In this document: in pieces, positions 1 through 64,000 of the stretch
Position numbering within the stretch: the stretch's first letter is position 1
Layout of the letters: each line of letters opens with the position of its first letter
Source: an uncultured Candidatus Saccharibacteria bacterium
GTDB taxonomy: Bacteria > Patescibacteriota > Saccharimonadia > Saccharimonadales > Saccharimonadaceae
Direction: 5' to 3'
NCBI GenBank assembly: GCA_946646285.1
Contig: CAMPCN010000001.1
Location: 64,233 to 128,232, forward strand
Length of the DNA: 64,000 nucleotides
Translations under genes and position numbers: made by a program
Notes under the pieces: generated by a model
Seen by the model: the letters and a program-made list of their open reading frames with translations, nothing else
The model's database searches: none
What the model was told of the DNA's origin: nothing

Positions 1-789
1 GTTTATTTCTGTCACGGCCTTGTCGTAGGTGGCGCGATCGATGCGAGTAATTGTTTGGCCCTTGGCGCGGCTGAATGATTTGAAAAAATTCTTTGTTTGG
101 GTTACGGCTTTTTCGGCTTCGGATGAAGTGTAGTATGGAATTACAATAAAGAAAGATTTATCCATAATGTTTGCTTCTTGAGACAACTCGTCGATAAAAC
201 CAATATAATCATCCATAAGAATGCCGAGGAGCATATTATCGTTGTCGCGACGGAGTTCGGTTAAGCGATCCAGATAAGGTCCAATATCGACGCGTTGAGA
301 ACGAATAAGGATTTGAATGGTAAAATTCAAGGAGTTTAAGAAGTTTTGATAAGAATATTCAACCGCTTCACGCTCAGTCTCAGACATGAGATCAAAGTTA
401 ATAGATTTACAGGCAACCACAGCCCTAAAGGAACCATCTTTCATAATTACCATTGAGTCGCGTAATTCGGAAATAATTAATGATGCTTGAGTGGAAGTGG
501 GGTTTTCTTTTTGTGTGGTATCGCCGTTGGGGGCTTGTTGTTGTGGAATAGCGGTAGGCTGACCTGCAACTGGTTGACCAGTGACTGGCTGACCCGCGAC
601 TGGCTGACTTGCAATTGGCTGGCCAGCAACCGGTTGACCCGTGACTGGTTGACTTACGATTGGCTGGTCTGCAACTGGTTGGCCCGTGACTGGCTGGTTT
701 ATGATAGGTTGGCCAATAGGTGGCTGAGGAATACCGTTCATAGGTTGTGGGTTTTGCATTGGTAGTGGCTGTGGTTGATTTGGTTGCAC
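1..789 (-). CDS. VirB4/TrbE-like type IV secretion ATPase, N-terminal 263 codons (gene runs off the left edge)
   Basis: Absent from the ORF track because there is no stop in the window. The minus frame is open from GTG at 789-787 (AAGGAG 5 nt upstream) to base 1. A Gln/Pro pentapeptide array is followed by LIISELRDSMVIMKDGSFRAVVACKSINFDLMSETEREAVEYSYQNFLNSLNFTIQILIRSQRVD, which I recognise as the N-domain pattern of Gram-positive-type VirB4 (PrgJ/TrsE). It lies directly downstream of a PrgI-like gene. Confidence 0.55.
   Translation of the reverse strand, partial: MQPNQPQPLPMQNPQPMNGIPQPPIGQPIINQPVTGQPVADQPIVSQPVTGQPVAGQPIASQPVAGQPVTGQPVAGQPTAIPQQQAPNGDTTQKENPTSTQASLIISELRDSMVIMKDGSFRAVVACKSINFDLMSETEREAVEYSYQNFLNSLNFTIQILIRSQRVDIGPYLDRLTELRRDNDNMLLGILMDDYIGFIDELSQEANIMDKSFFIVIPYYTSSEAEKAVTQTKNFFKSFSRAKGQTITRIDRATYDKAVTEIN
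553..720. repeat. 15-bp tandem repeat encoding QPV(T/A)G-type pentapeptides at the N-terminus of the VirB4-like ORF
   Basis: About 10 imperfect copies of gactggctgacccgc-like units. On the minus strand they read GQPVTGQPVADQPIVSQPVTGQPVAGQPIASQPVAGQPVTGQPVAGQP. Confidence 0.85.
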
Positions 790-798
790 GTTAACTCC

Positions 799-1863
799 TT
801 AATGTAGTGAAATATAAACTTCGTCGTCTTTCTTTTCTTTAATACGTTTCGCTTGTTGGGCGATGGTTTCAATGGAGAAGTCTGAGTTGTTGGCGAGATC
901 AATCATATTTTGGTCGGTTTGTTCGGTGACTTCTTTTATTTCTGTCTGACGCTTTTCTTCGGCCTCTTCCTGCTGGATTCTTTCTTGCTCTGCTCTTTCG
1001 GCTTCGATTTCAGCAACCATTGAATCTGGCTTTATGATAGTGTCGTTGTACTTTACGGCTTCATCACTTAGTGGATTACTTGGGACGATTGGTTTCGGTG
1101 CTGAAATTGACGGGTTATTTATGACGGGGTTATCTGGCAATGCAGGCGGTTGAGGCATTGGATATGCCTGAGGCTGTTGCATTGTTTGTGGCTGCGTAGT
1201 CTGTTGTAGTATTTGTTGATTGAGCTGGCCGTTATGATTAGTGATGGTCGTGTTTTGGTTGTGGGCATTATTTTCAATAGCTGCGCGCATTTGACTAATA
1301 GCTAGATCATGGCGTGCCGATGCTCCATCTGTGAGAGTTTGATTGATTAGATTGTTGCTGGCGGTTGTATTCTCGAACATGTCGGGAGTATCGTGAGCTT
1401 CGGCGTAGACTTCTTCTTTTACGCCAGAATTAAGAGTTGTGCCTTTAATAGCGTAACCCTCAGTATCGATAATGTCGGCGAGAAATGAAAGGCGGTGGAG
1501 AGCTTCTTCTTGGTCGATATTTTTAGTGCGGACTTTTTCGGTTTTCTTTGGGGCGGTAATTTTAATAGTCGTCTCTGGCTCGCCTGGCTCCCATGTGCGA
1601 ATATGTGGCTTGAGATAAAAAGATACAACAGCGGACAGATAGGTTTCCATCGGCTGATCTTTCTTTAATGGTAAAGCGAGCGCGCCAAGTAGGATGATTG
1701 GCGGTATTAAGATGACAATAAAAGGTGGAAAAACCTGCCATAATAAAACACCCAAGCCAATAAGACCACCTATAATCATAAGGTAGACGAATTGACGAAA
1801 ACTAAAAGGCCCGAGGAGTTTATCATCGGCCTCTACATCTTGGGGGACCTTATACTGAGCCAT
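799..1863 (-). CDS. PrgI/VirB3-like T4SS membrane protein with a long Q/P-rich and E-rich C-terminal extension
   Basis: The N-terminus AQYKVPQDVEADDKLLGPFSFRQFVYLMIIGGL plus two TM helices and LPLKKDQPMETYL matches the PrgI-family pattern. At 354 aa it is about three times the usual length. Its stop overlaps the SD of the VirB4-like gene. Confidence 0.6.
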   Translation of the reverse strand: MAQYKVPQDVEADDKLLGPFSFRQFVYLMIIGGLIGLGVLLWQVFPPFIVILIPPIILLGALALPLKKDQPMETYLSAVVSFYLKPHIRTWEPGEPETTIKITAPKKTEKVRTKNIDQEEALHRLSFLADIIDTEGYAIKGTTLNSGVKEEVYAEAHDTPDMFENTTASNNLINQTLTDGASARHDLAISQMRAAIENNAHNQNTTITNHNGQLNQQILQQTTQPQTMQQPQAYPMPQPPALPDNPVINNPSISAPKPIVPSNPLSDEAVKYNDTIIKPDSMVAEIEAERAEQERIQQEEAEEKRQTEIKEVTEQTDQNMIDLANNSDFSIETIAQQAKRIKEKKDDEVYISLH

Positions 1864-1869
1864 ACTTAT

Positions 1870-1878
1870 ATTTTAGCA
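1870..1878 (-). promoter_or_regulatory. Extended -10 (TGcTAAAAT) 6 nt upstream of the PrgI-like ATG; leaderless candidate
   Basis: The minus strand reads TGCTAAAAT-ataagt-ATG, with no SD between. Confidence 0.45.
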
Positions 1879-1923
1879 TAATCATTAATTTTTATGGTCA
1901 GTGTAGAAGCATTTTGTAGAGTT

Positions 1924-4731
1924 TTAATCAAGATTTATGCCGAACATTTCGCGAACTTCTTTATTCATGGAGTTGCGTTGGTTAATGGCACTATTCTGAT
2001 TTAGTGCAGCGCGCTGTCTGTCGAATGCGTTATAAAGTTGAGTACTGACACGTACGATGTTTCCGTTTACGTTTCTTTCTATATATTGGTCAGGATGAAT
2101 TTCCAGCAGGGCGCCATTCATGTCTTTTAGGGTGGAACTCTTAGAGCTGACGAGCTGGCTAGCAACCATATTGTTGACGTAGCTCATAATTTGATTCTCA
2201 ATCATGCCTTGGTGAGCATAGAACCAAGCATCCTGTCTTTGATGATTCTTGAACTTACTCATATCAAAGCCACCAGTGAGAAGCGTATTGAGTGTGCCGA
2301 GTTGCTCACCATCCATGAGCCCAGATACGGCGGCGGAGCGAATGTATTTTTCTGGAATTAGGAGTGGGTACTCTTCCCCGTTAGCACCTGTTTGGATTGG
2401 GATAGTGCCATCTTTGATTAACTCGAACATTTCCTTGAATACTGTGCGATCCTGGGAAGCGACTGCTGACCAGCCATTGAGATCGCTAAAGATTTGCTGA
2501 AGCGAGGCTTTTTTAAGCTTATTACTTACAGCAGTGCCATCGTTCGGCATGTTGCCACCAGAAAGAAATGTCTTCATGTCGATGTAAGATTCGATATTAT
2601 TTTCTGGATGGTTAGGGTCGTTGCCATCGCTCATAGCGCGACGAATCATATTAGCTTTTGACCATGCCCAGAGGTATAAGTTTTCTTTCTTGAGGCCTAA
2701 GCCAGTGTCTGCGATAGCTTTTTGCATGGCGAAATCGTTAGATATTTGGTTGGAATTATCAACTAGAGTGCGGATAAGGTCGCCGTGGTCGCCGCGCTTT
2801 GCCATGATAGTTATAGCAGCCGAAGCAGAGTTGTAGTCTTTAGTGTTAAGTGCCTCGATAAACTGTTTCTTGACATAGCCGCCAGCTGGTGAATCGTCAT
2901 AGAGTTCTAGATAATTACTCTTCATCTCGGAGTCGACGCGGCGTTTTTGTGAAATAGCATCAGCAAGAACATCGTTAACTGCGCGTTTGACAGCCAATTC
3001 TTCTGCGCTGCCGGCAACTGGGGAATTATTTTGACGAAAAGCGGCAGTAACTTGATTGTGTATATGATTGTTGACTCGTTGATTTTCATCGCTAAGAGCA
3101 TCGCGTATACGCTTGGCGCGATTTTCCATATTGTTTCGTGCTACGCTGTGTTGGCGCGTTTTTACAATGTGATCATCAATAATAGCATCTTCAAAGGTGC
3201 GGTTGGCGTTGGCAATTCGTGCATTGCGCATATGGCGAACGATCGGGAGTCCGGTTGCTGAGCCATTATCGAAACCTTCATCTATATCAGTTTCAAATTG
3301 AGTACGGGCAATTTGGTTTTGCATTTTACGTGCCTGCATATCCAAGTAGCGAGCGCCGCGTCCGTTTAGTCGTTTACGATCGCGTCCGCTAATCATGCTA
3401 GTAGCAGCTCTCGTCATATAGGTATCTCTATTGTTAGCCGTAGTCTGTTGGAGATCGAATTCGCGATTAGTGCGACGCTGTTCCAACCAACGAGCTAAGC
3501 GGTTGTGTGGAAGTCTATTTGTGCTATTGAGCTGACGTGCGCGGGCGAGTGCTTGCCCTTCAGCGGCACGGCGACGCAATAAGCCAGTGGCAGGATCAGT
3601 AGTGCGGCGGATAAAGTTGCCGATACCGCCAAGGACGGTGCCAGCCATGAGCATGAGTGGTATAGACATAAATAATGGTAGGACTTGGATTGCGATGCCA
3701 AGAACGACACCGAGCCAACTAGTAGCGGAAGTGATTGTTATGAAACCAGCGAGTTGTGCCGCGCCGTATAATACACTAAACATTGGATAAAAGATAATCA
3801 TGCGAGTAAATAATTGATACCAAGTACGGAACCATTTCTCAGTATTTGGGAGAAGGTAACAGACGAAGGCGAATGGTGAAACCATGACAAGTAAGAATAT
3901 GAGTGCTTGGCGAGCGGCCATAGTAATAATAGCTGAGATTACGGCAATTGCGCCTGATAAGATAATAGGAATTAAGAGCCATATAATACCAGTAATGCCT
4001 CCGGCAAAAGTTAGAGCGACCGCGCCGCTCACTGCTCCAATACCTAAGAGGGTGGCAACTATACTGGCGACGGAGGTATTGGCGGCGATTTGGCTAATTG
4101 TGCCCTTTTGGATCGCCTGCTCTTGAATATTCTCGAAGATATTGCGCAAAGATATACCAAAGATATTACTGAGATCTACGGCTACTGTACAGATGGTGTA
4201 ACTAAGATTAATTAAGATTGCGGCAATAACTAAACGCGGTAGCATACGTTTGATACCATAGTTGTTTATGCCGACACCGGTAAGTTGCGAGAAGATGATT
4301 GCCAAGAAGAAAAGCACGAAAATAAGATTGGTGATATTGCGAATATAATCCCAAACGACATGGATTGGCGAGGTTGGATCGTTTGGTATAGGGTCTACTA
4401 ATAATAGGTTATCGAGAACGCCGTATGCTCCGTCAATAATATTAGCTAGAAGTCCAGTACCCGGACAGACTAGCCAGCCGATACCGCCAACTTGATCGTA
4501 GCAGGTTGGATTGTCGGTGGTCTGTTCTGCCGCCGTGGTGCCATTGGTGGCTTCGTCGGTATTCTCTTCTGTGTTTTCGTCGTCTGTAGTGTCTGCGGGA
4601 GTTGTAGTGGAAGTATCTGGGTTTGTAGTGGCCGGATCTGTAGCGGTTGCAAAAACAGGACTACTTATAAGGCTAATGCTCAAAGCAGTAATTAATAGAG
4701 ATAAGGCTATTCTTTTTAACCACCTACCCAT
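1924..4731 (-). CDS. VirB6/TrbL-like polytopic membrane protein with signal peptide, T/D/E-rich linker and ~500-aa soluble C-terminal domain
   Basis: This 935-aa ORF has an N-terminal signal-like helix and a low-complexity TTNPDTSTTTPADTTDDENTEENTDE segment. Roughly 8 hydrophobic helices span aa 130-400. It sits upstream of the PrgI- and VirB4-like genes. Confidence 0.45.
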   Translation of the reverse strand: MGRWLKRIALSLLITALSISLISSPVFATATDPATTNPDTSTTTPADTTDDENTEENTDEATNGTTAAEQTTDNPTCYDQVGGIGWLVCPGTGLLANIIDGAYGVLDNLLLVDPIPNDPTSPIHVVWDYIRNITNLIFVLFFLAIIFSQLTGVGINNYGIKRMLPRLVIAAILINLSYTICTVAVDLSNIFGISLRNIFENIQEQAIQKGTISQIAANTSVASIVATLLGIGAVSGAVALTFAGGITGIIWLLIPIILSGAIAVISAIITMAARQALIFLLVMVSPFAFVCYLLPNTEKWFRTWYQLFTRMIIFYPMFSVLYGAAQLAGFITITSATSWLGVVLGIAIQVLPLFMSIPLMLMAGTVLGGIGNFIRRTTDPATGLLRRRAAEGQALARARQLNSTNRLPHNRLARWLEQRRTNREFDLQQTTANNRDTYMTRAATSMISGRDRKRLNGRGARYLDMQARKMQNQIARTQFETDIDEGFDNGSATGLPIVRHMRNARIANANRTFEDAIIDDHIVKTRQHSVARNNMENRAKRIRDALSDENQRVNNHIHNQVTAAFRQNNSPVAGSAEELAVKRAVNDVLADAISQKRRVDSEMKSNYLELYDDSPAGGYVKKQFIEALNTKDYNSASAAITIMAKRGDHGDLIRTLVDNSNQISNDFAMQKAIADTGLGLKKENLYLWAWSKANMIRRAMSDGNDPNHPENNIESYIDMKTFLSGGNMPNDGTAVSNKLKKASLQQIFSDLNGWSAVASQDRTVFKEMFELIKDGTIPIQTGANGEEYPLLIPEKYIRSAAVSGLMDGEQLGTLNTLLTGGFDMSKFKNHQRQDAWFYAHQGMIENQIMSYVNNMVASQLVSSKSSTLKDMNGALLEIHPDQYIERNVNGNIVRVSTQLYNAFDRQRAALNQNSAINQRNSMNKEVREMFGINLD

Positions 4732-4843
4732 AGCTATTTAATTATATCACACATAAGCTTTTTAGTCAAGTATTATGCTGTCTATTAAGTTAGAAATCCA
4801 ATTATACACTACCCCATAATTAATTGCGAATGCTTATGTTATA

Positions 4844-5359
4844 ATGTGTGTATATAATTATATGTTTGGATTAATGAAAGCTAAACAAAAGAGTTCGGTT
4901 GTAAGAGTTGGGTTATTATTGGTAGCCTTATTAGCCAGCGTCTTTTTTGTTGGAGGTACGGCTTGGGCGGATAGTGGTGAATACTTTGGCTTTTTAGATA
5001 TAAAGATTGCTCCAGATAATAATAAAAAATGCGCAACTGTCTTGAGCTTTTGGTGTGACGATGCGGAAAATGATGGCGAAGCTACTATAAAAGATATTAT
5101 TATTTTCGCTATATCGATTCTATCTGTAGGTATTGGGTTATTGGCGACAATTGGTTTTATAATTTGCGGCTATATGATTATGACGGCAAAGGGGAATGAT
5201 GGGCAAGTTGCTCTAGCGAAAAAACGTATGGTAGAGATAGTAATAGGTATCGTATTGTGGGCGGCGGGCGCTTTGCTGCTTGTCTTATTTATTCCAGATG
5301 AAGAAACCCCTGGTTATGTAAATAGCGGTGCTATTATAAAAATTAAGGAGATAAAATGA
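4844..5359 (+). CDS. T4SS pilin-like (VirB2/TrbC-type) paralogue 1
   Basis: It has a signal/TM region, a Cys pair (KCATVLSFWCDD), then LLATIGFIICGYMIMTAKGNDGQVALAKKRMVEIVIGIVLWAAGALLLV. The start is uncertain; ATG 4874 (MKAKQK...) is plausible because -10-like boxes overlap 4840-4858. Confidence 0.6.
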   Translation: MCVYNYMFGLMKAKQKSSVVRVGLLLVALLASVFFVGGTAWADSGEYFGFLDIKIAPDNNKKCATVLSFWCDDAENDGEATIKDIIIFAISILSVGIGLLATIGFIICGYMIMTAKGNDGQVALAKKRMVEIVIGIVLWAAGALLLVLFIPDEETPGYVNSGAIIKIKEIK

Positions 5360-6084
5360 AGAAAAAGTTACTGATATTGCTGATGGGATTGAGCATGGTT
5401 TTTGCTCAGTTGCTAGTTGCTCCTATCGCGATTGCTGAGGGGGGTAATGCTGGTGGTAATAGTGGTGGCGATAGTGGTAATAATTCTGGCGGTACGGGTT
5501 TTGGAAATGCGACATGCCCAAAAACGCATTTTATGGGGTTGCGCGCTTGGTACGATGGCGAGCTTCTAAATAATGTAGTTTGTGGAGGTGAGCAACCGGC
5601 GAACGAGGGTGAAATTCGTCAGCTTGTCTGGATGATTGTATTAAATATTGCGACGATGGTGCTCCAGATTGCAGGCTATGTTTGTGTTGGCTTTGTGATA
5701 TGGGGTGGTTATCAGTATATGTTGGCGCGAGGTGATAGCGGAAAGGTTGCTAATGGTAAGAAAACGATTACTAATGCTTTGATTGGCATTGTAATCTGCG
5801 TGACGGCTTCATTGATATCTGGGGCAATTGTAGATATTGCTTCAGGTGCAGCAAACGATGCGAACTTCTTTGCGGAAATATTTAATCACGCATTTATGTG
5901 GGCTGGTATTGTCTGTGCGGTAGTGATGGTGATTGGCGGTATTTCGTATGTAACGAGTGTCGGCGACTCTGGAAAAGTGCAAAAAGCAAAAAACACAATT
6001 ATGTACGCGGCGATTGGTCTTGTTATTACCCTGCTCGCGGCGGCGATTGTTAATTTGGTTGTATCAGCCGTTAATGGTGGCTAG
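5356..6084 (+). CDS. T4SS pilin-like paralogue 2, tandem double pilin module
   Basis: Two copies of the module are present. The first is VGFVIWGGYQYMLARGDSGKVANGKKTITNALIGIVICV and the second is VMVIGGISYVTSVGDSGKVQKAKNTIMYAAIGLVITLLAAAIVNLV. The start forms an ATGA overlap with the upstream gene. Confidence 0.7.
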   Translation: MKKKLLILLMGLSMVFAQLLVAPIAIAEGGNAGGNSGGDSGNNSGGTGFGNATCPKTHFMGLRAWYDGELLNNVVCGGEQPANEGEIRQLVWMIVLNIATMVLQIAGYVCVGFVIWGGYQYMLARGDSGKVANGKKTITNALIGIVICVTASLISGAIVDIASGAANDANFFAEIFNHAFMWAGIVCAVVMVIGGISYVTSVGDSGKVQKAKNTIMYAAIGLVITLLAAAIVNLVVSAVNGG

Positions 6085-6089
6085 AGGTA

Positions 6090-7757
6090 ATGATGAAGAA
6101 AATAATTATCGTTTTTGCCGTTATTGTATTGTCGATAATATCTTGTCTGGGTATTAAAAATGTGACTTTTGCGCATCAGTCCGCTTGTGGCGTGGCTGGA
6201 TTTAATGATCCGTTAGTCTGTGGTTACGGAAAAGGGGCAAATGAGGTTGCCCTGGAAAATAGAATAAGAAATATTTTAAATACCGTATATCTTTGGATTG
6301 GTATTATTGCCGTCATTGTAATAGTGATAGGCGGGATATTTTACATGATTTCGGCTGGTGATACGAATAAAATAGCGGGTGCAAAAAATGCTATCATGTA
6401 TGCCATTATCGGATTAGTGGTGGCTTTGGCGGCGTTTGCTATTACGAATTTGGTAATAGGTGCACTTGATGGGCAAGCCCCAGCTGGCGGAGGGGGCGGG
6501 TCTGGCCAGAATACCGTTCCGGCTACTCCGCGACCGTCAACTGAGGAGCAATGGCAAATTAGCGCGGTTAGTTTGTCGAAGCGAACTATAGTAATGGATA
6601 TTGGCGATACAGAAACGATAAAAGCAGAAGTTTATCCGAAAAACGCGGTGGATACTTCTATAACATGGTCGTCGGATAATGGAAAAGTGGCAACCGTTGA
6701 TCAAAGTGGCAAAATTGTGGCAAAAAGTAGTGGTAAAGCGACTATTTCGGCAACCAGCAGAAACGGCGTCGCCGATAAGGCCATAGTAACCGTAAATGAT
6801 CCGGCAAAAAAGGAAGAATCTGGAACAGGAACTCCTAGTACCCCGTCGACACCGAGTACGCCTAGTAACCCTAGTGGCTCTACGAAAGTAACACTAACTG
6901 TGGGTTCTACGTCAATTCTAGATGAGCATACAACTACGGCAAAGGTTACTGGCAATAAAGGTGTTGTAAGATGGTCGTCAAGTAATAGTGCGGTAATGAC
7001 GGTAAACTCTAATGGCGTAGTTACAGGCAAAAAGCCTGGGACTGCTACTTTGACGGCTAAGACTTTAGATGCAAAGAGCAACAGTGTCACGCTAACCAAG
7101 AGTATTACAGTGCGGGAAATAAAGATACTATGGGTTGGGAATAGTAAGACTTACGTGGAAGATATTGATAAGAAAGCGGCTGAAATGCTGAAGGGACGTG
7201 GCTATAGCGTTAATACGACAAGAGTAACTAAAGGCGGAAAATCTTTGAAGTGGAATTATACGAATCAAGGAACGAATATTAAGAAATACTACGACTACGT
7301 CGTTTTACAGGAGCGGACTGGATCTGCTAAAAGTGAGAGCCAATTTTACGACGGGGCTCTTGCAATAGCTAAGGCAGTAAAGGCAAAAAATAGCGACGTA
7401 AGAGTATACGTACGTAAAGTTTGGTACTTAAGGGATTCTAGTACCAGCACTAGAGATACTGTAAATAAAATAGCAACAAATGTAGCTCGTAAAATTGCCT
7501 TAAACGCTGGAGTTTTTTCGGATACGACTGATGATGGTGATGCTCTATATAAACTTAAAGCGAGTGGGCGTAAAGCTTTTAAGGATGATCGGCATCAGAG
7601 TAAAATGGGAGCCTACACGGCAGCAGCCTGTATTGTTTCGAAAATGTTTAAAATCGATCCGACGACTATTACATATATTCCTGGAAGCTTCTCTTCGTCT
7701 GAGAAAAACTCTTTAAGCGCATTGAAGTCAATAGCCAAGCAGGAATGTTATAATTAA
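6090..7757 (+). CDS. Pilin module - Gly linker - 2x Big_2 Ig-like - SGNH/GDSL-like esterase fusion protein
   Basis: The N-terminal pilin module is VIVIGGIFYMISAGDTNKIAGAKNAIMYAIIGLVVALAAFAITNLV. Two Big_2-like repeats follow (ITWSSDNGKVATVDQSGKIVAKSSGKATISA and VRWSSSNSAVMTVNSNGVVTGKKPGTATLTA). The C-terminal domain carries ILWVGNSKTY (block I Ser) and KDDRHQSKMGAY (DxxH). Confidence 0.7.
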   Translation: MMKKIIIVFAVIVLSIISCLGIKNVTFAHQSACGVAGFNDPLVCGYGKGANEVALENRIRNILNTVYLWIGIIAVIVIVIGGIFYMISAGDTNKIAGAKNAIMYAIIGLVVALAAFAITNLVIGALDGQAPAGGGGGSGQNTVPATPRPSTEEQWQISAVSLSKRTIVMDIGDTETIKAEVYPKNAVDTSITWSSDNGKVATVDQSGKIVAKSSGKATISATSRNGVADKAIVTVNDPAKKEESGTGTPSTPSTPSTPSNPSGSTKVTLTVGSTSILDEHTTTAKVTGNKGVVRWSSSNSAVMTVNSNGVVTGKKPGTATLTAKTLDAKSNSVTLTKSITVREIKILWVGNSKTYVEDIDKKAAEMLKGRGYSVNTTRVTKGGKSLKWNYTNQGTNIKKYYDYVVLQERTGSAKSESQFYDGALAIAKAVKAKNSDVRVYVRKVWYLRDSSTSTRDTVNKIATNVARKIALNAGVFSDTTDDGDALYKLKASGRKAFKDDRHQSKMGAYTAAACIVSKMFKIDPTTITYIPGSFSSSEKNSLSALKSIAKQECYN

Positions 7758-7768
7758 TTAAAGAGGTA

Positions 7769-8077
7769 ATGATGGATAAGATATTTTTTCTAATAACAGG
7801 CAACGCTCCTACCGACCCATCCAAACAAGTGACGCAGGTTGACGGTGGTGGCACAAACTTACAAACTACGGTTAATAATGTATTGTCAGTAGTATTTACG
7901 TTGGTGGGCGTAATCGCAGTTATTGTAATTATTATTGGTGGTGTTTATTACATTACATCGAACGGTGATGCTGAAAAAATAAAGAAAGGTAAAAATACTA
8001 TAATGTACGGTATTATTGGCCTGATTGTTACTCTTTTAGCATTCGCTATTGTGTCGTTTGTGCTTAATTCGTTCTAA
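7769..8077 (+). CDS. T4SS pilin-like paralogue 4 (minimal, 102 aa)
   Basis: VIVIIIGGVYYITSNGDAEKIKKGKNTIMYGIIGLIVTLLAFAIVSFVLNSF. Confidence 0.75.
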   Translation: MMDKIFFLITGNAPTDPSKQVTQVDGGGTNLQTTVNNVLSVVFTLVGVIAVIVIIIGGVYYITSNGDAEKIKKGKNTIMYGIIGLIVTLLAFAIVSFVLNSF

Positions 8078-8154
8078 ATTTATTTACAAATAAGCATAGT
8101 GGTGTGATAAAATTAAACTAAAGTTTTTTCGTTATTAATAAAGGAGAAATACGA

Positions 8155-8640
8155 ATGAAAACAATTAATAAAATAATAAAGGTGGCGGTCTTGGCGATCT
8201 TTAGCGTCGTATTGCTCGGTGGTCCAATTTTCGCTATAGACGAATGTATAGGTGAGGGTAAGAAATATCCAAATCTGTCTACTAGCGAGGGTATATATTG
8301 TCAACGCATTAAGGTTGGCGATGAATATGTTTCCATCTATGGCAAGACATCGGCTGATTGTGCACAGGCTGGTACGTTAGCGTCTGATCCGGATAGCTGT
8401 AATGGTGACGACCTTAATGACATGGTTAAAGTAATAATTAATACTATCATCTTTGTTGTGGGTATGGTTGCTGTTATTATGGTGATTCTTGGTGGCGTTA
8501 GCTATGCTACTTCCCAAGGTGACACTACGAAGGTTAAGAAAGGTAAAGACACGATTCTTTATGGTATTATCGGTCTCGTAATCGCCATTTTGGCTTACGC
8601 TATTGTTAACTTCATACTTGCCGCTCTTACTAACGGTTAA
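8155..8640 (+). CDS. T4SS pilin-like paralogue 5 (4-Cys variable ectodomain)
   Basis: Signal peptide and Cys-containing variable region, then VIMVILGGVSYATSQGDTTKVKKGKDTILYGIIGLVIAILAYAIVNFILA. GGAGAAATACGA precedes the ATG. Confidence 0.75.
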   Translation: MKTINKIIKVAVLAIFSVVLLGGPIFAIDECIGEGKKYPNLSTSEGIYCQRIKVGDEYVSIYGKTSADCAQAGTLASDPDSCNGDDLNDMVKVIINTIIFVVGMVAVIMVILGGVSYATSQGDTTKVKKGKDTILYGIIGLVIAILAYAIVNFILAALTNG

Positions 8641-8663
8641 TATACGAAAAAACAACTTCTCTT

Positions 8664-8693
8664 AAAGCACCTCTTCTAGGGGGTGCTTTTTTT
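8664..8693 (+). terminator. Rho-independent terminator
   Basis: AAAGCACC / GGTGCTTT stem followed by a T-run. Confidence 0.7.
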
Positions 8694-8740
8694 GGGTAGT
8701 TTATGTTATTATGATTTATAGATAAGGAGATTATTACATA

Positions 8741-9175
8741 ATGAGCAAAACAAAGGAAATCGCGAAAGAGGCAGGTGCAGCTTTGACTATCGCGGCGTTG
8801 ACTATTTCTACGCAAGGCGTTAGTGTATTTGCTGGCGGTAATACTGCTGGCGGTTCTGATGGCGGTGGAGGCAATGGGGGGGCTGGCTCAGCGGGCGAGA
8901 ATGCGCGTGCTGGTGTTTCCAATGTAAACCCAGGTGCAAATACGGACTTAATGTCAATGATCCAGACGATTTTGAATGTCGTTTTTGGTATCATCGGTAT
9001 TGTTGCGGTAATTATGATTATAATTGGCGGCGTAAATTACACTACGTCGCAGGGCGATAGCGCTAAGTTGCAAAAAGCGAAAAATACAATTATGTACGGT
9101 ATCATCGGTTTAGTGGTTGTATTGCTCTCATTTGCAATAGTGAGCTTTGTTCTAAACGGTCTTATTGGTGGATAG
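8741..9175 (+). CDS. T4SS pilin-like paralogue 6 (Gly-rich variable region)
   Basis: GGNTAGGSDGGGGNGGAGSAGE region, then VIMIIIGGVNYTTSQGDSAKLQKAKNTIMYGIIGLVVVLLSFAIVSFVLN. AAGGAG lies upstream. Confidence 0.75.
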   Translation: MSKTKEIAKEAGAALTIAALTISTQGVSVFAGGNTAGGSDGGGGNGGAGSAGENARAGVSNVNPGANTDLMSMIQTILNVVFGIIGIVAVIMIIIGGVNYTTSQGDSAKLQKAKNTIMYGIIGLVVVLLSFAIVSFVLNGLIGG

Positions 9176-9193
9176 AGGGTAACTCGAGTAACT

Positions 9194-9224
9194 ATACCTC
9201 CCCTTTTAGTGGGAGGTATTTTTG
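9194..9224 (+). terminator. Rho-independent terminator
   Basis: 9-bp stem ATACCTCCC / GGGAGGTAT, 8-nt loop and T-run. It overlaps the GTG start proposed by the ORF track for the next gene. Confidence 0.7.
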
Positions 9225-9241
9225 TATGTTATGATAAATGT

Positions 9242-9619
9242 ATGGGTATAAAAAACAAAAAAATTAATAAAACTATCTTTTGTTTCGGCTTAATGATTAG
9301 TAATTTGTTAATTTGTAGTAATACTTTTGCTGAAACGCCGAGTTATTATGCGCGCGAAGGAGCAAGTTCAATCGTAGTCCCAGATGGGCCAGATATAATG
9401 ACAATAATAAAAAACTTGCTAAATACTACGTTTGGAGTTGTAGGTATTATAGCGGTAGTTATGATGATTATTGGTGGTTTCTACTATATGACATCGCAAG
9501 GATCGCCAGAGAGAGTACAGAAAGGTAAAAATACAATTCTGTACGGTATAGTGGGTTTAATAATTGTCCTGTCTGCTTTCGCAATTGTAAACTTTGTGTT
9601 AAGCAGTTTGTTGGGTTAA
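9242..9619 (+). CDS. T4SS pilin-like paralogue 7
   Basis: VVMMIIGGFYYMTSQGSPERVQKGKNTILYGIVGLIIVLSAFAIVNFVLS. The start is moved to ATG 9242 because 9209-9224 is a terminator hairpin. Confidence 0.7.
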   Translation: MGIKNKKINKTIFCFGLMISNLLICSNTFAETPSYYAREGASSIVVPDGPDIMTIIKNLLNTTFGVVGIIAVVMMIIGGFYYMTSQGSPERVQKGKNTILYGIVGLIIVLSAFAIVNFVLSSLLG

Positions 9620-9641
9620 TTATTATTTTTTTGTGAGAATC

Positions 9642-9669
9642 AAAAAATCGCCGTTTCGGGCGATTTTTT
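9642..9669. terminator. Bidirectional terminator between convergent pilin 7 and hsp20
   Basis: AAAAAATCGCC-gtttcg-GGCGATTTTTT. Confidence 0.7.
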
Positions 9670-9678
9670 GGTGATTAT

Positions 9679-10197
9679 TTAATTAATCGTAATGCGTTTT
9701 GGAGCTTCAGTCTTTTCCTTTTCGAAGGAGATAGTAAGGACGCCATCCTTTAGGACTGCCTCTACGCCATCTTCTTTAACTTGTACTGGGAGGGCGATAG
9801 TGCGGCTAAATTCTCCCCAATAACATTCTTGAATATGCCATTGGGTAGCTTTATCGTCTTCCCCACCGTTAAGAACGCCAGAAATGGTAAGGATATTGTC
9901 AGAAATTGAAACGTCAAGATCCTTGCGTTCAATGCCAGCGGTGCGAGCTTTGATGATTAATTTATCGTTTGTTTCGTAAACATCTACAGCTAGCTGACCT
10001 GGAATGTCATCTGCGCTATCATCCCAACCGTCGCCGTCGTCGACATATTCTTCTTCGACGATGGCAGTTTCTTCAACTGGAGTGTTGACTGGAGTTTCCA
10101 CCGGTTCCTCTTCTGCAACTAGTCCAGAGTTATCGCCCTCTAAAAAGGCAGCTGTGAGCTCATCGTCTAAGCTCATTTCGTCTTGTTTGCGAGCCAT
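9679..10197 (-). CDS. Hsp20/alpha-crystallin small heat-shock protein with acidic N-terminal extension
   Basis: Alpha-crystallin core: LAVDVYETNDKLIIKARTAGIERKDLDVSISDNILTISGV ... FSRTIALPVQVKEDGVEAVLKDGVLTISFEK. Confidence 0.9.
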   Translation of the reverse strand: MARKQDEMSLDDELTAAFLEGDNSGLVAEEEPVETPVNTPVEETAIVEEEYVDDGDGWDDSADDIPGQLAVDVYETNDKLIIKARTAGIERKDLDVSISDNILTISGVLNGGEDDKATQWHIQECYWGEFSRTIALPVQVKEDGVEAVLKDGVLTISFEKEKTEAPKRITIN

Positions 10198-10285
10198 TGT
10201 TTTATATAACCTCCACTAATTTACACTCTTAAGCTTTATTATATGTATGTTTATTCTTAAAATCAAGAAAAATGGAGGTTTTGTT

Positions 10286-10954
10286 GTGAAAAATACAATA
10301 CGTGTATCAATTGGTGATATATTGTGTCCTTATTCCTGTATTTCCTGTGGAAAAGTTGGTGGAATACTATGCGATTGTTGTAAAAAATACATCATGTCGA
10401 ATGATTATTGAAAATGTTTATGTTGCGACGGCAATCTAAAGAACAATCAATGCGAACGCTGCGTGCTTCCTTTTTGTGATCAATTTTGTTTAGGAAAAAG
10501 GATGGGATTATTAAAAGATTTAATAAATATATATAAGTATAAATCAGTGCGCGTCTGCGCGGAAACTTTTGCTTATTTGCTAAGAGAAAAGTACGGTCTG
10601 TTCCTTGAGGGAAAAATTGTAGTACCTTTACCTACGATTAGTAAGCATATCCGCGAACGTGGCTTTGATCATATGGCGTTTTTGGCAAAAAGAATTGCAT
10701 ATGTTTGTGGCGGCAAGTGAGAAAAAGTATTAAAGCGAGTTGGAAATACCGTACAGGTTGGCGCAGATGAGATGGTGCGTAAAAAACAAGCATTAGGCGC
10801 ATATAGTGTTACTAATAGGGTTAATTTTGATGCACGGTATGTCTTAATTGATGACGTATGGACTACTGGCAGTAGTATGATGGCTGCATGTTCGGAGCTC
10901 CAAAAAGCTGGAGTGGAAAAAATCTCGGTAGTTTTGCTTGCTAAAAGTGAGTAA
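10286..10954 (+). pseudogene. comF: ComF-family (phosphoribosyltransferase-type competence protein) reading frame interrupted by two in-frame TGA codons
   Basis: One frame runs from GTG 10286 (GGAGG 7 nt upstream) to TAA 10954. It carries CxxC...CxxC zinc-finger cysteines, LPTISKHIRERGFDH and the PRTase motif YVLIDDVWTTGSS. In-frame TGA codons lie at 10409-10411 and 10718-10720. Confidence 0.75.
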
Positions 10955-10956
10955 AA

Positions 10957-11355
10957 TTAAACAGTAGTAGAGCCGCCAACGGCGCTGATCACGAAGTTGA
11001 CTATTGCGTATGAAAGGATGGCGATAATTAGGCCGATGATGGCATACATAATAGTGTTTTTGGCGTCGGTAACTTTTTTACTGTCGCCTCCAGAGATGAT
11101 ATAGCGTAAGCCGCCATAGATGAGCATTACGACAGATATGATACCTACAGCGAAAAGAATGGTGTTTGTAATGCGAGTAAAAACGCCGGAAGCTCCGATT
11201 AGTTCGGCCGGCATGCCATTGCCGCGAGCAGCGTCAGCACCAGCTTGAGCTGGATTATCATAATTCATGGCGGCCATTGCGCGACCTGCAAAAAGCGTCG
11301 CGGTAGTTGCAGCGCCAGTGAGAACTTGCCCTGTTTTTTCGATTAATTTTTTCAT
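10957..11355 (-). CDS. T4SS pilin-like paralogue 8 (isolated, opposite strand)
   Basis: VVMLIYGGLRYIISGGDSKKVTDAKNTIMYAIIGLIIAILSYAIVNFVISAV. Confidence 0.75.
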   Translation of the reverse strand: MKKLIEKTGQVLTGAATTATLFAGRAMAAMNYDNPAQAGADAARGNGMPAELIGASGVFTRITNTILFAVGIISVVMLIYGGLRYIISGGDSKKVTDAKNTIMYAIIGLIIAILSYAIVNFVISAVGGSTTV

Positions 11356-11462
11356 ATATTGTGCTCTATTTTACCCTTAAAGATGAGTAAATTATACATT
11401 ATTATTAAGTATACGGCAAATATGTGCAAATTAATTATTAATGTGTTAGAATAATCTGTATT

Positions 11463-11555
11463 GGAGGGTTACCCAAGTGGTTGAAGGGGACGGTTTGCTA
11501 AATCGTTAGACTGGCGAAAGCTGGTGCGAGAGTTCGAATCTCTCACCCTCCGCCA
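11463..11555 (+). tRNA. tRNA-Ser (anticodon GCU), CCA encoded
   Basis: Acceptor GGAGGGT/ACCCTCC, anticodon loop TTGCTAA, long variable arm and T-loop GTTCGAATC. Confidence 0.9.
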
Positions 11556-11610
11556 AAAGATGCTCAAGAAATTGAGCGTTTTTTGTTGTATATTGTATAG
11601 TTTGCACTTA

Positions 11611-11619
11611 TGGTATAAT
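11611..11619 (+). promoter_or_regulatory. Extended -10 (TGgTATAAT) 6 nt upstream of ATG 11626; leaderless candidate
   Basis: TGGTATAAT-ttcaat-ATG with no SD. Confidence 0.45.
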
Positions 11620-11625
11620 TTCAAT

Positions 11626-12090
11626 ATGGCAAAGAAGATACTAGTGAACTGGGAAGCTCGCGAATATATTGAATACAAGAAAAATATTAAATGGTATATT
11701 GGCTTGGCTATCGTCACGGTATGTTTATGTTTGATTGCAGTTTTGTTGCAGCAGTGGACTTTTTTGTTATTAGTTATTGTTGCTGTAATTGCTTTGCTTA
11801 CTTATACTTCTCGTAGTCCACGATTATTGCATTATAGCCTAACGGAAAATGGGCTATCCGAGGGTAACAATATGTATGTGTTTAGCGATTTTCGCTCTTT
11901 TGGTGTTTTGAACGAGGATAATCATTACTCAATTGTTTTGATTCCGAAGAAGCGTTTTGCGCCAAGGGTGACGGTATATTTTCCTGAGACTGAGGGTGAA
12001 CAGATAGTCGATGTATTTGGGGCGCGTTTGCCAATGGAGCCAGTAAAGTTGGATTTGTTAGATAAACTAGTGCGCTTCTTGAGAATTTAG
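11626..12090 (+). CDS. Hypothetical membrane protein (two TM helices plus small C-terminal domain)
   Basis: The track ORF 11524-12090 starts inside the tRNA, so I trimmed it to MAKKILVNWEAREY... at 11626. Confidence 0.6.
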   Translation: MAKKILVNWEAREYIEYKKNIKWYIGLAIVTVCLCLIAVLLQQWTFLLLVIVAVIALLTYTSRSPRLLHYSLTENGLSEGNNMYVFSDFRSFGVLNEDNHYSIVLIPKKRFAPRVTVYFPETEGEQIVDVFGARLPMEPVKLDLLDKLVRFLRI

Positions 12091-12165
12091 TTTTACTTGC
12101 GCGCAAAGCATTAGCATGTTAGTATAATAATTAAGGTTAAGATTAGATAAAAAGGTGGGCCAAAA

Positions 12166-12651
12166 ATGGAACAAGGAAACACTGCAACTCCGGACGAGTT
12201 GCAACAAGCGATAAATAGTATTACGAATGGCGGTGCGCAAAACGATGCGACCAATGCGGTTGCGCAGGTTGAAAACTCCATACTAGGAGCTGCCCCCGCT
12301 CCCGCTCCAGCTCCGGCTCCTGCTCCAGAGGCGGCACCGGCGCCTATGGAAATAGTATCAGCGAAAGCGCAGTATGGGGATCCGGATCTCGATAAGGTGA
12401 AGTCTATGGCATTAAGCGATCTTCGCCCAATTCTTGAGAAAGTTGATATTGCTCCTGAAAAGAAGTTTATGATTTATAAAGACATCATTGATCTTACCGA
12501 GGATAAAGCCTGTATTGAGCCGGCATATAATGCAGCCAGCAAGATTACTGACGAGAAGGCGAAGGGGGAGGCTCTAGTGTTCATTGTTGAATGCATTGAT
12601 AAACTAGGCATACAAATGGTCGTCGGCGCCGAAGAGGAAGAAGAACAATAA
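12166..12651 (+). CDS. Hypothetical protein with (AP)n linker and acidic tail
   Basis: 161-aa ORF with SD AAAGGTGGG. It contains APAPAPAPAPAPEAAPAP. Confidence 0.6.
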   Translation: MEQGNTATPDELQQAINSITNGGAQNDATNAVAQVENSILGAAPAPAPAPAPAPEAAPAPMEIVSAKAQYGDPDLDKVKSMALSDLRPILEKVDIAPEKKFMIYKDIIDLTEDKACIEPAYNAASKITDEKAKGEALVFIVECIDKLGIQMVVGAEEEEEQ

Positions 12652-12673
12652 ATCTAATCTAAGAATGCTTGCG

Positions 12674-12704
12674 ACTCCCCTTCCCTACGGAGGGGAGTTT
12701 TTTA
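12674..12704 (+). terminator. Rho-independent terminator
   Basis: ACTCCCC / GGGGAGT stem plus a T-run. Confidence 0.7.
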
Positions 12705-12772
12705 TGGGCCATATACCGAGTGGCTAAAATAATTATGTTAATATAATAATTGGAAAGGGAGAAATAATAAAG

Positions 12773-15700
12773 GTGATAAAGAAGGCTGTTTTATTATTGA
12801 TTTTAGTTGCAGCTGCGCTTGGGGTTGAGATTGCGGTCATTTCTAAAGATAATGTAGGCCTTTTTGGCAATAATGTAAGTAGCAATACTGGCGCACTGGC
12901 GGCAAGTTCTAATACCAAAATCGTCGGCTATAACGCAGATGGTATTTGTGATGCCGTGAAAACCAATAAGGATTTGAGGATTGGTATCAGGGGTTATTAT
13001 GATAGCAAAAGATATTATTTTAATTCGCCTACTGATACATGTAATAATATGTCGACATACACTATAAGAGAGAGTCAGATTAAAAAAGGTGAGGCATATG
13101 TGCGTTATGGGAGGGCGGCGCGGTCGAGTAAAATATATGCAGATGATGTTTTGGTCAAGAATGCTAATAGCTACGGGAGTCGAGCGTATTTCTTTGTTTC
13201 GAATCGGCCGAAGACGGGTATGGGAGACTCTTTGAATTCGTTGAAGCCGGGCGAGAAGACGTTCCTATATCTTGATGTTAGCGGTAAAGGAGTTAGGAGT
13301 AATACGTATGGGGACTTGCGGCTTTTTGTGGTGTATGGAAAATCAGTAGCCGCTGCTGACGTTACGACGTATAGGACAATCGACACCGATATTGCGGCGT
13401 ATAATTCGATTGCTTTTTTTGTTCATACAAATAAAAGTACATATGGTCCATATGCGATGGCGGATGCGGAATATGATAACTATTATAGAGAACAGTCCTC
13501 CGATGGCAGTAATAAGATAATTACTACATATAAGCTGATTTCGAAGAATCTAGTAGGGGGGATACCGGCGGGCGAGGCTATTAAAGGGATAGAGATATAT
13601 CCGTATTATAACTACCCGATCACAAAGGGGCTTTTTAGGCTGTTTAGTTTGTCGCTCTATGGGTACAGCTCATATGGGGGTGGAAAAAGTTATGTAAGTG
13701 TGAATGGGGCGGAGGATGCGATTAGGCACAATGTAGTGAATAATATGCTTGAGAATGCCACGGTAAAGTGGAATATGTCCGGCGGCACGACTTTGCATTT
13801 CTATCACCACTACGTAACGGAGCCGATTATAATAAAGCCTAGCAGCAAACAGAATTATTACGGCATTCCATATGTGAATACAGTTAAATCGACAATTGGA
13901 CAATTTACGCATTATGGTACGGTGAATGATGTCGCGACGGCAAAGAAGAAAAACACGGCATATTTTTCTTATAAGTTAGCAGACACTTTTCAGGCTACAG
14001 TTACAAGTAATCACGGAAAGACGTTCAATGCTGGAAGTGCAATTCCAAACAAAACATTATATATAAATGAAGCATATGAAAAGAACGACAAGATAGGGAC
14101 GAGAAAAACCGAATTGCAAAATGGAAACCTCCAGTTTATTCGTAATTCGTTTGGTTTGAAGGGTGATGGCTATTACCTAGGCCTTGATTGTAGCTCGTCG
14201 ATTTATTTGGCCGTCGGTAGAGATGTGGCGACATTAAGTCCGATGGCGGACTCGGGTAGGTACTTCAGTAATGGGCAGGTATCCATGTTGGGTGGATTGA
14301 GTGTTTCTGCTGATAAGGTGGAAAAGTACCTGCGCAAAAAAGGTTCATTGAAGAATAGCCAGCATATGACCAGTGAAATGTATAAGTCGAACTATTCGAC
14401 GTATATCAAGACCACTTATGGTAATCAGAAGATTTATAACGGATATGCATTGGCGTTGCCGGGTGATATTATCGATGTGTATGGTCACGTGAGGATGGTG
14501 TCTGGATATAGCCATGTCGTGTGCAAAAAGGATGGTGTTTCGACAGATAAATACAAGAATGGTTTTTGCGACGCGCATGGTGGAATAAATCCAGATAAGA
14601 GTTATGTCATTACGACGGAGGTTGGCACTCGCCATCAGAAAGTATACCAGAGAGATGCAACGCATATCGCGGCTTCTAAGACGGGCTGGAAATATACCCT
14701 GAATCCTCAGTTGACGGATTTGAAGTCAGTAGATGATCTTTACAATAAGAATAAAGGGCTGTTATCGATTTTCAAGGTTAATTTGAAATATTCGTTTACT
14801 TCCCTGTTTAATTCCAATTACTATGCTTTTAGATATAAAAATATAACGAATTATATTGCGAAGAACAAAATTGAAAAACCAGTTGCCAGGTTGGCTTTAG
14901 ATAAGTCTTATAATAACTTGAATCAGACTTTGTATGATTATTTTGCGAATAATAAGAGACTAAAAGGTACGTTGTTTACGAATTATGTTATTGACGCGAT
15001 TAGAGTTGAGATAAATGGCACAACGTATTATGAATATCCAAGACAAACGACAATATTTTCGTTCTATTCTGATATTACGAATACGAAGATTACGAATGCG
15101 ATAAAGAACCTTAATTATAAGAATAAGAATTCAATCAAAATTAGCGTAAAATTTGGACCAAACATTAGTGCCGTTAGGACGGCAGCGGGGGCGGATAGTA
15201 GTGGATATATCAAAATTCTGGATACGACGAATTTAACGGCAAATATCATCGTTAAATCCACTAGTGTAAAGTTGAATAAGACGAGCTTATCGGTGTTGAC
15301 CGGAAAGACAACTTCTCTGACGGCGACGGTTGTACCCTCAAGTACGACGAATAAGGCCGTGACTTGGACGAGTAGCAATACTAATGTAGCAACGGTTAGC
15401 GCGAGCGGCATTGTAAAAGGAGTGGGTAATGGAAAAGCGATAATCACAGTAAAGACTAATGATACGGGAAAAACAACGACGGCAACGGTTACGGTGACGA
15501 CGGCCGTGACTAGTGTAAAGCTATCGAAAACGAGCACCACAATTAATACTGGCAAGACTGAAAAGTTAGAGGCTATCGTTTCGCCGAAAGCGGCATCAAA
15601 CAAGACCGTGACTTGGAAAAGTAGCAACACGAGTGTAGCGACGGTTACTAGTGTGGGAATAGTAACAGCGAAGGGCGTCGGCACAGCAACGATTACGGCG

Positions 15701-16876
15701 ACAACGAATGATGGTGGAAAGAGCGCTTCGGCGACCGTGACCGTCGTAAAGCCTACAGTCAGTGTGACTGGTATTAAAGTATCGAAGACTAGCATAAGTT
15801 TGTTGATTGGGGCGACAGAAAAGATTACGGCGACAGTGAAGCCGTCGAACGCAACGAATAAGGCTGTAACTTGGACGAGTAACAATACGAGTGTGGCAAC
15901 TGTTACCGGTGAGGGGACAATAGTGGCGGAAGGGGTCGGCACAGCAACGATTACGGCGACAACGAATGATGGTGGAAAGAAAGCAACCGTAAGTGTTACA
16001 GTCTCGCCGATTAGAGTGCAATCGATAACGTTGAGCAAGAATAGTGCAACATTAGAGGTGGGTGAAACGAGTCAGATTAGTGCTACGGTTTCGCCGTCGA
16101 ATGCAACGAATAAGGCTGTAACTTGGATGAGTAGCAACACGAGTGTAGCGACGGTTACTAGTGTGGGGATAGTGACAGCGAAGGGCGTCGGCACAGCAAC
16201 GATTACGGCGACAACGAATGATGGTGGAAAGAAAGCAACCGTAATCGTGACGGTGTTTAGCAATGAAATAATTAAGGACAACGGTGGTACTGAAGACGAA
16301 GCGGCAGATGATGATATTGACGCGATTCCCACTGCGAACATAAAGCTTAATACGGCGAGTGCGACAATTAATGTTGGCAGTACAGTGACCTTAACCGCTA
16401 CGGTTACGCCGTCGAATGCAACGAATAAGGCTGTAACTTGGATGAGTAGCAACAGCAATGTTGCAACCGTAAGCGCATCTGGTGTCGTAAAGGGTGTATC
16501 TGTCGGTACAGCGACAATTACAGTAAAGACCAATGACGCCGGCAACTCGGCAATGGCAACAATAACGGTGGAAAAGTCTTCATCGAAGCCGTCTGGGGGC
16601 GGCAGTGACGGCGGTTCGGGAAATTTCGATGAGAATTCTGAAGGAAACGGGGACTCTGGTGGTCCTGGCGGGAATGGTGGTTCGGGAAATTTCGATGAGA
16701 ATTCTGAAGGAAACGGGGACGGGAATGGTAACCCTGACAATAGTGGCGGCGAGAATGATGTTGAAAATGGCCCGATGGGTAGCGTGAGCGAGATGGTGCG
16801 AGTAGTTGTTGTGTCCTTGATTGCAGTTACCCTGATTGGTGGCGGTGTGCTATTTGTGCTCAATAAGCGGAAGTAA
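12773..16876 (+). CDS. Giant surface protein: N-terminal anchor/signal, ~800-aa unknown region with candidate Cys/His hydrolase motifs, 5x Big_2 Ig-like repeats, GS/GN-rich repeat, C-terminal TM anchor
   Basis: 1367-aa ORF with five ~85-aa repeats carrying NKAVTW(T/M)SSNT(S/N)VATV...G(T/K)A(T/I)IT. Candidate catalytic motifs are GLDCSSSIY (Cys at 14189-14191) and PGDIIDVYGHVRMVSG (His at 14486-14488). The C-terminus VVVVSLIAVTLIGGGVLFVLNKRK looks like a TM anchor. Confidence 0.75.
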   Translation: MIKKAVLLLILVAAALGVEIAVISKDNVGLFGNNVSSNTGALAASSNTKIVGYNADGICDAVKTNKDLRIGIRGYYDSKRYYFNSPTDTCNNMSTYTIRESQIKKGEAYVRYGRAARSSKIYADDVLVKNANSYGSRAYFFVSNRPKTGMGDSLNSLKPGEKTFLYLDVSGKGVRSNTYGDLRLFVVYGKSVAAADVTTYRTIDTDIAAYNSIAFFVHTNKSTYGPYAMADAEYDNYYREQSSDGSNKIITTYKLISKNLVGGIPAGEAIKGIEIYPYYNYPITKGLFRLFSLSLYGYSSYGGGKSYVSVNGAEDAIRHNVVNNMLENATVKWNMSGGTTLHFYHHYVTEPIIIKPSSKQNYYGIPYVNTVKSTIGQFTHYGTVNDVATAKKKNTAYFSYKLADTFQATVTSNHGKTFNAGSAIPNKTLYINEAYEKNDKIGTRKTELQNGNLQFIRNSFGLKGDGYYLGLDCSSSIYLAVGRDVATLSPMADSGRYFSNGQVSMLGGLSVSADKVEKYLRKKGSLKNSQHMTSEMYKSNYSTYIKTTYGNQKIYNGYALALPGDIIDVYGHVRMVSGYSHVVCKKDGVSTDKYKNGFCDAHGGINPDKSYVITTEVGTRHQKVYQRDATHIAASKTGWKYTLNPQLTDLKSVDDLYNKNKGLLSIFKVNLKYSFTSLFNSNYYAFRYKNITNYIAKNKIEKPVARLALDKSYNNLNQTLYDYFANNKRLKGTLFTNYVIDAIRVEINGTTYYEYPRQTTIFSFYSDITNTKITNAIKNLNYKNKNSIKISVKFGPNISAVRTAAGADSSGYIKILDTTNLTANIIVKSTSVKLNKTSLSVLTGKTTSLTATVVPSSTTNKAVTWTSSNTNVATVSASGIVKGVGNGKAIITVKTNDTGKTTTATVTVTTAVTSVKLSKTSTTINTGKTEKLEAIVSPKAASNKTVTWKSSNTSVATVTSVGIVTAKGVGTATITATTNDGGKSASATVTVVKPTVSVTGIKVSKTSISLLIGATEKITATVKPSNATNKAVTWTSNNTSVATVTGEGTIVAEGVGTATITATTNDGGKKATVSVTVSPIRVQSITLSKNSATLEVGETSQISATVSPSNATNKAVTWMSSNTSVATVTSVGIVTAKGVGTATITATTNDGGKKATVIVTVFSNEIIKDNGGTEDEAADDDIDAIPTANIKLNTASATINVGSTVTLTATVTPSNATNKAVTWMSSNSNVATVSASGVVKGVSVGTATITVKTNDAGNSAMATITVEKSSSKPSGGGSDGGSGNFDENSEGNGDSGGPGGNGGSGNFDENSEGNGDGNGNPDNSGGENDVENGPMGSVSEMVRVVVVSLIAVTLIGGGVLFVLNKRK
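15250..16575. repeat. Five ~252-258-bp coding repeats (Big_2 units) with long near-identical DNA stretches
   Basis: The 44-mer gtcggcacagcaacgattacggcgacaacgaatgatggtggaaag occurs exactly at 15677, 15935 and 16187. Units 2 and 4 share ~115 bp at roughly 95% identity. Confidence 0.85.
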
Positions 16877-16879
16877 GGA

Positions 16880-16912
16880 AATACCCCCTAGTTTTTTTTG
16901 GGGGTATTCTTG
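16880..16912. terminator. Bidirectional terminator (AATACCCCC / GGGGGTATT)
   Basis: 9-bp stem flanked by A- and T-runs, between the convergent surface-protein gene and groEL. Confidence 0.7.
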
Positions 16913-16942
16913 TGTGTGAGGTTTTGTTTTTGGAGGCGTGTT

Positions 16943-18565
16943 TTAGTACATTCCGCCCATGTTAGCGCCGGCGGTAGCGTCGTTCTTCTCTGGGAGTTCA
17001 ACAACGAGCGCACCCATAGTGATGGTAGTAGCAGCGATACTGACGGCGTTTTGAACGGCTTCGCGAGTAACGCGGGCTGGGTCGATGACGCCAGCTTTCT
17101 TGAGGTCGATAAGACCTTTTTCTGGGGTCATAACATTAATGCCCTGCCCGTCTTTGGCAGCTTCAACTTCGGCGAGAAGAGCTTGGCTATTTAGACCGGC
17201 ATTCTCGGTAATATGAACAAATGGAGCTTTGAGAGCATTCTTTAGAATAGTTGTGCCGGCATTGTCATCTTTAAGCTTTTTGCTAAGGTTGACAAGCGTA
17301 ACGCCGCCACCTGGAACGATACCTTCGTCGAGCGCGGCTTTGGTAGCAGCAACCGCATCGTCGACGCGATATTTTTTCTCGTCGATTTCGGTTTCGGTAG
17401 CACCACCAACTTTAATAACGGCGACGCGACCCTTGAGAGCGGCGGCACGTTTGTTGAATTCGCCAGTTTCGTAATCGGAATTGGAAGCTTCAGCTTGCGC
17501 TTCAATCTGGGTGATGCGAGCTTTAACGTCGGCCTGTTTCCCTGCGCCCTTAATAATAGTAGTTTCATCTTTAGTGGCAATGATTTTATGGGCGGAGCCG
17601 AGAACTTCGAGGCCGGAATTTTCGAGGCTCATACCCTTGTCGGCGGAAACAACGGTTGCGCCAGTAAGGATGGCGATATCTTCCATAATTTCCTTGCGGC
17701 GATCACCGAAGGCTGGAGCTTTGAGAACGAGCGTATTAAATACACCTTTGAGTTTATTGAGGACGAGGACGCTAAGTGCTTCGCCTTCGACTTCTTCGGC
17801 GATAATTACGAGATCCTTGCGACCGGTTTGAGCCATTTTTTCGAGGAATGGAACAATGTCGTTGACTGCAGAAATCTTCTTGTCGGTGATGAGAATTTCT
17901 GGTTTGTCGAAAACGGCTTCTTGACGGTTGGCGTCAGTAATAAAGAATGCAGATGCAAAACCTTTATCATAGGTGAAACCTTCGGTGATTTCAGATTGCA
18001 TTTCGAGGCCTTGCCCCTGCTCTACTGTAACAACGCCATCTTTGCCGATTTTTTCGATGACGTCAGCGATGAGTTTGCCTATTTCGGCGTCGCCAGCAGA
18101 AATAGTGGCAACTTCAGCGATTTTTTGACTATCGCCGTCGATTTTTTCGGCGGTTTTGTTGATGTCTTTAACGATTTCTGCGCCAGCAAGTTCAATGCCT
18201 TTACGGAGGTCCATTGGGTTATGTCCGGCAGCAATAAGTTTGTTGGCTTCAGCAATAATATTATAAGTTAGGACAGTTACGGTAGTGGTGCCATCGCCAG
18301 CAACCTTATTGAGCTTTTGAGCTGCGGTCTTAATAAGTTTGGCGCCCATCTCGTAACCAAGAGTTTCGTCATCTTCTTTTGGAAGTTCGACGGCTTCGGC
18401 AACAGTTACGCCATCATGCGTAATAGTCGGAGCCCCATAACTCTTTTCGATAATTACATTACGGCCCTTAGGACCAAAAGTGACCTTTACGGCGTCATAT
18501 AGTGCCTTAGCGCCACCGAGGATTTTCTCGCGAGCTTCGGCGTCATAAAAAACTTTCTTTGCCAT
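16943..18565 (-). CDS. groL: Chaperonin GroEL (Cpn60)
   Basis: AKKVFYDAEAREKILGGAKALYDAVKVTFGPKGRNV...AGDGTTT...VAVIKVGGATE and a C-terminal GGM-type tail. Confidence 0.97.
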   Translation of the reverse strand: MAKKVFYDAEAREKILGGAKALYDAVKVTFGPKGRNVIIEKSYGAPTITHDGVTVAEAVELPKEDDETLGYEMGAKLIKTAAQKLNKVAGDGTTTVTVLTYNIIAEANKLIAAGHNPMDLRKGIELAGAEIVKDINKTAEKIDGDSQKIAEVATISAGDAEIGKLIADVIEKIGKDGVVTVEQGQGLEMQSEITEGFTYDKGFASAFFITDANRQEAVFDKPEILITDKKISAVNDIVPFLEKMAQTGRKDLVIIAEEVEGEALSVLVLNKLKGVFNTLVLKAPAFGDRRKEIMEDIAILTGATVVSADKGMSLENSGLEVLGSAHKIIATKDETTIIKGAGKQADVKARITQIEAQAEASNSDYETGEFNKRAAALKGRVAVIKVGGATETEIDEKKYRVDDAVAATKAALDEGIVPGGGVTLVNLSKKLKDDNAGTTILKNALKAPFVHITENAGLNSQALLAEVEAAKDGQGINVMTPEKGLIDLKKAGVIDPARVTREAVQNAVSIAATTITMGALVVELPEKNDATAGANMGGMY

Positions 18566-18575
18566 GTGTTCTCCT

Positions 18576-18830
18576 TTATAGAGTTGCTAGGATATCTTCT
18601 TCTTTAATAATGAGGTAATCGGTATTTTCGTACTTTATCTCTGATGCGGAATAATCGCGATATAGAATGCGGTCACCCTTTTTGACATTTTTGACATCTG
18701 GACCGACCGATTCGACAACTGCAGTGTTCTGCTTCTCTTTTGCTTCGCCGAGAAGGATACCAGAGGCGGTTTGCTCGACGGCGGCGTCTTTTTTAGCGAC
18801 TACGCGATCGGCAAGTGGTTTAATAGCCAT
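18576..18830 (-). CDS. groS: Co-chaperonin GroES (Cpn10)
   Basis: IKPLADRVVAKK...SGILL...GDRILYRDYSASEIKYENTDYLIIKEEDILA, with an AGGAGG SD. Confidence 0.93.
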   Translation of the reverse strand: MAIKPLADRVVAKKDAAVEQTASGILLGEAKEKQNTAVVESVGPDVKNVKKGDRILYRDYSASEIKYENTDYLIIKEEDILATL

Positions 18831-18861
18831 GAATTTCCTCCTAATACTTTGTTATGATTTC

Positions 18862-18890
18862 AGTGTAGCGCAGCAAATTAGCACTGTCAA
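18862..18890 (-). promoter_or_regulatory. Sigma70-like promoter of groES-groEL (TTGACA-17-TACACT)
   Basis: On the minus strand the -35 is at 18890-18885 and the -10 at 18867-18862. The -35 lies inside the CIRCE spacer. Confidence 0.6.
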
Positions 18891-18904
18891 GCGTCGAGTG
18901 CTAA
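18878..18904. promoter_or_regulatory. CIRCE operator (HrcA-binding inverted repeat)
   Basis: TTAGCACTG-N9-GAGTGCTAA, against the consensus TTAGCACTC-N9-GAGTGCTAA. Confidence 0.9.
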
Positions 18905-19389
18905 ATGCTTATTTTAAAACGTTGCTTAAAGATGCGCGTTATATTGTTGAGGAAGAGTTGTATTAATATTGGAATACTAATGCCAGCAATAAGATGGAAA
19001 ATTTGGGATTGAAGTAGACCGGAAGGATAGTATAAATACCAAATTTGATTTAAAGGTAGCTACATCAAAACGCCCGGCGTGGAAGATTTTCGTGAGCAGT
19101 AGCCCATAAAATGAATTTATTATAAAGAAACCGAGAAAATGATTGACCATAATATGGAAACAGGTCAGCGAGGATGTTTATACCGCCGCCATTACAGTGC
19201 CCTGCCACGATCATAATCATGCCGATGGCATAAAGAATTTTGAAACGATAATCGATTTTATAGTCGGTGGACGACTTCGGATTGACGGAATGGTTAGGCA
19301 TAATCGGATTATACCATGAGACGTAAGAGACATTTAAATAAGCTTAAAAATTATGTATAATACGGGTATAGATAAAAAGGGTCAAAGAA

Positions 19390-21369
19390 ATGGATTTCGA
19401 AAAAGAGCAAAAAAATGAAGCTCTAGATTCGTTTGGTCAGCAAGATGGTGTAAATATGGATGAAAAACCCATAGATTCAACCGTCGATAATGTAACCGGG
19501 GGCGATTCTAGTGAGGTAATAGCGAATAGTACGGCTGGAGAAGAAGTTACTGAGATGGATAGCAGCGATGCGGCTGAAGAAAAAACTACAGAAGCGGGCG
19601 CTAGTGACGCGGCTGAAGGAAAAACTACAGAAGCGAGTGCTGGTGATGTAACTGAGGAGAAGGCTACAGAGATTAGTGCGGATAGTTTAGCTGGACAAAA
19701 CGTGACAAGCACCGCTGGAGTTGGTGTAATTAATACTAGTAACGGCGAAACGAAGAAAAAAGGTCACGGTCGTGTTTTGGCGCTAGCGGCAGTATTAATA
19801 CTAATAATGGTTGGCTGTGTAGGCGCATATTTTATGTTATTACCGAAGCCGAGCGATAAAAAAGAAGACAAAAAAACTGAGGAGAAAAAAGAAGAAGTAT
19901 CTTCATATCGCTTGAGCGGAAATGATTTGAGTGATTTTGATTTGCGTTTCTTGCAGATTGAAGGAAAAGAAGACAATTTAATATATAGCCCACTTTCGAT
20001 TAAGTATGCTTTGGCGATGCTTAAGGATGGCGCTGGCGGTGAAACAAAGAAGCAAATTGAAGATTTAATTGGCGATTATAAGGCGAAAAAATATATTAAT
20101 AGTAAGAACATTTCTCTTGCTAATGCGATGTTTATTCGTGATGAATACAAAGAACAAGTGTTGGACAGCTATATTACTGGCTTGAAGACGAATTATAATG
20201 CCGATGTACTCTACGATTCCTTCGCGGCTCCTACGGCGATTAATAATTGGATTAGTGATAAGACTTTAGGGCTAATTAATAATGCATTAGGTCAAGAAGA
20301 TCTTGATGGGCTAAATTATGCATTAATTAATGCTTTGGCGATTGATCAAAATTGGAATTATGTGTTGCAATGTCAGCCACACTCAAGCGTGCCATGTAAA
20401 ACGCAACCCGATGGGTCGACTATGTATAATATTAGATACGATCATGAGAATTATAACCAATATATCCCCATTGTGGTAGATGAAAATGATTTTCCTGCAA
20501 TGAAGTTCAATAATTTAGATAATAGAAAGTCTGTTAAGATTGGTGCAAGTTTTAATAAATACGACATCATTAAGGATAAGGGTGAAGATGCTATTAGGAC
20601 GAAAGTAACCGAGGAATATAAGAAGTGGTTGACGACCGATGATGGTAAGTGGGTTTTGGATGACTATAAGGAAGATCCAACGCGTCATACAATAGACCCT
20701 TCTGATGTAAAAGCAAATGTGGAACAGTATATAAAAGAATTGAAGAACAATTATGGTAGAGAGAATTCTTCAACCGATTTCTACTTTAGTGATGCGAGTG
20801 ACGCGAAAGTGTTCGCAAAAGACCTAAAAGAGTATGACGGGAACACTTTGCAATATGTCGGTATTATGCCGAAAAATACGGACTTAAAGACTTTCATAAG
20901 TGATTTTACAGCCGAAAAGGGGTCAGAGTATATTAAGGGCCTTAAAGAATTGAAGAAGGAGAACTTTAAAGATGGAGTTGTGACGCGTATTGATGCGAAT
21001 ATTCCACTCTTTAAATATGATTACAACTTAGCTCTGAAAGATGACTTGGTTGCGATGGGCGTGAAAGATGTTTTCGAATCGGGCAAGGCTGACTTGTCGA
21101 GTCTCTCGAAAGAAGGATCGTATATTGGCGTAGCTAAACATAAAGCTAATATAGAGTTCTCAAATGAAGGCATTAAAGCTGGTGCTGCAACCATAATGGG
21201 CGGTCTTGGCGGCGGCGGTATCGGATTCGAGTATCTATGGGATGTGCCGGTAGAAAAAATTGATTTAACATTTGATAAACCGTTTATATATCTAATTCGC
21301 GATAAGAACAGCGGCGAAGTTTGGTTTGTCGGTACGGTCTATGAGCCTCTAGAAAAAGTTAAAAAATAA
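19390..21369 (+). CDS. Membrane-anchored serpin-family protein with acidic repeat N-terminus
   Basis: An N-terminal (S/A)xD(A/V)xE(E/G)K(T/A)TE x3 is followed by a TM helix (VLALAAVLILIMVGCVGAYFML). The serpin core shows NLIYSPLSIKYALAMLKDGAGGETKKQIEDLIG, hinge NEGIKAGAAT and C-terminal FDKPFIYLIRDKNSGEVWFVGTVYEP. Confidence 0.8.
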   Translation: MDFEKEQKNEALDSFGQQDGVNMDEKPIDSTVDNVTGGDSSEVIANSTAGEEVTEMDSSDAAEEKTTEAGASDAAEGKTTEASAGDVTEEKATEISADSLAGQNVTSTAGVGVINTSNGETKKKGHGRVLALAAVLILIMVGCVGAYFMLLPKPSDKKEDKKTEEKKEEVSSYRLSGNDLSDFDLRFLQIEGKEDNLIYSPLSIKYALAMLKDGAGGETKKQIEDLIGDYKAKKYINSKNISLANAMFIRDEYKEQVLDSYITGLKTNYNADVLYDSFAAPTAINNWISDKTLGLINNALGQEDLDGLNYALINALAIDQNWNYVLQCQPHSSVPCKTQPDGSTMYNIRYDHENYNQYIPIVVDENDFPAMKFNNLDNRKSVKIGASFNKYDIIKDKGEDAIRTKVTEEYKKWLTTDDGKWVLDDYKEDPTRHTIDPSDVKANVEQYIKELKNNYGRENSSTDFYFSDASDAKVFAKDLKEYDGNTLQYVGIMPKNTDLKTFISDFTAEKGSEYIKGLKELKKENFKDGVVTRIDANIPLFKYDYNLALKDDLVAMGVKDVFESGKADLSSLSKEGSYIGVAKHKANIEFSNEGIKAGAATIMGGLGGGGIGFEYLWDVPVEKIDLTFDKPFIYLIRDKNSGEVWFVGTVYEPLEKVKK

Positions 21370-21443
21370 TATCTTTCAAAAAAGGGCGAGCGAAGGCTTG
21401 CCCTTTTTGGTGATGTGACTATTGTTTTGCATGATTAGTTTAG

Positions 21444-21452
21444 TGATATGAT
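21444..21452 (+). promoter_or_regulatory. Extended -10 (TGaTATGAT) 6 nt upstream of murE ATG; leaderless candidate
   Basis: TGATATGAT-gactat-ATG. Confidence 0.4.
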
Positions 21453-21458
21453 GACTAT

Positions 21459-22718
21459 ATGAGTGTAAAAGAAAAAATTCCTTTTTATGATAGCTTAGTG
21501 ATTCCCTACCATGTTGGAAAAGCGGCGTTTTGGGGTGCACGGTATGGCTTTCCTGGCCGCAAACTGAAGGTTATTGGTGTTACTGGTACCAATGGTAAGA
21601 CTACGACTTCGTTTATGATTTGGAAGATGTTAAATAACGCTGGTCGCAAGGCGGGATTGATGACAACGGTAGGTTGGGGTGTTGATGAAATACACGAGCA
21701 AATGGAACATATGACTACGGTCGATTCTAGCATCTTGAATAAGCGAATAAAGAAAATAGCGGATGCTGGGGTTGAATATTTGGTTTTAGAGTTAACGAGT
21801 CATGCGCTTGCACAACATCGCAGTTTAGGTATACCGATAGAGGTAGCAGTAATGACGAATGTAACGCATGAGCATTTGGACTACCATAAGACATTTGAGA
21901 GGTATCGCGATGCGAAGCGAAAGCTGTTTAAGCAGGCAAAATATGGCGTAGTAAATGCCGATGACCCAAGCGCGGAATATTTTGAATCTGATATTGAGAG
22001 ATATGTAACCTATGGCGTTGATTATGGCGAGCTGAAAGCTGAAAATATCAAGTTGAAGCCCGATGGGGTGGAGTACGTAATTCCATCCGAGAAGGATCTT
22101 AAAATAAAAACGCAAATTGCGGGCATTTTTAATGTCTATAATTCCCTGGCCTGCGTAGCGGTAGGTAAGCGTTTGGGATTGTCTGATAGTGAAATAAAGG
22201 ATGGTATTTTTGCTTTAGCTGAAGTGGAAGGCCGTATGGTGAAAGTTGACGAAGGACAAAATTTTACAGCTATTATGGATTATGCGCATACTCCAGATGC
22301 TTTTGAAAAGCTGCTCCCAGACATGAAGAAAGCGACCACTGGCAGATTGATTGTAGTATTTGGTTCAGCTGGTGGTCGTCGCGACCCATCGAAGCGAAAA
22401 CCGATGGGTGAAATCGCTGGCGAGCATGCAGATATTTTAGTCTTAACCGAAGAGGATGACCGCGATACGCCGGGCGAAGAGATACTTGAACAGATTGCTG
22501 AGGGGGCGCGTGAGAAAGGAAAAAAGGATGGTGAGAGTATTTTTAAGATATTAAATCGTCCAAAAGCGATTCTTGAAGCATGCAAGATGGCGAAGAAAGG
22601 TGATACGGTGCTATTTCTCGGTAAAGGTAATGAAAAAACTATTGAGCGAGCGGATGGTGCGCATGCATATTATGAGTTGGACGAAATAAAGAAAGCTCTA
22701 CGCGCAATAAAAAAATAA
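21459..22718 (+). CDS. murE: Mur ligase, MurE-like (UDP-MurNAc-L-Ala-D-Glu : diamino acid ligase), short N-terminal domain
   Basis: VIGVTGTNGKTTTSFMI P-loop, LVLELTSHAL, MTNVTHEHLDYH and DYAHTPDAFEKLL...VFGSAGGRRDPSKRKPMG. Confidence 0.8.
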   Translation: MSVKEKIPFYDSLVIPYHVGKAAFWGARYGFPGRKLKVIGVTGTNGKTTTSFMIWKMLNNAGRKAGLMTTVGWGVDEIHEQMEHMTTVDSSILNKRIKKIADAGVEYLVLELTSHALAQHRSLGIPIEVAVMTNVTHEHLDYHKTFERYRDAKRKLFKQAKYGVVNADDPSAEYFESDIERYVTYGVDYGELKAENIKLKPDGVEYVIPSEKDLKIKTQIAGIFNVYNSLACVAVGKRLGLSDSEIKDGIFALAEVEGRMVKVDEGQNFTAIMDYAHTPDAFEKLLPDMKKATTGRLIVVFGSAGGRRDPSKRKPMGEIAGEHADILVLTEEDDRDTPGEEILEQIAEGAREKGKKDGESIFKILNRPKAILEACKMAKKGDTVLFLGKGNEKTIERADGAHAYYELDEIKKALRAIKK

Positions 22719-22753
22719 GAAATACACAAAATTCCCTCATGTGAGGGGATTTT

Positions 22754-25747
22754 TTGATGATGCCAGAAAATAATTATGTTTTATTTGGTATAATAACTGT
22801 AGAAAAGGTGGAGATGGATAGGAATAAGCTAGATGATAGCGGGATGCTCTATATTAGGCCTGCTAAAGATAGTTTGAAAAATGAAGAGCGTCAACAAGTG
22901 GCGCCTGCTCAAAGTAGTGGACGAATAAATATTGATAGACCGGTAAATAGCTATACGTCGGCACAGAAAGTAGAAACACCAACTCAGGTTGCCACTTCAC
23001 CCTCGGCGCAAGCTTCTCCGCTCACCCCTGCCGTATCTGCTGTCCCTATCGCGCCCGTACCGAATGTTCCAGTAAATAATATTTCGCAGCCGCAAATAGA
23101 ACAGACACAAAAGGATGAGCACGAGCCAAGAAGAAGATCGAAAGCTATTTTTGTTTTTTTGATTATTGCAGTCGTGTTGATAATCGGTGGCGGAGTGTTA
23201 TTTTGGTTGTTGAATAGTGGTGATTTCAAATGGAAAGAAGCTTATGGCGATATTGGGCTAGACTATGTGACGCAAACGAAAATAAAGTTAGACATAGATG
23301 CGGATGACAATATTTTGGAGGGGATCAGCTATTCTGGATTTTGCGATAGAAACGAAAACGTTAAACAGCCGGAGCGTGATGAAAGCGGTATTGTGTGGGA
23401 TTTGAGCGACGGCGTCGGAAAGTGCACCATTAAAGCGCGGCGCAACTTAAAGGTTATCGAGAAAAGCTTCGTAGTAGTTCCGAAGGAGTTGGAGCACGAA
23501 GATTTAGGCTTAGAGGATATTTATCGGGTTAATATCGGTTCAGATAATGATGAGGACGGAGATGGTTTGATAAATAAGCGTGAAAAAGCTTTAAAAACGA
23601 AGATTGACTTAACTGATACGGATGGCGATGGTTTGTCTGATGGATATGAGGTGGATACTCTGAAGACTGATCCGCTAAAGGCAGATACGGATAATGATGG
23701 TCTAAATGATGCAAGCGAAATAAAAATGAACTTGAACCCATTAAAAGAAGATTCAAAGGGCGATGGTGTTAAGGATGGCGACCGTACGACCAGTTATGTG
23801 TATAAAGATAATGGTGTTACGGTTAGTATTAGTGGAACCGGCAATATTGCAAATGTAACAATAGACACAACAAATGGTGCAGCGTTGAGCAAAAAGACTG
23901 GATTAATACCGCGGTTATATAGTTTTTATGCTGATGGCAAGGTAAATGATGTTACGGTATCGATTTCGTATACAGATGCAGAGTTAATTAATGCGAAGAT
24001 ATCAGAGAATGATCTAGTTTTGTATAAATATGCTCTGAATGACAACAAATATGTAGCTATCGATACGAAGATTAATAAAGCGGCAAAGACAATATCGGCC
24101 AAGTTGGATGATTTAAGTTCATATTATGTAGTTGGCTCAAAAAAGAGCTCTAATCTTGACAGCGTGGACTCTGAGATTTTGTTTGTGCTTGATAACTCAT
24201 GGAGCATGTATACGAATGAACAATACAAAAAGATGAAGGGGGCGGATTATCCGAAGAAGCTAGAAGGAAATGATCCAGAGGGGCGTCGCTACAAACTAAC
24301 GAAAGAGTTGATAAAAAAACTAGATTCTAAAGGCGCAAAAGTTGGAATAAGTGAGTTTAGCGGAGATTACGTGACGGTCGAAAAAATTGGGTCTAAGCTT
24401 GATACGATGGAAAAGACCTTAGATGGCATGAATGAACATCAATATATAAAACAGGCTGGGACAAATATAACTAATGCAATCAGAAGTGGAGCGCGCGAGT
24501 TTTCTGCGAAAGCGAGCTTGAAGACCTTGATTCTTTTAACGGATGGACAAGATAATGGTAATCTTGCTCAGCAGGTTGGGGCTTTAACAAATGAGATGGT
24601 GAATCAGAATGTGCGTATATGCGTATTAGGTTTTGGCGAAGGAGCCTATAGTAATAATCTCTCTATAATTACCGCGAGGACGGGATGTCGATACTTCTCG
24701 AGTACTAATGTAAGTGGTTTGGATGAGATATTTAAGAACCTGGAAATACTATTAAATGACGAGTTGGCCGATATTGATGGTGATGGGAAGATGGATGGAT
24801 ATGTGATGGCCGACAGTGGTTTTATTGTAACTCGTGACGGTTTTTCATTTAAGAATTATAGTTCAAATCTAATGACGGATGGTCATTGCTATGGGATGGC
24901 AACATTTGCGCAATTATATTACGCAAAGAAAATGCCCCTGCGACATGATGCGATTAAAAATGCTGGCTTAAGTTCGTCTGCGTATAATCTAAATTGGTCG
25001 TATTTTAAAGACTATGAGAATTTGTATGATTATAAATTGAAGACTAATGCCCTAAAGTATGTGCCGCAATTTGGCTTTGATTATTTTGGTGAACAAGAGC
25101 CTGCAAATATGTATACGGTTAATGATGGAGTAATCGGCTATACGGAGGATATGCGCTCAAAGATTAACGAGACTGGTTTATATGAGTTCTACAACGATAA
25201 GCCAAGTCATAAGTCGGATGCACAAATTCAGCGATATGGCTTTTCATACTCTTCGATGACAAAGGCGCGTTTAAGTGAAACGAAAATGCAAAATAGCGCA
25301 ACGATAAATGACGTTGACAGAAGCTTATTTAATGCCATATATGCATCGCAAATACGTCAAACGACAGTAAAAATGTATAGCTCTGGTAGTGCGATTGGTA
25401 TTGATTCGACGGTAGTCAACAATAGCACGAAGCACATGACGAATTCAAACGATTTCATTTCCCTGCTTTCTTCGCGAATTGCGCGACATGAGGCGCCGGT
25501 GATATTAGCTTATTTTTCGGGTGGTTTGCATGCAATGAATGCGATTAACTTGGTGCAAGACGCAAAGAATTCAAATCATTACTACATTGGTGTTTATGAT
25601 AGTAGTTATCCTGGCGAGAAGCGTTATCTTGAGCTGAGCTGTAGTAAATATAGTTGTACGACAAAAGCAAATAGCTATTATGGCGAGTCTGGCGAAGTGA
25701 TTAGGATGTCAATTTCGCAGGACGAAGATTTGAAACATTTTAAATAG
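22754..25747 (+). CDS. Large membrane-anchored protein: TM helix, thrombospondin type-3-like Ca-binding repeats, vWA domain, C-terminal Cys-motif (GHCYG) domain
   Basis: DxDxDG repeats (DTDGDGLSDGYEVDTLKTDPLKADTDNDGLNDASE). The vWA MIDAS-like motif is ILFVLDNSWSM...ILLTDGQDN. The C-terminal domain has DGHCYGMATFA and GGLHAMNA. The start is ambiguous (TTG 22754, ATG 22757 or ATG 22814). Confidence 0.7.
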   Translation: MMMPENNYVLFGIITVEKVEMDRNKLDDSGMLYIRPAKDSLKNEERQQVAPAQSSGRINIDRPVNSYTSAQKVETPTQVATSPSAQASPLTPAVSAVPIAPVPNVPVNNISQPQIEQTQKDEHEPRRRSKAIFVFLIIAVVLIIGGGVLFWLLNSGDFKWKEAYGDIGLDYVTQTKIKLDIDADDNILEGISYSGFCDRNENVKQPERDESGIVWDLSDGVGKCTIKARRNLKVIEKSFVVVPKELEHEDLGLEDIYRVNIGSDNDEDGDGLINKREKALKTKIDLTDTDGDGLSDGYEVDTLKTDPLKADTDNDGLNDASEIKMNLNPLKEDSKGDGVKDGDRTTSYVYKDNGVTVSISGTGNIANVTIDTTNGAALSKKTGLIPRLYSFYADGKVNDVTVSISYTDAELINAKISENDLVLYKYALNDNKYVAIDTKINKAAKTISAKLDDLSSYYVVGSKKSSNLDSVDSEILFVLDNSWSMYTNEQYKKMKGADYPKKLEGNDPEGRRYKLTKELIKKLDSKGAKVGISEFSGDYVTVEKIGSKLDTMEKTLDGMNEHQYIKQAGTNITNAIRSGAREFSAKASLKTLILLTDGQDNGNLAQQVGALTNEMVNQNVRICVLGFGEGAYSNNLSIITARTGCRYFSSTNVSGLDEIFKNLEILLNDELADIDGDGKMDGYVMADSGFIVTRDGFSFKNYSSNLMTDGHCYGMATFAQLYYAKKMPLRHDAIKNAGLSSSAYNLNWSYFKDYENLYDYKLKTNALKYVPQFGFDYFGEQEPANMYTVNDGVIGYTEDMRSKINETGLYEFYNDKPSHKSDAQIQRYGFSYSSMTKARLSETKMQNSATINDVDRSLFNAIYASQIRQTTVKMYSSGSAIGIDSTVVNNSTKHMTNSNDFISLLSSRIARHEAPVILAYFSGGLHAMNAINLVQDAKNSNHYYIGVYDSSYPGEKRYLELSCSKYSCTTKANSYYGESGEVIRMSISQDEDLKHFK

Positions 25748-25754
25748 AGTATAT

Positions 25755-26603
25755 CTAGCTGAGCCAAAGGCTGACACAACGGATATATCCGCCACCTTTT
25801 TTGAGTTCGGTGACATCCGGCGTGAGACAAATGAGTCCGCGTTTTTCGAGTGCTGATTGAAGTTTTGGGGCTTTATTTGACATGATGACATGTTTGCCAG
25901 TGCTTACGAGATTATTAGCGAAGCCTTTAGTGCATTCTTCGTAGTCGACGAGGATAGTATCAAGGTTGAGTGATTGGAGTTTTTGATTTGATTGGTCGTC
26001 GAGGGCGTCAGGACAATAGGCGATAGTATGATCGTCAATGACAGATACAGCGAGATCGATATCGTACCAGAAACTGTCGGCATGATTTGTGACCGGATTA
26101 ATATGTTCGCTCCCATCGGGATTCAGTTGTGGTTTTGCGTGAAGCTGAATAAGCTCAAGACCGAGCGTGTCTGCAGCGAATTGCTGGGCTTCTGGGTCAG
26201 AACGATAACCGCAACCACCCAATAAATATTTGCCGCAACGAAGCGAATCGCCCTGCCCTGAAAAAAGATGATTCCCTGGGACGAGGACAGTCTTTATTCC
26301 TTGCTGTTCGAGTATTTTGCGTGCATAGTTTTCTTCTGCTTTGCGAGCTTCTGGAAGGCGTGACATGACGGCGGTGCCGTCTTTTATGAGGGCCCAATTG
26401 GCAGTATAGACACCATCCTGGCAGTTTTTTGGTGGCTTAACTTTAATAAGTTCAATGTTTGCTTCTTTAAAACAATCGAGTATCAGCTCGTGCTCTGCCA
26501 TTGCTTTATTGATGTCGATTTTATTTTGCGTGTAATATGGGTTGATTTCGTATGTGTCCGCAAAATAGTCGGCACCAGAAACTAGCAGCTTTTGGTTTAT
26601 CAT
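25755..26603 (-). CDS. Amidinotransferase-fold (guanidino-group modifying enzyme superfamily; DDAH/arginine-deiminase-like) protein
   Basis: C-terminal KKGGGYIRCVSLWL resembles the GGGxxRC catalytic Cys motif. SGQGDSL and YDIDLA resemble the other conserved blocks. Confidence 0.65.
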   Translation of the reverse strand: MINQKLLVSGADYFADTYEINPYYTQNKIDINKAMAEHELILDCFKEANIELIKVKPPKNCQDGVYTANWALIKDGTAVMSRLPEARKAEENYARKILEQQGIKTVLVPGNHLFSGQGDSLRCGKYLLGGCGYRSDPEAQQFAADTLGLELIQLHAKPQLNPDGSEHINPVTNHADSFWYDIDLAVSVIDDHTIAYCPDALDDQSNQKLQSLNLDTILVDYEECTKGFANNLVSTGKHVIMSNKAPKLQSALEKRGLICLTPDVTELKKGGGYIRCVSLWLS

Positions 26604-26615
26604 ATACTCCTTTGG

Positions 26616-27335
26616 TTATTGCTTAGGTTCGTAATTAGCTATGCCGTCGATAATATTGTCTTCGTCGATGCCGACAGCTAGTGCCGTGAGTGCGGCTGCG
26701 GCCATATAGTTAACGGCCGCCTCGCCGGTAATATATGTAGCCATGTCGAAACTATGGCCGCTATAGGTGACGTTTGTCTCGGTGCCCATTTTGTATAGTT
26801 TTTGACGATTTATGCGTAGATCGCAGTCACGATCGTGACCATAGGTGAGCGTGGCGGTTTTAGTTGGGTATTTAGAATAAATGTCGTATTTAAGATTGTC
26901 GTCGCGACAAATAATACTAAAGTATGGCTCGGTATTAAAGAGGATAGACTGAGCGTCGTGGTCGCTGGTGTCTGGGGCGCCGATGCCATCTTCGGTTAAT
27001 ACGGCAGTATAGATTGGTAGACCGTAGAATAAGTGATTTGCCAGCGCTGTGCTATCGATCGAAATGACAACATGGTCGGTGCCGGTTTTCCAAATTTTAT
27101 ATATTTGTTTATATAGGTCAGACGTGGTTTTAGGGTCGATAATGAGACCGACCTTAGCGTCGCGAGATTTGATAATTTCGTGAATGTAGTGTGCGGTAAT
27201 ATCGCGACCGTTAGCTCCAGTTACGGCGATAATCTTGAGATCTTTGCCTGGATTACTGTAATAAGTGGCAAGGAATTTTGCCTTGGCTTTTTGAAGTTTT
27301 GGTTTGAGTCCGGATGTCTTCTTTTGCTCTGCCAT
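26616..27335 (-). CDS. Degenerate, C-terminally truncated Mur-ligase paralogue (central domain only; P-loop Lys/Thr lost)
   Basis: IIAVTGANGRDITAHYI aligns with VTGTNGKTTT of murE, and VISIDSTAL aligns with VLELTSHAL. At 239 aa it ends where the Mur C-terminal domain would begin. Confidence 0.6.
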   Translation of the reverse strand: MAEQKKTSGLKPKLQKAKAKFLATYYSNPGKDLKIIAVTGANGRDITAHYIHEIIKSRDAKVGLIIDPKTTSDLYKQIYKIWKTGTDHVVISIDSTALANHLFYGLPIYTAVLTEDGIGAPDTSDHDAQSILFNTEPYFSIICRDDNLKYDIYSKYPTKTATLTYGHDRDCDLRINRQKLYKMGTETNVTYSGHSFDMATYITGEAAVNYMAAAALTALAVGIDEDNIIDGIANYEPKQ

Positions 27336-27341
27336 AAAAAT

Positions 27342-27350
27342 AGTATATCA
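27342..27350 (-). promoter_or_regulatory. Extended -10 (TGaTATACT) 6 nt upstream of ATG 27335; leaderless candidate
   Basis: The minus strand reads TGATATACT-attttt-ATG. Confidence 0.4.
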
Positions 27351-27365
27351 TCTCTTGGGGAAATG

Positions 27366-27374
27366 TGCTATAAT
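27366..27374 (+). promoter_or_regulatory. Extended -10 (TGcTATAAT), likely promoter of tRNA-Arg
   Basis: TGCTATAAT ~95 nt upstream of the tRNA. An ATCTGTT/AACAGAT hairpin at 27440-27456 lies in between. Confidence 0.45.
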
Positions 27375-27470
27375 ATGGCTTATCACGTGGAAAAATGTTT
27401 TTGCGCGATGATCTTTTAATCTTTGAACGGTGGAATAGTAATCTGTTTTTAACAGATGCTATCCACATAT

Positions 27471-27547
27471 GTGCCCGTAGCTCAGTTGGATAGAGCGTCA
27501 GCTTGCGGAGCTGAAGGTCGTACGTTCGAATCGTATCGGGCATACCA
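27471..27547 (+). tRNA. tRNA-Arg, anticodon read as GCG, CCA encoded
   Basis: Acceptor GTGCCCG/CGGGCAT, D-arm GCTC-AGTTGGATA-GAGC (A20 present) and anticodon stem TCAGC/GCTGA. The anticodon loop is TTGCGGA and the T-arm is GTACG-TTCGAAT-CGTAT. Confidence 0.85.
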
Positions 27548-27552
27548 TATTT

Positions 27553-27800
27553 GCAGAAGAAATCGTCTATCTTGGCATTTTTCTCTTCTCGCTCGACCAA
27601 AAGTCGCGCTTCAAAGAGAGAAAATACCAACCTAGGCGATTTTTTCTAGCAAATATTTCTGTTAATGAGGCGCGTTTCTCTCGAAGAAATTACCAACCTA
27701 CGGCTTTTTGCTACGAAATACTTCTTGCTCGCCCATGAGGCGCGCTTCGAAGAGAGAAAATACCAATCTAGGCGATTTTTCTAGCAAATACTTTTGTCAA
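27553..27800. repeat. About four degenerate ~66-70-bp tandem repeats immediately 3' of tRNA-Arg
   Basis: Units begin at ~27553 (degenerate), 27605, 27671 and 27741. The core is cgcgcttc(g/a)aagagagaaaataccaa(c/t)ctaggcgattttt(t)ctagcaaata(c/t)tt. Confidence 0.75.
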
Positions 27801-27801
27801 T

Positions 27802-28536
27802 ATGGCGGAATGGTTAGGATTAAGCCATTATGGCATAATAATAAAAAAGAATATGTTCGAGAATATAAAGAAAAAGCGAGAAGCGGGAGCTGAAGATCGT
27901 ACTAGTGAAGAACCTGCTAATATTTGGGATGCCCTTGCCAATGAGCCGTTTGCTGGTGATTCTAGGAATGCTAGTAACGCACGTGAAAAAGATATACCTA
28001 GAGAGGCATCTTATATTAGCAGTATGAGGCAGCGCATAGCGAGGATAGAGGGAGTCTCAGAGAATGCGACGCTCGATAGTATGATATTGTACGGCCCTGG
28101 AGCTTTCATGTCTTTGCTTCAGGCAAAGGTTGGGGCTGGTCGTTCGAAAGAATTGATAATTTCTATGCTCGATGAACAAGTGAAAAATGACTATATTCGG
28201 CGTTATGGTTTGCCCAAAGATGCGACTTGGGAGGATATACGCGATGAGGATGTCGATGCGTTTATTGATGATTGTGAGGACAACGGATTAAGTTTGGATG
28301 AAGGAGATGATAATTATTTTCTAAAACATCCAGAGGAATATCGTAAAGTTTTAGTAAAGAGATATGAGTTGCCGGAAGATACGAGCCTAGAAACGGCCAG
28401 AGGCATATTTATGGCGCAAAATGAAATTATGAATGAGCGAATTAATAATGGCTCGTCGTTTGGGTATTTGGAAAAGTATATTGAAGATAGACAACAAAGT
28501 GATCGTGGGAATAGCGGGGTTAGTCAATTACTTTAG
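27802..28536 (+). CDS. Hypothetical protein
   Basis: 244-aa ORF with no motif recognised. The start is uncertain (ATG 27853 also possible) because the 5' end overlaps the repeat array. Confidence 0.5.
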   Translation: MAEWLGLSHYGIIIKKNMFENIKKKREAGAEDRTSEEPANIWDALANEPFAGDSRNASNAREKDIPREASYISSMRQRIARIEGVSENATLDSMILYGPGAFMSLLQAKVGAGRSKELIISMLDEQVKNDYIRRYGLPKDATWEDIRDEDVDAFIDDCEDNGLSLDEGDDNYFLKHPEEYRKVLVKRYELPEDTSLETARGIFMAQNEIMNERINNGSSFGYLEKYIEDRQQSDRGNSGVSQLL

Positions 28537-28569
28537 GTGATAATATAATGTAAAAAAGAAGATGTTGAT

Positions 28570-28773
28570 ATGAATGGAAAAGAAAGAAAGCCGATACCAG
28601 GGACGAATTATAAATGGGGCGTTAAATTGCCCGATGGATATGATAATTCGTTGGTGACTAGTAGCGGTAGAAATCGTGACGATGGATATAATTTTGACGA
28701 GCCGAGTGACGATGAAGAAAACGACGATGATGATTTTGGATCGGAGTGGGATTCATTAGATAAAAAGCATTGA
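28570..28773 (+). CDS. Small hypothetical protein with poly-acidic tail
   Basis: 67-aa ORF containing DEPSDDEENDDDDFGSEWD. Its stop overlaps the sufC start region. Confidence 0.45.
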   Translation: MNGKERKPIPGTNYKWGVKLPDGYDNSLVTSSGRNRDDGYNFDEPSDDEENDDDDFGSEWDSLDKKH

Positions 28774-29489
28774 AAATGTTGAGAGTTGAAAGCGTTTCAT
28801 TTGAGGTAAAGAAAGGACGAAAAAAACTAGTCATTCTTGATGATGTTTCTTTTTCGGTGAAGCCTGGAGAACTCGTAGTGATTACTGGCCCGAACGGTAG
28901 CGGTAAATCAACATTGGCGAAAATTATTGCCGGTGTCGAAATGCTTAGTAGCGGCAAAATCATCCTGAACGAGCAAGATGTCTCAACGAAAGATTGTACG
29001 GAACGTGCCAGAATGGGGATTGCCTATTCCCTACAAGCTCCAGTGCACTTCAAAGGTTTGACAGTGCGAGATTTATTGCAGATTGCGTCTACTAGCGGCG
29101 AGACTTTCTGTGGTGAGAATTTAGCTGAAGTGAGTGGCTTGCTGGAAAAAGTTGGCTTGGATTCTGAGCAGTACTTGGATCGCGAAATAAATAATTCCCT
29201 TTCTGGTGGCGAGTTAAAACGCATTGAGATAGCTTCGGTGATTGCGCGTAATGCGAAGCTGGTTATTTTTGACGAGCCGGAGGCTGGAATTGATATTTGG
29301 AGCTTCAATAATTTAATAAAAGTATTCAATGAGATGCGCAAAAATAGTCCAGAGTGCGCAATTGTGATTATTTCTCATCAAGAGCGAATCATAAAGATGG
29401 CGAATCGGATTTTGCTATTAAAAAATGGAAAAATTGCTTTTGATGGATCGAGTGGCGATGCTATGAAGATGATGAGGGATACGCAATGA
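28770..29489 (+). CDS. sufC: Fe-S cluster assembly ATPase SufC
   Basis: Walker A GPNGSGKST, signature LSGGELKR, Walker B LVIFDEPEAGID and H-loop ISHQ. The start is TTG 28770 or ATG 28776. Confidence 0.85.
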   Translation: MKMLRVESVSFEVKKGRKKLVILDDVSFSVKPGELVVITGPNGSGKSTLAKIIAGVEMLSSGKIILNEQDVSTKDCTERARMGIAYSLQAPVHFKGLTVRDLLQIASTSGETFCGENLAEVSGLLEKVGLDSEQYLDREINNSLSGGELKRIEIASVIARNAKLVIFDEPEAGIDIWSFNNLIKVFNEMRKNSPECAIVIISHQERIIKMANRILLLKNGKIAFDGSSGDAMKMMRDTQ

Positions 29490-30409
29490 TGGATTTGGAC
29501 AAAATAGAGCGTGATTTGATGCGTGAGGTGTCTGGAGTAACTGGAATCCCAGAGGGGGCATATAATTTTCGCGTAAATGGAAAATCGATTGGTCGACATA
29601 GCTCAGATAAAATTGATATTATTCCGAAACACGGCAAGAGCGGTATAGATATTCGTATAGTAAATAATACTCGGGGTGAAATAGTGCATATCCCAGTAAT
29701 TATTAGTGCGAGTGGGCTGAAAGAGGCGGTTTATAATGATTTTTATATTGGCGATAATTGTGAAGTGACGATTATTGCGGGATGTGGGATTTATAACTGT
29801 GGGGCCGACGATTCAGTACATGATGGTATTCATACGTTTTACATTGGGAAAAATTCAACGGTATATTATATTGAAAAGCATTGCGGTATTGGGCCAGGAG
29901 CTGGCAAGATACTAAATCCGACGACTAAGTTATTTTTAAGCGAAGGAAGTCGTGCGGAGTTGCTAATGGAACAGATTAAGGGCGTAGATTCAACTAAACG
30001 CTTGACCGAGGCGGAATTAAAAAAAGATGCGCAAGTCGTGATTAAAGAGAGGCTATTTACGCATGGCAAACAGCTAGCGGAGAGTAAGATTGTGACAAAT
30101 TTGTTGGGTGATAATTCGTCGGTTGATATTGTGTCGCGCGCGGTTGCACAGGACTATTCGGTGCAGAACTTCTCTTCTCGTATTATTGGAAAGGCAAAAT
30201 GTCGGGGGCATTCGGAATGCGATGCGATTATCATGGATAAAGCGCGAGTGAATGCTGAGCCGGCGTTAGATGCGCAGAGCGTTGATGCAGAATTAGTACA
30301 TGAGGCGGCGATTGGAAAAATTGCAAGTGAACAGTTGATGAAGCTGATGACTTTGGGCTTATCGCGCAGGCAGGCTGAAGCGCAGATTATAAATGGATTT
30401 TTAAAATAA
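29486..30409 (+). CDS. SufB/SufD-family Fe-S assembly protein
   Basis: C-terminal LVHEAAIGKIASEQLMKLMTLGLSRRQAEAQIINGFL is the SufBD signature region. There is an ATGA overlap with sufC. Confidence 0.8.
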   Translation: MMDLDKIERDLMREVSGVTGIPEGAYNFRVNGKSIGRHSSDKIDIIPKHGKSGIDIRIVNNTRGEIVHIPVIISASGLKEAVYNDFYIGDNCEVTIIAGCGIYNCGADDSVHDGIHTFYIGKNSTVYYIEKHCGIGPGAGKILNPTTKLFLSEGSRAELLMEQIKGVDSTKRLTEAELKKDAQVVIKERLFTHGKQLAESKIVTNLLGDNSSVDIVSRAVAQDYSVQNFSSRIIGKAKCRGHSECDAIIMDKARVNAEPALDAQSVDAELVHEAAIGKIASEQLMKLMTLGLSRRQAEAQIINGFLK

Positions 30410-30485
30410 ACATAAGCAAGTGAAAATATGCGTTTTGGGGTCATAGCAAGCGATTTGACGCGGTTTTTATGGTAAAATAGTATAC

Positions 30486-30573
30486 GGAAGCGTGGCCGAG
30501 TGGTTGAAGGCGCACGACTCGAAATCGTGTGGGCAGAAATGTCTCGGGGGTTCGAATCCCTTCGCTTCCGCCA
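30486..30573 (+). tRNA. tRNA-Ser (anticodon CGA), CCA encoded
   Basis: Acceptor GGAAGCG/CGCTTCC, anticodon loop CTCGAAA and a long variable arm. Confidence 0.9.
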
Positions 30574-30615
30574 GGTTGATATTAAAAAGAACCCGTTATT
30601 GGGTTCTTTTTTTGA

Positions 30616-30954
30616 TTAGCTCTTCCCTATGACGGCAAAGGTTGCGATAACGACGGCGATTATGAGTAAAATACCTATGACGACAAGAACTAATCGAAGC
30701 CGTTGTTTGTGGGTTTTTCTTGCTAAATAACCTTCGCCGATTGTGGTCGACGTGGCGGATGGCGCTCCTGGGTCGGCTGGCGTAGCTACTGGCGCAGACG
30801 AGGCTGGGACAAATTTTGCCGATGGCGCAACTTCGATAATTGGGGTAGTTTTATGGGGCGCATTACTGTCGATTGGTGGGCTAATGGTTTCGAGCGCGGT
30901 TTTATCTGAAGGTTTGGCTTGGGTTAAGGGATGATTTTGAATGATTTTATTCAT
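30616..30954 (-). CDS. Hypothetical C-tail-anchored Pro/Ala/Ser-rich protein
   Basis: 112-aa ORF whose C-terminus LVLVVIGILLIIAVVIATFAVIG forms a TM helix. Confidence 0.5.
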   Translation of the reverse strand: MNKIIQNHPLTQAKPSDKTALETISPPIDSNAPHKTTPIIEVAPSAKFVPASSAPVATPADPGAPSATSTTIGEGYLARKTHKQRLRLVLVVIGILLIIAVVIATFAVIGKS

Positions 30955-30966
30955 TGTGTGATTTAA

Positions 30967-31524
30967 TTAAAGTTCGATAATTCGATAACCATAGACGTAT
31001 TCGATTCTAGTTTGGCCATGTTGGCGGATGAGGTTATGCTCGTCAGGATAAGTGTGTCCGTGTAACAATACTTGAGGTGGTTTTTGATCGATATATTGCA
31101 AGAGCGCGTCGAAACCTTGGTGTGCGATTTCGTCTTCGTCATTTATACCACGAGGTGGGCAATGCGTGATGAAAATGTCGACTTGAGGGTAATCGGCGAG
31201 AATGTCATAAACTTCCTCTTGGGTATACATAATAGCGTAAGGATTTGCTTTGTAGCGGACGCAACCCTGGAGGCCAGCAAAACTTTTGCCTTGATAGTGC
31301 CAAATCATTTGGTGAAGATTCATAATACCTAATTCTTCCATATATTCACCGCTATCATGATTGCCGTAAATGCCGATTTTGGGAATGTCGACAATATCCG
31401 CAAGTGGCAAAAGGTCCTCTCTTGCAAAGTCGCCAAGGCTAATTATTAGTTCGACTTTTTCATTAATGGCTGTTTGGCGAATATCTATTTGGGGTCGACG
31501 ATCTGCTAGCACGAGCGTTTTCAT
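30967..31524 (-). CDS. Metallophosphoesterase family protein
   Basis: GD..., GNHD (IYGNHDSG), ITHCPP and LHGHTY motifs. Confidence 0.8.
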   Translation of the reverse strand: MKTLVLADRRPQIDIRQTAINEKVELIISLGDFAREDLLPLADIVDIPKIGIYGNHDSGEYMEELGIMNLHQMIWHYQGKSFAGLQGCVRYKANPYAIMYTQEEVYDILADYPQVDIFITHCPPRGINDEDEIAHQGFDALLQYIDQKPPQVLLHGHTYPDEHNLIRQHGQTRIEYVYGYRIIEL

Positions 31525-31530
31525 GCTATT

Positions 31531-31539
31531 AGTTTATCA
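31531..31539 (-). promoter_or_regulatory. Extended -10 (TGaTAAACT) 6 nt upstream of ATG 31524; leaderless candidate
   Basis: The minus strand reads TGATAAACT-aatagc-ATG. Confidence 0.35.
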
Positions 31540-31591
31540 TATGAGGTCGAATATCCCTGTTGAGGTATAATGAGAGTAAAAGGAGAATGTG

Positions 31592-31966
31592 ATGGCGAGT
31601 ATTTTTACGAAAATTATTAATGGCGAATTGCCCTGCTATAAGATTTACGAGGATGAAAAGACATTTGCTTTTTTAAATATTAATCCAGAAGCGCGTGGCG
31701 ATACACTGGTTGTGCCAAAGGTTGAAGTTGATAAGATATATGATTTGGCGGATGAAGATTATTCTGCCCTATGGTTAGCAGTTAAAAAAATTGCAAAGCA
31801 TATGGAAGAAGTGACTGGACGACGAACAATTATGAAGGTGATTGGTAAGGATGTGCCACATGCGCATGTGCATGTGATGCCACTAGATGATTCATGGGAG
31901 GAAGATAGAATCATCAAAATGAGCGACGAGGAATTAAGAGAAGCTTGTGCAAAATTGGCGCTCTAG
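31592..31966 (+). CDS. HIT (histidine triad) family nucleotide hydrolase/transferase
   Basis: IFTKIINGELPCYKIYEDEKTFAFLNINP and the histidine triad HAHVHVMP. SD AAAGGAG lies 6 nt before ATG 31592. Confidence 0.9.
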   Translation: MASIFTKIINGELPCYKIYEDEKTFAFLNINPEARGDTLVVPKVEVDKIYDLADEDYSALWLAVKKIAKHMEEVTGRRTIMKVIGKDVPHAHVHVMPLDDSWEEDRIIKMSDEELREACAKLAL

Positions 31967-33189
31967 GCGGTTTTGCGAGACGCTTGCGATTGCGGGGCGG
32001 CCTGGGGTTGTCTTTGAATAACTGGCGTTTTGGTGTCACGGTTATCGTAAAAATGCTCAGACCGCCGAGTGGCTGCCGCTGTTGCTTCGTCGAACCCCCT
32101 GTAGATTGAAGTTTTTTTATAATCTTCGCGAAATGATAATTCGGCGAGGTGGGAAATTTTGTATGGAGATTGATCGAGGTCTTTCTGAATACTTTGGGTG
32201 ACTTTGACGATAGTAGCGAAGGTTTTATCACGAAAGGCGCTGTTACGATCCATGAAGAGGTTAGCTACCTTGTCGGGGTCGTATTCGCCGTTTTTGTCAG
32301 CTGGACCTAGGGCTAGTTGGACATCGGATGGGAGTTCTTTAGTTAGTCGGCGTAACTCTTGTTGAGTGATCAGTCCGATTGCGCCAAGGTTGTCGAAATC
32401 TTGATTTTCTTCCTTAGTCAACTCTCCGCCACCGTTGCTATACTCATCCATGAGTGGTGTGATGAAAAGTTGATTTTGTGCGGACATTTCATAGAGGATT
32501 TTGAATGAAATTAAGGCGGTTTGCTCTTTGTCGATATTGAGGCCGCCGAATTCTGGCACGGAGGAGCGTTCGAGCGTATCGTCAATTGTGCGCTTATCTA
32601 CGCCGACGCAGTATTTGGGGACGCGAGTTTGCCATGATAAATCTCCGTCTTCGTCGCGACAGTAGCGAATATCAGTTAGTCCGACGGGATAGCCGAGATT
32701 TTTATCGTTTGAGCTAATTAATATTTTTTCGCGCACGCCCGATTCGTCGGGTTTGGTCGTAATGTCGAATGCGACTGGGCATTTAAAGTCGGAGCTCCGC
32801 AAAAAGAATGCGGCATCGACGCGATTACTGTAGTCGTCGAATTCGGTGGGCCAGATTGAGTCGGCGGTGTAACTTTCATTTTCTTCGTCGTAGAAAAGAT
32901 CGCCGTTGTTAATGGAAAACTGGACGAGGTATTCGATAGCTTTGGGGTGATATTGGTCGTCAGCGCTCTTGGAATATTCGAAGTTTCTTTGGTTTCTTGC
33001 TACGTATTCCTTATCTTTTCGAATAAAGCGCCTATGGATCGGAGAACTCGAGAAATCATCAATGGTGGGTCTGAAGTTTTCTTTGACGATTTTTTCGAGC
33101 GCTTCGGTCTTGCGTTTATTTTCGGCTTTTCGAGCTTCTTCATGTGTTTCGGAGCTGCGAGCTGTGGTAGATTCGGCTGCAAATGACAT
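31963..33189 (-). CDS. Hypothetical protein (408 aa)
   Basis: Long ORF with no motif recognised. Its 3' end overlaps the HIT gene stop by 4 nt (convergent). Confidence 0.6.
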   Translation of the reverse strand: MSFAAESTTARSSETHEEARKAENKRKTEALEKIVKENFRPTIDDFSSSPIHRRFIRKDKEYVARNQRNFEYSKSADDQYHPKAIEYLVQFSINNGDLFYDEENESYTADSIWPTEFDDYSNRVDAAFFLRSSDFKCPVAFDITTKPDESGVREKILISSNDKNLGYPVGLTDIRYCRDEDGDLSWQTRVPKYCVGVDKRTIDDTLERSSVPEFGGLNIDKEQTALISFKILYEMSAQNQLFITPLMDEYSNGGGELTKEENQDFDNLGAIGLITQQELRRLTKELPSDVQLALGPADKNGEYDPDKVANLFMDRNSAFRDKTFATIVKVTQSIQKDLDQSPYKISHLAELSFREDYKKTSIYRGFDEATAAATRRSEHFYDNRDTKTPVIQRQPQAAPQSQASRKTA

Positions 33190-33259
33190 ATTTTTCGTTG
33201 TTTATTTTTGTTGGTGGCTTATTTATATATAGCATAAACACTTTAAAAAGTCAAGATAG

Positions 33260-33286
33260 GAAAAAGCGGGACAGTGTTGTCCCGCT
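33260..33286 (-). terminator. Rho-independent terminator (AGCGGGACA / TGTCCCGCT)
   Basis: 9-bp stem with a T-run on the minus strand. It overlaps the stop of the 33286-33513 ORF. Confidence 0.75.
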
Positions 33287-33513
33287 TAGGCGGCGAGTGC
33301 CGCTCTGACCTTTGCCACCGCCTGCTCGAACTCGTCGGCATGCTTTTTGGTAGGCATAAGGGAAATGTACCCTTCCTTTTCAGTGCATTCGCCGATTCTT
33401 CCGATCAGCTGAGCGGACTGAATAGCATACCAAACTTTTCTGAGCTGTTCGCTCGTGAAAGCGCCAGTGTATATGATGGCAATATTGGTCTTTGTAAGGT
33501 TCGCGTTTGTCAT
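33286..33513 (-). CDS. Small hypothetical protein (75 aa)
   Basis: MTNANLTKTNIAIIYTG... with a strong SD (AAAGGGGGGAG), its own promoter and terminator. Trimmed from track ORF 33286-33585. Confidence 0.6.
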   Translation of the reverse strand: MTNANLTKTNIAIIYTGAFTSEQLRKVWYAIQSAQLIGRIGECTEKEGYISLMPTKKHADEFEQAVAKVRAALAA

Positions 33514-33556
33514 GGCTCCCCCCTTTCTTGATGCGCTATGGACAAATCGTAACCTT

Positions 33557-33585
33557 ATTGTAGCATAGAATTTGAAATATGTCAA
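33557..33585 (-). promoter_or_regulatory. Sigma70-like promoter TTGACA-17-TACAAT
   Basis: On the minus strand the -35 is at 33585-33580 and the -10 at 33562-33557. Confidence 0.6.
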
Positions 33586-33619
33586 GCATAAGCGTCGAAT
33601 GACGCTTGGTTTGGCCCGC

Positions 33620-36178
33620 CTAGATAAGGCACAGTTCAGCTTTCATTTTTTCGAGAAGGTCTTGCTTAATCTTGAGCTGCTCGCGAGTCTCGTCGACAAG
33701 TTCTTTTGGTGCCTTTTTGGTGTAATTTGGATTACTGAGGCGTGCGTCAAGAGTATTAATCTCGCTACCAAGTTTTAGAATGCGATCCTCGAGGTTGTGC
33801 TTGTACTTATTGAGAATATCTTCTGGGATTTGTAAGTAAATATTGTGATTTGGAATCGCCAAACGAAGACCGCTGAGTTCGTCGGTGCTGATTTTTGGTA
33901 CGCATGGAGCTTTGGTTAGATGTTGGATGAGAAGTTGGTTGTCGTACATAAGCGGATCGTCGTCAAAGGCGATTGGGTAAGACGCTGCACCTGGCAAGCT
34001 CTGAAAATGACTACGGATGTTGACGATGATGTCTTTAAGCTCTTCGAATCTCTTAACTTTTTTATGGTCGATTTGATATGGCTCTGGCCAGTTTTGGGTA
34101 ATGAGCATGCCGCTAGTCCAGCTGAGGGTTTGCCAGATTGTTTCGGTGACAAATGGTGCGAATGGGTGGAGCATGATAAGAATTTGCTCGAGAGTTGATT
34201 TGAGAAGTGTAGTATCTTTCCAAAGTTTTTCACTTTCAATAAACCAGTCGGCGTATTTGTTCCAGATTAGGTCATAAAGAAGGTCTCCAGCTTCGGCGAA
34301 GCGGTAATTTGCGAGAAGCTTTTGGATTTCCTTGTTTGCTTGGTTGATTTGGTGGCAAATCCAGTCCTCACTGTAGTTATCGATTGTTAGCTCTTTGTCG
34401 CCTTTCGGATTGTCATCGACGAGTTGCTGAATGAGACGCGCAACGTTCCAGAGCTTATTGCAGAGATTGCGGCTTGCGATAACTTTGCTTGTGCTGAATG
34501 CTTGGTTAACTCCAGCGGAACGGCTTGCGATGAGACCGAGGCGTAGTGCGTCGGAGCCATATTGACTAACGATTTCGATTGGATTGATGACGTTGCCTTT
34601 TGACTTGGACATCTTCTGCCCTTTTTCATCTAACACCATACCGTGCATATAGACATCTTTGAATGGAATGTCGCCAGTGACATAGAGGCTAAGCATAATC
34701 ATGCGGCCGACCCATTGGAACAGTAAGTCAGCACCAGTTTCCATAACGGAGGTTGGAAAATGCGCTTTGCGTTCGCTAGTAGTAATGTATGGCCATTGTC
34801 CGGAGCTAAACCAGGTATCGAAGGTATCTTCATCGCGTATATAAGTATTGCCGTTTTTCTTTAGCTCTGTCTTATCGACATGCTCATCGAAAATCCAATC
34901 TGATGGGTCGTTGATGTTTTGGAAGGCAGGAATTGGGATGCCCCACGGAATTTGGCGTGAGATGTTCCAATCTTTTAATTGTTCAAGATAGTTGATAAGA
35001 ACTTGCTTTTTGCTAGCGGGGTGAAATTTGATCTTCCCTGCCCTGAGCGCTTTGATGGCCTCTTTTGCTAGTGGTTTTACGTCTACAAACCATTGTTCTT
35101 TGAGTAACGGCTCAATGACGGTATCGCACTTGTAACAGTGGCCAACGGAGTGCGTGATTTTTTCTTCTCCCCGAAGTAAGCCTTGCTCTTCTAGGTTTTT
35201 GAGAACCTTTTTGCGAGCATCTTGGACTGTGAGGTTTTCATAGTTGGCGCCTGCATTTTCATTCATTTTGCCATCGAAACCAATGACTGTAATCATTGGG
35301 AGATTGTGGCGTTGGCCAACCTCGTAGTCGTTTTGATCGTGTGCTGGTGTAATTTTTACAACACCCGTGCCATATTCTATGTCAGCATGCTCGTCGGCGA
35401 TGATAGGTATCTCGCGATCAGTAAGTGGGAGTTTGAGCATTTTTCCTACTAGATGTTTGTAGCGCTTGTCTTCTGGGTTGACGGCCACGGCGGTATCGCC
35501 AAGTAGGGTTTCAGGTCGCGTAGTTGAGATGATTAATTCTGTGACACCTTGTGATGGCTCTACTAGTGGGTATGCGATTTGCCAGAGCATGCCCTTTTCG
35601 TCTTTATGTGTTACTTCAATATCTGCAAAAGCGGTTTGATGTTTTGTACAAAAGTTTACGAGCTTCTTACCTCTGTAGATTAATCCGTCATCCCATAGTT
35701 TTTTGAAGGTTTTATAGACGGTGTCGGTAACCTTTGGGTCTAAAGTAAAGGTTAAACTATCCCAATCGCAGGATGCGCCGAGAGCGCGTAGTTGGAGTTC
35801 CATATTTCCGCGTTGTTCGTGAACGAAATCCCAGACCTGGGAGTACAGTTGATCGCGGGTATAATCGAAGCGGGTCTTCCCTTTTGACTCTAGATAGCGT
35901 TCGTAGACGACCCACGTTTCGAAACCGGCATGATCAGCTCCTGGAATATACCAAGTATTATCCCCCTTAAGACGGTGGTATCTTGTAAGGATATCTTCTA
36001 GTGCAATTGTTAGTCCGTGTCCAATATGCAAGTTGCCATTTGCGTTTGGTGGCGGCATAACGATGGTGTAATTTTCTGCTTTTTTGTTTGAACTAGGTTT
36101 AAATGCGCCGGATTTTTCCCAGAGTGCGTATACGTCTGGCTCGTATTCGTTCGGCTCGTAGGCTTTACTAAATTTCAT
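33620..36178 (-). CDS. valS: Valyl-tRNA synthetase
   Basis: PPPNANGNLHIGH (HIGH), KMSKSKGN (KMSKS), editing-domain TTRPETLLGDTAVAVNP and a coiled-coil C-terminus. Confidence 0.97.
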   Translation of the reverse strand: MKFSKAYEPNEYEPDVYALWEKSGAFKPSSNKKAENYTIVMPPPNANGNLHIGHGLTIALEDILTRYHRLKGDNTWYIPGADHAGFETWVVYERYLESKGKTRFDYTRDQLYSQVWDFVHEQRGNMELQLRALGASCDWDSLTFTLDPKVTDTVYKTFKKLWDDGLIYRGKKLVNFCTKHQTAFADIEVTHKDEKGMLWQIAYPLVEPSQGVTELIISTTRPETLLGDTAVAVNPEDKRYKHLVGKMLKLPLTDREIPIIADEHADIEYGTGVVKITPAHDQNDYEVGQRHNLPMITVIGFDGKMNENAGANYENLTVQDARKKVLKNLEEQGLLRGEEKITHSVGHCYKCDTVIEPLLKEQWFVDVKPLAKEAIKALRAGKIKFHPASKKQVLINYLEQLKDWNISRQIPWGIPIPAFQNINDPSDWIFDEHVDKTELKKNGNTYIRDEDTFDTWFSSGQWPYITTSERKAHFPTSVMETGADLLFQWVGRMIMLSLYVTGDIPFKDVYMHGMVLDEKGQKMSKSKGNVINPIEIVSQYGSDALRLGLIASRSAGVNQAFSTSKVIASRNLCNKLWNVARLIQQLVDDNPKGDKELTIDNYSEDWICHQINQANKEIQKLLANYRFAEAGDLLYDLIWNKYADWFIESEKLWKDTTLLKSTLEQILIMLHPFAPFVTETIWQTLSWTSGMLITQNWPEPYQIDHKKVKRFEELKDIIVNIRSHFQSLPGAASYPIAFDDDPLMYDNQLLIQHLTKAPCVPKISTDELSGLRLAIPNHNIYLQIPEDILNKYKHNLEDRILKLGSEINTLDARLSNPNYTKKAPKELVDETREQLKIKQDLLEKMKAELCLI

Positions 36179-36184
36179 GTGAAT

Positions 36185-36193
36185 ATTATAACA
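36185..36193 (-). promoter_or_regulatory. Extended -10 (TGtTATAAT) 6 nt upstream of valS ATG; leaderless candidate
   Basis: The minus strand reads TGTTATAAT-attcac-ATG with no SD. Confidence 0.5.
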
Positions 36194-36381
36194 TATTTTT
36201 AACTAATTTACCTCTTATATGCGTTATTGTACAAATATCTTTTACTTTATGTATTTATGCCGTTGTATTTTGGCATATTTTTGGCAATTTGGGATAAAAA
36301 AGAGCGCTTTTTGCGCCTATTTTTTTCTATTTTTCATCAAAAACTATGATTTTCACATGAAAAAAATCCATAAAAATCATG

Positions 36382-36401
36382 AATATTTCACGTGAAATAT
36401 T
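36382..36401. repeat. Perfect 20-bp palindrome AATATTTCACGTGAAATATT
   Basis: Read directly. A related TTTTCAcaTGAAAA copy lies ~35 bp upstream, and ATGATTTT/AAAATCAT arms bracket that upstream copy. Confidence 0.9.
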
Positions 36402-36583
36402 TACAAATAGCTAAAAATGTTTTCTGCTATGCGTACACCTTACGTTCGTTCGTCCCAAACGATTACTCGTTGGTAATTCTATTTTAGCGCAAACGGGATG
36501 CTAAGTCAAATGGTGGCTAATAAATAGATAAATGTTAACATAATCTTTTTGCACTTTTTGGTGGAAATGTGGATAATGGTGTT

Positions 36584-36793
36584 ATGGCGTTCATTCGTAA
36601 ATTTAAGACTGGGAGCGGTGCGACTGGCGTTCAGGTTTGTTGGAAACAGGGCGGGGAAGTAGTGAAGACCGTCCATATTGGTTCGGCAAATAGCGATTTG
36701 GCTTTGGAAAAATTGCTAAAAAAAGCGCAAAAAGTGATCGATGATGGAAAAAGACCGCTTTTTGATTTACGGAAATTTGATAAAAAGTCTTGA
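36584..36793 (+). mobile_element. N-terminal stub (~69 aa) of an IS1634-family-like transposase
   Basis: MAFIRKFKTGSGATGVQVCWKQGGEVVKTVHIGSANSDLALEKLLKKAQ resembles the conserved N-terminus of IS1634-type transposases (MxxIRKxxTxSGATxVQI...HIGSA). The frame ends at TGA, followed by low-complexity AT-rich DNA. Confidence 0.5.
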
Positions 36794-36966
36794 CATAAGG
36801 TGTTATTTTTTGGAAAAAATTTTTTTTTGCGCTTCGCGCATTATATTTTTGTGATTTTATTTTTGCTTTTTTCCAAAAATAAAAAAATTTTTTCCGCCTG
36901 CGGCGGAATATATTGCATAGACTACGCAGACTGCGTAATCTTGTTTATGCATTTTGTGATATATTT

Positions 36967-38166
36967 TTATGTGTTAGACTTTTGCACAATTTTTTGCACA
37001 GGTTTTTCAACAGGGTGCAGTATGGCGAGTATGCGTTGCATTTTTTCTTGCGTGAGATCTGTTGGCAAACATAATATTTTTGGATGTATTGATTCGGCGA
37101 TTGGTGCCATTTTGCTACTATAATGATAGCGACGATTTGAGTTTGGGCCGGGGTAGAGAAGAGGGGAATACCATCTTCGTATGAAAAAGCCGGAGCTGGT
37201 TAGTATATCGTAGACTTTTGTGGCGGTTGAGGCGTCCTTAAATAATACTGGGTATGCTAATAGTGGTTCGTCGTAATTGTTGATAAGTTCAAAATTTGGG
37301 TTGTTTGCTAGTTTTTTGTTATAGATGCGGACGTTTTTTTGTCGGAGTTTATAGATGGCCGGTAGGGCGGGGAGATGCTTTAGGATAGTATTATTGACAA
37401 ATTTTGTAGATGCGTATGGACGAGATTGTTCTGCGGATTGTTCATATGGCGCTACGGCAAGCTCGAATATGTGAGCTTTGTAAGCAAGGTTGCGTACATC
37501 GTTAAATATCGAATTCGGTAAACGGTGAAGGAGGCCATTTTGGAAGCGATATGTGCGCGACCTTAGATCTAGACCAAGTGGCGGTTGTGGCAAATTTAGT
37601 AGAGAAGTGGTTATTTCTCCGTATAGTTTTGGGTTTTTCTTTTTTAGCTCTGGATTTACATAGATAGCACCGCCAAATTTGGTGTTTTTGATTACTTTTT
37701 CGACGCCGAATGAGTGGACGGAGATGTCTGCGAGTATTTCGCCAGATTTGCTGGCAGCCATTCGGGTAAGGCAGTGGGCGGAATCTTCGATTAGGATTAG
37801 GCGGTGTTTTTTAGCGAAATCGGCGATCGCTTGGGCCTTGTCGCCAATTATGCCTAAAGTGTGCTGCATGACTACCGCAACAGTTTTTGAATTGTAGCAT
37901 TTTTCTGGTTGCGTGAGGCTGAGAGTGCTAGGGTCGATGTCAGCATAGGCAGGCTTTAGGTTGCTAACAAGAATTGGGTTTATAGCAGTGATACAAGTGT
38001 ATGGTTGAGTGATAACTTCGCCATGACCATATATATTATATATGGCTTGAAAAACAGTCGCCATGCCGAAGCGTGCTTTAAAAGTCAGAAACCAATCATC
38101 TGGGTCGGTGTTGGAGTATTTGGCGAGTGATTTGCGGACGGCAAGATTTGACTGTATTAAATCCAT
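36967..38166 (-). CDS. DegT/DnrJ/EryC1/StrS-family PLP-dependent aminotransferase
   Basis: The fold pattern includes DISVHSFGVEKVI (PLP Lys). The start is taken as ATG 38166; GTG 38169 is the track alternative. Confidence 0.75.
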   Translation of the reverse strand: MDLIQSNLAVRKSLAKYSNTDPDDWFLTFKARFGMATVFQAIYNIYGHGEVITQPYTCITAINPILVSNLKPAYADIDPSTLSLTQPEKCYNSKTVAVVMQHTLGIIGDKAQAIADFAKKHRLILIEDSAHCLTRMAASKSGEILADISVHSFGVEKVIKNTKFGGAIYVNPELKKKNPKLYGEITTSLLNLPQPPLGLDLRSRTYRFQNGLLHRLPNSIFNDVRNLAYKAHIFELAVAPYEQSAEQSRPYASTKFVNNTILKHLPALPAIYKLRQKNVRIYNKKLANNPNFELINNYDEPLLAYPVLFKDASTATKVYDILTSSGFFIRRWYSPLLYPGPNSNRRYHYSSKMAPIAESIHPKILCLPTDLTQEKMQRILAILHPVEKPVQKIVQKSNT

Positions 38167-38173
38167 CACTGAT

Positions 38174-38179
38174 ATTATA
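38174..38179 (-). promoter_or_regulatory. -10 box TATAAT 7 nt upstream of ATG 38166; leaderless candidate
   Basis: The minus strand reads TATAAT-atcagtg-ATG. Confidence 0.35.
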
Positions 38180-38216
38180 TCGTATTTTGAATAACTTTTT
38201 TAGGGGCAGAGAACAA

Positions 38217-39254
38217 TTAATGGATAATTGAGCGCGGCGAAATATCTAAATCGTAAGGATCAGATGCGCTTTCGCCGGATTGAATAGAATAATAGGCGGC
38301 CGATGCGACCATGGCACCATTATCGGTGCTAAGCTTTGGATCGGGGAAGAACACCTGATGAGTTTTTGAGAAGGTTTTCTTTAACTGAGTACGTAATTCT
38401 TGGTTTGCTGACACGCCACCTGCAAGAAGGATGGATTTTGCGGGATATTTTTGACTTGCTTTTTTTAGTTTCTGAATAAGAATGTTGACCGCCGTCGCCT
38501 GAAAGCTGGCGGCAAAATCGGCGATTTGTTGTTCGGATAGATGCTTTTGGAGTTCGTAAGACGGGGTAGTGATTGGCAGGTTAAGTTCTTTTTGAACTGC
38601 GCGTAAGACGGCTGTTTTCAGGCCGCTGAAAGAGAAGTCTAGATCGTCGACTTTTGGAATTGGGAGTTTATACTTGGTTGGATTGCCTCTTTGGGCGGCT
38701 TTGGCAATTGAAGGACCGCCGGGATAGGGGAGGCCAAGAATTTTTGCGATTTTATCAAAACATTCGCCAATGGCATCGTCTCGCGTAGTGCCGATGATAT
38801 CGAAATGGTCGTGACGTTGCATGTGGATGATTTGGGTATGTCCACCTGAAATAACTGCGGCAAGTAATGGAAATTCTGGCTGATAGCCGCTGAGCCAGTT
38901 GGCGTAGATATGGGATTTTAGATGATGTGTAGGATAGAATGGAATATTGTTGACGACTGCTATTGTGCGGGCGGCTAATGTGCCAACAAGAAGTGAGCCA
39001 ACAAGCCCTGGAGTGTGCGTGACGGCAATGGCATCGATATCGTGGATGGAAAGCTTTGCGTCCGTAAGTGCTTTTTTTATAACGGGATTGATGGCTTCAA
39101 TGTGGCTGCGGGCGGCTACTTCTGGAATTACGCCACCATATGCGGCGTGAATATCGATTTGTGAAACAACAACATTAGATAATATCTTACTTCCGTTTTC
39201 GACAACGGAAGCTGCAGTCTCGTCGCACGAGCTTTCAATTCCCAGAATTTTCAT
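38217..39254 (-). CDS. tsaD: tRNA N6-adenosine threonylcarbamoyltransferase TsaD
   Basis: MKILGIESSCDETAASV, HxxxH-type metal site (HIEAINPV...) and GGVSAN. The start is moved to the second ATG (39254), which matches the usual TsaD N-terminus. Confidence 0.93.
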   Translation of the reverse strand: MKILGIESSCDETAASVVENGSKILSNVVVSQIDIHAAYGGVIPEVAARSHIEAINPVIKKALTDAKLSIHDIDAIAVTHTPGLVGSLLVGTLAARTIAVVNNIPFYPTHHLKSHIYANWLSGYQPEFPLLAAVISGGHTQIIHMQRHDHFDIIGTTRDDAIGECFDKIAKILGLPYPGGPSIAKAAQRGNPTKYKLPIPKVDDLDFSFSGLKTAVLRAVQKELNLPITTPSYELQKHLSEQQIADFAASFQATAVNILIQKLKKASQKYPAKSILLAGGVSANQELRTQLKKTFSKTHQVFFPDPKLSTDNGAMVASAAYYSIQSGESASDPYDLDISPRSIIH

Positions 39255-39261
39255 TTCCATT

Positions 39262-39270
39262 ATTATACCA
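39262..39270 (-). promoter_or_regulatory. Extended -10 (TGgTATAAT) 7 nt upstream of tsaD ATG 39254; leaderless candidate
   Basis: The minus strand reads TGGTATAAT-aatggaa-ATG. Confidence 0.45.
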
Positions 39271-39355
39271 TAATTTCAGCTTTTTGCTTTTTTGTTTATG
39301 TGTAAGCGTTTATGTTATTATTAACATAAGGATTAATATGTAGAGAGGTCTAAAA

Positions 39356-39700
39356 ATGGAAAAAGTTCATGATTTTATTGGTAGTCTGCTTGATCAGAAA
39401 GGGATTACCGATATTGAACCGGAAGCTCGCGAACAACTTATTAGCGAATTGACGGAACTATTAATGCAGGAAATTGATAATGCTGCCATTAGGGCTTTAC
39501 CAGAAGAAAAGGCGATTGAGCTTGCTGATGGATTAGAGAATGGTTCAATAAAACCTGAGGATGTTGGTACCTTTTTGATTGACGCCGGCTTGAACGTAGA
39601 AGAGATTTCAATGATTACGATGTTGCAATTTAGGGATTTTTATCTTGGGAACGCTGTGCCGGATGTAGAAGCCAATGAACCGGTGGTCGCAACGAATTAG
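39356..39700 (+). CDS. Small acidic hypothetical protein (114 aa), first gene of a three-gene block
   Basis: ORF with SD AGAGAGG and no catalytic motif. Confidence 0.6.
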   Translation: MEKVHDFIGSLLDQKGITDIEPEAREQLISELTELLMQEIDNAAIRALPEEKAIELADGLENGSIKPEDVGTFLIDAGLNVEEISMITMLQFRDFYLGNAVPDVEANEPVVATN

Positions 39701-39717
39701 TCGGTAGGAGCTTACTT

Positions 39718-41124
39718 ATGATTAATACTGGTGAAAAAATAGGGAAAGTCGAAAGTGGTGTGCCGGATGAGTTGTCTAGTGAGCAAAAGCGGACGCTCGC
39801 TCGAGCATCTATGGGGGTGGCTGAAATCGCTTCATCTGAAAATGGTAGCAAAGAAGACCTCTCAGCTACACTAAGTGAAGGCGGCAACAATGTAACCTCT
39901 ATCGATTCTGGTGAGGGAGCAGGTGAAAATACGGCTGTTCCAGAAGATGTCACAGTTGAGTCTGGTAGCGAATCGGACATTAGTGTCGATGATGAAGAAG
40001 CGGCTGGGAAAGACGCTAGTGAAGTGGCGTCGATAGGAGATTATGAAGGAATTCCAGACTACAGACCAGTTAGCTTAGAGAGTGGCGAAGGTAGAGATTA
40101 CGCTACGGATGAGATATGGAGACCTGCAGTAGAGAGACTGAATCCAGAAATGTCTCCTAGAGATGTTGATATTGTGATGTCGTTTGCGCACGTATGGAAT
40201 GAGTATTTGGAGCCTAGCGAGAGGGAAGCTTTGCTAAAAGGTGAGAATATCGATGGCTTCGAAAGCGATGGCATGATGCTTATGTTGAATAAGGCTCACA
40301 TCGTAAGTTCTGAGGGGGCGGCTGGTCAAGAAGGGGCAGGGGATAATAATGAACAGCCTGGCGAAGCGGAGGACGGTAATGATGAAGGCGCCTCTGGCGA
40401 AGCTGGTAGTGAAAACGGCGAAGATTTAGCGGATTATGAAGCAGTACCAATAGACGATATCGTAGAGATGAAAAAGGATATTGATACCGAAAAAGCCATA
40501 AAGAAACTGGAAAAAGAAGGCTTAACGGAAGAGCAACTTAGTGAATATCGTTCCGTAATTAAATATGGGAAGTTGGAGAAGTTTGCGCCGATTGTTAATT
40601 ACTTTAAGTCTGAAGAAACAAGGAAAGCAATTCCAGAGTCGAGCCTTATCTATGCTATTGATAAATCTGGTCTAGGGTATGCTAATGCCCTGATTAAAAC
40701 CGGTTTAGTTAAAGTTTCTGATGAATTCTCGAAATTTATCGACGACAGTATAGCTACCGTAAAAGGGAAAGTGGATTTTTTACATTCGCAAGTTAGTGAT
40801 TTACCCCCATTGGAAGCTATGACTATAGAAGAAATAGATAAGATGGGGCGGTGCGATGAGGCACAAGTTATTAAAGATAAAGACGGTAAAAATGTTCCTA
40901 TATTTGAAGCCCATGATGGACTGCTATATCCACATTTTATGACTTTTGTTGATTTGATCCATTCGAGATGCGATGGTGATGAGTTGTTATATAAGAGTAT
41001 TGTTGATTATGTAAACGGTGAAAACACTTTGCCGCAAGATTCTGCAGAAAAAGGAATGATTGATACGCTAATGAAGGCAGGGCTAATTAAAAAATCGCAT
41101 GACGTTGCGACGGGAGGAGAGTAA
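39718..41124 (+). CDS. Acidic modular hypothetical protein (468 aa)
   Basis: SD TAGGAG. It contains the module RDVDIVMSFAHVWNEYLEPSEREALLKGENIDG and several xxGL(I/V)K segments, both shared with the next ORF. Confidence 0.65.
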   Translation: MINTGEKIGKVESGVPDELSSEQKRTLARASMGVAEIASSENGSKEDLSATLSEGGNNVTSIDSGEGAGENTAVPEDVTVESGSESDISVDDEEAAGKDASEVASIGDYEGIPDYRPVSLESGEGRDYATDEIWRPAVERLNPEMSPRDVDIVMSFAHVWNEYLEPSEREALLKGENIDGFESDGMMLMLNKAHIVSSEGAAGQEGAGDNNEQPGEAEDGNDEGASGEAGSENGEDLADYEAVPIDDIVEMKKDIDTEKAIKKLEKEGLTEEQLSEYRSVIKYGKLEKFAPIVNYFKSEETRKAIPESSLIYAIDKSGLGYANALIKTGLVKVSDEFSKFIDDSIATVKGKVDFLHSQVSDLPPLEAMTIEEIDKMGRCDEAQVIKDKDGKNVPIFEAHDGLLYPHFMTFVDLIHSRCDGDELLYKSIVDYVNGENTLPQDSAEKGMIDTLMKAGLIKKSHDVATGGE

Positions 41125-41158
41125 GAATGGGGAATAATTATTTAGGGAGGAATAAGTA

Positions 41159-44100
41159 ATGGTGCGTGCAGCAGGTGAAGCTCCTTCTGGTGTCGCGTCT
41201 GGAGAGAAAAGCAAACAGCGCGAACTTAGTGATGAGATGCGAAAAAGATTTGCTAAGAGAATTCTAGAAATTAGCATAAAGTACGGTCTTTCGGAGCAAG
41301 ACGAGAACAGTCTTTTTGATTTATTAGATTCGGCTTATGGTGAAACCAGTGGTGACCAAGGCCAAGATAGTGGTAGCCAGAATAATGGCGAAGGCCAGGG
41401 CGATCAAGGCAATGGCGACAATAAAGATGGCCAAAATGTCGGCGACGATAAAGATGGCCAAAATGGTGGCGACAACAAAGACGGCCAAAACGGCGGTGAC
41501 AACAAAGACGGCCAAAATGTTGGTGATCAAGGCCAAGATAGTGGTAGCCAGAATAATGGCGAAGGTCAAGGCGATCAAGGTAATGGTGACGATAAAGATG
41601 GCCAAAATGTTGGTGACAATAAAGACGGCCAAAACGGTGGTGACAATAAAGATGGCCAAAATGTTGGCGATCAAGGCCAAGATAGTGGTAGCCAGAATAA
41701 TGGCGAAGGTCAAGGCGATCAAGGTAATGGTGACGATAAAGATGGCCAAAATGTTGGTGACAATAAAGACGGCCAAAACGGTGGTGACAATAAAGATGGC
41801 CAAAATGTTGGCGACAATAAAGACGGTCAAAATGGCGGTGACAACAAGGATAACGACGGAAATGGCGAGAATGGCGAGAATGCGCCAGACTATAGTCCTT
41901 TGACATATGGAGAAGCCAAAAAGAGTGGAGATTCATCTATTAGTCCAGTGTCGAAAGAGTCGATTAAAAAGAAACATCCAGAGCTATCTGACCAAGATAT
42001 TAGTATTACGATTTCGTTCGTGTCCGCATGGAATCGTATAAGCCACGAAGATAGACTAAGAATATTGAAGAATGGGGCGATAAAAGACCTCGAGGGCATG
42101 GTAGATTCGTTGCTGGGAGCTGGATTAATAGAGATTGGCGGTAGTGATGAACCTAATGGCGAGAATGGCGAAGACGGCAAAGATGAAGATGGTGAGAATA
42201 GCGAAGGCGGCGAAGAAGAAGATGGTGAGAATGGCGAAGACGACGATAACGAAGAAGATGGCGAGAATGGCGAAGATGGCGAGCGTGACAAAAAAGCTGG
42301 TGAATTTGTCGATGATAAGGATAAAAGTTTCTGGCTAGAGGTAGTAAAGAATATTGATCCAATTGATTTGTTGGATAAGCCAGACGACTATTCGATCGAT
42401 GTGATTAATGGCCTTGAAGAGGAATATGAGAGCGATTGCGAAAAATTAGCGGATGAACTGATGGATAATAGCGAGTTCGGCGATTGGTATGAAAGCCAGG
42501 GCGGGAATGTTTCTGATTTGACCGATATGAGCTTCAAGGCGCTCTATGAGCTAAGGCAACAATTCGAGAAGTCGAAGGAACCTAGTGAAGAACCGCAAGA
42601 AAAGAACGAAGGCGATTTAATTGCGGTTGGTCTTAATAGTGATGACGAAATAACTCGTCGTGCGCGCGAAATTGCAAAAGAGAAGGTTGAAGCGGACATT
42701 AATTCGCAAAAAGGCGTCTTTGGCTTCTTAAAGAAGATTTGGCTCACGCAAACAAAGATACTTCGTCAAGATAGAATGCAAGGCGAGATTAGGAAGAAGA
42801 TTATAGAGAAGAACAATCTTCTAATGAAGAAAGAGTCGGGCACAATTAGCGCCGACGAAGAGAGGAAACTAAAAGAACTTCAAGATGAGCTCGGTGCGGA
42901 TAGCTGGACTGCGAGCGAAGGAGATACGGAACGCTTTGTGTTGGCGCATGTTAGCAATATGCGTGAAGCAGTTATGGGCGCGAAAGGCGAGTCGATGTTT
43001 GTTTATGGCGTAGAATACGTAGAAACAAATGAAGACGAACTGAATGAAGATGGCACCGTAAAACTAGATGCAAACGGTAATCCTATTAAGAAACGTATAC
43101 CTAAAGCTTATCGTATGGATAAGGATCAGCAAGGTAATGTTAATAAGCAGGAAGTTACTGGCGAGGCGGCAGAGACTGCAATTGCGATAGAAGGTGCCAT
43201 TAGGGCTTATGCGTCGGCTGTTGGGGATATCGAACGAGATGCTAATTTGACTGCGGATCAGAAGAGGGATAAACAAAACGCTGAATTAGAAGATTTCCGC
43301 AGGAAAATGGATGAGTTAAGGCGCAAAGACATTCAAAATGGTGGCGACGGCACAATGATTAATAACTATGAAGCCGTCGCGCAGAGAGCTGCTGAACGCG
43401 CAAAGCACGAAATTGGCGTAGATGCCGTAATGGATGGTTTTAGATATATTAATGGTAAAATAAATCGTGAAGTAAATACTCAGCCTCATCGTAACGCTAT
43501 AGAAAAACTTGGCCATATGATAGGCACGTTCCCATTCGTTCCAGAAGGCGCTGCTGTAATGTCGGCTTGGATTATTATGACTGCTACGAAAACTGCTGGC
43601 AATACACTTGGACGTGCGGCAGGTGGTCTCGTTGGCGGCTCGGTGGTTGGAGCGGCCTTTAATGGCTTGAAGTTCGCCGATGATTATAGAGAGCAATATG
43701 CAACCGCCGCGCATGCATTGGCTACGAATGCGGAGCTTGGTGATAGGAAATTTGAAGGCAAAATGACAGAAAATGTCATGCGCTTTATGACTCGCGAGAA
43801 AGAGGGGGGCGGTAGAGAAAAAATTACTGCCAATTTACTGAGTAATGACTTGAATAAGTTAACAGCGGAATTAAATGCTGCATTCGACGAGTTTAATAGA
43901 GATCCGAATAATGATGAAGCGCGCGCAAAAATGCTAGGTATTGCAACTACTATGAGTGGTTGTATATTAGATGCGAGAAATAGGCTTTTGTATGGTGCGG
44001 AACAGCAAGTTGATTTAATGGCATTCTCGAGTAATGATTTGGGTCAAATTGAGAAAGAGCGTCTAAATCTTTGGAAGAGTATAGCGGTGGCGCAGACTGC

Positions 44101-45868
44101 TTATAATAAGATGAGATCTAGCGATAGACTTACCGATAGTGAAGTTCCAGACGATAGAGCGATATTTGAAAAATCAAAAGCCGACTTGCAAGGTATTGTG
44201 AAAGAGGGGGAAAGCAGAATAAATAGCGATATTAGGTGGAGCACGGTGAGAAACATCGTAGGCGGTGCTATAAAAGGTTTAATTATAGGTGCGATTGCTG
44301 ATGATGCGATTGCTAACGTTTCATCTGAGAAGATTAGTACATTGGAGCATCTTGGTATTGTAAAGACGCAAAATAGCGATACGGCTACAAATTCTATCTT
44401 GTCTGGATTCCTAGATAAAGTTGGCGTGCCAGGATTTAAGACGGAGGATCTCATAAAAGGTGGAGTCTTCAATACTCAACAAGAGGCTGAGAATTACATA
44501 AAGCAGAATGGTGGAAAGCAATCCTTCAAGAAAGTACACAATCCATCAAAAGATCAGATGGTGAGTGGTGGCACTCAGAGCGATGCTGAATATTGTAGAA
44601 ATAACTTCGAAGAAATCAACAAACGTAAATGGTGGGGATATGGAAAGAAAGAGTCTGTAGGTAATGAGCTGAAGCTATATGGAAAACCGGACAGTATGCG
44701 TATAGAAATGAATGGCATATCAACGGATGGTCTAGGCAATTCTATAAATACGGAAGCACTTCAAAAAGGTGGTAAATTGGAGCTGTTGATTTCGGTGTCG
44801 AAAGACTCGCAAAAGTACCCGGTACATATTCCGTTTGACGCGAATGGTGTTGCTGACTACTCGAATGTGCCCGCTGAGATAATGGAGCGAATTCGTGCTG
44901 GTGATATTTATATGGCAGAAGTTGCAGAAGTTGCGCAGCCTGGCGACACGGTAACAAATATTTTTGCAAGTATGCCGTACTATAAGGGTGGCGGTTCAAT
45001 TGAGGTAAAGACGTTGAAACAAGGTTTTGACTTTGTTGTTGAGGAAATAAAGGGCTTGGGTGACCCTGGTGTGACATTCAATCAATGGAGCTTCTTAGCG
45101 ACAGCCCTACATGCTGGTCGCGGTCTCAATATTAGACGCAACGGTGGTCGTGGCCCGTCTGGCGGCAATGGCCCTGAGGGTAATCCTGGTGGTGGCAACA
45201 ACCCTGGTGGCAATCCAGAAGGCAACCCAGATGGTGGCAACAACCCTGGTGACAATCCAGAAGGTAGTCCTAATGGTGGCGACACCCCTGGTGGCAATCC
45301 AGAAGGCAACCCAGATGGTGGCAACAACCCTGGTGACAATCCAGAAGGTAGTCCTAATGGTGGCGACACCCCTGATGGTAATCCAGAAGGCAACCCAGAA
45401 GGTGGCAATAGCCCAGACGGTAATCCAGAAGGTAGCCCTGATGGTGGCAACACCCCTGATGGTAATCCAGAAGGCAACCAAGAAGGTGGCAACACCCCTG
45501 ATGGTAATCCAGAAGGTGGTAATGGTTCCGATGGTAATCCAGAAGGTGGTAATTCTGAAGGAGGTGGCGAAAACAATGAGGGCGGTGAGGATCTAGACAT
45601 TGTTCCGCTAACCGCCGAAGAGTTGTCTAGAGCAGGCATGAGACGAATAGATGTCATTAACCGTATGAATGACATGATGAATAAGATTCTACCAACACTC
45701 AGCAGCCCGGAGGATCGTAATGAGTTGAGTGACGCCGTAAAGAATTGGAATAGCATGAAGCCAACTCAATGGGGAGCCTTCTTGATGCGTCCAGAGAACG
45801 AGTTTAGCCCCGAGAATCGTGCGATGCTGGAAGTCTTAAAGAAATATAATATGATAAAGAGAAGGTAG
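41159..45868 (+). CDS. Giant (1569 aa) acidic repeat protein with central hydrophobic segment
   Basis: SD GGGAGG. There are GDNKDGQN(V/G) arrays near the N-terminus and GNPEG/GGNxP arrays near the C-terminus. It has the module DQDISITISFVSAWNRISHEDRLRILKNGAIKDLEG. The hydrophobic stretch is FPFVPEGAAVMSAWIIMTATKTAGNTLGRAAGGLVGGSVVGAAF. Confidence 0.75.
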   Translation: MVRAAGEAPSGVASGEKSKQRELSDEMRKRFAKRILEISIKYGLSEQDENSLFDLLDSAYGETSGDQGQDSGSQNNGEGQGDQGNGDNKDGQNVGDDKDGQNGGDNKDGQNGGDNKDGQNVGDQGQDSGSQNNGEGQGDQGNGDDKDGQNVGDNKDGQNGGDNKDGQNVGDQGQDSGSQNNGEGQGDQGNGDDKDGQNVGDNKDGQNGGDNKDGQNVGDNKDGQNGGDNKDNDGNGENGENAPDYSPLTYGEAKKSGDSSISPVSKESIKKKHPELSDQDISITISFVSAWNRISHEDRLRILKNGAIKDLEGMVDSLLGAGLIEIGGSDEPNGENGEDGKDEDGENSEGGEEEDGENGEDDDNEEDGENGEDGERDKKAGEFVDDKDKSFWLEVVKNIDPIDLLDKPDDYSIDVINGLEEEYESDCEKLADELMDNSEFGDWYESQGGNVSDLTDMSFKALYELRQQFEKSKEPSEEPQEKNEGDLIAVGLNSDDEITRRAREIAKEKVEADINSQKGVFGFLKKIWLTQTKILRQDRMQGEIRKKIIEKNNLLMKKESGTISADEERKLKELQDELGADSWTASEGDTERFVLAHVSNMREAVMGAKGESMFVYGVEYVETNEDELNEDGTVKLDANGNPIKKRIPKAYRMDKDQQGNVNKQEVTGEAAETAIAIEGAIRAYASAVGDIERDANLTADQKRDKQNAELEDFRRKMDELRRKDIQNGGDGTMINNYEAVAQRAAERAKHEIGVDAVMDGFRYINGKINREVNTQPHRNAIEKLGHMIGTFPFVPEGAAVMSAWIIMTATKTAGNTLGRAAGGLVGGSVVGAAFNGLKFADDYREQYATAAHALATNAELGDRKFEGKMTENVMRFMTREKEGGGREKITANLLSNDLNKLTAELNAAFDEFNRDPNNDEARAKMLGIATTMSGCILDARNRLLYGAEQQVDLMAFSSNDLGQIEKERLNLWKSIAVAQTAYNKMRSSDRLTDSEVPDDRAIFEKSKADLQGIVKEGESRINSDIRWSTVRNIVGGAIKGLIIGAIADDAIANVSSEKISTLEHLGIVKTQNSDTATNSILSGFLDKVGVPGFKTEDLIKGGVFNTQQEAENYIKQNGGKQSFKKVHNPSKDQMVSGGTQSDAEYCRNNFEEINKRKWWGYGKKESVGNELKLYGKPDSMRIEMNGISTDGLGNSINTEALQKGGKLELLISVSKDSQKYPVHIPFDANGVADYSNVPAEIMERIRAGDIYMAEVAEVAQPGDTVTNIFASMPYYKGGGSIEVKTLKQGFDFVVEEIKGLGDPGVTFNQWSFLATALHAGRGLNIRRNGGRGPSGGNGPEGNPGGGNNPGGNPEGNPDGGNNPGDNPEGSPNGGDTPGGNPEGNPDGGNNPGDNPEGSPNGGDTPDGNPEGNPEGGNSPDGNPEGSPDGGNTPDGNPEGNQEGGNTPDGNPEGGNGSDGNPEGGNSEGGGENNEGGEDLDIVPLTAEELSRAGMRRIDVINRMNDMMNKILPTLSSPEDRNELSDAVKNWNSMKPTQWGAFLMRPENEFSPENRAMLEVLKKYNMIKRR
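41351..41860. repeat. Hierarchical tandem repeat: 27-bp unit (GDNKDGQNx) nested in three 144-171-bp super-units
   Basis: Super-units start at 41351, 41522 and 41666, each opening with ggtga(c/t)caaggccaagatagtggtagccagaataatggcgaagg. Confidence 0.9.
45150..45570. repeat. G/N/P/E-rich coding tandem repeat including an exact 84-bp duplication
   Basis: 45206-45289 and 45290-45373 are identical (GGNPEGNPDGGNNPGDNPEGSPNGGDTP). They are flanked by diverged copies. Confidence 0.9.
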
Positions 45869-45875
45869 CCGGCGA

Positions 45876-45907
45876 TAAAAAATACCCTCTATGTAGAGGG
45901 TATTTTT
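45876..45907. terminator. Bidirectional terminator (AATACCCTCTA / TAGAGGGTATT)
   Basis: Palindromic stem flanked by A- and T-runs between convergent genes. Confidence 0.7.
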
Positions 45908-45927
45908 GTGTGAATAAGATATTTACT

Positions 45928-47157
45928 CTAGCGATAGAACTTCAGGGAAGTAATTGGATCTTTAGATGCAGCCTTAATGGCAGGATAAATGCCGAATAAT
46001 ATGCCTACGAAGAGTGAGACGCCGCCAGTAATACCGAGGATTCCCCATGAGATGTGTGGGGCGAAAGGAGTGAGCAATGAAATAATGAATGCGCCAATAT
46101 ACCCAAGAGCAAAACCGAGAATTCCGCCCATAACACTAAGGATGGTGGATTCAAACAAGAATTGAAGTAGAATATTACCAGAAGATGCACCTACTGATTT
46201 GCGAATGCCAATTTCGCGTGTACGTTCAGATACGGAGACCAACATGATATTCATGATTCCAACGCCGCCGACAACTAAGGAAATAGAAGCAACTAATGTT
46301 AACATACTTGATACGATGGAAAGAAGTGAGCCGGCTGGATGAATGTCTTCTGCGCTAGTGATAACAGAGAACGTTTGATCGCCGTTTTTTGATTCGGAAA
46401 GTTTTTTCTTGATTTCTGAGGTAGTTTTTTCGACAGCATCGGTTGTAGCGGTGCGGATGTCGATTTGTTGAATTTGAATTGATGATTCGAAAGAACTAGC
46501 ATGGTTAATATCGATAAGAATAGATTGATCAACATCGATGCCGTTAAAATTGATAGGATCGTCAATTTTATCCAGTACGCCAATAACCATGAAATGCTGA
46601 TCGTGATAAGAGAATGTTTTAGTGATGGCTTCTGTGCCACCAAATTGTTGCATGGCGATATCGTAGCCTAATACAGCGACATTCTTGCGCAAAGTAGTGT
46701 CAAGAAATTGACCATTTTTTAGGTGGAGTGACATGACATCAATAAAAGAGGTATTGGTTGCGACAATATTGACACCCTGCACAGTGCGGTCGCCAATTTT
46801 GATGGCGCCAGTAGAGGCGGCAATTGGAGCAACTGAAGCAACTCCGTCGATTTTACTGATGGTATCAATATCTTGAAGGACGAGGCTTGATTTGATGAAT
46901 TGATTATTTGAAGTTAATTCGCTAATGATATTTTCGGTAACATCTTTGCCGGTGCTTGGTCGGACTAAAATGAGGTCGGCATTGTTTTTGTCGGAATTGG
47001 CGCTGATGAGTTGATTAATACCGCCAGTTAAAGAGAGAATGAGGACAATAGAAGCTACGCCGATGGCGATGCCTAAAGCGGATAGGAAAGTACGACCGCG
47101 ATTACGACGAAGGTTATCGACGGCGAGATGGAAATGAGTATTTAGTAATAGTGCCAT
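45928..47157 (-). CDS. MacB/FtsX-type ABC transporter permease
   Basis: 409 aa, with an N-terminal TM helix, a periplasmic-type domain, and a C-terminal FtsX 3-TM bundle containing RTREIGIRKSVGAS. Confidence 0.85.
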   Translation of the reverse strand: MALLLNTHFHLAVDNLRRNRGRTFLSALGIAIGVASIVLILSLTGGINQLISANSDKNNADLILVRPSTGKDVTENIISELTSNNQFIKSSLVLQDIDTISKIDGVASVAPIAASTGAIKIGDRTVQGVNIVATNTSFIDVMSLHLKNGQFLDTTLRKNVAVLGYDIAMQQFGGTEAITKTFSYHDQHFMVIGVLDKIDDPINFNGIDVDQSILIDINHASSFESSIQIQQIDIRTATTDAVEKTTSEIKKKLSESKNGDQTFSVITSAEDIHPAGSLLSIVSSMLTLVASISLVVGGVGIMNIMLVSVSERTREIGIRKSVGASSGNILLQFLFESTILSVMGGILGFALGYIGAFIISLLTPFAPHISWGILGITGGVSLFVGILFGIYPAIKAASKDPITSLKFYR

Positions 47158-47160
47158 ATT

Positions 47161-48132
47161 TTAGGATTCCTTCTTTTCGTCTTTAGATTTTTTGTCGGTT
47201 TTTCGAGTTTTTTGTTCTTTCTTTTTACTTTTATCGGCTTTTTTATCGTCGTTTGAGCTCTTTTTGACGTCGGCAATTTGTTTTTTGCTAACTCCCTTAC
47301 CGATAGTGACGTGCTCGCCAGAAACAACAACTTTTGTTTGCGAGTCTACCTCGAGTTCTACGGGACGTTTTTTGCTTAAGATACGGACGGATATTTTTTC
47401 TGGATCACCAGGACGTGGTAAGTCGCTGTCGGCTACAGTCTTGATGTCCGTGTCGATTTCGCCGTCGAGCATATTGATTACGCGAGTGGCATAGGTAGTT
47501 AGGGCAGGGTTATGAGTGACCATAATAATAGTATTGCCTTGAGCATGGATGTCGCGGAGTTCCTCCATAATAATATGGCTGCTACGACTATCGAGGTTGC
47601 CAGTTGGTTCGTCGGCTAGAATAATAGATGGGTCGGAAATTAGACTGCGCGCAATCGCAACACGTTGTTGCTGGCCGCCGGACAGCTGATATGGCATATA
47701 ATATTCGCGCTCGCGGAGGTGAAAATGTTCGAGAATATCGTCAGCTTTGCGGAGGCGGCGAGTTTTGTGATGCCCAGAGTAGATTAGGGGAAGGGAGACG
47801 TTTTCGATTACGGACAAATTTGGGATAAGGTTGAAGTTTTGGAAAATGAAACCGATTTCTTTAGCGCGAAAGTGCGCCTTGCGGCGAGAAGGAATCTTTT
47901 CAACATTTTTGCCGTTTAGTAGGTATTTGCCTGAAGTTGGCTTATCGAGAAGGCCAATAATATTGAGTAGAGTGGTCTTACCACACCCTGATGGTCCCAT
48001 AATCATAATGAATTCGCCGCGTTTAACGGTGAGGTCGAAGTTGTGAAGCGCGTAAGATTCTGCGTCGCCAAAACCGTAGCGCTTCGTGACGGCTTTGAGC
48101 TCGATGATAGTTTCGTTGTTTTCTTTTGACAT
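47161..48132 (-). CDS. MacB/LolD-type ABC transporter ATP-binding protein with ~95-aa Lys-rich C-terminal tail
   Basis: [33 protein letters not shown] and VTHN. The tail reads [34 protein letters not shown]. Confidence 0.9.
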
Positions 48133-48193
48133 CGTGTACTAATTATAAAGGTTTTTTAAAGATAAAGAAAATGCTAATGACAAAAAAGTATCA

Positions 48194-48222
48194 TTGACAA
48201 TTATTGATAATTATGATACAAT
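48194..48222 (+). promoter_or_regulatory. Sigma70-like promoter TTGACA-17-TACAAT (with TG extension)
   Basis: -35 at 48194-48199 and -10 at 48217-48222, ~70 nt upstream of ATG 48297. Confidence 0.6.
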
Positions 48223-48296
48223 TATGTTCTAGTTGTACTATCGCGTAATGATGAGAGCGAAGAACTGTTCTTTAATACCGAGAGGGGGTGTATTTT

Positions 48297-49214
48297 ATGA
48301 GACTACTTGAACATAGGCCGCTTTTGCTCTTGCCGCATTCACGACAGTTTCCATTTGACGCAACGGCTGAAAAGATTGTGAAAGCTTTAGAAAAGAGGAA
48401 CTGGAAAGTCCCCGGAATGGAAGTAGAGTTCTCTACATATGGGCACGGCTTTTCGAAGTATACGTATGTGTGCAGAATCGAAGGCAATGACTTCTATGTG
48501 AAATTTTGCCGTTCGCAGGGTAAATTACCTGGTGGCTATAATGATGTGGCGGCTATTGATGAGATCTGGTACGGTAAAGAGATTCTGAACGTTTTCGAGG
48601 ATGAGTCGGGGCCGCAGTTTTATCTTTATGTAGGCGATGATTGGGAAAAGGATAAACATAAGTTTGCGCATAGCTGCAAAGTCAATGCTAAGCTACGTGG
48701 AGAGCCGCGTACTTATCTCGAGTATTCTGGAAGCTATTCGGGCAGGTCAAGTAAACGTGCGAGATGGATTGTGAACGCCGATGATATGGGTCGTCAATAT
48801 GCCGCGGAAGACAATGAGCCTAAAAGTTTTTTGACGATACAGAAATATTACGAGTTCAGTAAGCATTTAAAAGAAATCTTGAAACGAATTTTGGCGACAC
48901 CGGAGGCTGGAGAGAACTATAATGCTATGGCCTACTATGAATTACCGACTCTGATTCCGTTTGATGAGGTTAAGCATCCTTTAGGGGATACGTATGCCTA
49001 CTGTGATGGACGAGTATATGAGCGAGTAGAAAAAGGCCAAAAAGATCTGGAATCTTTAGAGCTTTGGGAGCGCTATGTCTATACTGACGGTAATCGACTG
49101 ATGAGGTTGACCAGTGGAGTTGAAGTGCCCGAGGTGGCTTATGATGGCTTCATTTGGGCTGGCGAGCTGAAATGCAAAGATGCAGAAAGATATGTAGACA
49201 TAACATGCCATTGA
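48297..49214 (+). CDS. Hypothetical protein (305 aa) ending at a TGA that is followed by 96 more in-frame sense codons
   Basis: SD GAGGGGG 8 nt before ATG 48297. No family recognised. Confidence 0.6.
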   Translation: MRLLEHRPLLLLPHSRQFPFDATAEKIVKALEKRNWKVPGMEVEFSTYGHGFSKYTYVCRIEGNDFYVKFCRSQGKLPGGYNDVAAIDEIWYGKEILNVFEDESGPQFYLYVGDDWEKDKHKFAHSCKVNAKLRGEPRTYLEYSGSYSGRSSKRARWIVNADDMGRQYAAEDNEPKSFLTIQKYYEFSKHLKEILKRILATPEAGENYNAMAYYELPTLIPFDEVKHPLGDTYAYCDGRVYERVEKGQKDLESLELWERYVYTDGNRLMRLTSGVEVPEVAYDGFIWAGELKCKDAERYVDITCH

Positions 49215-49502
49215 CCCTCGATATTTGGGCCGAACTACCTGCTCAAGATTACGCCAAAGTATGCGAACGATATTTACGTTGCAGACAGTGCGGTTTACGA
49301 AAAAGCGCGCGAAGAGATGTTTGCGAGTATTGCGCCACGTGGTAGGCTGACGGACGATGAACTGGATGCTTGCGATGCGGTAAGAGCGCGCAGCATAGTT
49401 CCGATTTTGGACTATGATGGTAGCTATGAGCGGCCATTCATGTTAATTGGGCGTGAGCTTGATTTCGATGAAGTCGAGCTGGCTGGTTTAGTAGAGCCGT
49501 AA
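49215..49502 (+). other. In-frame continuation of the 48297 ORF beyond TGA 49212-49214 (read-through product or decayed 3' part)
   Basis: It is in the same frame as 48297 and has no stop until TAA 49500-49502. Track ORF 49317-49502 is its distal part. A terminator hairpin (GCCCGCGC/GTGCGGGC, one G.T pair) follows at ~49516-49540. Confidence 0.5.
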
Positions 49503-49588
49503 AAATACACAATAGGCCCGCGCTGAAAGGTGCGGGCTTTTTCTAGGCTTCGCAAAAAGGACATTTAATGATAAAATACAGGGAGTAC

Positions 49589-49678
49589 GGAGAGGTGTCC
49601 GAGTGGTTGAAGGAGCACGCTTGGAAAGCGTGTAAGGTCGCAAGGCTTTCGCAGGTTCGAATCCTGTCCTCTCCGCCA
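49589..49678 (+). tRNA. tRNA-Ser (anticodon GGA), CCA encoded
   Basis: Acceptor GGAGAGG/CCTCTCC, anticodon loop TTGGAAA and a long variable arm. Confidence 0.9.
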
Positions 49679-49798
49679 AACAGAATAGCTTACCGTAATT
49701 GGTTGAGCTTTTTTGATGACTTACTTTTAGTAAGATGGTTACTAATTTGTAATAAACATGTTATTATGTAAGCATAAGTACTTCTGGTGAGGAGAAAA

Positions 49799-50560
49799 AT
49801 GAATCCACAACAAAACGACCAACAACAAGGGAATCAACAGGCGAATACAAACCCTCAGACTCAGAATTTTGATGGTTTTGGTGGACCAAATATAGCTTAT
49901 GCGAATTATGACGATAATATGGTCCAGCAACAAGCTCAGGCTGCTCAACAAGATCCAGGCGCAGTGCCTATGAATGTAGTCGATGTCGTGAACGCTAACG
50001 GAGTTGTGAGCGGAAGAAAAGTCGTCGATTATCTTTGGCAGCGCGTGGCTATCTGCATGATTGTGATAGCTTGTGGTTTGTTGATAGGTTTGGTTGTTTC
50101 CTTGATGATTGTAGTAACTAAGAACTCAGAAGTTGCATCTTTGAATCGTGAAAAGACTGGCTTGAACTCTGAGTTGCAAAGTATTTATGGTAAGTTGGGC
50201 GTAGGAAATCTTGCTGATGCGATAACTCAGATTGACAAGACCGAGACTATGGACGGTGGAGATCTTAGTGAAGTAAACGATTTGTTAACGGGGAAATTTG
50301 GTGCGAGCTACAAACTAGACTTAGCGGACGCTAATATTAATTTTGTTATTAGAAACGGCGTTTATAAGATTGTAAGTTTAGGTATATATCGCGAAAGCGG
50401 TACGCAGAGAGTTGTTTTATACGAAAAGATTGCTGATGGTAAATGGAAGCTTGGTGGTTTTGATGCGACAAAGGCTGATGCTTGTACGGATTCCACGGAA
50501 GAAGAGAAAGCTGCAATTGATGGCATAATTCCTTGCGTCGAAGAAAAAGAAGCAGAATAG
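49799..50560 (+). CDS. Hypothetical membrane protein with Q-rich N-terminus
   Basis: SD GTGAGGAG before ATG 49799, with one TM helix (VAICMIVIACGLLIGLVVSLMIVV). Confidence 0.6.
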   Translation: MNPQQNDQQQGNQQANTNPQTQNFDGFGGPNIAYANYDDNMVQQQAQAAQQDPGAVPMNVVDVVNANGVVSGRKVVDYLWQRVAICMIVIACGLLIGLVVSLMIVVTKNSEVASLNREKTGLNSELQSIYGKLGVGNLADAITQIDKTETMDGGDLSEVNDLLTGKFGASYKLDLADANINFVIRNGVYKIVSLGIYRESGTQRVVLYEKIADGKWKLGGFDATKADACTDSTEEEKAAIDGIIPCVEEKEAE

Positions 50561-50578
50561 TAGTAAAATAGGGGGAGT

Positions 50579-51178
50579 ATGATAGGAAGCTTGATTTCTT
50601 TAATGATTGCGCACGAGGTTGCGATTCGGAAGATTGAGCTGGAAAAAGTATCGGCAGAATATAAGGCACTACAAGAGTCGAGTGCTAAAGTTGCCGTTAA
50701 ATATAATGTTAGCTTCGATATCAGTTCCCGCGGTTCTCTGAGAGGGGACGTGAATGAGTTTGCTGATTTTGTGGAAGAGACGTTAACAAGCCGTCAAGGA
50801 TGGATACGAGCTGGAGTTAAATTTTCGAAAGTATCGAGCGGCGGAAGATTGCATGTGGTGTTAGCGTCTGGGGCGGAGATAGATAAATATGCTGGTTGCT
50901 CGGCGGAGTTAAGCTGTACGGTGTATCCTTATGTATTAATAAATGATGCGCGATGGCTGGGCGCTACGGACAGTTATAATTCGGCTGGTTTGAGTTTAAC
51001 TAGCTATAGGCAGATGGTAATTAATCACGAGGTTGGGCATTTTTTGGGGCATGATCATAGCTCTGCTTGTGGTGTGGGCGGTGTAGCCCCGGTAATGTTG
51101 CAACAATCGACTGGATTAAGAGGGTGCAAAGCGAATTCTTGGCCATTAGATAGCGAACTCTGGGTGACGCGATGGTAA
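50579..51178 (+). CDS. Metzincin-like zinc metalloprotease-domain protein
   Basis: HEVGHFLGHDH fits the HExxHxxGxxH zinc-binding consensus. An N-terminal TM helix is present. Confidence 0.7.
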   Translation: MIGSLISLMIAHEVAIRKIELEKVSAEYKALQESSAKVAVKYNVSFDISSRGSLRGDVNEFADFVEETLTSRQGWIRAGVKFSKVSSGGRLHVVLASGAEIDKYAGCSAELSCTVYPYVLINDARWLGATDSYNSAGLSLTSYRQMVINHEVGHFLGHDHSSACGVGGVAPVMLQQSTGLRGCKANSWPLDSELWVTRW

Positions 51179-51888
51179 AAAGAAAAAGTAATAGAGTTAA
51201 GATTGTATTTTGTGTAATTTTGATGCTTGTTGTGGCGTTGGTGGTATTTTTGGGTGCTTTTTGGGGTCGAAAATTGACGGAAAATGAGAGGAAAGATTAT
51301 ACGGAAGTTCGGGCCGAAGTTTTGAAGTTGATGGATGGCCGAGAGGCAGTAGAGAAGTTTTTGAATCTCGAGATAAAGACTGCAAAATTGAATGATGCGG
51401 ATAAAAAAGTAGTGGATGATTTTGAGAAAGCAGTGCCGAAAGATGGCGACATACAATCATTACTACAAAAGATTTTGGATATCAATAAGGAAGAGGATGA
51501 GGGGATTAAGAAGGCAGTTGATGTCGTAGCTCTTACGTACATTGAGCTACATTCAGTCTATTTGTTAGAGCGAGATTTATCCGTAATGTTTGATGGGGAG
51601 CTGAGCGATGAGGATTTGGCGACATTGGAGAAATCGGAAAACGATTATTTAGCGAAGCTTGCGAAAGAAGTGGGCGATTATCGCACGAAGGTGAAGGAGC
51701 TGAGTGCGAAAGACGACAACTTCGAGCAAAATTACAAATTATTGGAAGAAGAGGGCGAAAAATTGCAAAAGAAATATGCCGAAGTAAAGTTGAAGGACAT
51801 AATTGGAAAAACGGAAGAAGAAATAATGGAGTATTATGATAAAGTTGAAGAATTAAACACAATTTTGCTTGAGTATGAACAAAAATGA
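51172..51888 (+). CDS. Hypothetical membrane-anchored coiled-coil protein
   Basis: N-terminal TM helix followed by E/K-rich heptad-like sequence. It overlaps its neighbours (ATGGTAA and ATGA). Confidence 0.6.
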   Translation: MVKRKSNRVKIVFCVILMLVVALVVFLGAFWGRKLTENERKDYTEVRAEVLKLMDGREAVEKFLNLEIKTAKLNDADKKVVDDFEKAVPKDGDIQSLLQKILDINKEEDEGIKKAVDVVALTYIELHSVYLLERDLSVMFDGELSDEDLATLEKSENDYLAKLAKEVGDYRTKVKELSAKDDNFEQNYKLLEEEGEKLQKKYAEVKLKDIIGKTEEEIMEYYDKVEELNTILLEYEQK

Positions 51889-52802
51889 AAAGATTGATAT
51901 TAGTATATAATCCGAGGAGTTCGCATTACCTACGCGTAAAGGAAGAGGTAATAAACAAGTTGCGCGGTTTGAAAGGGTGGATGCTAGGGAAGTTTGAGGT
52001 AGCAGATACCGATGTGGACGATAATGCGCACCGTTTGGCTAAGATTTTGATGGATGATGATCTGGTAGTCGCGGCTGGTGGCGACGGTACGGCTAATATT
52101 GCAATTAATGGAATTATGCTGTCGAATCGAGAAAATGTGCGAATTGGCGTACTTGGTTATGGGAATTTTAATGACACGGCGAGAACGTTTGGAAAATTAA
52201 GCCTCGAAGAAATATTGACTGGAAAAGTGCAAGAAGTTTGGCCACTCGAGTGTAAGATAAACGAGAAACATTGGCGTTACGGCATGTGTTATTTTACGAT
52301 TGGTATGTTTGCGGAGGCTTGTGCGGTTTTTGATCATCCAAAAACTCGAAAGGCTTTGCAAAAAGGGAAGAAGAGAATATTTTTCAGCTTATCGGTGTTG
52401 GTGCGCTGGTGGTTGAAACAACATCGTAAGCATCGTTTTATGCCGGAATTTAGTTTGGGAGATAAGAATGGGGATTTTTTGCCGAGTAACAAAGCATCGG
52501 ATTATATGGCGATAAATGGCAAGTCTGTGGCGAAAATGATGAGAGGCGGTAATTATTACTTATCTAAGGAAGACTTTTTGAGCTGTACTGGCAGGATGAA
52601 TAGATTCTGGCATTTAGCTAGTATGATGCTGAGGAGTGTTTTTAAGCGTATCCCTGGTGAAGAAAGCACATATGATTGTTTAGTATTTCGACGGCCAAGT
52701 AAAATGATGTTTCAAGCCGAGGGCGAATATAAAATGATCAGCGATGTTTCCAAAGTGGAGATTCAGAAGTCGAAAAAACCGCTTCTTGCTATAATAAAAT
52801 AA
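51885..52802 (+). CDS. Diacylglycerol/lipid kinase catalytic-domain protein (YegS/DagK-like)
   Basis: LILVYNPRSS... and DLVVAAGGDGTANIAINGI (GGDGT motif). Confidence 0.75.
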   Translation: MKRLILVYNPRSSHYLRVKEEVINKLRGLKGWMLGKFEVADTDVDDNAHRLAKILMDDDLVVAAGGDGTANIAINGIMLSNRENVRIGVLGYGNFNDTARTFGKLSLEEILTGKVQEVWPLECKINEKHWRYGMCYFTIGMFAEACAVFDHPKTRKALQKGKKRIFFSLSVLVRWWLKQHRKHRFMPEFSLGDKNGDFLPSNKASDYMAINGKSVAKMMRGGNYYLSKEDFLSCTGRMNRFWHLASMMLRSVFKRIPGEESTYDCLVFRRPSKMMFQAEGEYKMISDVSKVEIQKSKKPLLAIIK

Positions 52803-53360
52803 ATGGAAGTTGTAGGTAGGGCAGGCTATAAGCTAAGTAATGCTATTAAAGCGTTTGGGATTGATTTGCATGGGAAGACAGTTTTAGATATTGGGTCTTC
52901 CACGGGCGGTTTTACGCAATGTGCCTTGGAGAATGGGGCAGAGCATGTGATTGCCGTCGAAAAAGGCACCAATCAAATGAAGGCACCATTACGATTTGAT
53001 CAAAGAGTGGAATTATACGAAAAGATGGATATCTTTGATTTTCATTGTATGCCGCCAGATTTGATAATGGCCGACGTGAGTTTTGTGAGTTTGCGAAAGG
53101 TGCTGCAATATGCGGCGAAAGAATTAGCCGATAGTCATACGGAATATCTAGTTATGCTCAAGCCGCAATTTGAAGCAAAGAAACATCAGCTGAAAGATGG
53201 CGTCGTGAAGAATAGCAAGATGCGACGAGAGATTATTGCGGAATTTGAGTTCTGGCTAAAAAAGAATAAGTTCATCGTTGTAAGAAAACGCGATAACGAA
53301 TTGGCGGGGCGATTCGGGAACGTAGAGCGGTTTTATTATTTGAGGGAAGCGGCGAAATAA
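52803..53360 (+). CDS. tlyA: TlyA-family rRNA 2'-O-methyltransferase lacking the S4 domain
   Basis: GYKLSNAIKAFGIDLHGKTVLDIGSSTGGFTQCALENGAEHVIAVE (SAM-binding motif I) and ADVSFVSL. Confidence 0.75.
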   Translation: MEVVGRAGYKLSNAIKAFGIDLHGKTVLDIGSSTGGFTQCALENGAEHVIAVEKGTNQMKAPLRFDQRVELYEKMDIFDFHCMPPDLIMADVSFVSLRKVLQYAAKELADSHTEYLVMLKPQFEAKKHQLKDGVVKNSKMRREIIAEFEFWLKKNKFIVVRKRDNELAGRFGNVERFYYLREAAK

Positions 53361-53389
53361 AAAATACCCCCGAACTAGGGGTATTTTTT
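53361..53389. terminator. Bidirectional terminator (AAAATACCCC / GGGGTATTTT)
   Basis: 10-bp stem with loop cgaacta, between convergent genes. Confidence 0.75.
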
Positions 53390-53406
53390 ATGTTGACTCG
53401 CCTGTA

Positions 53407-54099
53407 CTAGTATGGTTCGGAGTTATCCTCAGTGGCGTTTTGCTCTGTAATCCATTTTTGGAGGATAACTAATTGGTCAATGTCTTTTTGTTGCTCAACT
53501 GGATCTAGGTCTTCGTATGGCACAGCTAGCTTTGGATCGCCATAGTTAGGGTCTTTAGCCCATTCGTTACGGCTAATCCAGTTATTATGTACGAGATCTC
53601 CGTATTTTTGACGAGCATCTTCGTCGCTTACAAAATCTTGTTTAAGTATTTCTTCTGCGCCTAATTCATCTAGTAAGGAAATGAGATATTCTGCCCCGCC
53701 GCGGTTTTGACCCTTCCAATACTCGGAATATTGGTCGTATGGGGTATTAGCAATATCGATGACTGCGGCGTTGGCTTCCTCGATAGTTGCAAATGCGCCT
53801 TCTTGAACTAGATTTTCTGGGAATTTGTTTTCGTAAGCCTTCTCGTCATTCTTGCCACGCCAGGCGGGTTTAAATGTGCCATTCTCGAGTTTTGAATAAT
53901 TCTTCTCGGCATAGTCACGAGCTAGAGGAATAGCAAGTGACTCGACGCGCGGATCATGCTCTTGTTCGGCGCTAGCCTCTGTCTCGATGTCGGTCTGGGC
54001 TTGATTGGCGCTAGGCTCGTCGTCTAGGTTCTTTGGGATATTCCACTCACTACCAGCGTTTGGGCCTTGCTCGGTATTTAACTTTGCTATTTCGCTTAT
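53407..54099 (-). CDS. Unlisted 230-codon ORF with promoter and SD but no canonical start codon (candidate ATA start); weak RyR-domain-like C-terminal motif
   Basis: The minus frame is open 54135-53410 with no in-frame ATG/TTG and only one GTG, 38 codons from the stop. GGAG lies 8 nt upstream of ATA 54099-54097. The C-terminus VHNNWISRNEWAKDPNYGDPKLAVPYEDLDPVEQQKDIDQL resembles bacterial RyR-type repeats. Confidence 0.55.
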   Translation of the reverse strand: MSEIAKLNTEQGPNAGSEWNIPKNLDDEPSANQAQTDIETEASAEQEHDPRVESLAIPLARDYAEKNYSKLENGTFKPAWRGKNDEKAYENKFPENLVQEGAFATIEEANAAVIDIANTPYDQYSEYWKGQNRGGAEYLISLLDELGAEEILKQDFVSDEDARQKYGDLVHNNWISRNEWAKDPNYGDPKLAVPYEDLDPVEQQKDIDQLVILQKWITEQNATEDNSEPY

Positions 54100-54145
54100 A
54101 TGTTTTTCTCCGGTGTTTATTTTTGTGTGATTAGCTTACGATTTA

Positions 54146-54174
54146 ATTATAACAAAGTTCTTATGTTTTGTCAA
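54146..54174 (-). promoter_or_regulatory. Consensus sigma70 promoter TTGACA-17-TATAAT
   Basis: On the minus strand the -35 is at 54174-54169 and the -10 at 54151-54146, ~46 nt upstream of the ATA codon. Confidence 0.65.
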
Positions 54175-54254
54175 GATGTAAGGGTAGAGAGTGGAATTTG
54201 CGATAAAATTATTGCATAATTAAAGAAAAACGATGGCATAGTAACGGAGGTGAA

Positions 54255-54893
54255 ATGCAAAAGAATAGTGTTGCGCGCAATAGGATGATGGGCTTTCTAG
54301 GCATAAATATATTGGTCTTGATTTTTGAATTTATAGGGCTGTGTAAGGTTTATGGCGAAATTGGCAATAAGAGTTTGATTTTTTACACGCAATTGAGCAA
54401 TATATTTCTGCTAATTGCGGTTTGTATTAATATTGTTGAGTCAATTAAGTGTTTAATGTCGGATAAAAAGAGCGGTTTGCCAGCATACGCTTGGCGAGTC
54501 TTTCATGCGGCAGTGAGCGCGACGACGGTAACGTTCTTAGTAGTGTTACTGGTTTTATCGTGGATGTATGGCAACCTGTGGTATGTGTTGACTGCTGGAT
54601 CGATGCTATTTACGCACACATTATGTCCGTTGATATCCCTCGGGACCTTTATTGGTTTTGCGCCAAAAGTATTTAAGGGCATTGATGCAATTAAGGCTGC
54701 GAGCTTTACGTTTATATATGGCATTCTAGCAATCATATTAAATATAATGCGCGTGATAACAGGGCCATATCCGTTTTTGTGGGTATATGAACAACCGGTA
54801 TGGATGACTATCTTTTGGGTAGTGACAATTATAGGTGGGGCTTGTGCGATATCGAGAGTTATTTTAATAGGCAAGACAAAAAGGGAGTCATAA
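54255..54893 (+). CDS. Hypothetical polytopic membrane protein (~6 TM)
   Basis: 212-aa ORF with SD GGAGG and alternating hydrophobic helices. Confidence 0.65.
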   Translation: MQKNSVARNRMMGFLGINILVLIFEFIGLCKVYGEIGNKSLIFYTQLSNIFLLIAVCINIVESIKCLMSDKKSGLPAYAWRVFHAAVSATTVTFLVVLLVLSWMYGNLWYVLTAGSMLFTHTLCPLISLGTFIGFAPKVFKGIDAIKAASFTFIYGILAIILNIMRVITGPYPFLWVYEQPVWMTIFWVVTIIGGACAISRVILIGKTKRES

Positions 54894-54908
54894 GCTCAGT
54901 TTAGTTCG

Positions 54909-54917
54909 TGGTAGAAT
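54909..54917 (+). promoter_or_regulatory. Extended -10 (TGgTAGAAT) 6 nt upstream of dnaE ATG; leaderless candidate
   Basis: TGGTAGAAT-ataaat-ATG with no SD. Confidence 0.45.
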
Positions 54918-54923
54918 ATAAAT

Positions 54924-57900
54924 ATGGCAACGGAGGAACAACTTAAACCAAGTGATTTTGTGCATTTGCACAACCATACGCATTATTCGCTTCTTGATGG
55001 CTTGACCAAAATGGATGAGCTGGTGGATTTTGTGAAAGAGAAGGGCATGGAAGCGGTGGCCGTTACGGACCATGGCACAATGTCTGGTTTGATTGACCTC
55101 TATAAAACAGCAACAGACGCGGGAATAAAGCCGATATTAGGTCTAGAAGCTTATGTAGCTGCTAGACGACTAGAAGATCGTGATCCGGCTTATGACAAGG
55201 AGCGTTTCCATATTACTTTGCTAGCGATGAATGAAAAAGGTTTTGAAAACCTTTGTCGCCTGATGACAATTGCGGAGACGGATGGAAAGTATTACAAGCC
55301 GCGCATAGACCATCGTGTGATGGAAGAATACAACGAAGGTATTATTTGTTGCTCGGGCTGTGCGGGTTCGGAGATTTCGATGGCGATTCGCGCGGATGAC
55401 GATAAGCGTACGATGGAGCTAGTTAAGTGGTATTCAGAAGTTTATAAGGATCGCTTTTATCTAGAGATGCAGGATCACGGGCACCCGGATTCGCCAACGC
55501 ATTGGTCGGAACAGACGAAGATAAATAACAAGCTAATGGAGATTAGCAAAGAGACTGGTTTGCCACTAGTAGTAACTTGCGATGGCCATTATCTAAGGCA
55601 TGAGGACCAAGATGCGCATGAGGTGTTGCTTTGTGTGGGTACGGGAAGCCGCATTACTGATACGAACCGTATGACTTTGAAGGATTTTCAGTTGAATGTG
55701 ATTCCGCCAGAAGAATTAATTCCGCGTTGGCAGAAGACTTGTCCGGAAGCTATTCGTAATACGAAAGTGATTGCCGATCGTTGCAATGTGAAAATTGAGT
55801 TGGGCCGGATTTTGATTCCGAAATTTCCAATTGAGACCGGTGAGACGGAGAAGCAGTATTTGGATAATATGGTCTTTAGGGGATTGGCAGAACGTTTTGG
55901 CTACATGTCTAAGGAAGAGGCGCAAACGAAGACGGTAGAGGAAATACGTCCAATATTATCGAAAGAGATTCTGGAACGTATTGATTATGAGCTAGCGACC
56001 GTCGATAAGATGGGCTATAATGGTTATTTCTTGATTGTGCAAGACTTTATTAATTGGGGGAAAGGGCAGGGGATTATTTATGGCCCTGGTCGTGGTTCGG
56101 CGGCTGGTTCGCTATTGGCATATGCAATCCACATTACAGACCTAAACCCGCTGGAATACGATTTGCTCTTCGAGCGCTTTTTGAACCCAGACCGTATTTC
56201 GATGCCAGATATTGATACGGATATTCAGGATAACCGTCGCGATGAGGTGATTGAATATTGTACGCGAAAGTACGGTAAGGGCAGAGTAAGCAATATTTGT
56301 ACTTTTGGTAAGATGATGGCGAAGAACGCAGTGCGCGATGTGGCGCGGGTGCTTGATGTACCATTTGCGGAGGCGGATAGAATTGCGAAGCTAGTGCCGG
56401 ATCCGGTGATGGGGCATCATGTAAAGTTGAAAGATGCGATTGTGAATGAGCCGGACTTGAAACATGAATATGAGACTAATCCGACCGCAAAAGAAGTGAT
56501 TGATTTAGCGATGCGGCTAGAGGGGACGATTCGCTCGCACGGCGTGCATGCTTGTGGCGTAGTGATTGCACCAGACGATTTGGTCAAGTTTATGCCGCTA
56601 GAAGTTTCGGCTAAGGGGCCACTTGCAACGCAGTATCCTGGTCCGCAGGTAGAAGAGCTTGGACTACTTAAAATGGACTTTTTGGGCCTATCGAACCTTT
56701 CGGTAATCCAGCAGGCATTACGTATCATTAAGAAAGTTCATGGCAAGATGATAGACATGAACAAGATACCATTAGACGACGATAATGTATACGACTTGTT
56801 CCGAAGGGGAGATACGACGGGCGTATTTCAGTTTGAATCTGCGGGCATGAAGCGTTATTTGCGTGAACTTCAACCGACGGCTTTTGATGATTTAATCGCT
56901 ATGAACGCTTTATATCGTCCTGGTCCGATGCAGTTTATTGAGAGCTTTATCAAACGTAAGCATGGCGAAGAGCCAGTTACGTATTTACACCCCGGACTTG
57001 AGAATTCATTGAAGAATACTTATGGCATTTTGATTTACCAGGAGCAGTTCATGCAGGCTTCGAAGGAATGGTGCGGTTTTACGGGTGGCCAGGCAGACAC
57101 CTTGCGCAAGGCGGTGGGTAAGAAGAAAGTAGACTTGATGAACAAAATGAAGCCGCTATTCGTAGAGGGCGCCGTGAAGGTGGGTGGTGCGACTAAAGAG
57201 ATAGCAGAAACTTTCTGGGATCAGTTGCTCGATTTCGCTAACTACTGTTTTAATAAGAGCCACGCGGCATGCTACGCTTTGGTGGCATACTGGACGGCAT
57301 ATCTGAAGACTTATTATCCGGAAGCATTCATGGCGGCATTAATGACGGCAGATATGCGTTGGACAGATCGTTTGGCGATTGAGATGACTGAGTGTAAGCA
57401 CATGGGAATTCAGGTGCTTGGGCCGGACATTAATGAATCTTATGCCGATTTTGCTACGGTAGGTAAAACTAAGACAATTCGTTTTGGCTTAGCGGCCATT
57501 AAGGGTATGGGCAAGGCTTTGGCCGAAGATGTGATAGACGAGCGCGACAAAAATGGCAAATTTAAGTCAGTATGCGATTTTGCGAAGCGCGTGTCGGGGG
57601 CGAAGTTTAATAAGAAGAGTTGGGAATCTGTAATTAAAACTGGTGGCTTCGATTGCTTTGGCGATCGCTCGGACTTATTGTTCAACTTGGACAAAATTCA
57701 GGCTTACGGCAATAAGATGCAAAAAGATGCCGCAAATGGCCAGACGGATTTGTTCGGTGCTATGGGTGCGGCGGCAGAGGTTCCGGAAGTAGAAATTCAA
57801 CCAGCGCCGACGAAATATTCGGATAAAGAACAGTTAATGTGGGAGCGCGACCTGATGGGGCTCTATATCTCGGCGCATCCTCTAGATAAGTATGATACTT

Positions 57901-58646
57901 ATTTTGAAGAGCAAACAATGCCAATTAGTGAGATTAAGCCGGAAATTGACGGAGCGACGGTAATAGTTGGAGGTATCATTACGAATGTGCGTTCTTTAGT
58001 AACAAAGAGTGGTTCGAAGATGGCTTTCGTGAAGATTGAGGACAAGGTTTCAGAAATAGAGGTGATAGTCTTCCCGAAGACCTATGAATTAGTGGGTGCG
58101 AAGTTGGTTCAGGATGCCGTCGTAAAGGTAACGGGCAAAGTTAATGCTTCCGATCGTGATGGGAATAAAACAGACGAAGCGAAGATAAATGCTGAAGAAA
58201 TAGATGTTATCACCGATGAGGAGTTAGAAAATTACGAGTCAACTGGAGCAAAGCTAAAAACTCCAACTAAGGGTGTGGCACAAAAGTCGCGAAGTAAAGT
58301 GGCGGCAACAAATGTGAATAGCGGACACGGTAATGGTGGCGGTGGCGGTTTTCGTCGTGGTGGTGGCGACAAGCCGACGGTTCATTTTAAGACTAGCGAG
58401 AGTGGCATAAATGCTCAACCGATTAAGCCGAAGAAGGTGTTTGTGCGCGTATTGGATCCCTCTAATAAGGAAGCGTTAATTAGTTTGAAGCAGAGTTGCG
58501 CGGTTTATCCGGGTCTTTCTGAGGTAATACTAGTAATTGGTGAAGATAAGAAAGCGATGCGAATGCCGTTTCGTTGCGAGCCACAAAAAGCACTCGTCGA
58601 CGAGCTTGTAAGTGTCTTTGGAAAAGAGGGCGTAGTTGTTAAGTGA
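54924..58646 (+). CDS. dnaE: DNA polymerase III alpha subunit
   Basis: PHP domain FVHLHNHTHYSLLDG, palm/fingers GPGRGSAAGSLLAYAIHITDLNP and MPDIDTDI. An OB fold and C-terminal domain follow. It ends at TGA, followed by a strong terminator. Confidence 0.97.
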   Translation: MATEEQLKPSDFVHLHNHTHYSLLDGLTKMDELVDFVKEKGMEAVAVTDHGTMSGLIDLYKTATDAGIKPILGLEAYVAARRLEDRDPAYDKERFHITLLAMNEKGFENLCRLMTIAETDGKYYKPRIDHRVMEEYNEGIICCSGCAGSEISMAIRADDDKRTMELVKWYSEVYKDRFYLEMQDHGHPDSPTHWSEQTKINNKLMEISKETGLPLVVTCDGHYLRHEDQDAHEVLLCVGTGSRITDTNRMTLKDFQLNVIPPEELIPRWQKTCPEAIRNTKVIADRCNVKIELGRILIPKFPIETGETEKQYLDNMVFRGLAERFGYMSKEEAQTKTVEEIRPILSKEILERIDYELATVDKMGYNGYFLIVQDFINWGKGQGIIYGPGRGSAAGSLLAYAIHITDLNPLEYDLLFERFLNPDRISMPDIDTDIQDNRRDEVIEYCTRKYGKGRVSNICTFGKMMAKNAVRDVARVLDVPFAEADRIAKLVPDPVMGHHVKLKDAIVNEPDLKHEYETNPTAKEVIDLAMRLEGTIRSHGVHACGVVIAPDDLVKFMPLEVSAKGPLATQYPGPQVEELGLLKMDFLGLSNLSVIQQALRIIKKVHGKMIDMNKIPLDDDNVYDLFRRGDTTGVFQFESAGMKRYLRELQPTAFDDLIAMNALYRPGPMQFIESFIKRKHGEEPVTYLHPGLENSLKNTYGILIYQEQFMQASKEWCGFTGGQADTLRKAVGKKKVDLMNKMKPLFVEGAVKVGGATKEIAETFWDQLLDFANYCFNKSHAACYALVAYWTAYLKTYYPEAFMAALMTADMRWTDRLAIEMTECKHMGIQVLGPDINESYADFATVGKTKTIRFGLAAIKGMGKALAEDVIDERDKNGKFKSVCDFAKRVSGAKFNKKSWESVIKTGGFDCFGDRSDLLFNLDKIQAYGNKMQKDAANGQTDLFGAMGAAAEVPEVEIQPAPTKYSDKEQLMWERDLMGLYISAHPLDKYDTYFEEQTMPISEIKPEIDGATVIVGGIITNVRSLVTKSGSKMAFVKIEDKVSEIEVIVFPKTYELVGAKLVQDAVVKVTGKVNASDRDGNKTDEAKINAEEIDVITDEELENYESTGAKLKTPTKGVAQKSRSKVAATNVNSGHGNGGGGGFRRGGGDKPTVHFKTSESGINAQPIKPKKVFVRVLDPSNKEALISLKQSCAVYPGLSEVILVIGEDKKAMRMPFRCEPQKALVDELVSVFGKEGVVVK

Positions 58647-58658
58647 GCGGTAGTTATA

Positions 58659-58690
58659 AAAAATACCCCCTTGTTGTTGGGGGTATTTTT
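58659..58690. terminator. Bidirectional terminator (AAAAATACCCCC / GGGGGTATTTTT)
   Basis: 12-bp stem with loop ttgttgtt, between convergent dnaE and the LOG gene. Confidence 0.8.
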
Positions 58691-58695
58691 GGTAA

Positions 58696-59418
58696 TTAGA
58701 TTTGCTTGTATGGTCGATGATTATTGTAGAGGTTGTCGTAGATGCTGCGATGCCCAATTCGGTTGGCGGCCTTTACAACTTCGTCAATATCGTCAGTGAT
58801 TTTGTAGATTTTGCGGTCGTTCGAATTGATTGTTTTGAGGCCTTTTTGCATCTTTGATTCGAACCAATGATCGAGTGGCTTCCAAAATGATTTACCGATG
58901 AGGAACATTGGCATCTTGGGCATCTTGCCTTCTTGCATAAGAATAAGGATTTCTGAGAATTCGTCGAGCGTTCCAAAACCACCAGGGAAGAAGACGTAGA
59001 CTTTTGAGCTCATCGTGAGCATAACTTTACGAGCGAAGAAGTAATGAAATTCCATTTGGTCGGTAACGTAGGGATTAATGTGTTGTTCGTGTGCAAGCTG
59101 AATATTGAGACCAATGCTGCGTCCACCACCCTCATAACAGCCTTGATTGGCCGATTCCATGATGGAGGGGCCGCCGCCAGTAACAACTGGATGGCCATTG
59201 TGCGCTAATTTGTAGCCAAGTTCATGAGCGAGTTTGCACCATTTGCTCTCTTTTGGAAGACGCGCTGATCCAAAGATAGCTACGCCCTGGGCGAAGGTGC
59301 GTATTTTTGCGAGGCCTTGCTCTAGGTCTTTTGCATAGCGTAGAGAACGTTCGACGTCTTCGGGGTTTAATTCTTCATTTGCGATTGCTTCTAGCCATTT
59401 TGTAATAGCTTCATCCAT
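58696..59418 (-). CDS. LOG-family (TIGR00730-type) nucleotide phosphoribohydrolase
   Basis: VVTGGGPSIMESANQG and PGGFGTLDEFSEIL motifs. Confidence 0.85.
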   Translation of the reverse strand: MDEAITKWLEAIANEELNPEDVERSLRYAKDLEQGLAKIRTFAQGVAIFGSARLPKESKWCKLAHELGYKLAHNGHPVVTGGGPSIMESANQGCYEGGGRSIGLNIQLAHEQHINPYVTDQMEFHYFFARKVMLTMSSKVYVFFPGGFGTLDEFSEILILMQEGKMPKMPMFLIGKSFWKPLDHWFESKMQKGLKTINSNDRKIYKITDDIDEVVKAANRIGHRSIYDNLYNNHRPYKQI

Positions 59419-60371
59419 TAACGTATCTCCTGTATTGGCATATTGTGTAATTTAACATTTTTATTAATAATACCCGCTTTGCTGCCGATTTTTTGTACCA
59501 CAGAGGTGGAGTTTGCAGACGCAAAGACCAACGATTCCTTAAAGCTGCGACCGTCGGAATACGCAGCGAGGAAGCCGGAGCCGAAAGCGTCGCCGGCGCC
59601 AGTCGAATCTTTGATGATTACATCTTCGTAGAGGCCGATGCGATAAGTTTCTTGGCCGTCTGAGGCGATTGCACCTTGGTTGCCATCTGTAACGATGGCG
59701 GCAGGGACGTAGTTTTTGATGCGTGCGACAATTTCGGAAAGCATAGCACCTTGAACAATTTTCTTCGCTTCATTTTTGTTAACGATTAATACATTAACAT
59801 CTGACAATAGCCCGAGGAGCTTGCGCTGGTGGTCTAGTTCCAAATTGCCAGGGTTGAACATGATTTTAGCACCAATCGAGTGCGCTTTAGTAAATAGCTG
59901 GTCGAGCATATTCATGTTGCCACGAAATGTAGTGACGTATATCCAATCTGGGTGGATGGAGTCTAAGTCATCCGGATTGATGGCGTCGAATTTTGCCGAT
60001 GCGCCACGGCAGGTCAGGATTGTGCGTTCGCCATTTGGAGCTAGCAGAATGACGGAATAACCTGTGTGGATGTTGGATATATAAGTGACGTAGCTATTGT
60101 CGATACCTTCATCGTCGAAAGAGGAGATGATGGCTGCTCCGGCTGGATCGTTTGAAATGCAGCCCATGAAAATTGATTCGTGTCCGTAACGGGCAAAAGT
60201 TGTGGCGGCGTTTGTGGCGCCACCGCCGGTACTAAATTTAATTTTATCGATATCTACTTTTGTGCCGAGTTCGATTTGATTAAAAAAGCCACGTTTGTTT
60301 GTACCGAAGTCGTCATGGTCGATAAGATATACGTCTTGTAGGGCTGCTCCTACGCTAACGATACGTGCCAT
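59418..60371 (-). CDS. PfkB-family carbohydrate kinase (ribokinase-like)
   Basis: N-terminal GGGATNAATTFA and C-terminal DSTGAGDAFGSGFLAAY. Confidence 0.85.
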   Translation of the reverse strand: MARIVSVGAALQDVYLIDHDDFGTNKRGFFNQIELGTKVDIDKIKFSTGGGATNAATTFARYGHESIFMGCISNDPAGAAIISSFDDEGIDNSYVTYISNIHTGYSVILLAPNGERTILTCRGASAKFDAINPDDLDSIHPDWIYVTTFRGNMNMLDQLFTKAHSIGAKIMFNPGNLELDHQRKLLGLLSDVNVLIVNKNEAKKIVQGAMLSEIVARIKNYVPAAIVTDGNQGAIASDGQETYRIGLYEDVIIKDSTGAGDAFGSGFLAAYSDGRSFKESLVFASANSTSVVQKIGSKAGIINKNVKLHNMPIQEIR

Positions 60372-61021
60372 TAAATTGGATCCTCCTTTTCAGTCTCCTT
60401 ATTGAGTTCTTCGAATACTTTTGCTGGGTCTTCGGCTTTACTAAGAGCGCTACCGACATTTATGACAGATATGCCGATATGAGTAAGTTCGCGAGCGTTC
60501 TCTAAATTAGCTCCACCATCCCAGCCGATTTCAATGCCGGGATGAATATCCTGAATAAGAGCCGCTTTTTCTCCTAGTAGTAGATCTGCTTTGCCGCCGT
60601 ATTTGCCGAGTTCGCCGGAAAAGATTAATGCATGGTCGGCTGCACTTAGGATAGCTTTAATGCTGCCCGGATAAACGCTGCGTACGATAGCAACGCCTAC
60701 TTTGATGCCGTTGTTCTTGAGGGTATCGAAGAGCGGTAAGAGATCGTCGCGCGCTTCGGCGTGAAAAATGATCAGGTTGGGGTGAAGTTTTAAGATGTTT
60801 TCGATATGCTTGGATGGCTCGATGGTCATCATATGTATATCGACCGTCCAGCCTTTCGGCCACCATACTGCTGTTTCGGCAATCGTTTTGCTGTGAGTCA
60901 GAGTGCCGTCGGATATGTCAATATGCACGCGTTTGGCGAAGGGATAGTACCGTTCGACTAATTGTTTATAGTTGGCGGGAGTTTCCGCGAGAATGCTGGG
61001 GGCGATAGTGGTTATTGCCAT
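60371..61021 (-). CDS. rpe: Ribulose-phosphate 3-epimerase family protein
   Basis: IAPSILAE...VHIDISDG...DIHMM... TIM-barrel pattern, 216 aa. Confidence 0.75.
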   Translation of the reverse strand: MAITTIAPSILAETPANYKQLVERYYPFAKRVHIDISDGTLTHSKTIAETAVWWPKGWTVDIHMMTIEPSKHIENILKLHPNLIIFHAEARDDLLPLFDTLKNNGIKVGVAIVRSVYPGSIKAILSAADHALIFSGELGKYGGKADLLLGEKAALIQDIHPGIEIGWDGGANLENARELTHIGISVINVGSALSKAEDPAKVFEELNKETEKEDPI

Positions 61022-61022
61022 A

Positions 61023-61463
61023 TTAATCCTCGTCTAGTTTTTGATTTCGGCGTTGATATTTTGGGTTAGCGATTGGGGTGCTATCCAAAAAGCTTTTGAT
61101 AATTTCGGGATATTTATCACTATCTTGGTCGGCCGATATGCATAGTACATTTGCGTCATTGTGGCCGCGTGTCTCGAGTGCATCCATTGCAGAATGGCAG
61201 ATGGCGGCGCGAATGCCCTTGAAGCGGTTGGCTTGCATTGCAACTCCTTGGGCGGATCCGCAAATGAGTATGCCAAAGGCCGAAAGATCGTTCGACTCCA
61301 AGATAGCATTTGCTACTTGTTTTGCGTAGTCGTTATAGTCGTCCTCGGCGTCGTAATCGAAAGCACCAAAATCGGTATAAGGGATCGATTCGGTTTCTAG
61401 CCAATTAATAACTTGGCTCTTTAGTTCATAGCCACGATGGTCGGCGCCGAGGAAAACATGCAT
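61023..61463 (-). CDS. rpiB: Ribose-5-phosphate isomerase B
   Basis: GADHRGYELK...ILICGSAQGVAMQANRFKGIRAA...RGHNDANVLC. Confidence 0.9.
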   Translation of the reverse strand: MHVFLGADHRGYELKSQVINWLETESIPYTDFGAFDYDAEDDYNDYAKQVANAILESNDLSAFGILICGSAQGVAMQANRFKGIRAAICHSAMDALETRGHNDANVLCISADQDSDKYPEIIKSFLDSTPIANPKYQRRNQKLDED

Positions 61464-61464
61464 T

Positions 61465-62475
61465 TTATTGTTGGCCCAGTTTGCCGAGGTCGACAGTTAA
61501 TTCGACGAGACGATTACTATAGCCCCACTCGTTGTCATACCAGGCGACGACCTTGATTAGGTTGCCACCTATAACGTCGGTTAGTTTGAGGTCGACGATA
61601 GAAGAATGTGAATTGCCACGGTAATCGATTGAAACGAGTTCTTCTTCGGTTGCATCAAGAATACCTTGATAATATGGGTCGGCGGCAGCCTTCTTGAACA
61701 TTTCGTTGATTTCTTCGACAGAAGTGTCGCGCTTGGTAACAGCGGTAATGTCTGAAAGGGAGACTACTGGGGTAGGGACGCGAACGGAGAGACCATTGAA
61801 TTTGCCTTTGAGGGAAGGAATGGTAAGTGCGGCAGCCTTGCTAGCACCAGTAGTGGTTGGAACGATATTTTCGGCAGCAGAACGAGCTTCGCGAATATCC
61901 TTAGCTGGAGCATCTTGAAGCTTTTGGCTAGCAGTATAGCTGTGAACGGTGGTCATCATCGCTTTTTCGATGCCGATGTTGTCTTCGAGAACTTTCATAA
62001 CAGGAGCGATACAGTTAGTGGTACAAGATGCGTTGGAAATGATTTGGTCATCAACTGTAACGTCATCTTCGTTGACGCCAAGGACAATAGTTTTTGCGTC
62101 TTCGCCTTTTGCAGGGGCAGAGATGACGACTTTTCTAGCGCCAGCATCAATATGAGCGCGAGCCTTAGCTGGGTCGGTAAAGAAGCCGGTCGACTCGATA
62201 ACTACATCAATGTTCATTTCACCCCATGGAAGATTGGCCGGTTCTTTTTCGGAGAGAACACGAATGCGCTTTCCGTCTACAATAAGATCTTCACCGTCGG
62301 CGCTAACATCTTTTGAGTAGATGCCGTAGTTGGAATCGTATTTAAGAAGATGCGCTAGGGTTGGAGCATCGGTGAGGTCGTTAATTGCAACGATTTCAGT
62401 ATCGTTGCGGTCGAAAGCGATTTTGAACGCATTACGACCAATACGCCCAAAGCCGTTGATGGCTATTCTTACCAT
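61465..62475 (-). CDS. gap: Glyceraldehyde-3-phosphate dehydrogenase
   Basis: VRIAINGFGRIGRN, active site SNASCTTNC and WYDNEWGYS, with an AGGAG SD. Confidence 0.97.
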   Translation of the reverse strand: MVRIAINGFGRIGRNAFKIAFDRNDTEIVAINDLTDAPTLAHLLKYDSNYGIYSKDVSADGEDLIVDGKRIRVLSEKEPANLPWGEMNIDVVIESTGFFTDPAKARAHIDAGARKVVISAPAKGEDAKTIVLGVNEDDVTVDDQIISNASCTTNCIAPVMKVLEDNIGIEKAMMTTVHSYTASQKLQDAPAKDIREARSAAENIVPTTTGASKAAALTIPSLKGKFNGLSVRVPTPVVSLSDITAVTKRDTSVEEINEMFKKAAADPYYQGILDATEEELVSIDYRGNSHSSIVDLKLTDVIGGNLIKVVAWYDNEWGYSNRLVELTVDLGKLGQQ

Positions 62476-62585
62476 TTTATTCTCCTATTTTAATTAGATG
62501 ATACTTATGCTTATTATATCATATGAGCTATGTTATGATAATTGAAAGGAAAGCCCTTTGTGGCAGCCAAAATGAAAGGAGTGAA

Positions 62586-63107
62586 ATGGCTGATTTTAAT
62601 CAAGTTTTAGAGCCTGGTGATTATAAAAAAGGTGAGATTAATGTAGTGATTGAGATTCCTACGGGGAGCAATCATAAGATTGAGTGGGATCGCAAGCGTG
62701 CTTGCTTTATGTTAGATCGTATTGAGCCGATGGCATTTGCAAAACCTTGCAACTATGGTTTTATTCCGCAAACTCTTGACGAGGATGGTGACGAGCTAGA
62801 TGTACTCGTAATTACTGATCAGCCACTCACGACTGGTATCTATGTCAAGGCGCGTATTCTTGGCGTGATGAAGTTTGTAGATGACGGCGAGGTTGACGAT
62901 AAGATTATTGCTGTAGTTGACGATGATCGCAATAATGGTGATGCGATTAAGACGTTGGAAGATTTGCCAAAGCGTACGATTGAGCAGATTGAATTCCATT
63001 TTAACCACTATAAAGATTTGAAGAAGCCGGGTACGACTAAGGTTAAAGGGTTCTTTGGTCTTGATGAGGCAATTAAGGTAATTGAGGACGCCACTAAGAG
63101 ATTCTAA
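62586..63107 (+). CDS. ppa: Inorganic pyrophosphatase (family I)
   Basis: VVIEIPTGSNHKIEWD, YGFIPQTLDEDGDELDVLV and KIIAV..DD. SD AAAGGAG precedes ATG 62586 (trimmed from track 62523). Confidence 0.92.
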   Translation: MADFNQVLEPGDYKKGEINVVIEIPTGSNHKIEWDRKRACFMLDRIEPMAFAKPCNYGFIPQTLDEDGDELDVLVITDQPLTTGIYVKARILGVMKFVDDGEVDDKIIAVVDDDRNNGDAIKTLEDLPKRTIEQIEFHFNHYKDLKKPGTTKVKGFFGLDEAIKVIEDATKRF

Positions 63108-63208
63108 TTATTAGGAATTGATTTGAAGAATATTCCACATCTTTATTTGTGGAATATTTTTTTGGTTGTTATGTTATGATAAAAGAAAAGATAAGGAGGT
63201 TTTTACCT

Positions 63209-64000
63209 ATGGGTTTTCTAAAAGCTTTTGGTGGGGCCTTGAGCGGCTCTTTTGCTAATCAATGGCTTGAATATATGGCACCGCCGGCAAATATGACCGA
63301 TCATACTTTGATTGCGCGTGCTGTCCCAGTAACTAAGGCTGGTAGTGAGAATAATGACGGTGAAGAGAACGCTAATGTCATTACTAATGGTAGCAAGTTC
63401 TTGGTTCCAGAAGGCACTTGTTTGATTACTGTTGAGAATGGCGGCATTACTGGCGTTATTTCTGATCCAGGTGGATATACTTACACAACGGAAAACCTCC
63501 CAGAGGCTAAGAGCTTGTTTTCTGGCGATGGCTTCTTTGCGTCAACTTTTGGTCAAAGCTGGAATCAGTTTAAGTTTGGTGGCCAACCAGGCAATCAGCA
63601 GTTTGCTTTCTATGTAAATTTGAAAGATATTCTCGGTTTGCGTTACGGCACTCAAAATCCGATTCGCTACAAAGATGCGAACTACGCCAATACGATGCTT
63701 GCGGTTACGAGCAACGGTACTTATACATTGAAGGTTGTTGATCCAATCTTGATGGTAAAGAACTTGATCCCAGTAGACGTAATCTCTGGTCAAGGTCGCG
63801 CTGTGTTTGACCTTGGTGAAGGGGACGGTGGCGTAGAGGATGGTCTCTTTGCAGGCTTCATTGGATCCTTAGCAGCGGCTCTTTCGGCATTTACGAAGGG
63901 TGGCAAATCTATTGATGATATTCAAGGCGGCACAGTTGAGTTCGCAAAGAGTATGAACGAAGCTGTTGAAGCTAATTACCAATGGGGTACCAAGTATGGT
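63209..64000 (+). CDS. SPFH/Band-7-like (virion-core-protein-like, YdjI-type) protein, N-terminal 264 codons (runs off right edge)
   Basis: Absent from the track because there is no stop in the window. SD AAGGAGG is present. MGFLKAFGGALSGSFANQWLEYM...NVITNGSKFLVPEG...FKFGGQPGNQQFAFYVNLKDILGLRYGTQNPIRY matches the pattern I know for this family. Confidence 0.65.
   Translation, partial: MGFLKAFGGALSGSFANQWLEYMAPPANMTDHTLIARAVPVTKAGSENNDGEENANVITNGSKFLVPEGTCLITVENGGITGVISDPGGYTYTTENLPEAKSLFSGDGFFASTFGQSWNQFKFGGQPGNQQFAFYVNLKDILGLRYGTQNPIRYKDANYANTMLAVTSNGTYTLKVVDPILMVKNLIPVDVISGQGRAVFDLGEGDGGVEDGLFAGFIGSLAAALSAFTKGGKSIDDIQGGTVEFAKSMNEAVEANYQWGTKYG

Follow-up and report, generated by a model that had tools for sequence, protein, structure and literature searches.

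The first 11,355 nucleotides of the window, the whole 64 kb stretch of DNA analyzed here, most probably (roughly 0.75) represent the right-hand half of a chromosomal, oriC-proximal type IV secretion system (T4SS) of the type found in ultrasmall Saccharibacteria (Patescibacteria), which acts as a host-contact pilus or conduit. Homology and synteny show that the locus encodes a platform (PrgI/VirB3-like and VirB6-like proteins), a split VirB4, a wall hydrolase and eight Sec-type VirB2-like pilin genes. The original prediction of a T4SS core with expanded pilins, used by an episymbiont putatively for host contact and not for conjugation, is supported and agrees with the published interpretation; earlier papers already describe the system and its pilin arrays, note that a relaxase is missing, and read the machine as non-conjugative (Wang et al. 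2023; Quiñonero-Coronel et al. 2025). The open reading frames lie at the coordinates originally predicted:

1-789, minus strand: TrsD/TraC-like protein, first 263 codons (NCBIfam TrsD E=3.4e-8; VirB4_CagE profile positions 16-151)
799-1863, minus strand: PrgI/VirB3-like membrane protein (PF12666 42.3 bits, cut-off 27, residues 5-90)
1924-4731, minus strand: extended VirB6/TrbL_3-like polytopic membrane protein, 935 aa (PF19590 on relatives and Foldseek)
4741-4843: divergent intergenic region separating the pilin array from the VirB6 operon; each strand has promoter-like hexamers
4844-5359, plus strand: P1, divergent pilin-like paralog (PF18895 21.7 bits, E=2e-4, below threshold; TrbC E=1.2e-3)
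5356-6084, plus strand: P2, tandem two-module pilin (PF18895 79.4 bits, two stretches)
6090-7757, plus strand: P3, pilin-Ig-enzyme fusion (PF18895 36.8; Big_2 77.2; DUF4886 E=1.5e-3)
7769-8077, plus strand: P4, minimal 102-aa pilin (PF18895 53.8 bits; NF045849 57.3, cut-off 40)
8155-8640, plus strand: P5, four-Cys-ectodomain pilin (PF18895 39.4; TrbC 27.0 bits, E=5e-6)
8741-9175, plus strand: P6, Gly-rich-ectodomain pilin (PF18895 50.2; NF045849 49.4)
9209-9619, plus strand: P7, pilin (PF18895 52.2; TrbC 30.0, cut-off 27.9; NF045849 53.9)
10957-11355, minus strand: P8, outlying pilin (PF18895 42.2 bits)

The eight predicted paralogs do carry nine copies of one two-helix module of ~70 aa. Seven of them (P2-P8) exceed the gathering score of the Pfam T4SS_pilin profile (PF18895, 26.6 bits), with P1 as the divergent member. 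The pilin ORFs also cross-match TrbC/VirB2 (PF04956) at E values of 6e-7 to 1e-3, P7 passing the cut-off of that family. In addition, P2, P4, P6 and P7 reach 48-57 bits (cut-off 40) with NF045849, a Mollicutes ICE pilin-like model. A profile HMM of the nine modules, run in six frames over the whole 64 kb, recovered exactly those nine and no tenth, nothing else scoring better than E=0.3. The shared motif originally described holds as a consensus and fails as an exact string, only five columns of the module alignment being invariant. No sequence-profile match of the module to solved VirB2/TraA pilins was found, and the structural search with the pilin AF2 model was non-specific (every match E>1).

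The common anatomy is a signal peptide and two hydrophobic helices, and the N-terminal parts are as unrelated as had been claimed: Gly-rich in P2 and P6, bearing Cys pairs in P1, P2, P3 and P5, and almost absent from P4. P1, with orthologs only in the closest 14 loci, has a signal peptide, a Cys-pair ectodomain, a module at aa 81-154 and three hydrophobic segments. The two modules of P2 (aa 86-162 and 167-239) follow its Gly-rich Cys-pair ectodomain, and reciprocal best hits show that most related loci keep a two-module gene in this place. In P3 the module (aa 54-126) is joined to a pair of Big_2 Ig-like domains, and the protein ends in an SGNH/DUF4886-like domain with the motifs GNS (aa 350-352) and DDRH (aa 499-502); this fusion type also occurs in the arrays of loci L003 and L088, and P3 belongs to a family of 51 pilin-Ig-enzyme fusion clusters. 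The AF2 model of P4 consists of a helix (31-62), a loop and a second helix (68-101).

P1 to P4 are translationally coupled or 5-11 nt apart. Terminator-like hairpins lie 3' of P5 (8664-8689) and P6 (9194-9219), and a strong hairpin (9639-9672) closes the array after P7, whose true start is likely the ATG at 9242. Pattern matching alone places promoter-like sites in the divergent intergenic region on the minus strand (4769-4741, TTGACT-17-TATAAT, 11/12, with a TG extension) and on the plus strand (4791-4820, 9/12), as well as ahead of the apparently monocistronic P8 (11419-11391, 10/12). A tRNA-Ser gene adjoins P8.

Among the core genes, the ORF at 1-789 had been taken for VirB4 and is a stand-alone homolog of the VirB4 N-terminal domain, devoid of an NTPase domain; as the VirB4 ATPase it is rejected. 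Its product, which carries a precomputed PF26593 TraC-like annotation, begins with a Pro/Gln-rich pentapeptide-repeat segment (repeat DNA 557-696), and the full ORF stops ~200 nt left of the window (319-329 aa in locus L001, 309 aa in L003). Immediately to its left, just outside the window, lies the gene of the true VirB4 ATPase (598 aa), which starts in an ATGA overlap with the TrsD-like stop codon and matches positions 173-732 of the conju_CD1110 profile at 393.9 bits (cut-off 325). Since the TrsD-like protein spans VirB4 profile positions 16-177, the two are complementary. The assignment of 799-1863 as PrgI-like is borne out by its PF12666 match; the protein has a hydrophobic segment at 48-66 and a C-terminal extension of ~260 aa rich in Gln/Pro and Glu. 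Moderate evidence likewise favors the proposed VirB6-like identity of the 935-aa ORF. It has no match in current Pfam or NCBIfam scans; precomputed PF19590 (TrbL_3) annotations stand on the 99%-identical protein P0001 and the syntenic L088 gene, and R388 TrwI/VirB6 structures are the top PDB matches of its AF2 model (Foldseek E=0.011-0.2, probability 0.95-1.0). This protein runs from a signal peptide through an acidic Cys-loop ectodomain and ~6-7 TM helices (126-365) to a basic segment, and ends with a helical C-terminal domain of ~435 aa that is probably cytoplasmic.

The left flank, as seen in the nearest genome (L003), consists of VirB4, a 928-aa membrane protein, a hydrolase (Phage_lysozyme2+GDSL+NlpC/P60; lysozyme/SGNH/NlpC-like), a 304-aa protein, recF, dnaN and dnaA. 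The earlier observation that the window holds neither relaxase nor coupling protein (T4CP) extends to ~75 kb (window plus 10 kb), where no integrase and no repeat boundaries were found either. The remainder of the window is made up of housekeeping genes and the GC content is even. Gene order is kept in more than 60 related genomes, with 3-7 pilin genes in each. The presence of this order across dozens of Nanosyncoccaceae genomes shows a conserved oriC-proximal core chromosomal locus and not a mobile island, "island" being the label first given to it. A coupling protein may be encoded elsewhere in the genome; the literature reports VirD4 homologs distant from virB4 in many Patescibacteria. An adjacent comFC-like gene has a decayed look, here and in relatives.

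Median identity across the same loci is 85% for VirB4 versus 49% for DnaA, 60% for DnaN and 56% for RecF. Within the species, purifying selection acts on every pilin (pN/pS 0.06-0.18, window versus L003). P8 is the best conserved paralog, at 74-87% identity in loci L004-L015 versus 30-65% for the array pilins; in relatives its ectodomain is 60-83% and its module 82-90% identical, and its length and position are constant. The array ectodomains diverge fast despite purifying selection, and the proposed comparison across relatives likewise shows strongly divergent ectodomains. Paralogs share 60-74% DNA identity over <=100 nt, without long identical tracts for gene conversion, and positional orthologs persist across species. 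From its conservation alone, P8 is a candidate for the main structural subunit.

The T4SS of Candidatus Southlakia epibionticum ML1 comprises SEML1_0006-0019 and was found to be essential, pilin array included (Wang et al. 2023, Cell, PMC10633639). That system and the present locus share a chromosomal cluster near the genome start, Gram-positive-like subunits, a series of predicted pilins, the lack of a recognizable relaxase or coupling protein in the cluster, and peptidase/lysozyme genes downstream of virB4. ML1 has six pilins, whereas eight genes with nine modules are found here, including the tandem pilin and the pilin-Ig-esterase fusion; essentiality has been shown in ML1; and the family differs, here being Nanosyncoccaceae from gut/rumen-type metagenomes. 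A survey reports VirB2 arrays of 2-11 genes in 383 assemblies, with a mean identity of ~25%, and describes Patescibacteria-clade T4SSs which, as here, have TrsD beside VirB4, a PrgI-type VirB3, VirB6 and VirB2 arrays, no relaxase, and dnaA/dnaN close by (Quiñonero-Coronel et al. 2025, Microb Genom, PMC12102498). Its authors suggest that diderm systems may have supplied the pilin by co-option; here, four pilins pass the Mycoplasma-ICE pilin-like cut-off.

MPF-FATA T4SSs (pCF10 Prg, the CTn2 CD1110 family, pGO1 Trs) resemble the locus in their PrgI, TrsD and VirB6-like partners, in the CD1110-family model that VirB4 passes, and in having a wall hydrolase and no VirB7/9/10. They are mobile, with relaxase, T4CP and adhesins and generally no pilin, whereas the present locus is chromosomal and has pilins, and the N-domain missing from its VirB4 is encoded by a separate gene. 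Mollicutes ICEs, also mobile unlike this locus, are not known to have more than a single pilin-like gene (Mbov_0395, the NF045849 family matched by four pilins here), and VirB4 scores 271 bits, below the cut-off of 590, with their Mbov_0397 VirB4 model (NF045975). Several divergent VirB2 genes also adjoin the host-interaction vir T4SSs of Bartonella, Anaplasma and Rickettsiales, expansions interpreted as surface diversification (PMC12102498). Those systems are diderm MPF-T machines with a VirB7-10 core and eukaryotic targets; the paralogs here differ in their heterologous ectodomains and their fusions to enzymes.

Archaeal Ced, a monoderm DNA import system, combines a VirB4-like ATPase with a VirB6-like membrane protein and a VirB2-like pilus, and is not known to have a relaxase or T4CP. 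The machine may likewise run inward, importing host DNA, nucleotides or other macromolecules, although this is unlikely. Ced and H. pylori ComB use VirB4/VirB6/VirB2-like parts without relaxase or coupling protein, as does this locus with its added VirB3-like protein; since competence is dispensable, the literature raises the T4SS as a candidate route by which nucleotides are acquired, and the decay of comFC would fit. The likeness to Ced is, however, generic: the CedB model gives 50.9 bits (cut-off 700), as expected of VirB4 homology only, a conjugative/Ced-type archaeal pilus ranks ninth among the structural matches at a non-significant E=3.2, and the wall hydrolase and enzyme-bearing pilin fit both directions. 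Rather improbable, too, is that the modules do not polymerize and serve as membrane anchors of two helices, or as parts of an inner-membrane channel, which display variable ectodomains and enzymes at the cell surface; the array would then encode anchored surface proteins under common regulation with the T4SS. T4SS_pilin-Big_2-enzyme fusions also stand alone among housekeeping genes far from any T4SS, and therefore the module could be a mere anchor; to the fold search the pilin model is no different from other helical hairpins, pili are generally absent from monoderm T4SSs, and Mycoplasma ICEs have the related NF045849 family and no known pilus. Yet the family of the module is curated as VirB2-related and cross-matches TrbC/VirB2 directly, P4 is almost only module and therefore has nothing to display, the array is essential in S. 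epibionticum, and pilin genes are linked tightly and universally to virB4/virB6.

Antigenic- or phase-variation cassettes, with paralogs recombining or alternating in expression, are very unlikely. Ectodomains do differ strongly between paralogs and species, a parallel being drawn in the literature with the VirB2 paralogs of Bartonella and Anaplasma (PMC12102498), but the short, diverged stretches of shared DNA, the intact copies with low pN/pS, the persistent positional orthologs and the close spacing of P1-P4 argue against such cassettes. It is more improbable still that the region is an integrated conjugative or mobilizable element; VirB4 is of MPF-FATA conjugative type and a tRNA-Ser gene lies beside P8, but the missing relaxase, T4CP, integrase and repeat boundaries, the dnaA/dnaN/recF neighborhood with synteny in dozens of species, the even GC content and a VirB4 more conserved than DnaA all oppose it.

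Thus, a host-contact pilus or conduit appears to be the best explanation. The present analysis adds to published work that P8, the outlier, is well conserved while the array ectodomains diverge fast under purifying selection, that relatives keep the tandem two-module pilin, that pilin-Ig-enzyme fusions form a family, and that conservation is higher in VirB4 than in DnaA; the fusions, the tandem pilin and the outlier-versus-array contrast are not described in the available part of Quiñonero-Coronel et al. 2025 (PMC12102498). The literature shows no Patescibacterium with a pilus built of these proteins; type IV pili and Pam pili are the filaments solved to date. The machine probably descends from monoderm (MPF-FATA) conjugation machines, its lineage having lost the DNA-processing module. 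Its pilins would be inserted into the membrane as hairpins of two helices whose short basic loop lies on the cytoplasmic side, and the VirB4 motor would pull them out to build a short pilus or conduit through the cell wall on the VirB6/VirB3 platform. The variable N-terminal ectodomains, and the C-terminal Ig domains and putative esterase of P3, would face outward, with the array paralogs as stably maintained, lineage-specific accessory subunits. Such a pilus or conduit would touch the envelope of the host bacterium and may aid an exchange required for epibiotic growth.

The locus at the left end of the window is a T4SS of the Patescibacteria clade, derived from MPF-FATA systems, and is no new kind of system. 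It has in common with that clade an MPF-FATA VirB4, an adjoining TrsD, a PrgI/VirB3, a VirB6-like protein and an array of VirB2-like genes, and, as in that clade, the genes form a chromosomal cluster near dnaA without a relaxase or coupling protein. The ORF map of the original prediction, with three minus-strand ORFs, seven divergent plus-strand ORFs and an eighth paralogue further on, agrees with the coordinates found here. VirB4 lies just outside the window and is represented by the nearest genome, L003 (JAZQCP010000009.1, Candidatus Nanosyncoccaceae), which is 95-98% identical to the window proteins.

Features of the T4SS locus
789 to beyond the left edge, minus strand: TrsD-like protein, a homologue of the VirB4 N-domain (TrsD E=3.4e-8; N-terminal positions of the VirB4 profile)
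799-1863, minus strand: PrgI/VirB3-family protein, 354 aa (PF12666 42.3 bits, cut-off 27)
1924-4731, minus strand: VirB6-like protein, 935 aa (precomputed TrbL_3 match, Foldseek and topology)
4844-5359, plus strand: pilin-like gene P1
5356-6084, plus strand: pilin-like gene P2
6090-7757, plus strand: pilin-like gene P3
7769-8077, plus strand: pilin-like gene P4
8155-8640, plus strand: pilin-like gene P5
8741-9175, plus strand: pilin-like gene P6
9209-9619, plus strand: pilin-like gene P7
10957-11355, minus strand: outlying pilin gene P8
L003 11861-14647, left of the window and directly downstream of VirB4: 928-aa membrane protein, no family match
L003 14644-16515, left of the window: 623-aa three-domain hydrolase (Phage_lysozyme2 E=8e-23; GDSL and NlpC/P60 weak)

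The interpretation first placed on this locus is correct but is a rediscovery of a published system, of which some comparative details merit following up. According to the passages of Wang et al. (2023, PMC10633639) on the T4SS of S. epibionticum, that system is essential and Gram-positive-like and includes an essential series of pilin genes; coupling and relaxase proteins were not recognisable, and a non-conjugative role was proposed. By Tn-seq, a need for the T4SS in epibiotic growth is established in S. epibionticum alone. A survey of Patescibacteria (Quiñonero-Coronel et al. 2025, PMC12102498) describes TrsD, PrgI/VirB3 and VirB6 in the T4SS, 441 VirB2 arrays of 2-11 genes each in 383 assemblies with a mean identity of 25%, rare relaxases and a nearby dnaA; a 2025 review, in its corresponding part, gives the same account. 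According to a 2024 perspective the role of the T4SS is 'completely unknown', and acquisition of nucleotides or DNA is suggested there as a possibility. The non-conjugative T4SS reading of the original prediction is supported, and is the same as the published one.

Among the machine proteins, the ORF at 1-789 had been taken for VirB4. What lies there is the TrsD-like protein, whose TrsD match falls under the family's full-length cut-off and which has a precomputed PF26593 (TraC-like) match. In its complete form (309-329 aa, in L003 and in contigs with an identical PrgI), Pro/Gln pentapeptide repeats occupy the N-terminus, and the domain after them resembles TrsD and aligns with positions 16-177 of the VirB4 profile. 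The VirB4 ATPase is the next ORF, a separate gene of 598 aa (L003 10001-11797) joined to the TrsD-like gene by an ATGA overlap; it carries the Walker A motif GAGKS and scores 393.9 bits over positions 173-732 of conju_CD1110, the CD1110-family VirB4 model (cut-off 325 bits). VirB4 is thus split, with its N-domain homologue alone falling inside the window. At 557-696 (minus strand), a tandem repeat of 15-nt period encodes the GQPV[AT]-type pentapeptides of the TrsD-like N-terminus, and repeat length is strain-dependent (TrsD-like protein of 329 aa in the window lineage and in L001, 309 aa in L003).

The PrgI-like assignment stood, as did that of the VirB6-like protein. The twin of the 935-aa protein (99% identical) and a syntenic orthologue have precomputed PF19590 (TrbL_3) matches, and the best PDB matches of its AlphaFold2 model (48 homologues, pLDDT 72.9) in Foldseek are R388 TrwI/VirB6 chains (E=0.011-0.2, probability 0.95-1.0). 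A signal peptide comes first, then an ectodomain that is acidic and contains a conserved Cys loop; ~6-7 TM helices and a strongly basic segment follow, and the C-terminal ~435 aa form a helical domain, probably cytoplasmic. Because of the TrbL_3 matches, the TrwI/VirB6 model matches and this topology, the protein is accepted on moderate evidence as an 'extended VirB6'. Direct Pfam and NCBIfam scans of it gave no match, a PDB sequence-profile search with its 48 homologues returned nothing relevant, an exact database look-up found no identical entry, and a literature search for PF19590 turned up no paper.

The eight VirB2-like paralogues and nine modules of the original prediction were recovered by profile. 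T4SS_pilin (PF18895, gathering score 26.6 bits) recognises seven ORFs at 36.8-79.4 bits, the eighth, P1, being a divergent member under the threshold at 21.7 bits. Scanned in six frames, the full 64 kb yields nine modules, all in the eight ORFs, and no further copy; all eight lie at most 12 kb from virB4. Cross-matches to TrbC/VirB2 (PF04956) range from E=6e-7 to 1e-3, above the cut-off for P7 only, the others lying at E=5e-6 to 1e-3. Alignment of the nine copies defines a ~70-aa unit in which two hydrophobic helices, with a loop between them, follow a short amphipathic lead-in. The shared motif holds as a loop consensus (GG-x2-Y-x-TS-x-GD-x2-K-x2-K-[GA]-K-N-T-I-x-Y) but not as an exact string, only five columns being invariant. 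The ectodomains N-terminal to the module are, as had been claimed and as alignment confirms, unrelated in length and sequence (Gly-rich, with Cys pairs, with four Cys, or nearly absent). Most pilins begin with a Sec-type signal peptide, P4 being without a clear one. Two hydrophobic helices with a short basic loop are found by hydropathy scan, in the sequences and by AF2, the AF2 model being a hairpin with helices at 31-62 and 68-101. Every Foldseek match of this model in the PDB has E>1: the ATP synthase c-subunit comes first and the A. pernix conjugative pilus 8dfu ninth (TM 0.52/0.61), the matches being non-specific helical hairpins. Against PDB sequences the pilin profile matched no solved pilin; its hits, all spurious, were to profilins and a TM segment of MacB. 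A search by tblastn of P4 against 72,556 plasmids matched nothing. A preprint on a 'novel pilus system in CPR' was rejected as precedent, its subject being the unrelated Ig-fold Pam pili. P2, P4, P6 and P7 score above the cut-off of NF045849 ('Mbov_0395 family pilin-like conjugal transfer protein'), known from Mycoplasma ICEs. By these profile matches, pilin-like genes are present in at least one MPF-FATA (monoderm) lineage, and the matches weaken the necessity of pilin borrowing from diderm systems.

The order of genes past VirB4 in L003 is the 928-aa membrane protein, the 623-aa hydrolase, a 304-aa single-pass protein, recF, dnaN and dnaA; dnaA lies ~10 kb past the virB4 start there, and ~10-11 kb left of window base 1. 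Within the machine, the 928-aa protein and the hydrolase probably serve to breach the wall. A VirB4 scan of 185,579 species genomes gave 582 relatives, and nearly all of the best 80 carry a Saccharibacteria or Nanosyncoccaceae label, with ruminant gut as the source of many. Loci with enough flank repeat one layout: VirB6, PrgI, TrsD, VirB4 and a divergent pilin array of 3-7 genes, followed by hsp20, comF and then one opposite-strand pilin. The window set (eight genes, nine modules) is at the top end of the relatives' range. GC content is even along the window, and GC skew stays strongly positive across 1-64000, at 0.11-0.41 in all 2-kb bins, as would be expected if the window falls entirely within one replichore next to oriC. 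The label 'island' was wrong, since dnaA-proximal synteny is conserved in related genomes, and by its gene order the locus is core chromosomal.

The other 52 kb of the window hold housekeeping and surface genes (e.g. GroEL, serpin, Mur ligases, VWA protein, ValRS, TsaD, DnaE, GAPDH), and Rfam reports nothing beyond four tRNAs. A cluster of large surface or secreted proteins stands beside the T4SS: 12773-16876 encodes 1367 aa with five Big_2 domains and a TM anchor at the C-terminus, 19390-21369 a serpin of 659 aa, and 22754-25747 a VWA/TSP3-repeat protein of 997 aa. In the related locus L088, synteny extends to GroEL and this serpin. At E<=0.001 Pfam finds nothing in two large adjacent plus-strand ORFs, 39718-41124 (468 aa) and 41159-45868 (1569 aa). 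A comFC-like gene (phosphoribosyltransferase-type competence) at 10247-10954 (plus strand) keeps a single frame throughout with in-frame TGA at 10409-10411 and 10718-10720; related loci carry a stop in that frame, two codons away from the second site (L008, L009) or near the first (L014), and in L088 a 76-aa fragment is all that is called. This gene looks to be decaying rather than recoded, because TGA is the normal stop of five of 47 window genes; genome-wide TGA recoding was rejected on that ground.

Rates of divergence differ widely across the locus. Related loci were picked by VirB4 score, which leaves the within-genome rate contrast unaffected, and their median identities are 85% for VirB4, 72% for TrsD, 60% for DnaN, 56% for RecF and 49% for DnaA, with PrgI, VirB6, the 928-aa protein and the array pilins at 35-52%. 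VirB4 is far more conserved than the replication genes (L003 17442-21250), with counterparts in loci L004-L082. Among positional orthologues from four species, array-pilin ectodomains are 10-54% and modules 30-79% identical, bearing out the N-terminal variability that the original prediction proposed to check along with copy number; P8 is constant in length (132-133 aa), with an ectodomain 60-83% and a module 82-90% identical. The two-module pilin P2 is kept at the VirB6-proximal end of most related arrays.

In P3 a pilin module is fused with two Big_2 domains and with a domain resembling SGNH/DUF4886, in which GNS and DDRH motifs occur. A database search found at least 51 protein clusters with a T4SS_pilin-Big_2 fusion in Saccharibacteria (P0121-P0192; L083-L089), with C-termini that include DUF4886/SGNH, Peptidase_C39_2, GH43, NlpC/P60, YkuD and esterases. 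Such genes lie inside pilin arrays in the window, L003 and L088, and others stand alone amid housekeeping genes. These fusions go unmentioned in the passages of PMC12102498 covered, in a term search of it, and in the corresponding parts of the other cited papers.

The T4SS parts are homologous to known components, linked and conserved. In the probable mechanism, pilins would be Sec-inserted as hairpins with the basic loop on the cytoplasmic side, and VirB4 would extract and polymerise them on a platform of VirB3 and VirB6 while the wall is hydrolysed locally. Outward ectodomains and fused enzymes would touch the host envelope, and P8 would be the main subunit. A more tentative reading, given a probability of roughly 15%, is that the T4SS_pilin module is a portable handle. 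The filament would be chiefly P8, and array pilins, inherited stably and particular to each lineage, would decorate it, some bearing Ig spacers and envelope-active enzymes, here an SGNH-type esterase and in other Saccharibacteria GH43, NlpC/P60, YkuD and C39-like peptidases. The pilus itself would then bring wall-modifying enzymes to the host envelope and open an exchange conduit, possibly for import.

The main rival holds that the module is merely a membrane anchor for surface proteins, which the fusions standing away from arrays and the non-specific fold search both favour; it is judged improbable, and the portable-handle reading would take stand-alone pilin-enzyme genes as further clients of the same machine. 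An import machine of Ced/ComB type is a less probable alternative. Scores on the Ced models lie below their cut-offs, with 50.9 bits for CedB (cut-off 700) and 25.5 for CedD (cut-off 600).

A conjugative or mobile element is disfavoured: as originally predicted, the locus shows no relaxase or coupling protein (T4CP), and no integrase, by Pfam in the window ORFs and the L003 left flank, and the conserved synteny beside dnaA led to rejection of the mobile-element reading on genomic context. Antigenic variation by gene conversion among array pilins is also disfavoured. DNA identity between paralogues is 60-74% over at most 100 nt, and for P1-P3 and P5-P7 a comparison of the window with L003 gives pN/pS of 0.06-0.18, the 0.48 of P4 resting on five substitutions. 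The low pN/pS and low paralogue identity together indicate that the paralogues are old, intact and maintained, and not recombining cassettes.

In the sole species tested, epibiotic growth depends on the saccharibacterial T4SS, and the locus offers testable handles on this system. These are P8, a conserved candidate core pilin set against fast-diverging yet selectively maintained array pilins, the conserved tandem pilin, the pilin-Ig-enzyme fusions, which point to action on the cell envelope, and a VirB4 conserved beyond the replication proteins. Such handles would be useful for deletion, proteomic and cryo-EM work in cultivable relatives.

Follow-up and report, generated by a model that had tools for sequence, protein, structure and literature searches.

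Why should a gene lying inside an array of type IV secretion system (T4SS) pilin genes continue, behind its pilin module, into a long stalk and an enzyme-like domain, and on what could such an enzyme act? The question is raised by gene 6090-7757 of an uncultured Candidatus Saccharibacteria bacterium, studied here in a window of 64,000 nucleotides, that is, the whole stretch of contig CAMPCN010000001.1 that was analysed (positions 64,233 to 128,232). It has been reported that one genetically tested Saccharibacterium cannot grow epibiotically without its T4SS and pilin array (PMC10633639, PMC12857230), and in Southlakia epibionticum the pilin arrays are part of the essential T4SS (PMC10633639). 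The gene begins with ATG, a Shine-Dalgarno sequence AGAGGT lies close upstream, and its product is composed, from the N- to the C-terminus, of the following parts.

6090..7757 (including the stop codon), + strand: whole gene, 555 aa, pilin/two Big_2/predicted SGNH esterase fusion (ORF, Pfam)
6090..6173, + strand: predicted signal peptide, aa 1-28, ending in TFA ahead of HQ (hydrophobic segment aa 1-29)
6174..6257, + strand: predicted extracytoplasmic N-terminal loop with Cys33...Cys44, CGVAGFNDPLVCG (conserved Cys pair)
6258..6473, + strand: T4SS_pilin module, hairpin aa 57-128, two transmembrane (TM) helices and a short basic loop SAGDTNKIAGAKN (PF18895, HMM, AF2)
6474..6563, + strand: Gly-rich flexible linker with GGGGGSG at aa 133-139 (sequence position)
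6564..6794, + strand: Big_2 Ig-like domain 1, aa 159-235 (Pfam PF02368)
6831..6875, + strand: Pro/Thr/Ser linker TPSTPSTPSTPSNPS, aa 248-262, between the Ig-like domains (sequence position)
6879..7103, + strand: Big_2 Ig-like domain 2, about aa 264-338, limits approximate (second Big_2 stretch, Pfam)
7104..7754, + strand: predicted SGNH-fold, DUF4886-like esterase domain, aa 339-555, 217 aa (AF2, Foldseek, family profile)
7143..7145, + strand: Ser352, predicted nucleophile, block I G-N-S-x-T (conservation, model, 4i8i/4s1p alignment)
7308..7310, + strand: Gln407, block III position (conservation; follows beta3)
7584..7595, + strand: Asp499-x-x-His502, predicted block V acid/base pair (conservation, 4i8i/4s1p alignment)

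The motifs singled out in the preliminary description (the Gly linker, TPSTPSTPSTPSNPS, ILWVGNSKTY at aa 346-355 and DDRHQSKMGAY at aa 499-509) all lie where it had placed them; its Gly linker and two Big_2 repeats stand, but the Pro/Thr/Ser linker, which it had put ahead of both repeats, sits between the two. All of the orthologues (10/10) have an N-terminal hydrophobic stretch with an A-x-A-like end, and the signal peptide is probably cleaved after an AxA-type site; a lipoprotein with a lipobox at Cys19 was considered and rejected, Cys19 not being kept among the orthologues. Cys33 and Cys44 are present in every orthologue compared and may form a disulfide. The linker behind the hairpin is Gly-rich or acidic in the orthologues and varies in length. 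Big_2 (PF02368) scores 77.2 bits, above its cutoff, in two stretches (E=1e-21), the best being aa 159-235; the Pro/Thr/Ser linker is confined to the closest clade, in which locus L003 has one 6-aa repeat fewer, and the Big_2/SGNH junction TVREIK-LWVGNSKT recurs in Firmicutes homologues.

Whether the N-terminal part is a pilin or a generic signal anchor is the first point to be settled. PF18895 (T4SS_pilin) matches aa 57-122, where the preliminary description had seen a pilin module at about aa 60-125, with 36.8 bits against a cutoff of 26.6 and over model positions 7-71 of 71, and the NCBIfam Mbov_0395 pilin-like family comes just short of its cutoff (39.7 of 40 bits). Hydropathy segments at aa 1-29, 59-93 and 95-128, together with an AF2 model of the hairpin as two long helices (aa 51-87 and 92-126, pLDDT about 90), give the PF18895 layout, a signal peptide followed by two hydrophobic helices with the short basic loop between them. 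An HMM built from the other array modules, with this one left out, scores 82.5 bits (E=2e-25) against the N-terminus, and 200 shuffles score at most 9 bits in the same HMM; six of the other modules share 41-53% identity with it and two share 24-29%, and the signature residues of the array pilins are retained. By its identity to the other modules and by the leave-one-out score, the hairpin is not the generic signal anchor named as a possible refutation in the preliminary description; its sequence makes it a genuine paralogue of the window's eight other pilin modules. In Pfam, PF04956 (TrbC/VirB2) has no match in the fusion protein; it passes in paralogue 9209-9619 (30.0 against 27.9) and comes near the cutoff in other paralogues. 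Foldseek with the confident hairpin model returned generic helical hairpins at E>1 and no pilin, and a profile search with the hairpin against PDB sequences likewise found no pilin; hhalign of the pilin profile against approximate VirB2 and TraA sequences gave E=0.058 and 0.39, not significant.

The surroundings of the gene were then read from Pfam and HMM matches as follows.

799..4731, - strand: divergent T4SS core genes, a 935-aa polytopic VirB6-like candidate and PrgI/VirB3-like (PrgI PF12666)
4844..9619, + strand: co-directional pilin array, seven genes and eight modules, enclosing 6090-7757 (Pfam, HMM)
4844-5359, + strand: pilin module (local HMM)
5356-6084, + strand: two pilin modules (local HMM)
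6090-7757, + strand: pilin module of the fusion (local HMM)
7769-8077, + strand: pilin module (local HMM)
8155-8640, + strand: pilin module (local HMM)
8741-9175, + strand: pilin module (local HMM)
9209-9619, + strand: pilin module (local HMM)
10957..11355, - strand: ninth pilin module, separate gene (HMM 84 bits)

With the local HMM the window yields nine pilin modules, counting that of 6090-7757, in agreement with the eight others already described. The ninth, whose gene was left out of HMM construction, has a counterpart at the corresponding position in L002-L005, L008 and L010. Genes of the array overlap or stand up to about 100 nt apart, no terminator-like hairpin is found between 5356 and 8640, and 6090-7757 is likely co-transcribed with its array neighbours. 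The fusion pilin is encoded with other pilins and adjoins T4SS genes, which is the setting of PF18895: the 935-aa VirB6-like candidate has at least five hydrophobic segments in its first 370 aa, and TraC-like and VirB4-like genes continue past the window start on the basis of contigs L017/L018, where a TraC-like gene (PF26593) is followed by a P-loop_TraG/AAA_10 ATPase.

The fusion is conserved in related genomes, a check that the preliminary description had proposed. It is kept in 9/9 Saccharibacteria species genomes that have the C-terminal domain, with 48-96% identity in that domain, and it is also found in a metagenome scaffold (L001) and in proteins P0003, P0005 and P0056; the profile of the genome scan was made from a 6-sequence alignment, a 41-sequence alignment being too diverse. 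Compared with L002-L005, the pilin, spacer and esterase segments each have a dN/dS of about 0.1, with values of 0.00-0.20 for the pilin module, and the fusion is under purifying selection. In L006 and L007 the array is rearranged and the fusion gene is still linked to pilin genes.

The second point is the nature of the C-terminal domain. The AF2 model (pLDDT 97.6) has five strands alternating with helices, in a three-layer alpha/beta/alpha fold with a central parallel sheet, as in the SGNH superfamily (Pfam clan CL0264). Foldseek ranks the DUF4886 structure 4i8i first among PDB entries (TMq 0.76, E=1e-9), with about 45 GDSL/SGNH esterases behind it, and the 47 PDB matches at E<=1e-3 are, except for rank 32, all SGNH/GDSL-fold proteins; further matches include acetyl-xylan esterases, TesA, PAF-AH, and sialate and peptidoglycan O-acetylesterases. 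Similarly, the family profile retrieves 4i8i (E=1e-13) and 4s1p (E=1e-9) from the PDB. Among 116 homologues, Ser352 of block I (G350-N351-S352) is 99% conserved, stands at the beta1/helix junction of the model and aligns with the GNS of 4i8i/4s1p; G382-G383 of block II (oxyanion hole), after strand 2, are 78% and 88% conserved, and the block II Gly likewise aligns with its counterpart in 4i8i/4s1p; and in block V (D499-D-R-H502), Asp and His are 96% and 99% conserved and align with the D-x-x-H of the same two structures. The block III position is held by Gln407 (L-Q-E), 98% conserved among the same homologues, and not by the canonical Asn (GxND); 4i8i has Q-Q at this position, and Gln here appears to be a variant typical of DUF4886. 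On the model, then, the C-terminal domain is an SGNH fold closest to DUF4886, and the SGNH-type assignment that preceded this work holds, with its Ser and DxxH motifs aligned.

Pfam DUF4886 (PF16227) itself matches aa 401-540 of the whole protein with 18.1 bits and scores 22.1 bits on the isolated domain, against a cutoff of 26.7. The domain is filed by sequence as a divergent sister branch of DUF4886 and not as a scored member, because its score is below the cutoff, yet many relatives match PF16227 (31/41 and 48/100 family members) and the profile hits 4i8i. An exhaustive search of 1.84 billion representative proteins gave 381 relatives at E<=1e-3; a word-indexed protein search gave one, and the family could be assembled only with the exhaustive search and a family profile, while single-sequence phmmer against the PDB and an NCBIfam scan with the domain returned noise only. 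The branch is found mostly in Firmicutes and Saccharibacteria, usually joined to Big_2, and the esterase family is elsewhere combined with NlpC/P60, Amidase_5, endolysin-like, dockerin and F5/8-type-C carbohydrate-binding modules. It has been reported that DUF4886 has no characterised member and no known activity (PMC9487903).

Long passengers on such pilins are rare. In a metagenome locus scan, the median tail after the pilin module was 3 aa in 364 sampled pilin ORFs, and tails of more than 100 aa occurred in 3/364, carrying NlpC/P60, VanY and Peptidase_C39_2; the best 120 of 5998 matches in a protein search with the pilin profile were all short pilins. The fusion appears to be one of a handful of cell-wall enzymes tethered to pilins, a grouping that rests on these three other cases, and no mention of a pilin-enzyme fusion of this kind was found in the literature searched. 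Restriction of the fusion to Saccharibacteria was rejected, since Pfam finds a hairpin joined to the esterase in Firmicutes, missed by the first HMM.

These results can be brought together as follows. The product of 6090-7757 may be a secreted, membrane-inserted VirB2-type (PF18895) pilin subunit whose outward C-terminus, after the second TM helix, would run into a flexible stalk (Gly linker, Big_2, Pro/Thr/Ser linker, Big_2) ending in an SGNH-fold serine esterase of the DUF4886 lineage that is predicted to be catalytically competent. In the proposed topology a Sec signal peptide would leave the N-terminus outside, the basic loop inside and the C-terminus outside, and the conserved Cys pairs of the N-terminal loop (Cys33/Cys44) and of the esterase (Cys514/Cys553) support it. 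The pilin module would tie the enzyme to the T4SS, either within the membrane that surrounds the channel or in a pilus as a minor subunit. The enzyme may deacylate a cell-envelope glycan, for instance peptidoglycan, of the host bacterium or of the epibiont, O-acetyl being the likeliest group removed; it would thereby condition the wall as VirB1-type hydrolases do for other T4SSs. A cell-wall target is suggested because the sister pilin passengers are NlpC/P60, VanY and Peptidase_C39_2, because the esterase family elsewhere joins NlpC/P60, Amidase_5 and endolysin-like domains, and because the structural matches include O-acetylesterases for peptidoglycan and sialate as well as acetyl-xylan esterases. 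The sister passengers also lend indirect support to the substrate proposed in the preliminary description, where an O-acetyl esterase on an envelope glycan, or a lipase, had been suggested; peptidoglycan is not singled out as the substrate, because dockerin-bearing homologues point to plant-glycan esterases. Taken as a whole, an extracytoplasmic esterase held on a pilin scaffold and probably acting on cell-envelope glycans is our best explanation, held tentatively and at a little under an even chance. A 45-kDa passenger on every subunit would not suit a VirB2-type filament, so that display on a pilus would require a minor subunit, and no pilus is known from these organisms; a membrane-anchored form is equally compatible with the results.

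A plain membrane-anchored ectoenzyme is a serious, if somewhat unlikely, alternative. Here the hairpin would be a two-helix anchor that never polymerises, and the enzyme, with no part in T4SS function, would act on the envelope of the epibiont itself, for instance by de-O-acetylating its wall polymers during growth. The Firmicutes proteins argue for it: P0059/L014, L013, P0052, P0029 and others share a PF18895-like two-helix hairpin with the same esterase family, some of them also with an Ig-like spacer (e.g., P0014), but they differ in having no signal peptide and another hairpin subtype (Cys...hairpin...SCW). L014 lies in a chromosomal wall-biogenesis neighbourhood, beside LCP/PASTA and LtaS-like genes, with no T4SS or pilin array nearby, so the hairpin can act as a plain membrane anchor; because this Firmicutes case lies outside any T4SS locus, the hairpin-esterase architecture is not unique to pilin arrays. 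In addition, other members of the family make do with one TM segment or a signal peptide, a lone TM anchor being seen also in P0002 from within the Saccharibacteria clade, and the literature records no pilus made by a monoderm T4SS (PMC12102498, PMC12857230). Against this anchor stand the 41-53% identity of the hairpin to most array pilins with the signature residues kept, the position of the gene inside the array with short intergenic gaps, the linkage to pilins that survives rearrangement (L006, L007), and the three other enzymes tethered likewise to pilin modules.

An esterase that scavenges lipids or nutrients, as a lipase, phospholipase or thioesterase carried by the pilin stalk to host membrane lipids, would supply fatty acids that Saccharibacteria cannot make, and we consider it improbable. 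The structural matches do include TesA/lysophospholipase L1, PAF-acetylhydrolase and GDSL lipases, and Saccharibacteria are without fatty-acid synthesis (PMC10633639); however, by structure as by sequence the domain lies nearest to DUF4886 and carbohydrate esterases, the accompanying domains are glycan-binding or wall-lytic (Big_2, dockerin, F5/8-type-C, NlpC/P60, Amidase_5), the sister pilin passengers are peptidoglycan peptidases, and a thick actinobacterial wall stands in front of the host membrane. Slightly less probable again is a processed precursor, in which the pilin module would serve as an export or targeting leader and the Big_2-esterase part would be cut off in the Gly-rich linker and released. 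A flexible Gly linker follows the second TM helix directly, its character is conserved across the orthologues, and there is a parallel in the C-terminal processing of TrbC and VirB2 pilins, such trimming of VirB2-family pilins being established for RP4 TrbC; on the other hand, no protease or cleavage motif was identified, and a signal peptide suffices for secretion, which leaves the complete, conserved pilin module (dN/dS 0.00-0.20) unexplained. An acyltransferase that transfers acetyl onto glycan, as PatB and OatA do, is very improbable. PatB and SsfX3 (an acyltransferase) speak for it, as structural matches with E about 4e-4 to 9e-4, but the esterases match far more strongly, and no MBOAT or AT3 membrane acyl-donor partner is found among the neighbouring genes scanned.

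Returning to the esterase held on a pilin scaffold, a bolder form of it, which we rate as unlikely, is a T4SS pilus or pilin-lined channel decorated at low stoichiometry with wall-active, pilin-fused enzymes that would open host peptidoglycan at the point of contact. If so, the filament itself would bring the tools to strip and open host peptidoglycan, and lineages would differ in the tool carried (SGNH esterase, NlpC/P60, VanY or C39-like peptidase); to our knowledge, an enzyme-armed conjugative-type pilus has no precedent. An enzyme-bearing pilin is a concrete experimental handle on the Saccharibacteria T4SS, and the fusion is a natural epitope-sized tag for asking whether monoderm pilins leave the membrane and form a filament. 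The passenger types, an esterase here and NlpC/P60, VanY or C39-like peptidase in relatives, suggest that the cell wall is modified where epibiont and host meet. VirB1 is missing from most Patescibacteria that have VirB2 homologues, and cell-wall-modifying passengers could compensate for its absence from most Patescibacteria T4SS loci (PMC12102498). The fusion would also give the DUF4886 branch of SGNH hydrolases its first biological setting (PMC9487903).

Among known systems, the VirB2-like arrays of Patescibacteria (Southlakia epibionticum SEML1_0006-0019; Quinonero-Coronel et al. 2025) come closest in context, with the same tandem divergent PF18895/TrbC-type pilins (PMC12102498; PMC10633639) and the same adjoining MPF-FATA-like T4SS genes (PrgI, VirB4, VirB6-like) on a Saccharimonadia chromosome; the pilins described there are small, whereas that of 6090-7757 carries a 427-aa C-terminal passenger including the enzyme domain. 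For the enzyme, 4i8i (BACUNI_01406; DUF4886/PF16227) shares the G-N-S nucleophile motif, the block III Gln and the D-x-x-H, but the present domain falls below the Pfam cutoff on a divergent branch. The SGNH O-acetylesterases (Ape1, 4k3u; sialate, 6njc/7pzg; acetyl-xylan, 7ddy/Axe2) have the same fold and the same positions of the catalytic motifs and serve as a working analogy, at 12-18% identity and Foldseek E of 1e-6 to 1e-3, with Asn in block III where Gln stands here. The VirB1-type hydrolases (VirB1, PrgK, TcpG, CwlT) are likewise extracytoplasmic, envelope-active enzymes inside a T4SS locus, and the sister pilin fusions carry NlpC/P60 as do CwlT and PrgK. The VirB1-type enzymes are glycosidases or peptidases on a single TM tether, while the product of 6090-7757, which contains no lytic transglycosylase, lysozyme or NlpC/P60 domain, has a predicted SGNH esterase fold as its catalytic domain and a pilin module as its tether, so the analogy is one of function only.

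The open reading frame at 6090-7757 (+) is real, encoding 555 aa from an ATG start with an AGAGGT Shine-Dalgarno sequence just upstream. The gene is intact and under selection, and it joins a pilin module, a flexible stalk and a catalytically equipped SGNH domain inside a type IV secretion system (T4SS) pilin array. In Pfam, T4SS_pilin (PF18895) matches aa 57-122 with 36.8 bits (cutoff 26.6), two Big_2 domains are found at E=1e-21, and a sub-threshold DUF4886 match covers aa 401-540; the protein scores 39.7 bits against the NCBIfam Mbov_0395 pilin-like conjugal transfer family (cutoff 40). The following domain architecture can be regarded as highly probable.

Domain order of the fusion protein, from the N-terminus
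aa 1-28, signal peptide
loop with the Cys33/Cys44 pair
aa 57-128, two-helix pilin hairpin
Gly linker
Big_2 domain 1
Pro/Thr/Ser linker
Big_2 domain 2
C-terminal domain, 217 aa

The preliminary description had located the linkers and both motifs it quoted correctly; the one point to amend is that the Pro/Thr/Ser linker sits between the two Ig-like domains.

HMM searches of the window find nine pilin modules in eight genes, seven of which form a co-directional array (4844-9619) with overlaps or gaps of up to ~100 nt; no terminator-like hairpin was found between 5356 and 8640. An HMM of the other modules (leave-one-out) gives the fusion N-terminus 82.5 bits (E=2e-25), while no shuffle out of 200 exceeds 9 bits, and module identity is 41-53% to six other window modules and 24-29% to the two most divergent. 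This score and the identity to neighbouring modules rule out a generic signal anchor and bear out the proposed status of the N-terminus as a pilin paralogue. In the AF2 hairpin, the basic loop SAGDTNKIAGAKN connects two long helices, aa 51-87 and aa 92-126 (pLDDT ~90). Only Pfam ties the module to canonical VirB2, with several paralogues at or near the TrbC/VirB2 cutoff; neither the hairpin model nor the pilin profile matched a solved pilin, and comparisons with approximate VirB2 and TraA sequences scored below significance. The gene preceding the fusion gene (5356-6084, +) is a single 242-aa ORF with two complete pilin modules in tandem, and a double-module gene occupies the same place in the four closest genomes (L002-L005) and in two related Saccharibacteria loci (L008, L010). 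The pilin profile has 5998 database matches, and many of the best 120 have lengths of 216-231 aa, which fits double-module proteins. The pilin gene counted as the ninth (10957-11355, -) is encoded on the other strand outside the array, past an HSP20 gene (9679-10197), and keeps its relative place in related genomes.

As a single query, the C-terminal domain found nothing in PDB or NCBIfam; an exhaustive protein search gave 381 relatives at E<=1e-3. Among 116 aligned homologues, G350, N351, S352, T354, G382/G383, Q407/E408, D499 and H502 are conserved, mostly at 88-100% (G382 and E408 at 78%). A 41-sequence family profile matches the DUF4886 crystal structure 4i8i (E=1e-13) and 4s1p (E=1e-9), and in both alignments the G-N-S and D-x-x-H motifs line up; 31 of the 41 sequences match PF16227. 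The AF2 model of the domain (pLDDT 97.6) has 4i8i as its best PDB match (TMq 0.76), followed by ~45 further GDSL/SGNH-fold enzyme chains, mostly esterases; structural matches include acetyl-xylan esterases, TesA, PAF-acetylhydrolase, and sialate and peptidoglycan O-acetylesterases. From these AF2/PDB matches and the conserved motifs, the SGNH fold and catalytic motifs first read from the sequence are upheld, and esterase activity is likely. At block III the domain has Gln in place of Asn, as DUF4886 does. It has been reported that DUF4886 has no characterised member (PMC9487903).

Conservation of the fusion in related genomes, a point raised in the preliminary description, was found throughout: all nine Saccharibacteria species-representative genomes encoding the domain (48-96% domain identity) carry it in one ORF with the pilin module, as does one metagenome scaffold, and the fusion is kept even where the array is rearranged. 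Over the full length of the orthologue alignment, the signal peptide, both Cys pairs, the hairpin and a flexible linker are retained, as are two Ig-like domains and all the catalytic motifs. In comparison with the four closest genomes, overall dN/dS is ~0.1; segment values are 0.00-0.20 across the N-terminal part and the pilin module, and 0.09-0.15 in spacer and esterase.

A sample of 364 pilin-module ORFs from 80 metagenomic loci has a median of 3 aa following the module; three of the ORFs have tails longer than 100 aa, each passenger scoring above its own Pfam cutoff.

Long-tail pilin passengers in metagenomic loci (Pfam)
L020, 2022-3551, pilin, two Big_2 and Peptidase_C39_2
L022, 159-986, pilin, Gly linker and NlpC/P60
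L049, 14796-16205 (-), pilin and VanY

C-terminal passengers on array-type pilins are thus rare, not unique. The window esterase and these three make up a small group of enzymes tethered to pilins, and two of the three sampled passengers are peptidoglycan peptidases. N-terminal extensions of more than 150 aa occur in 13 of the 364 ORFs, and those of 300-390 aa before the hairpin (L019 546-1964, L040 6836-8152, L033 7335-8528) have no Pfam match; the extensions of L040 and L033 are Cys-rich.

Among 100 esterase-family representatives, 7 match T4SS_pilin. Firmicutes members of the family, such as P0059 (locus L014) and that of locus L013, also have an N-terminal PF18895-like hairpin, and 4 of the 8 Firmicutes proteins tested exceed the PF18895 cutoff.

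Firmicutes fusions of a PF18895-like hairpin to the same esterase family
L014, 7581-8603
L013, 1407-2516

The Firmicutes hairpin has a conserved Cys before it and an SCW motif after it. Since the L014 fusion lies among LCP/PASTA, P-type ATPase, LtaS-like sulfatase, BrkB and GatB genes with no T4SS genes in its neighbourhood, such a hairpin can evidently serve as a plain membrane anchor; the interpretation was changed by these proteins together with the sister pilin passengers. The accessory domains among the 100 family representatives (Big_2 41, dockerin 4, F5/8-type-C 2, NlpC/P60 2, Peptidase_C39_2 2, Amidase_5 1, endolysin-like 1) point to glycan or cell-wall substrates, not lipids. The four of 100 matching Dockerin_1 point to cellulosome-associated esterases in rumen Firmicutes. 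The homologues P0006 and P0018 (~640-750 aa) have three Big_2 and a dockerin-like repeat near the N-terminus, e.g. VTGDVTGDGNHTLTDIVK.

The array diverges from two genes, one for a 935-aa polytopic protein and the other PrgI/VirB3-like. The former (1924-4731, -) has no Pfam match; its first 370 aa contain at least five hydrophobic segments, and a ~560-aa hydrophilic part follows. This layout resembles extended VirB6 and, with the gene immediately upstream of PrgI in the T4SS operon, makes the protein an extended-VirB6-like candidate. On two public contigs with the identical PrgI protein, a TraC-like gene and then a VirB4-type ATPase follow. Pilin arrays adjoining T4SS genes have already been described in Patescibacteria, and they are essential in Southlakia epibionticum (PMC12102498, PMC10633639, PMC12857230). 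Elsewhere the window carries ordinary chromosomal genes (GroEL, Mur ligases, SufBD, ValRS, TsaD, DnaE). Its nearest genomes are Saccharibacteria MAGs from rumen and gut, one labelled Nanosyncoccaceae. GC skew is positive in every 2-kb step of 1-64000 and cumulative skew climbs steadily over 64 kb, so the window lies within one replichore. A possible surface adhesin is encoded near the array: this 1367-aa protein (12773-16876, +) has an N-terminal signal/anchor, five Big_2 and a hydrophobic segment at the C-terminus. A 659-aa protein (19390-21369, +) has a serpin domain in its C-terminal part, which is unusual in a reduced epibiont genome; VWA and a bacterial TSP3 repeat occur in a 997-aa protein (22754-25747, +), and no Pfam match was found for a 1569-aa protein (41159-45868, +).

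With Sec export and signal-peptide cleavage, the protein would take up the standard VirB2 topology, both termini outside and the basic loop inside. With the C-terminus out, stalk and enzyme would be extracytoplasmic, with which the conserved Cys pairs agree. Through the pilin module, the enzyme may be retained at the T4SS, either within the membrane or as a minor filament subunit. There it would strip acyl groups, probably acetyl, off an envelope glycan such as O-acetylated peptidoglycan; a wall glycan is proposed only tentatively as the substrate. Deacylation could ready the wall for the T4SS machine or for the peptidases of sister fusions, and the esterase would then be a functional analogue of VirB1, which is reported missing from most Patescibacteria T4SS loci (PMC12102498). 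Enzyme-bearing VirB2-type pilins were not found described in the literature searched, and the source databases gave no relative a name; the components themselves, namely Patescibacteria pilin arrays, Big_2 and the SGNH/DUF4886 fold, are known.
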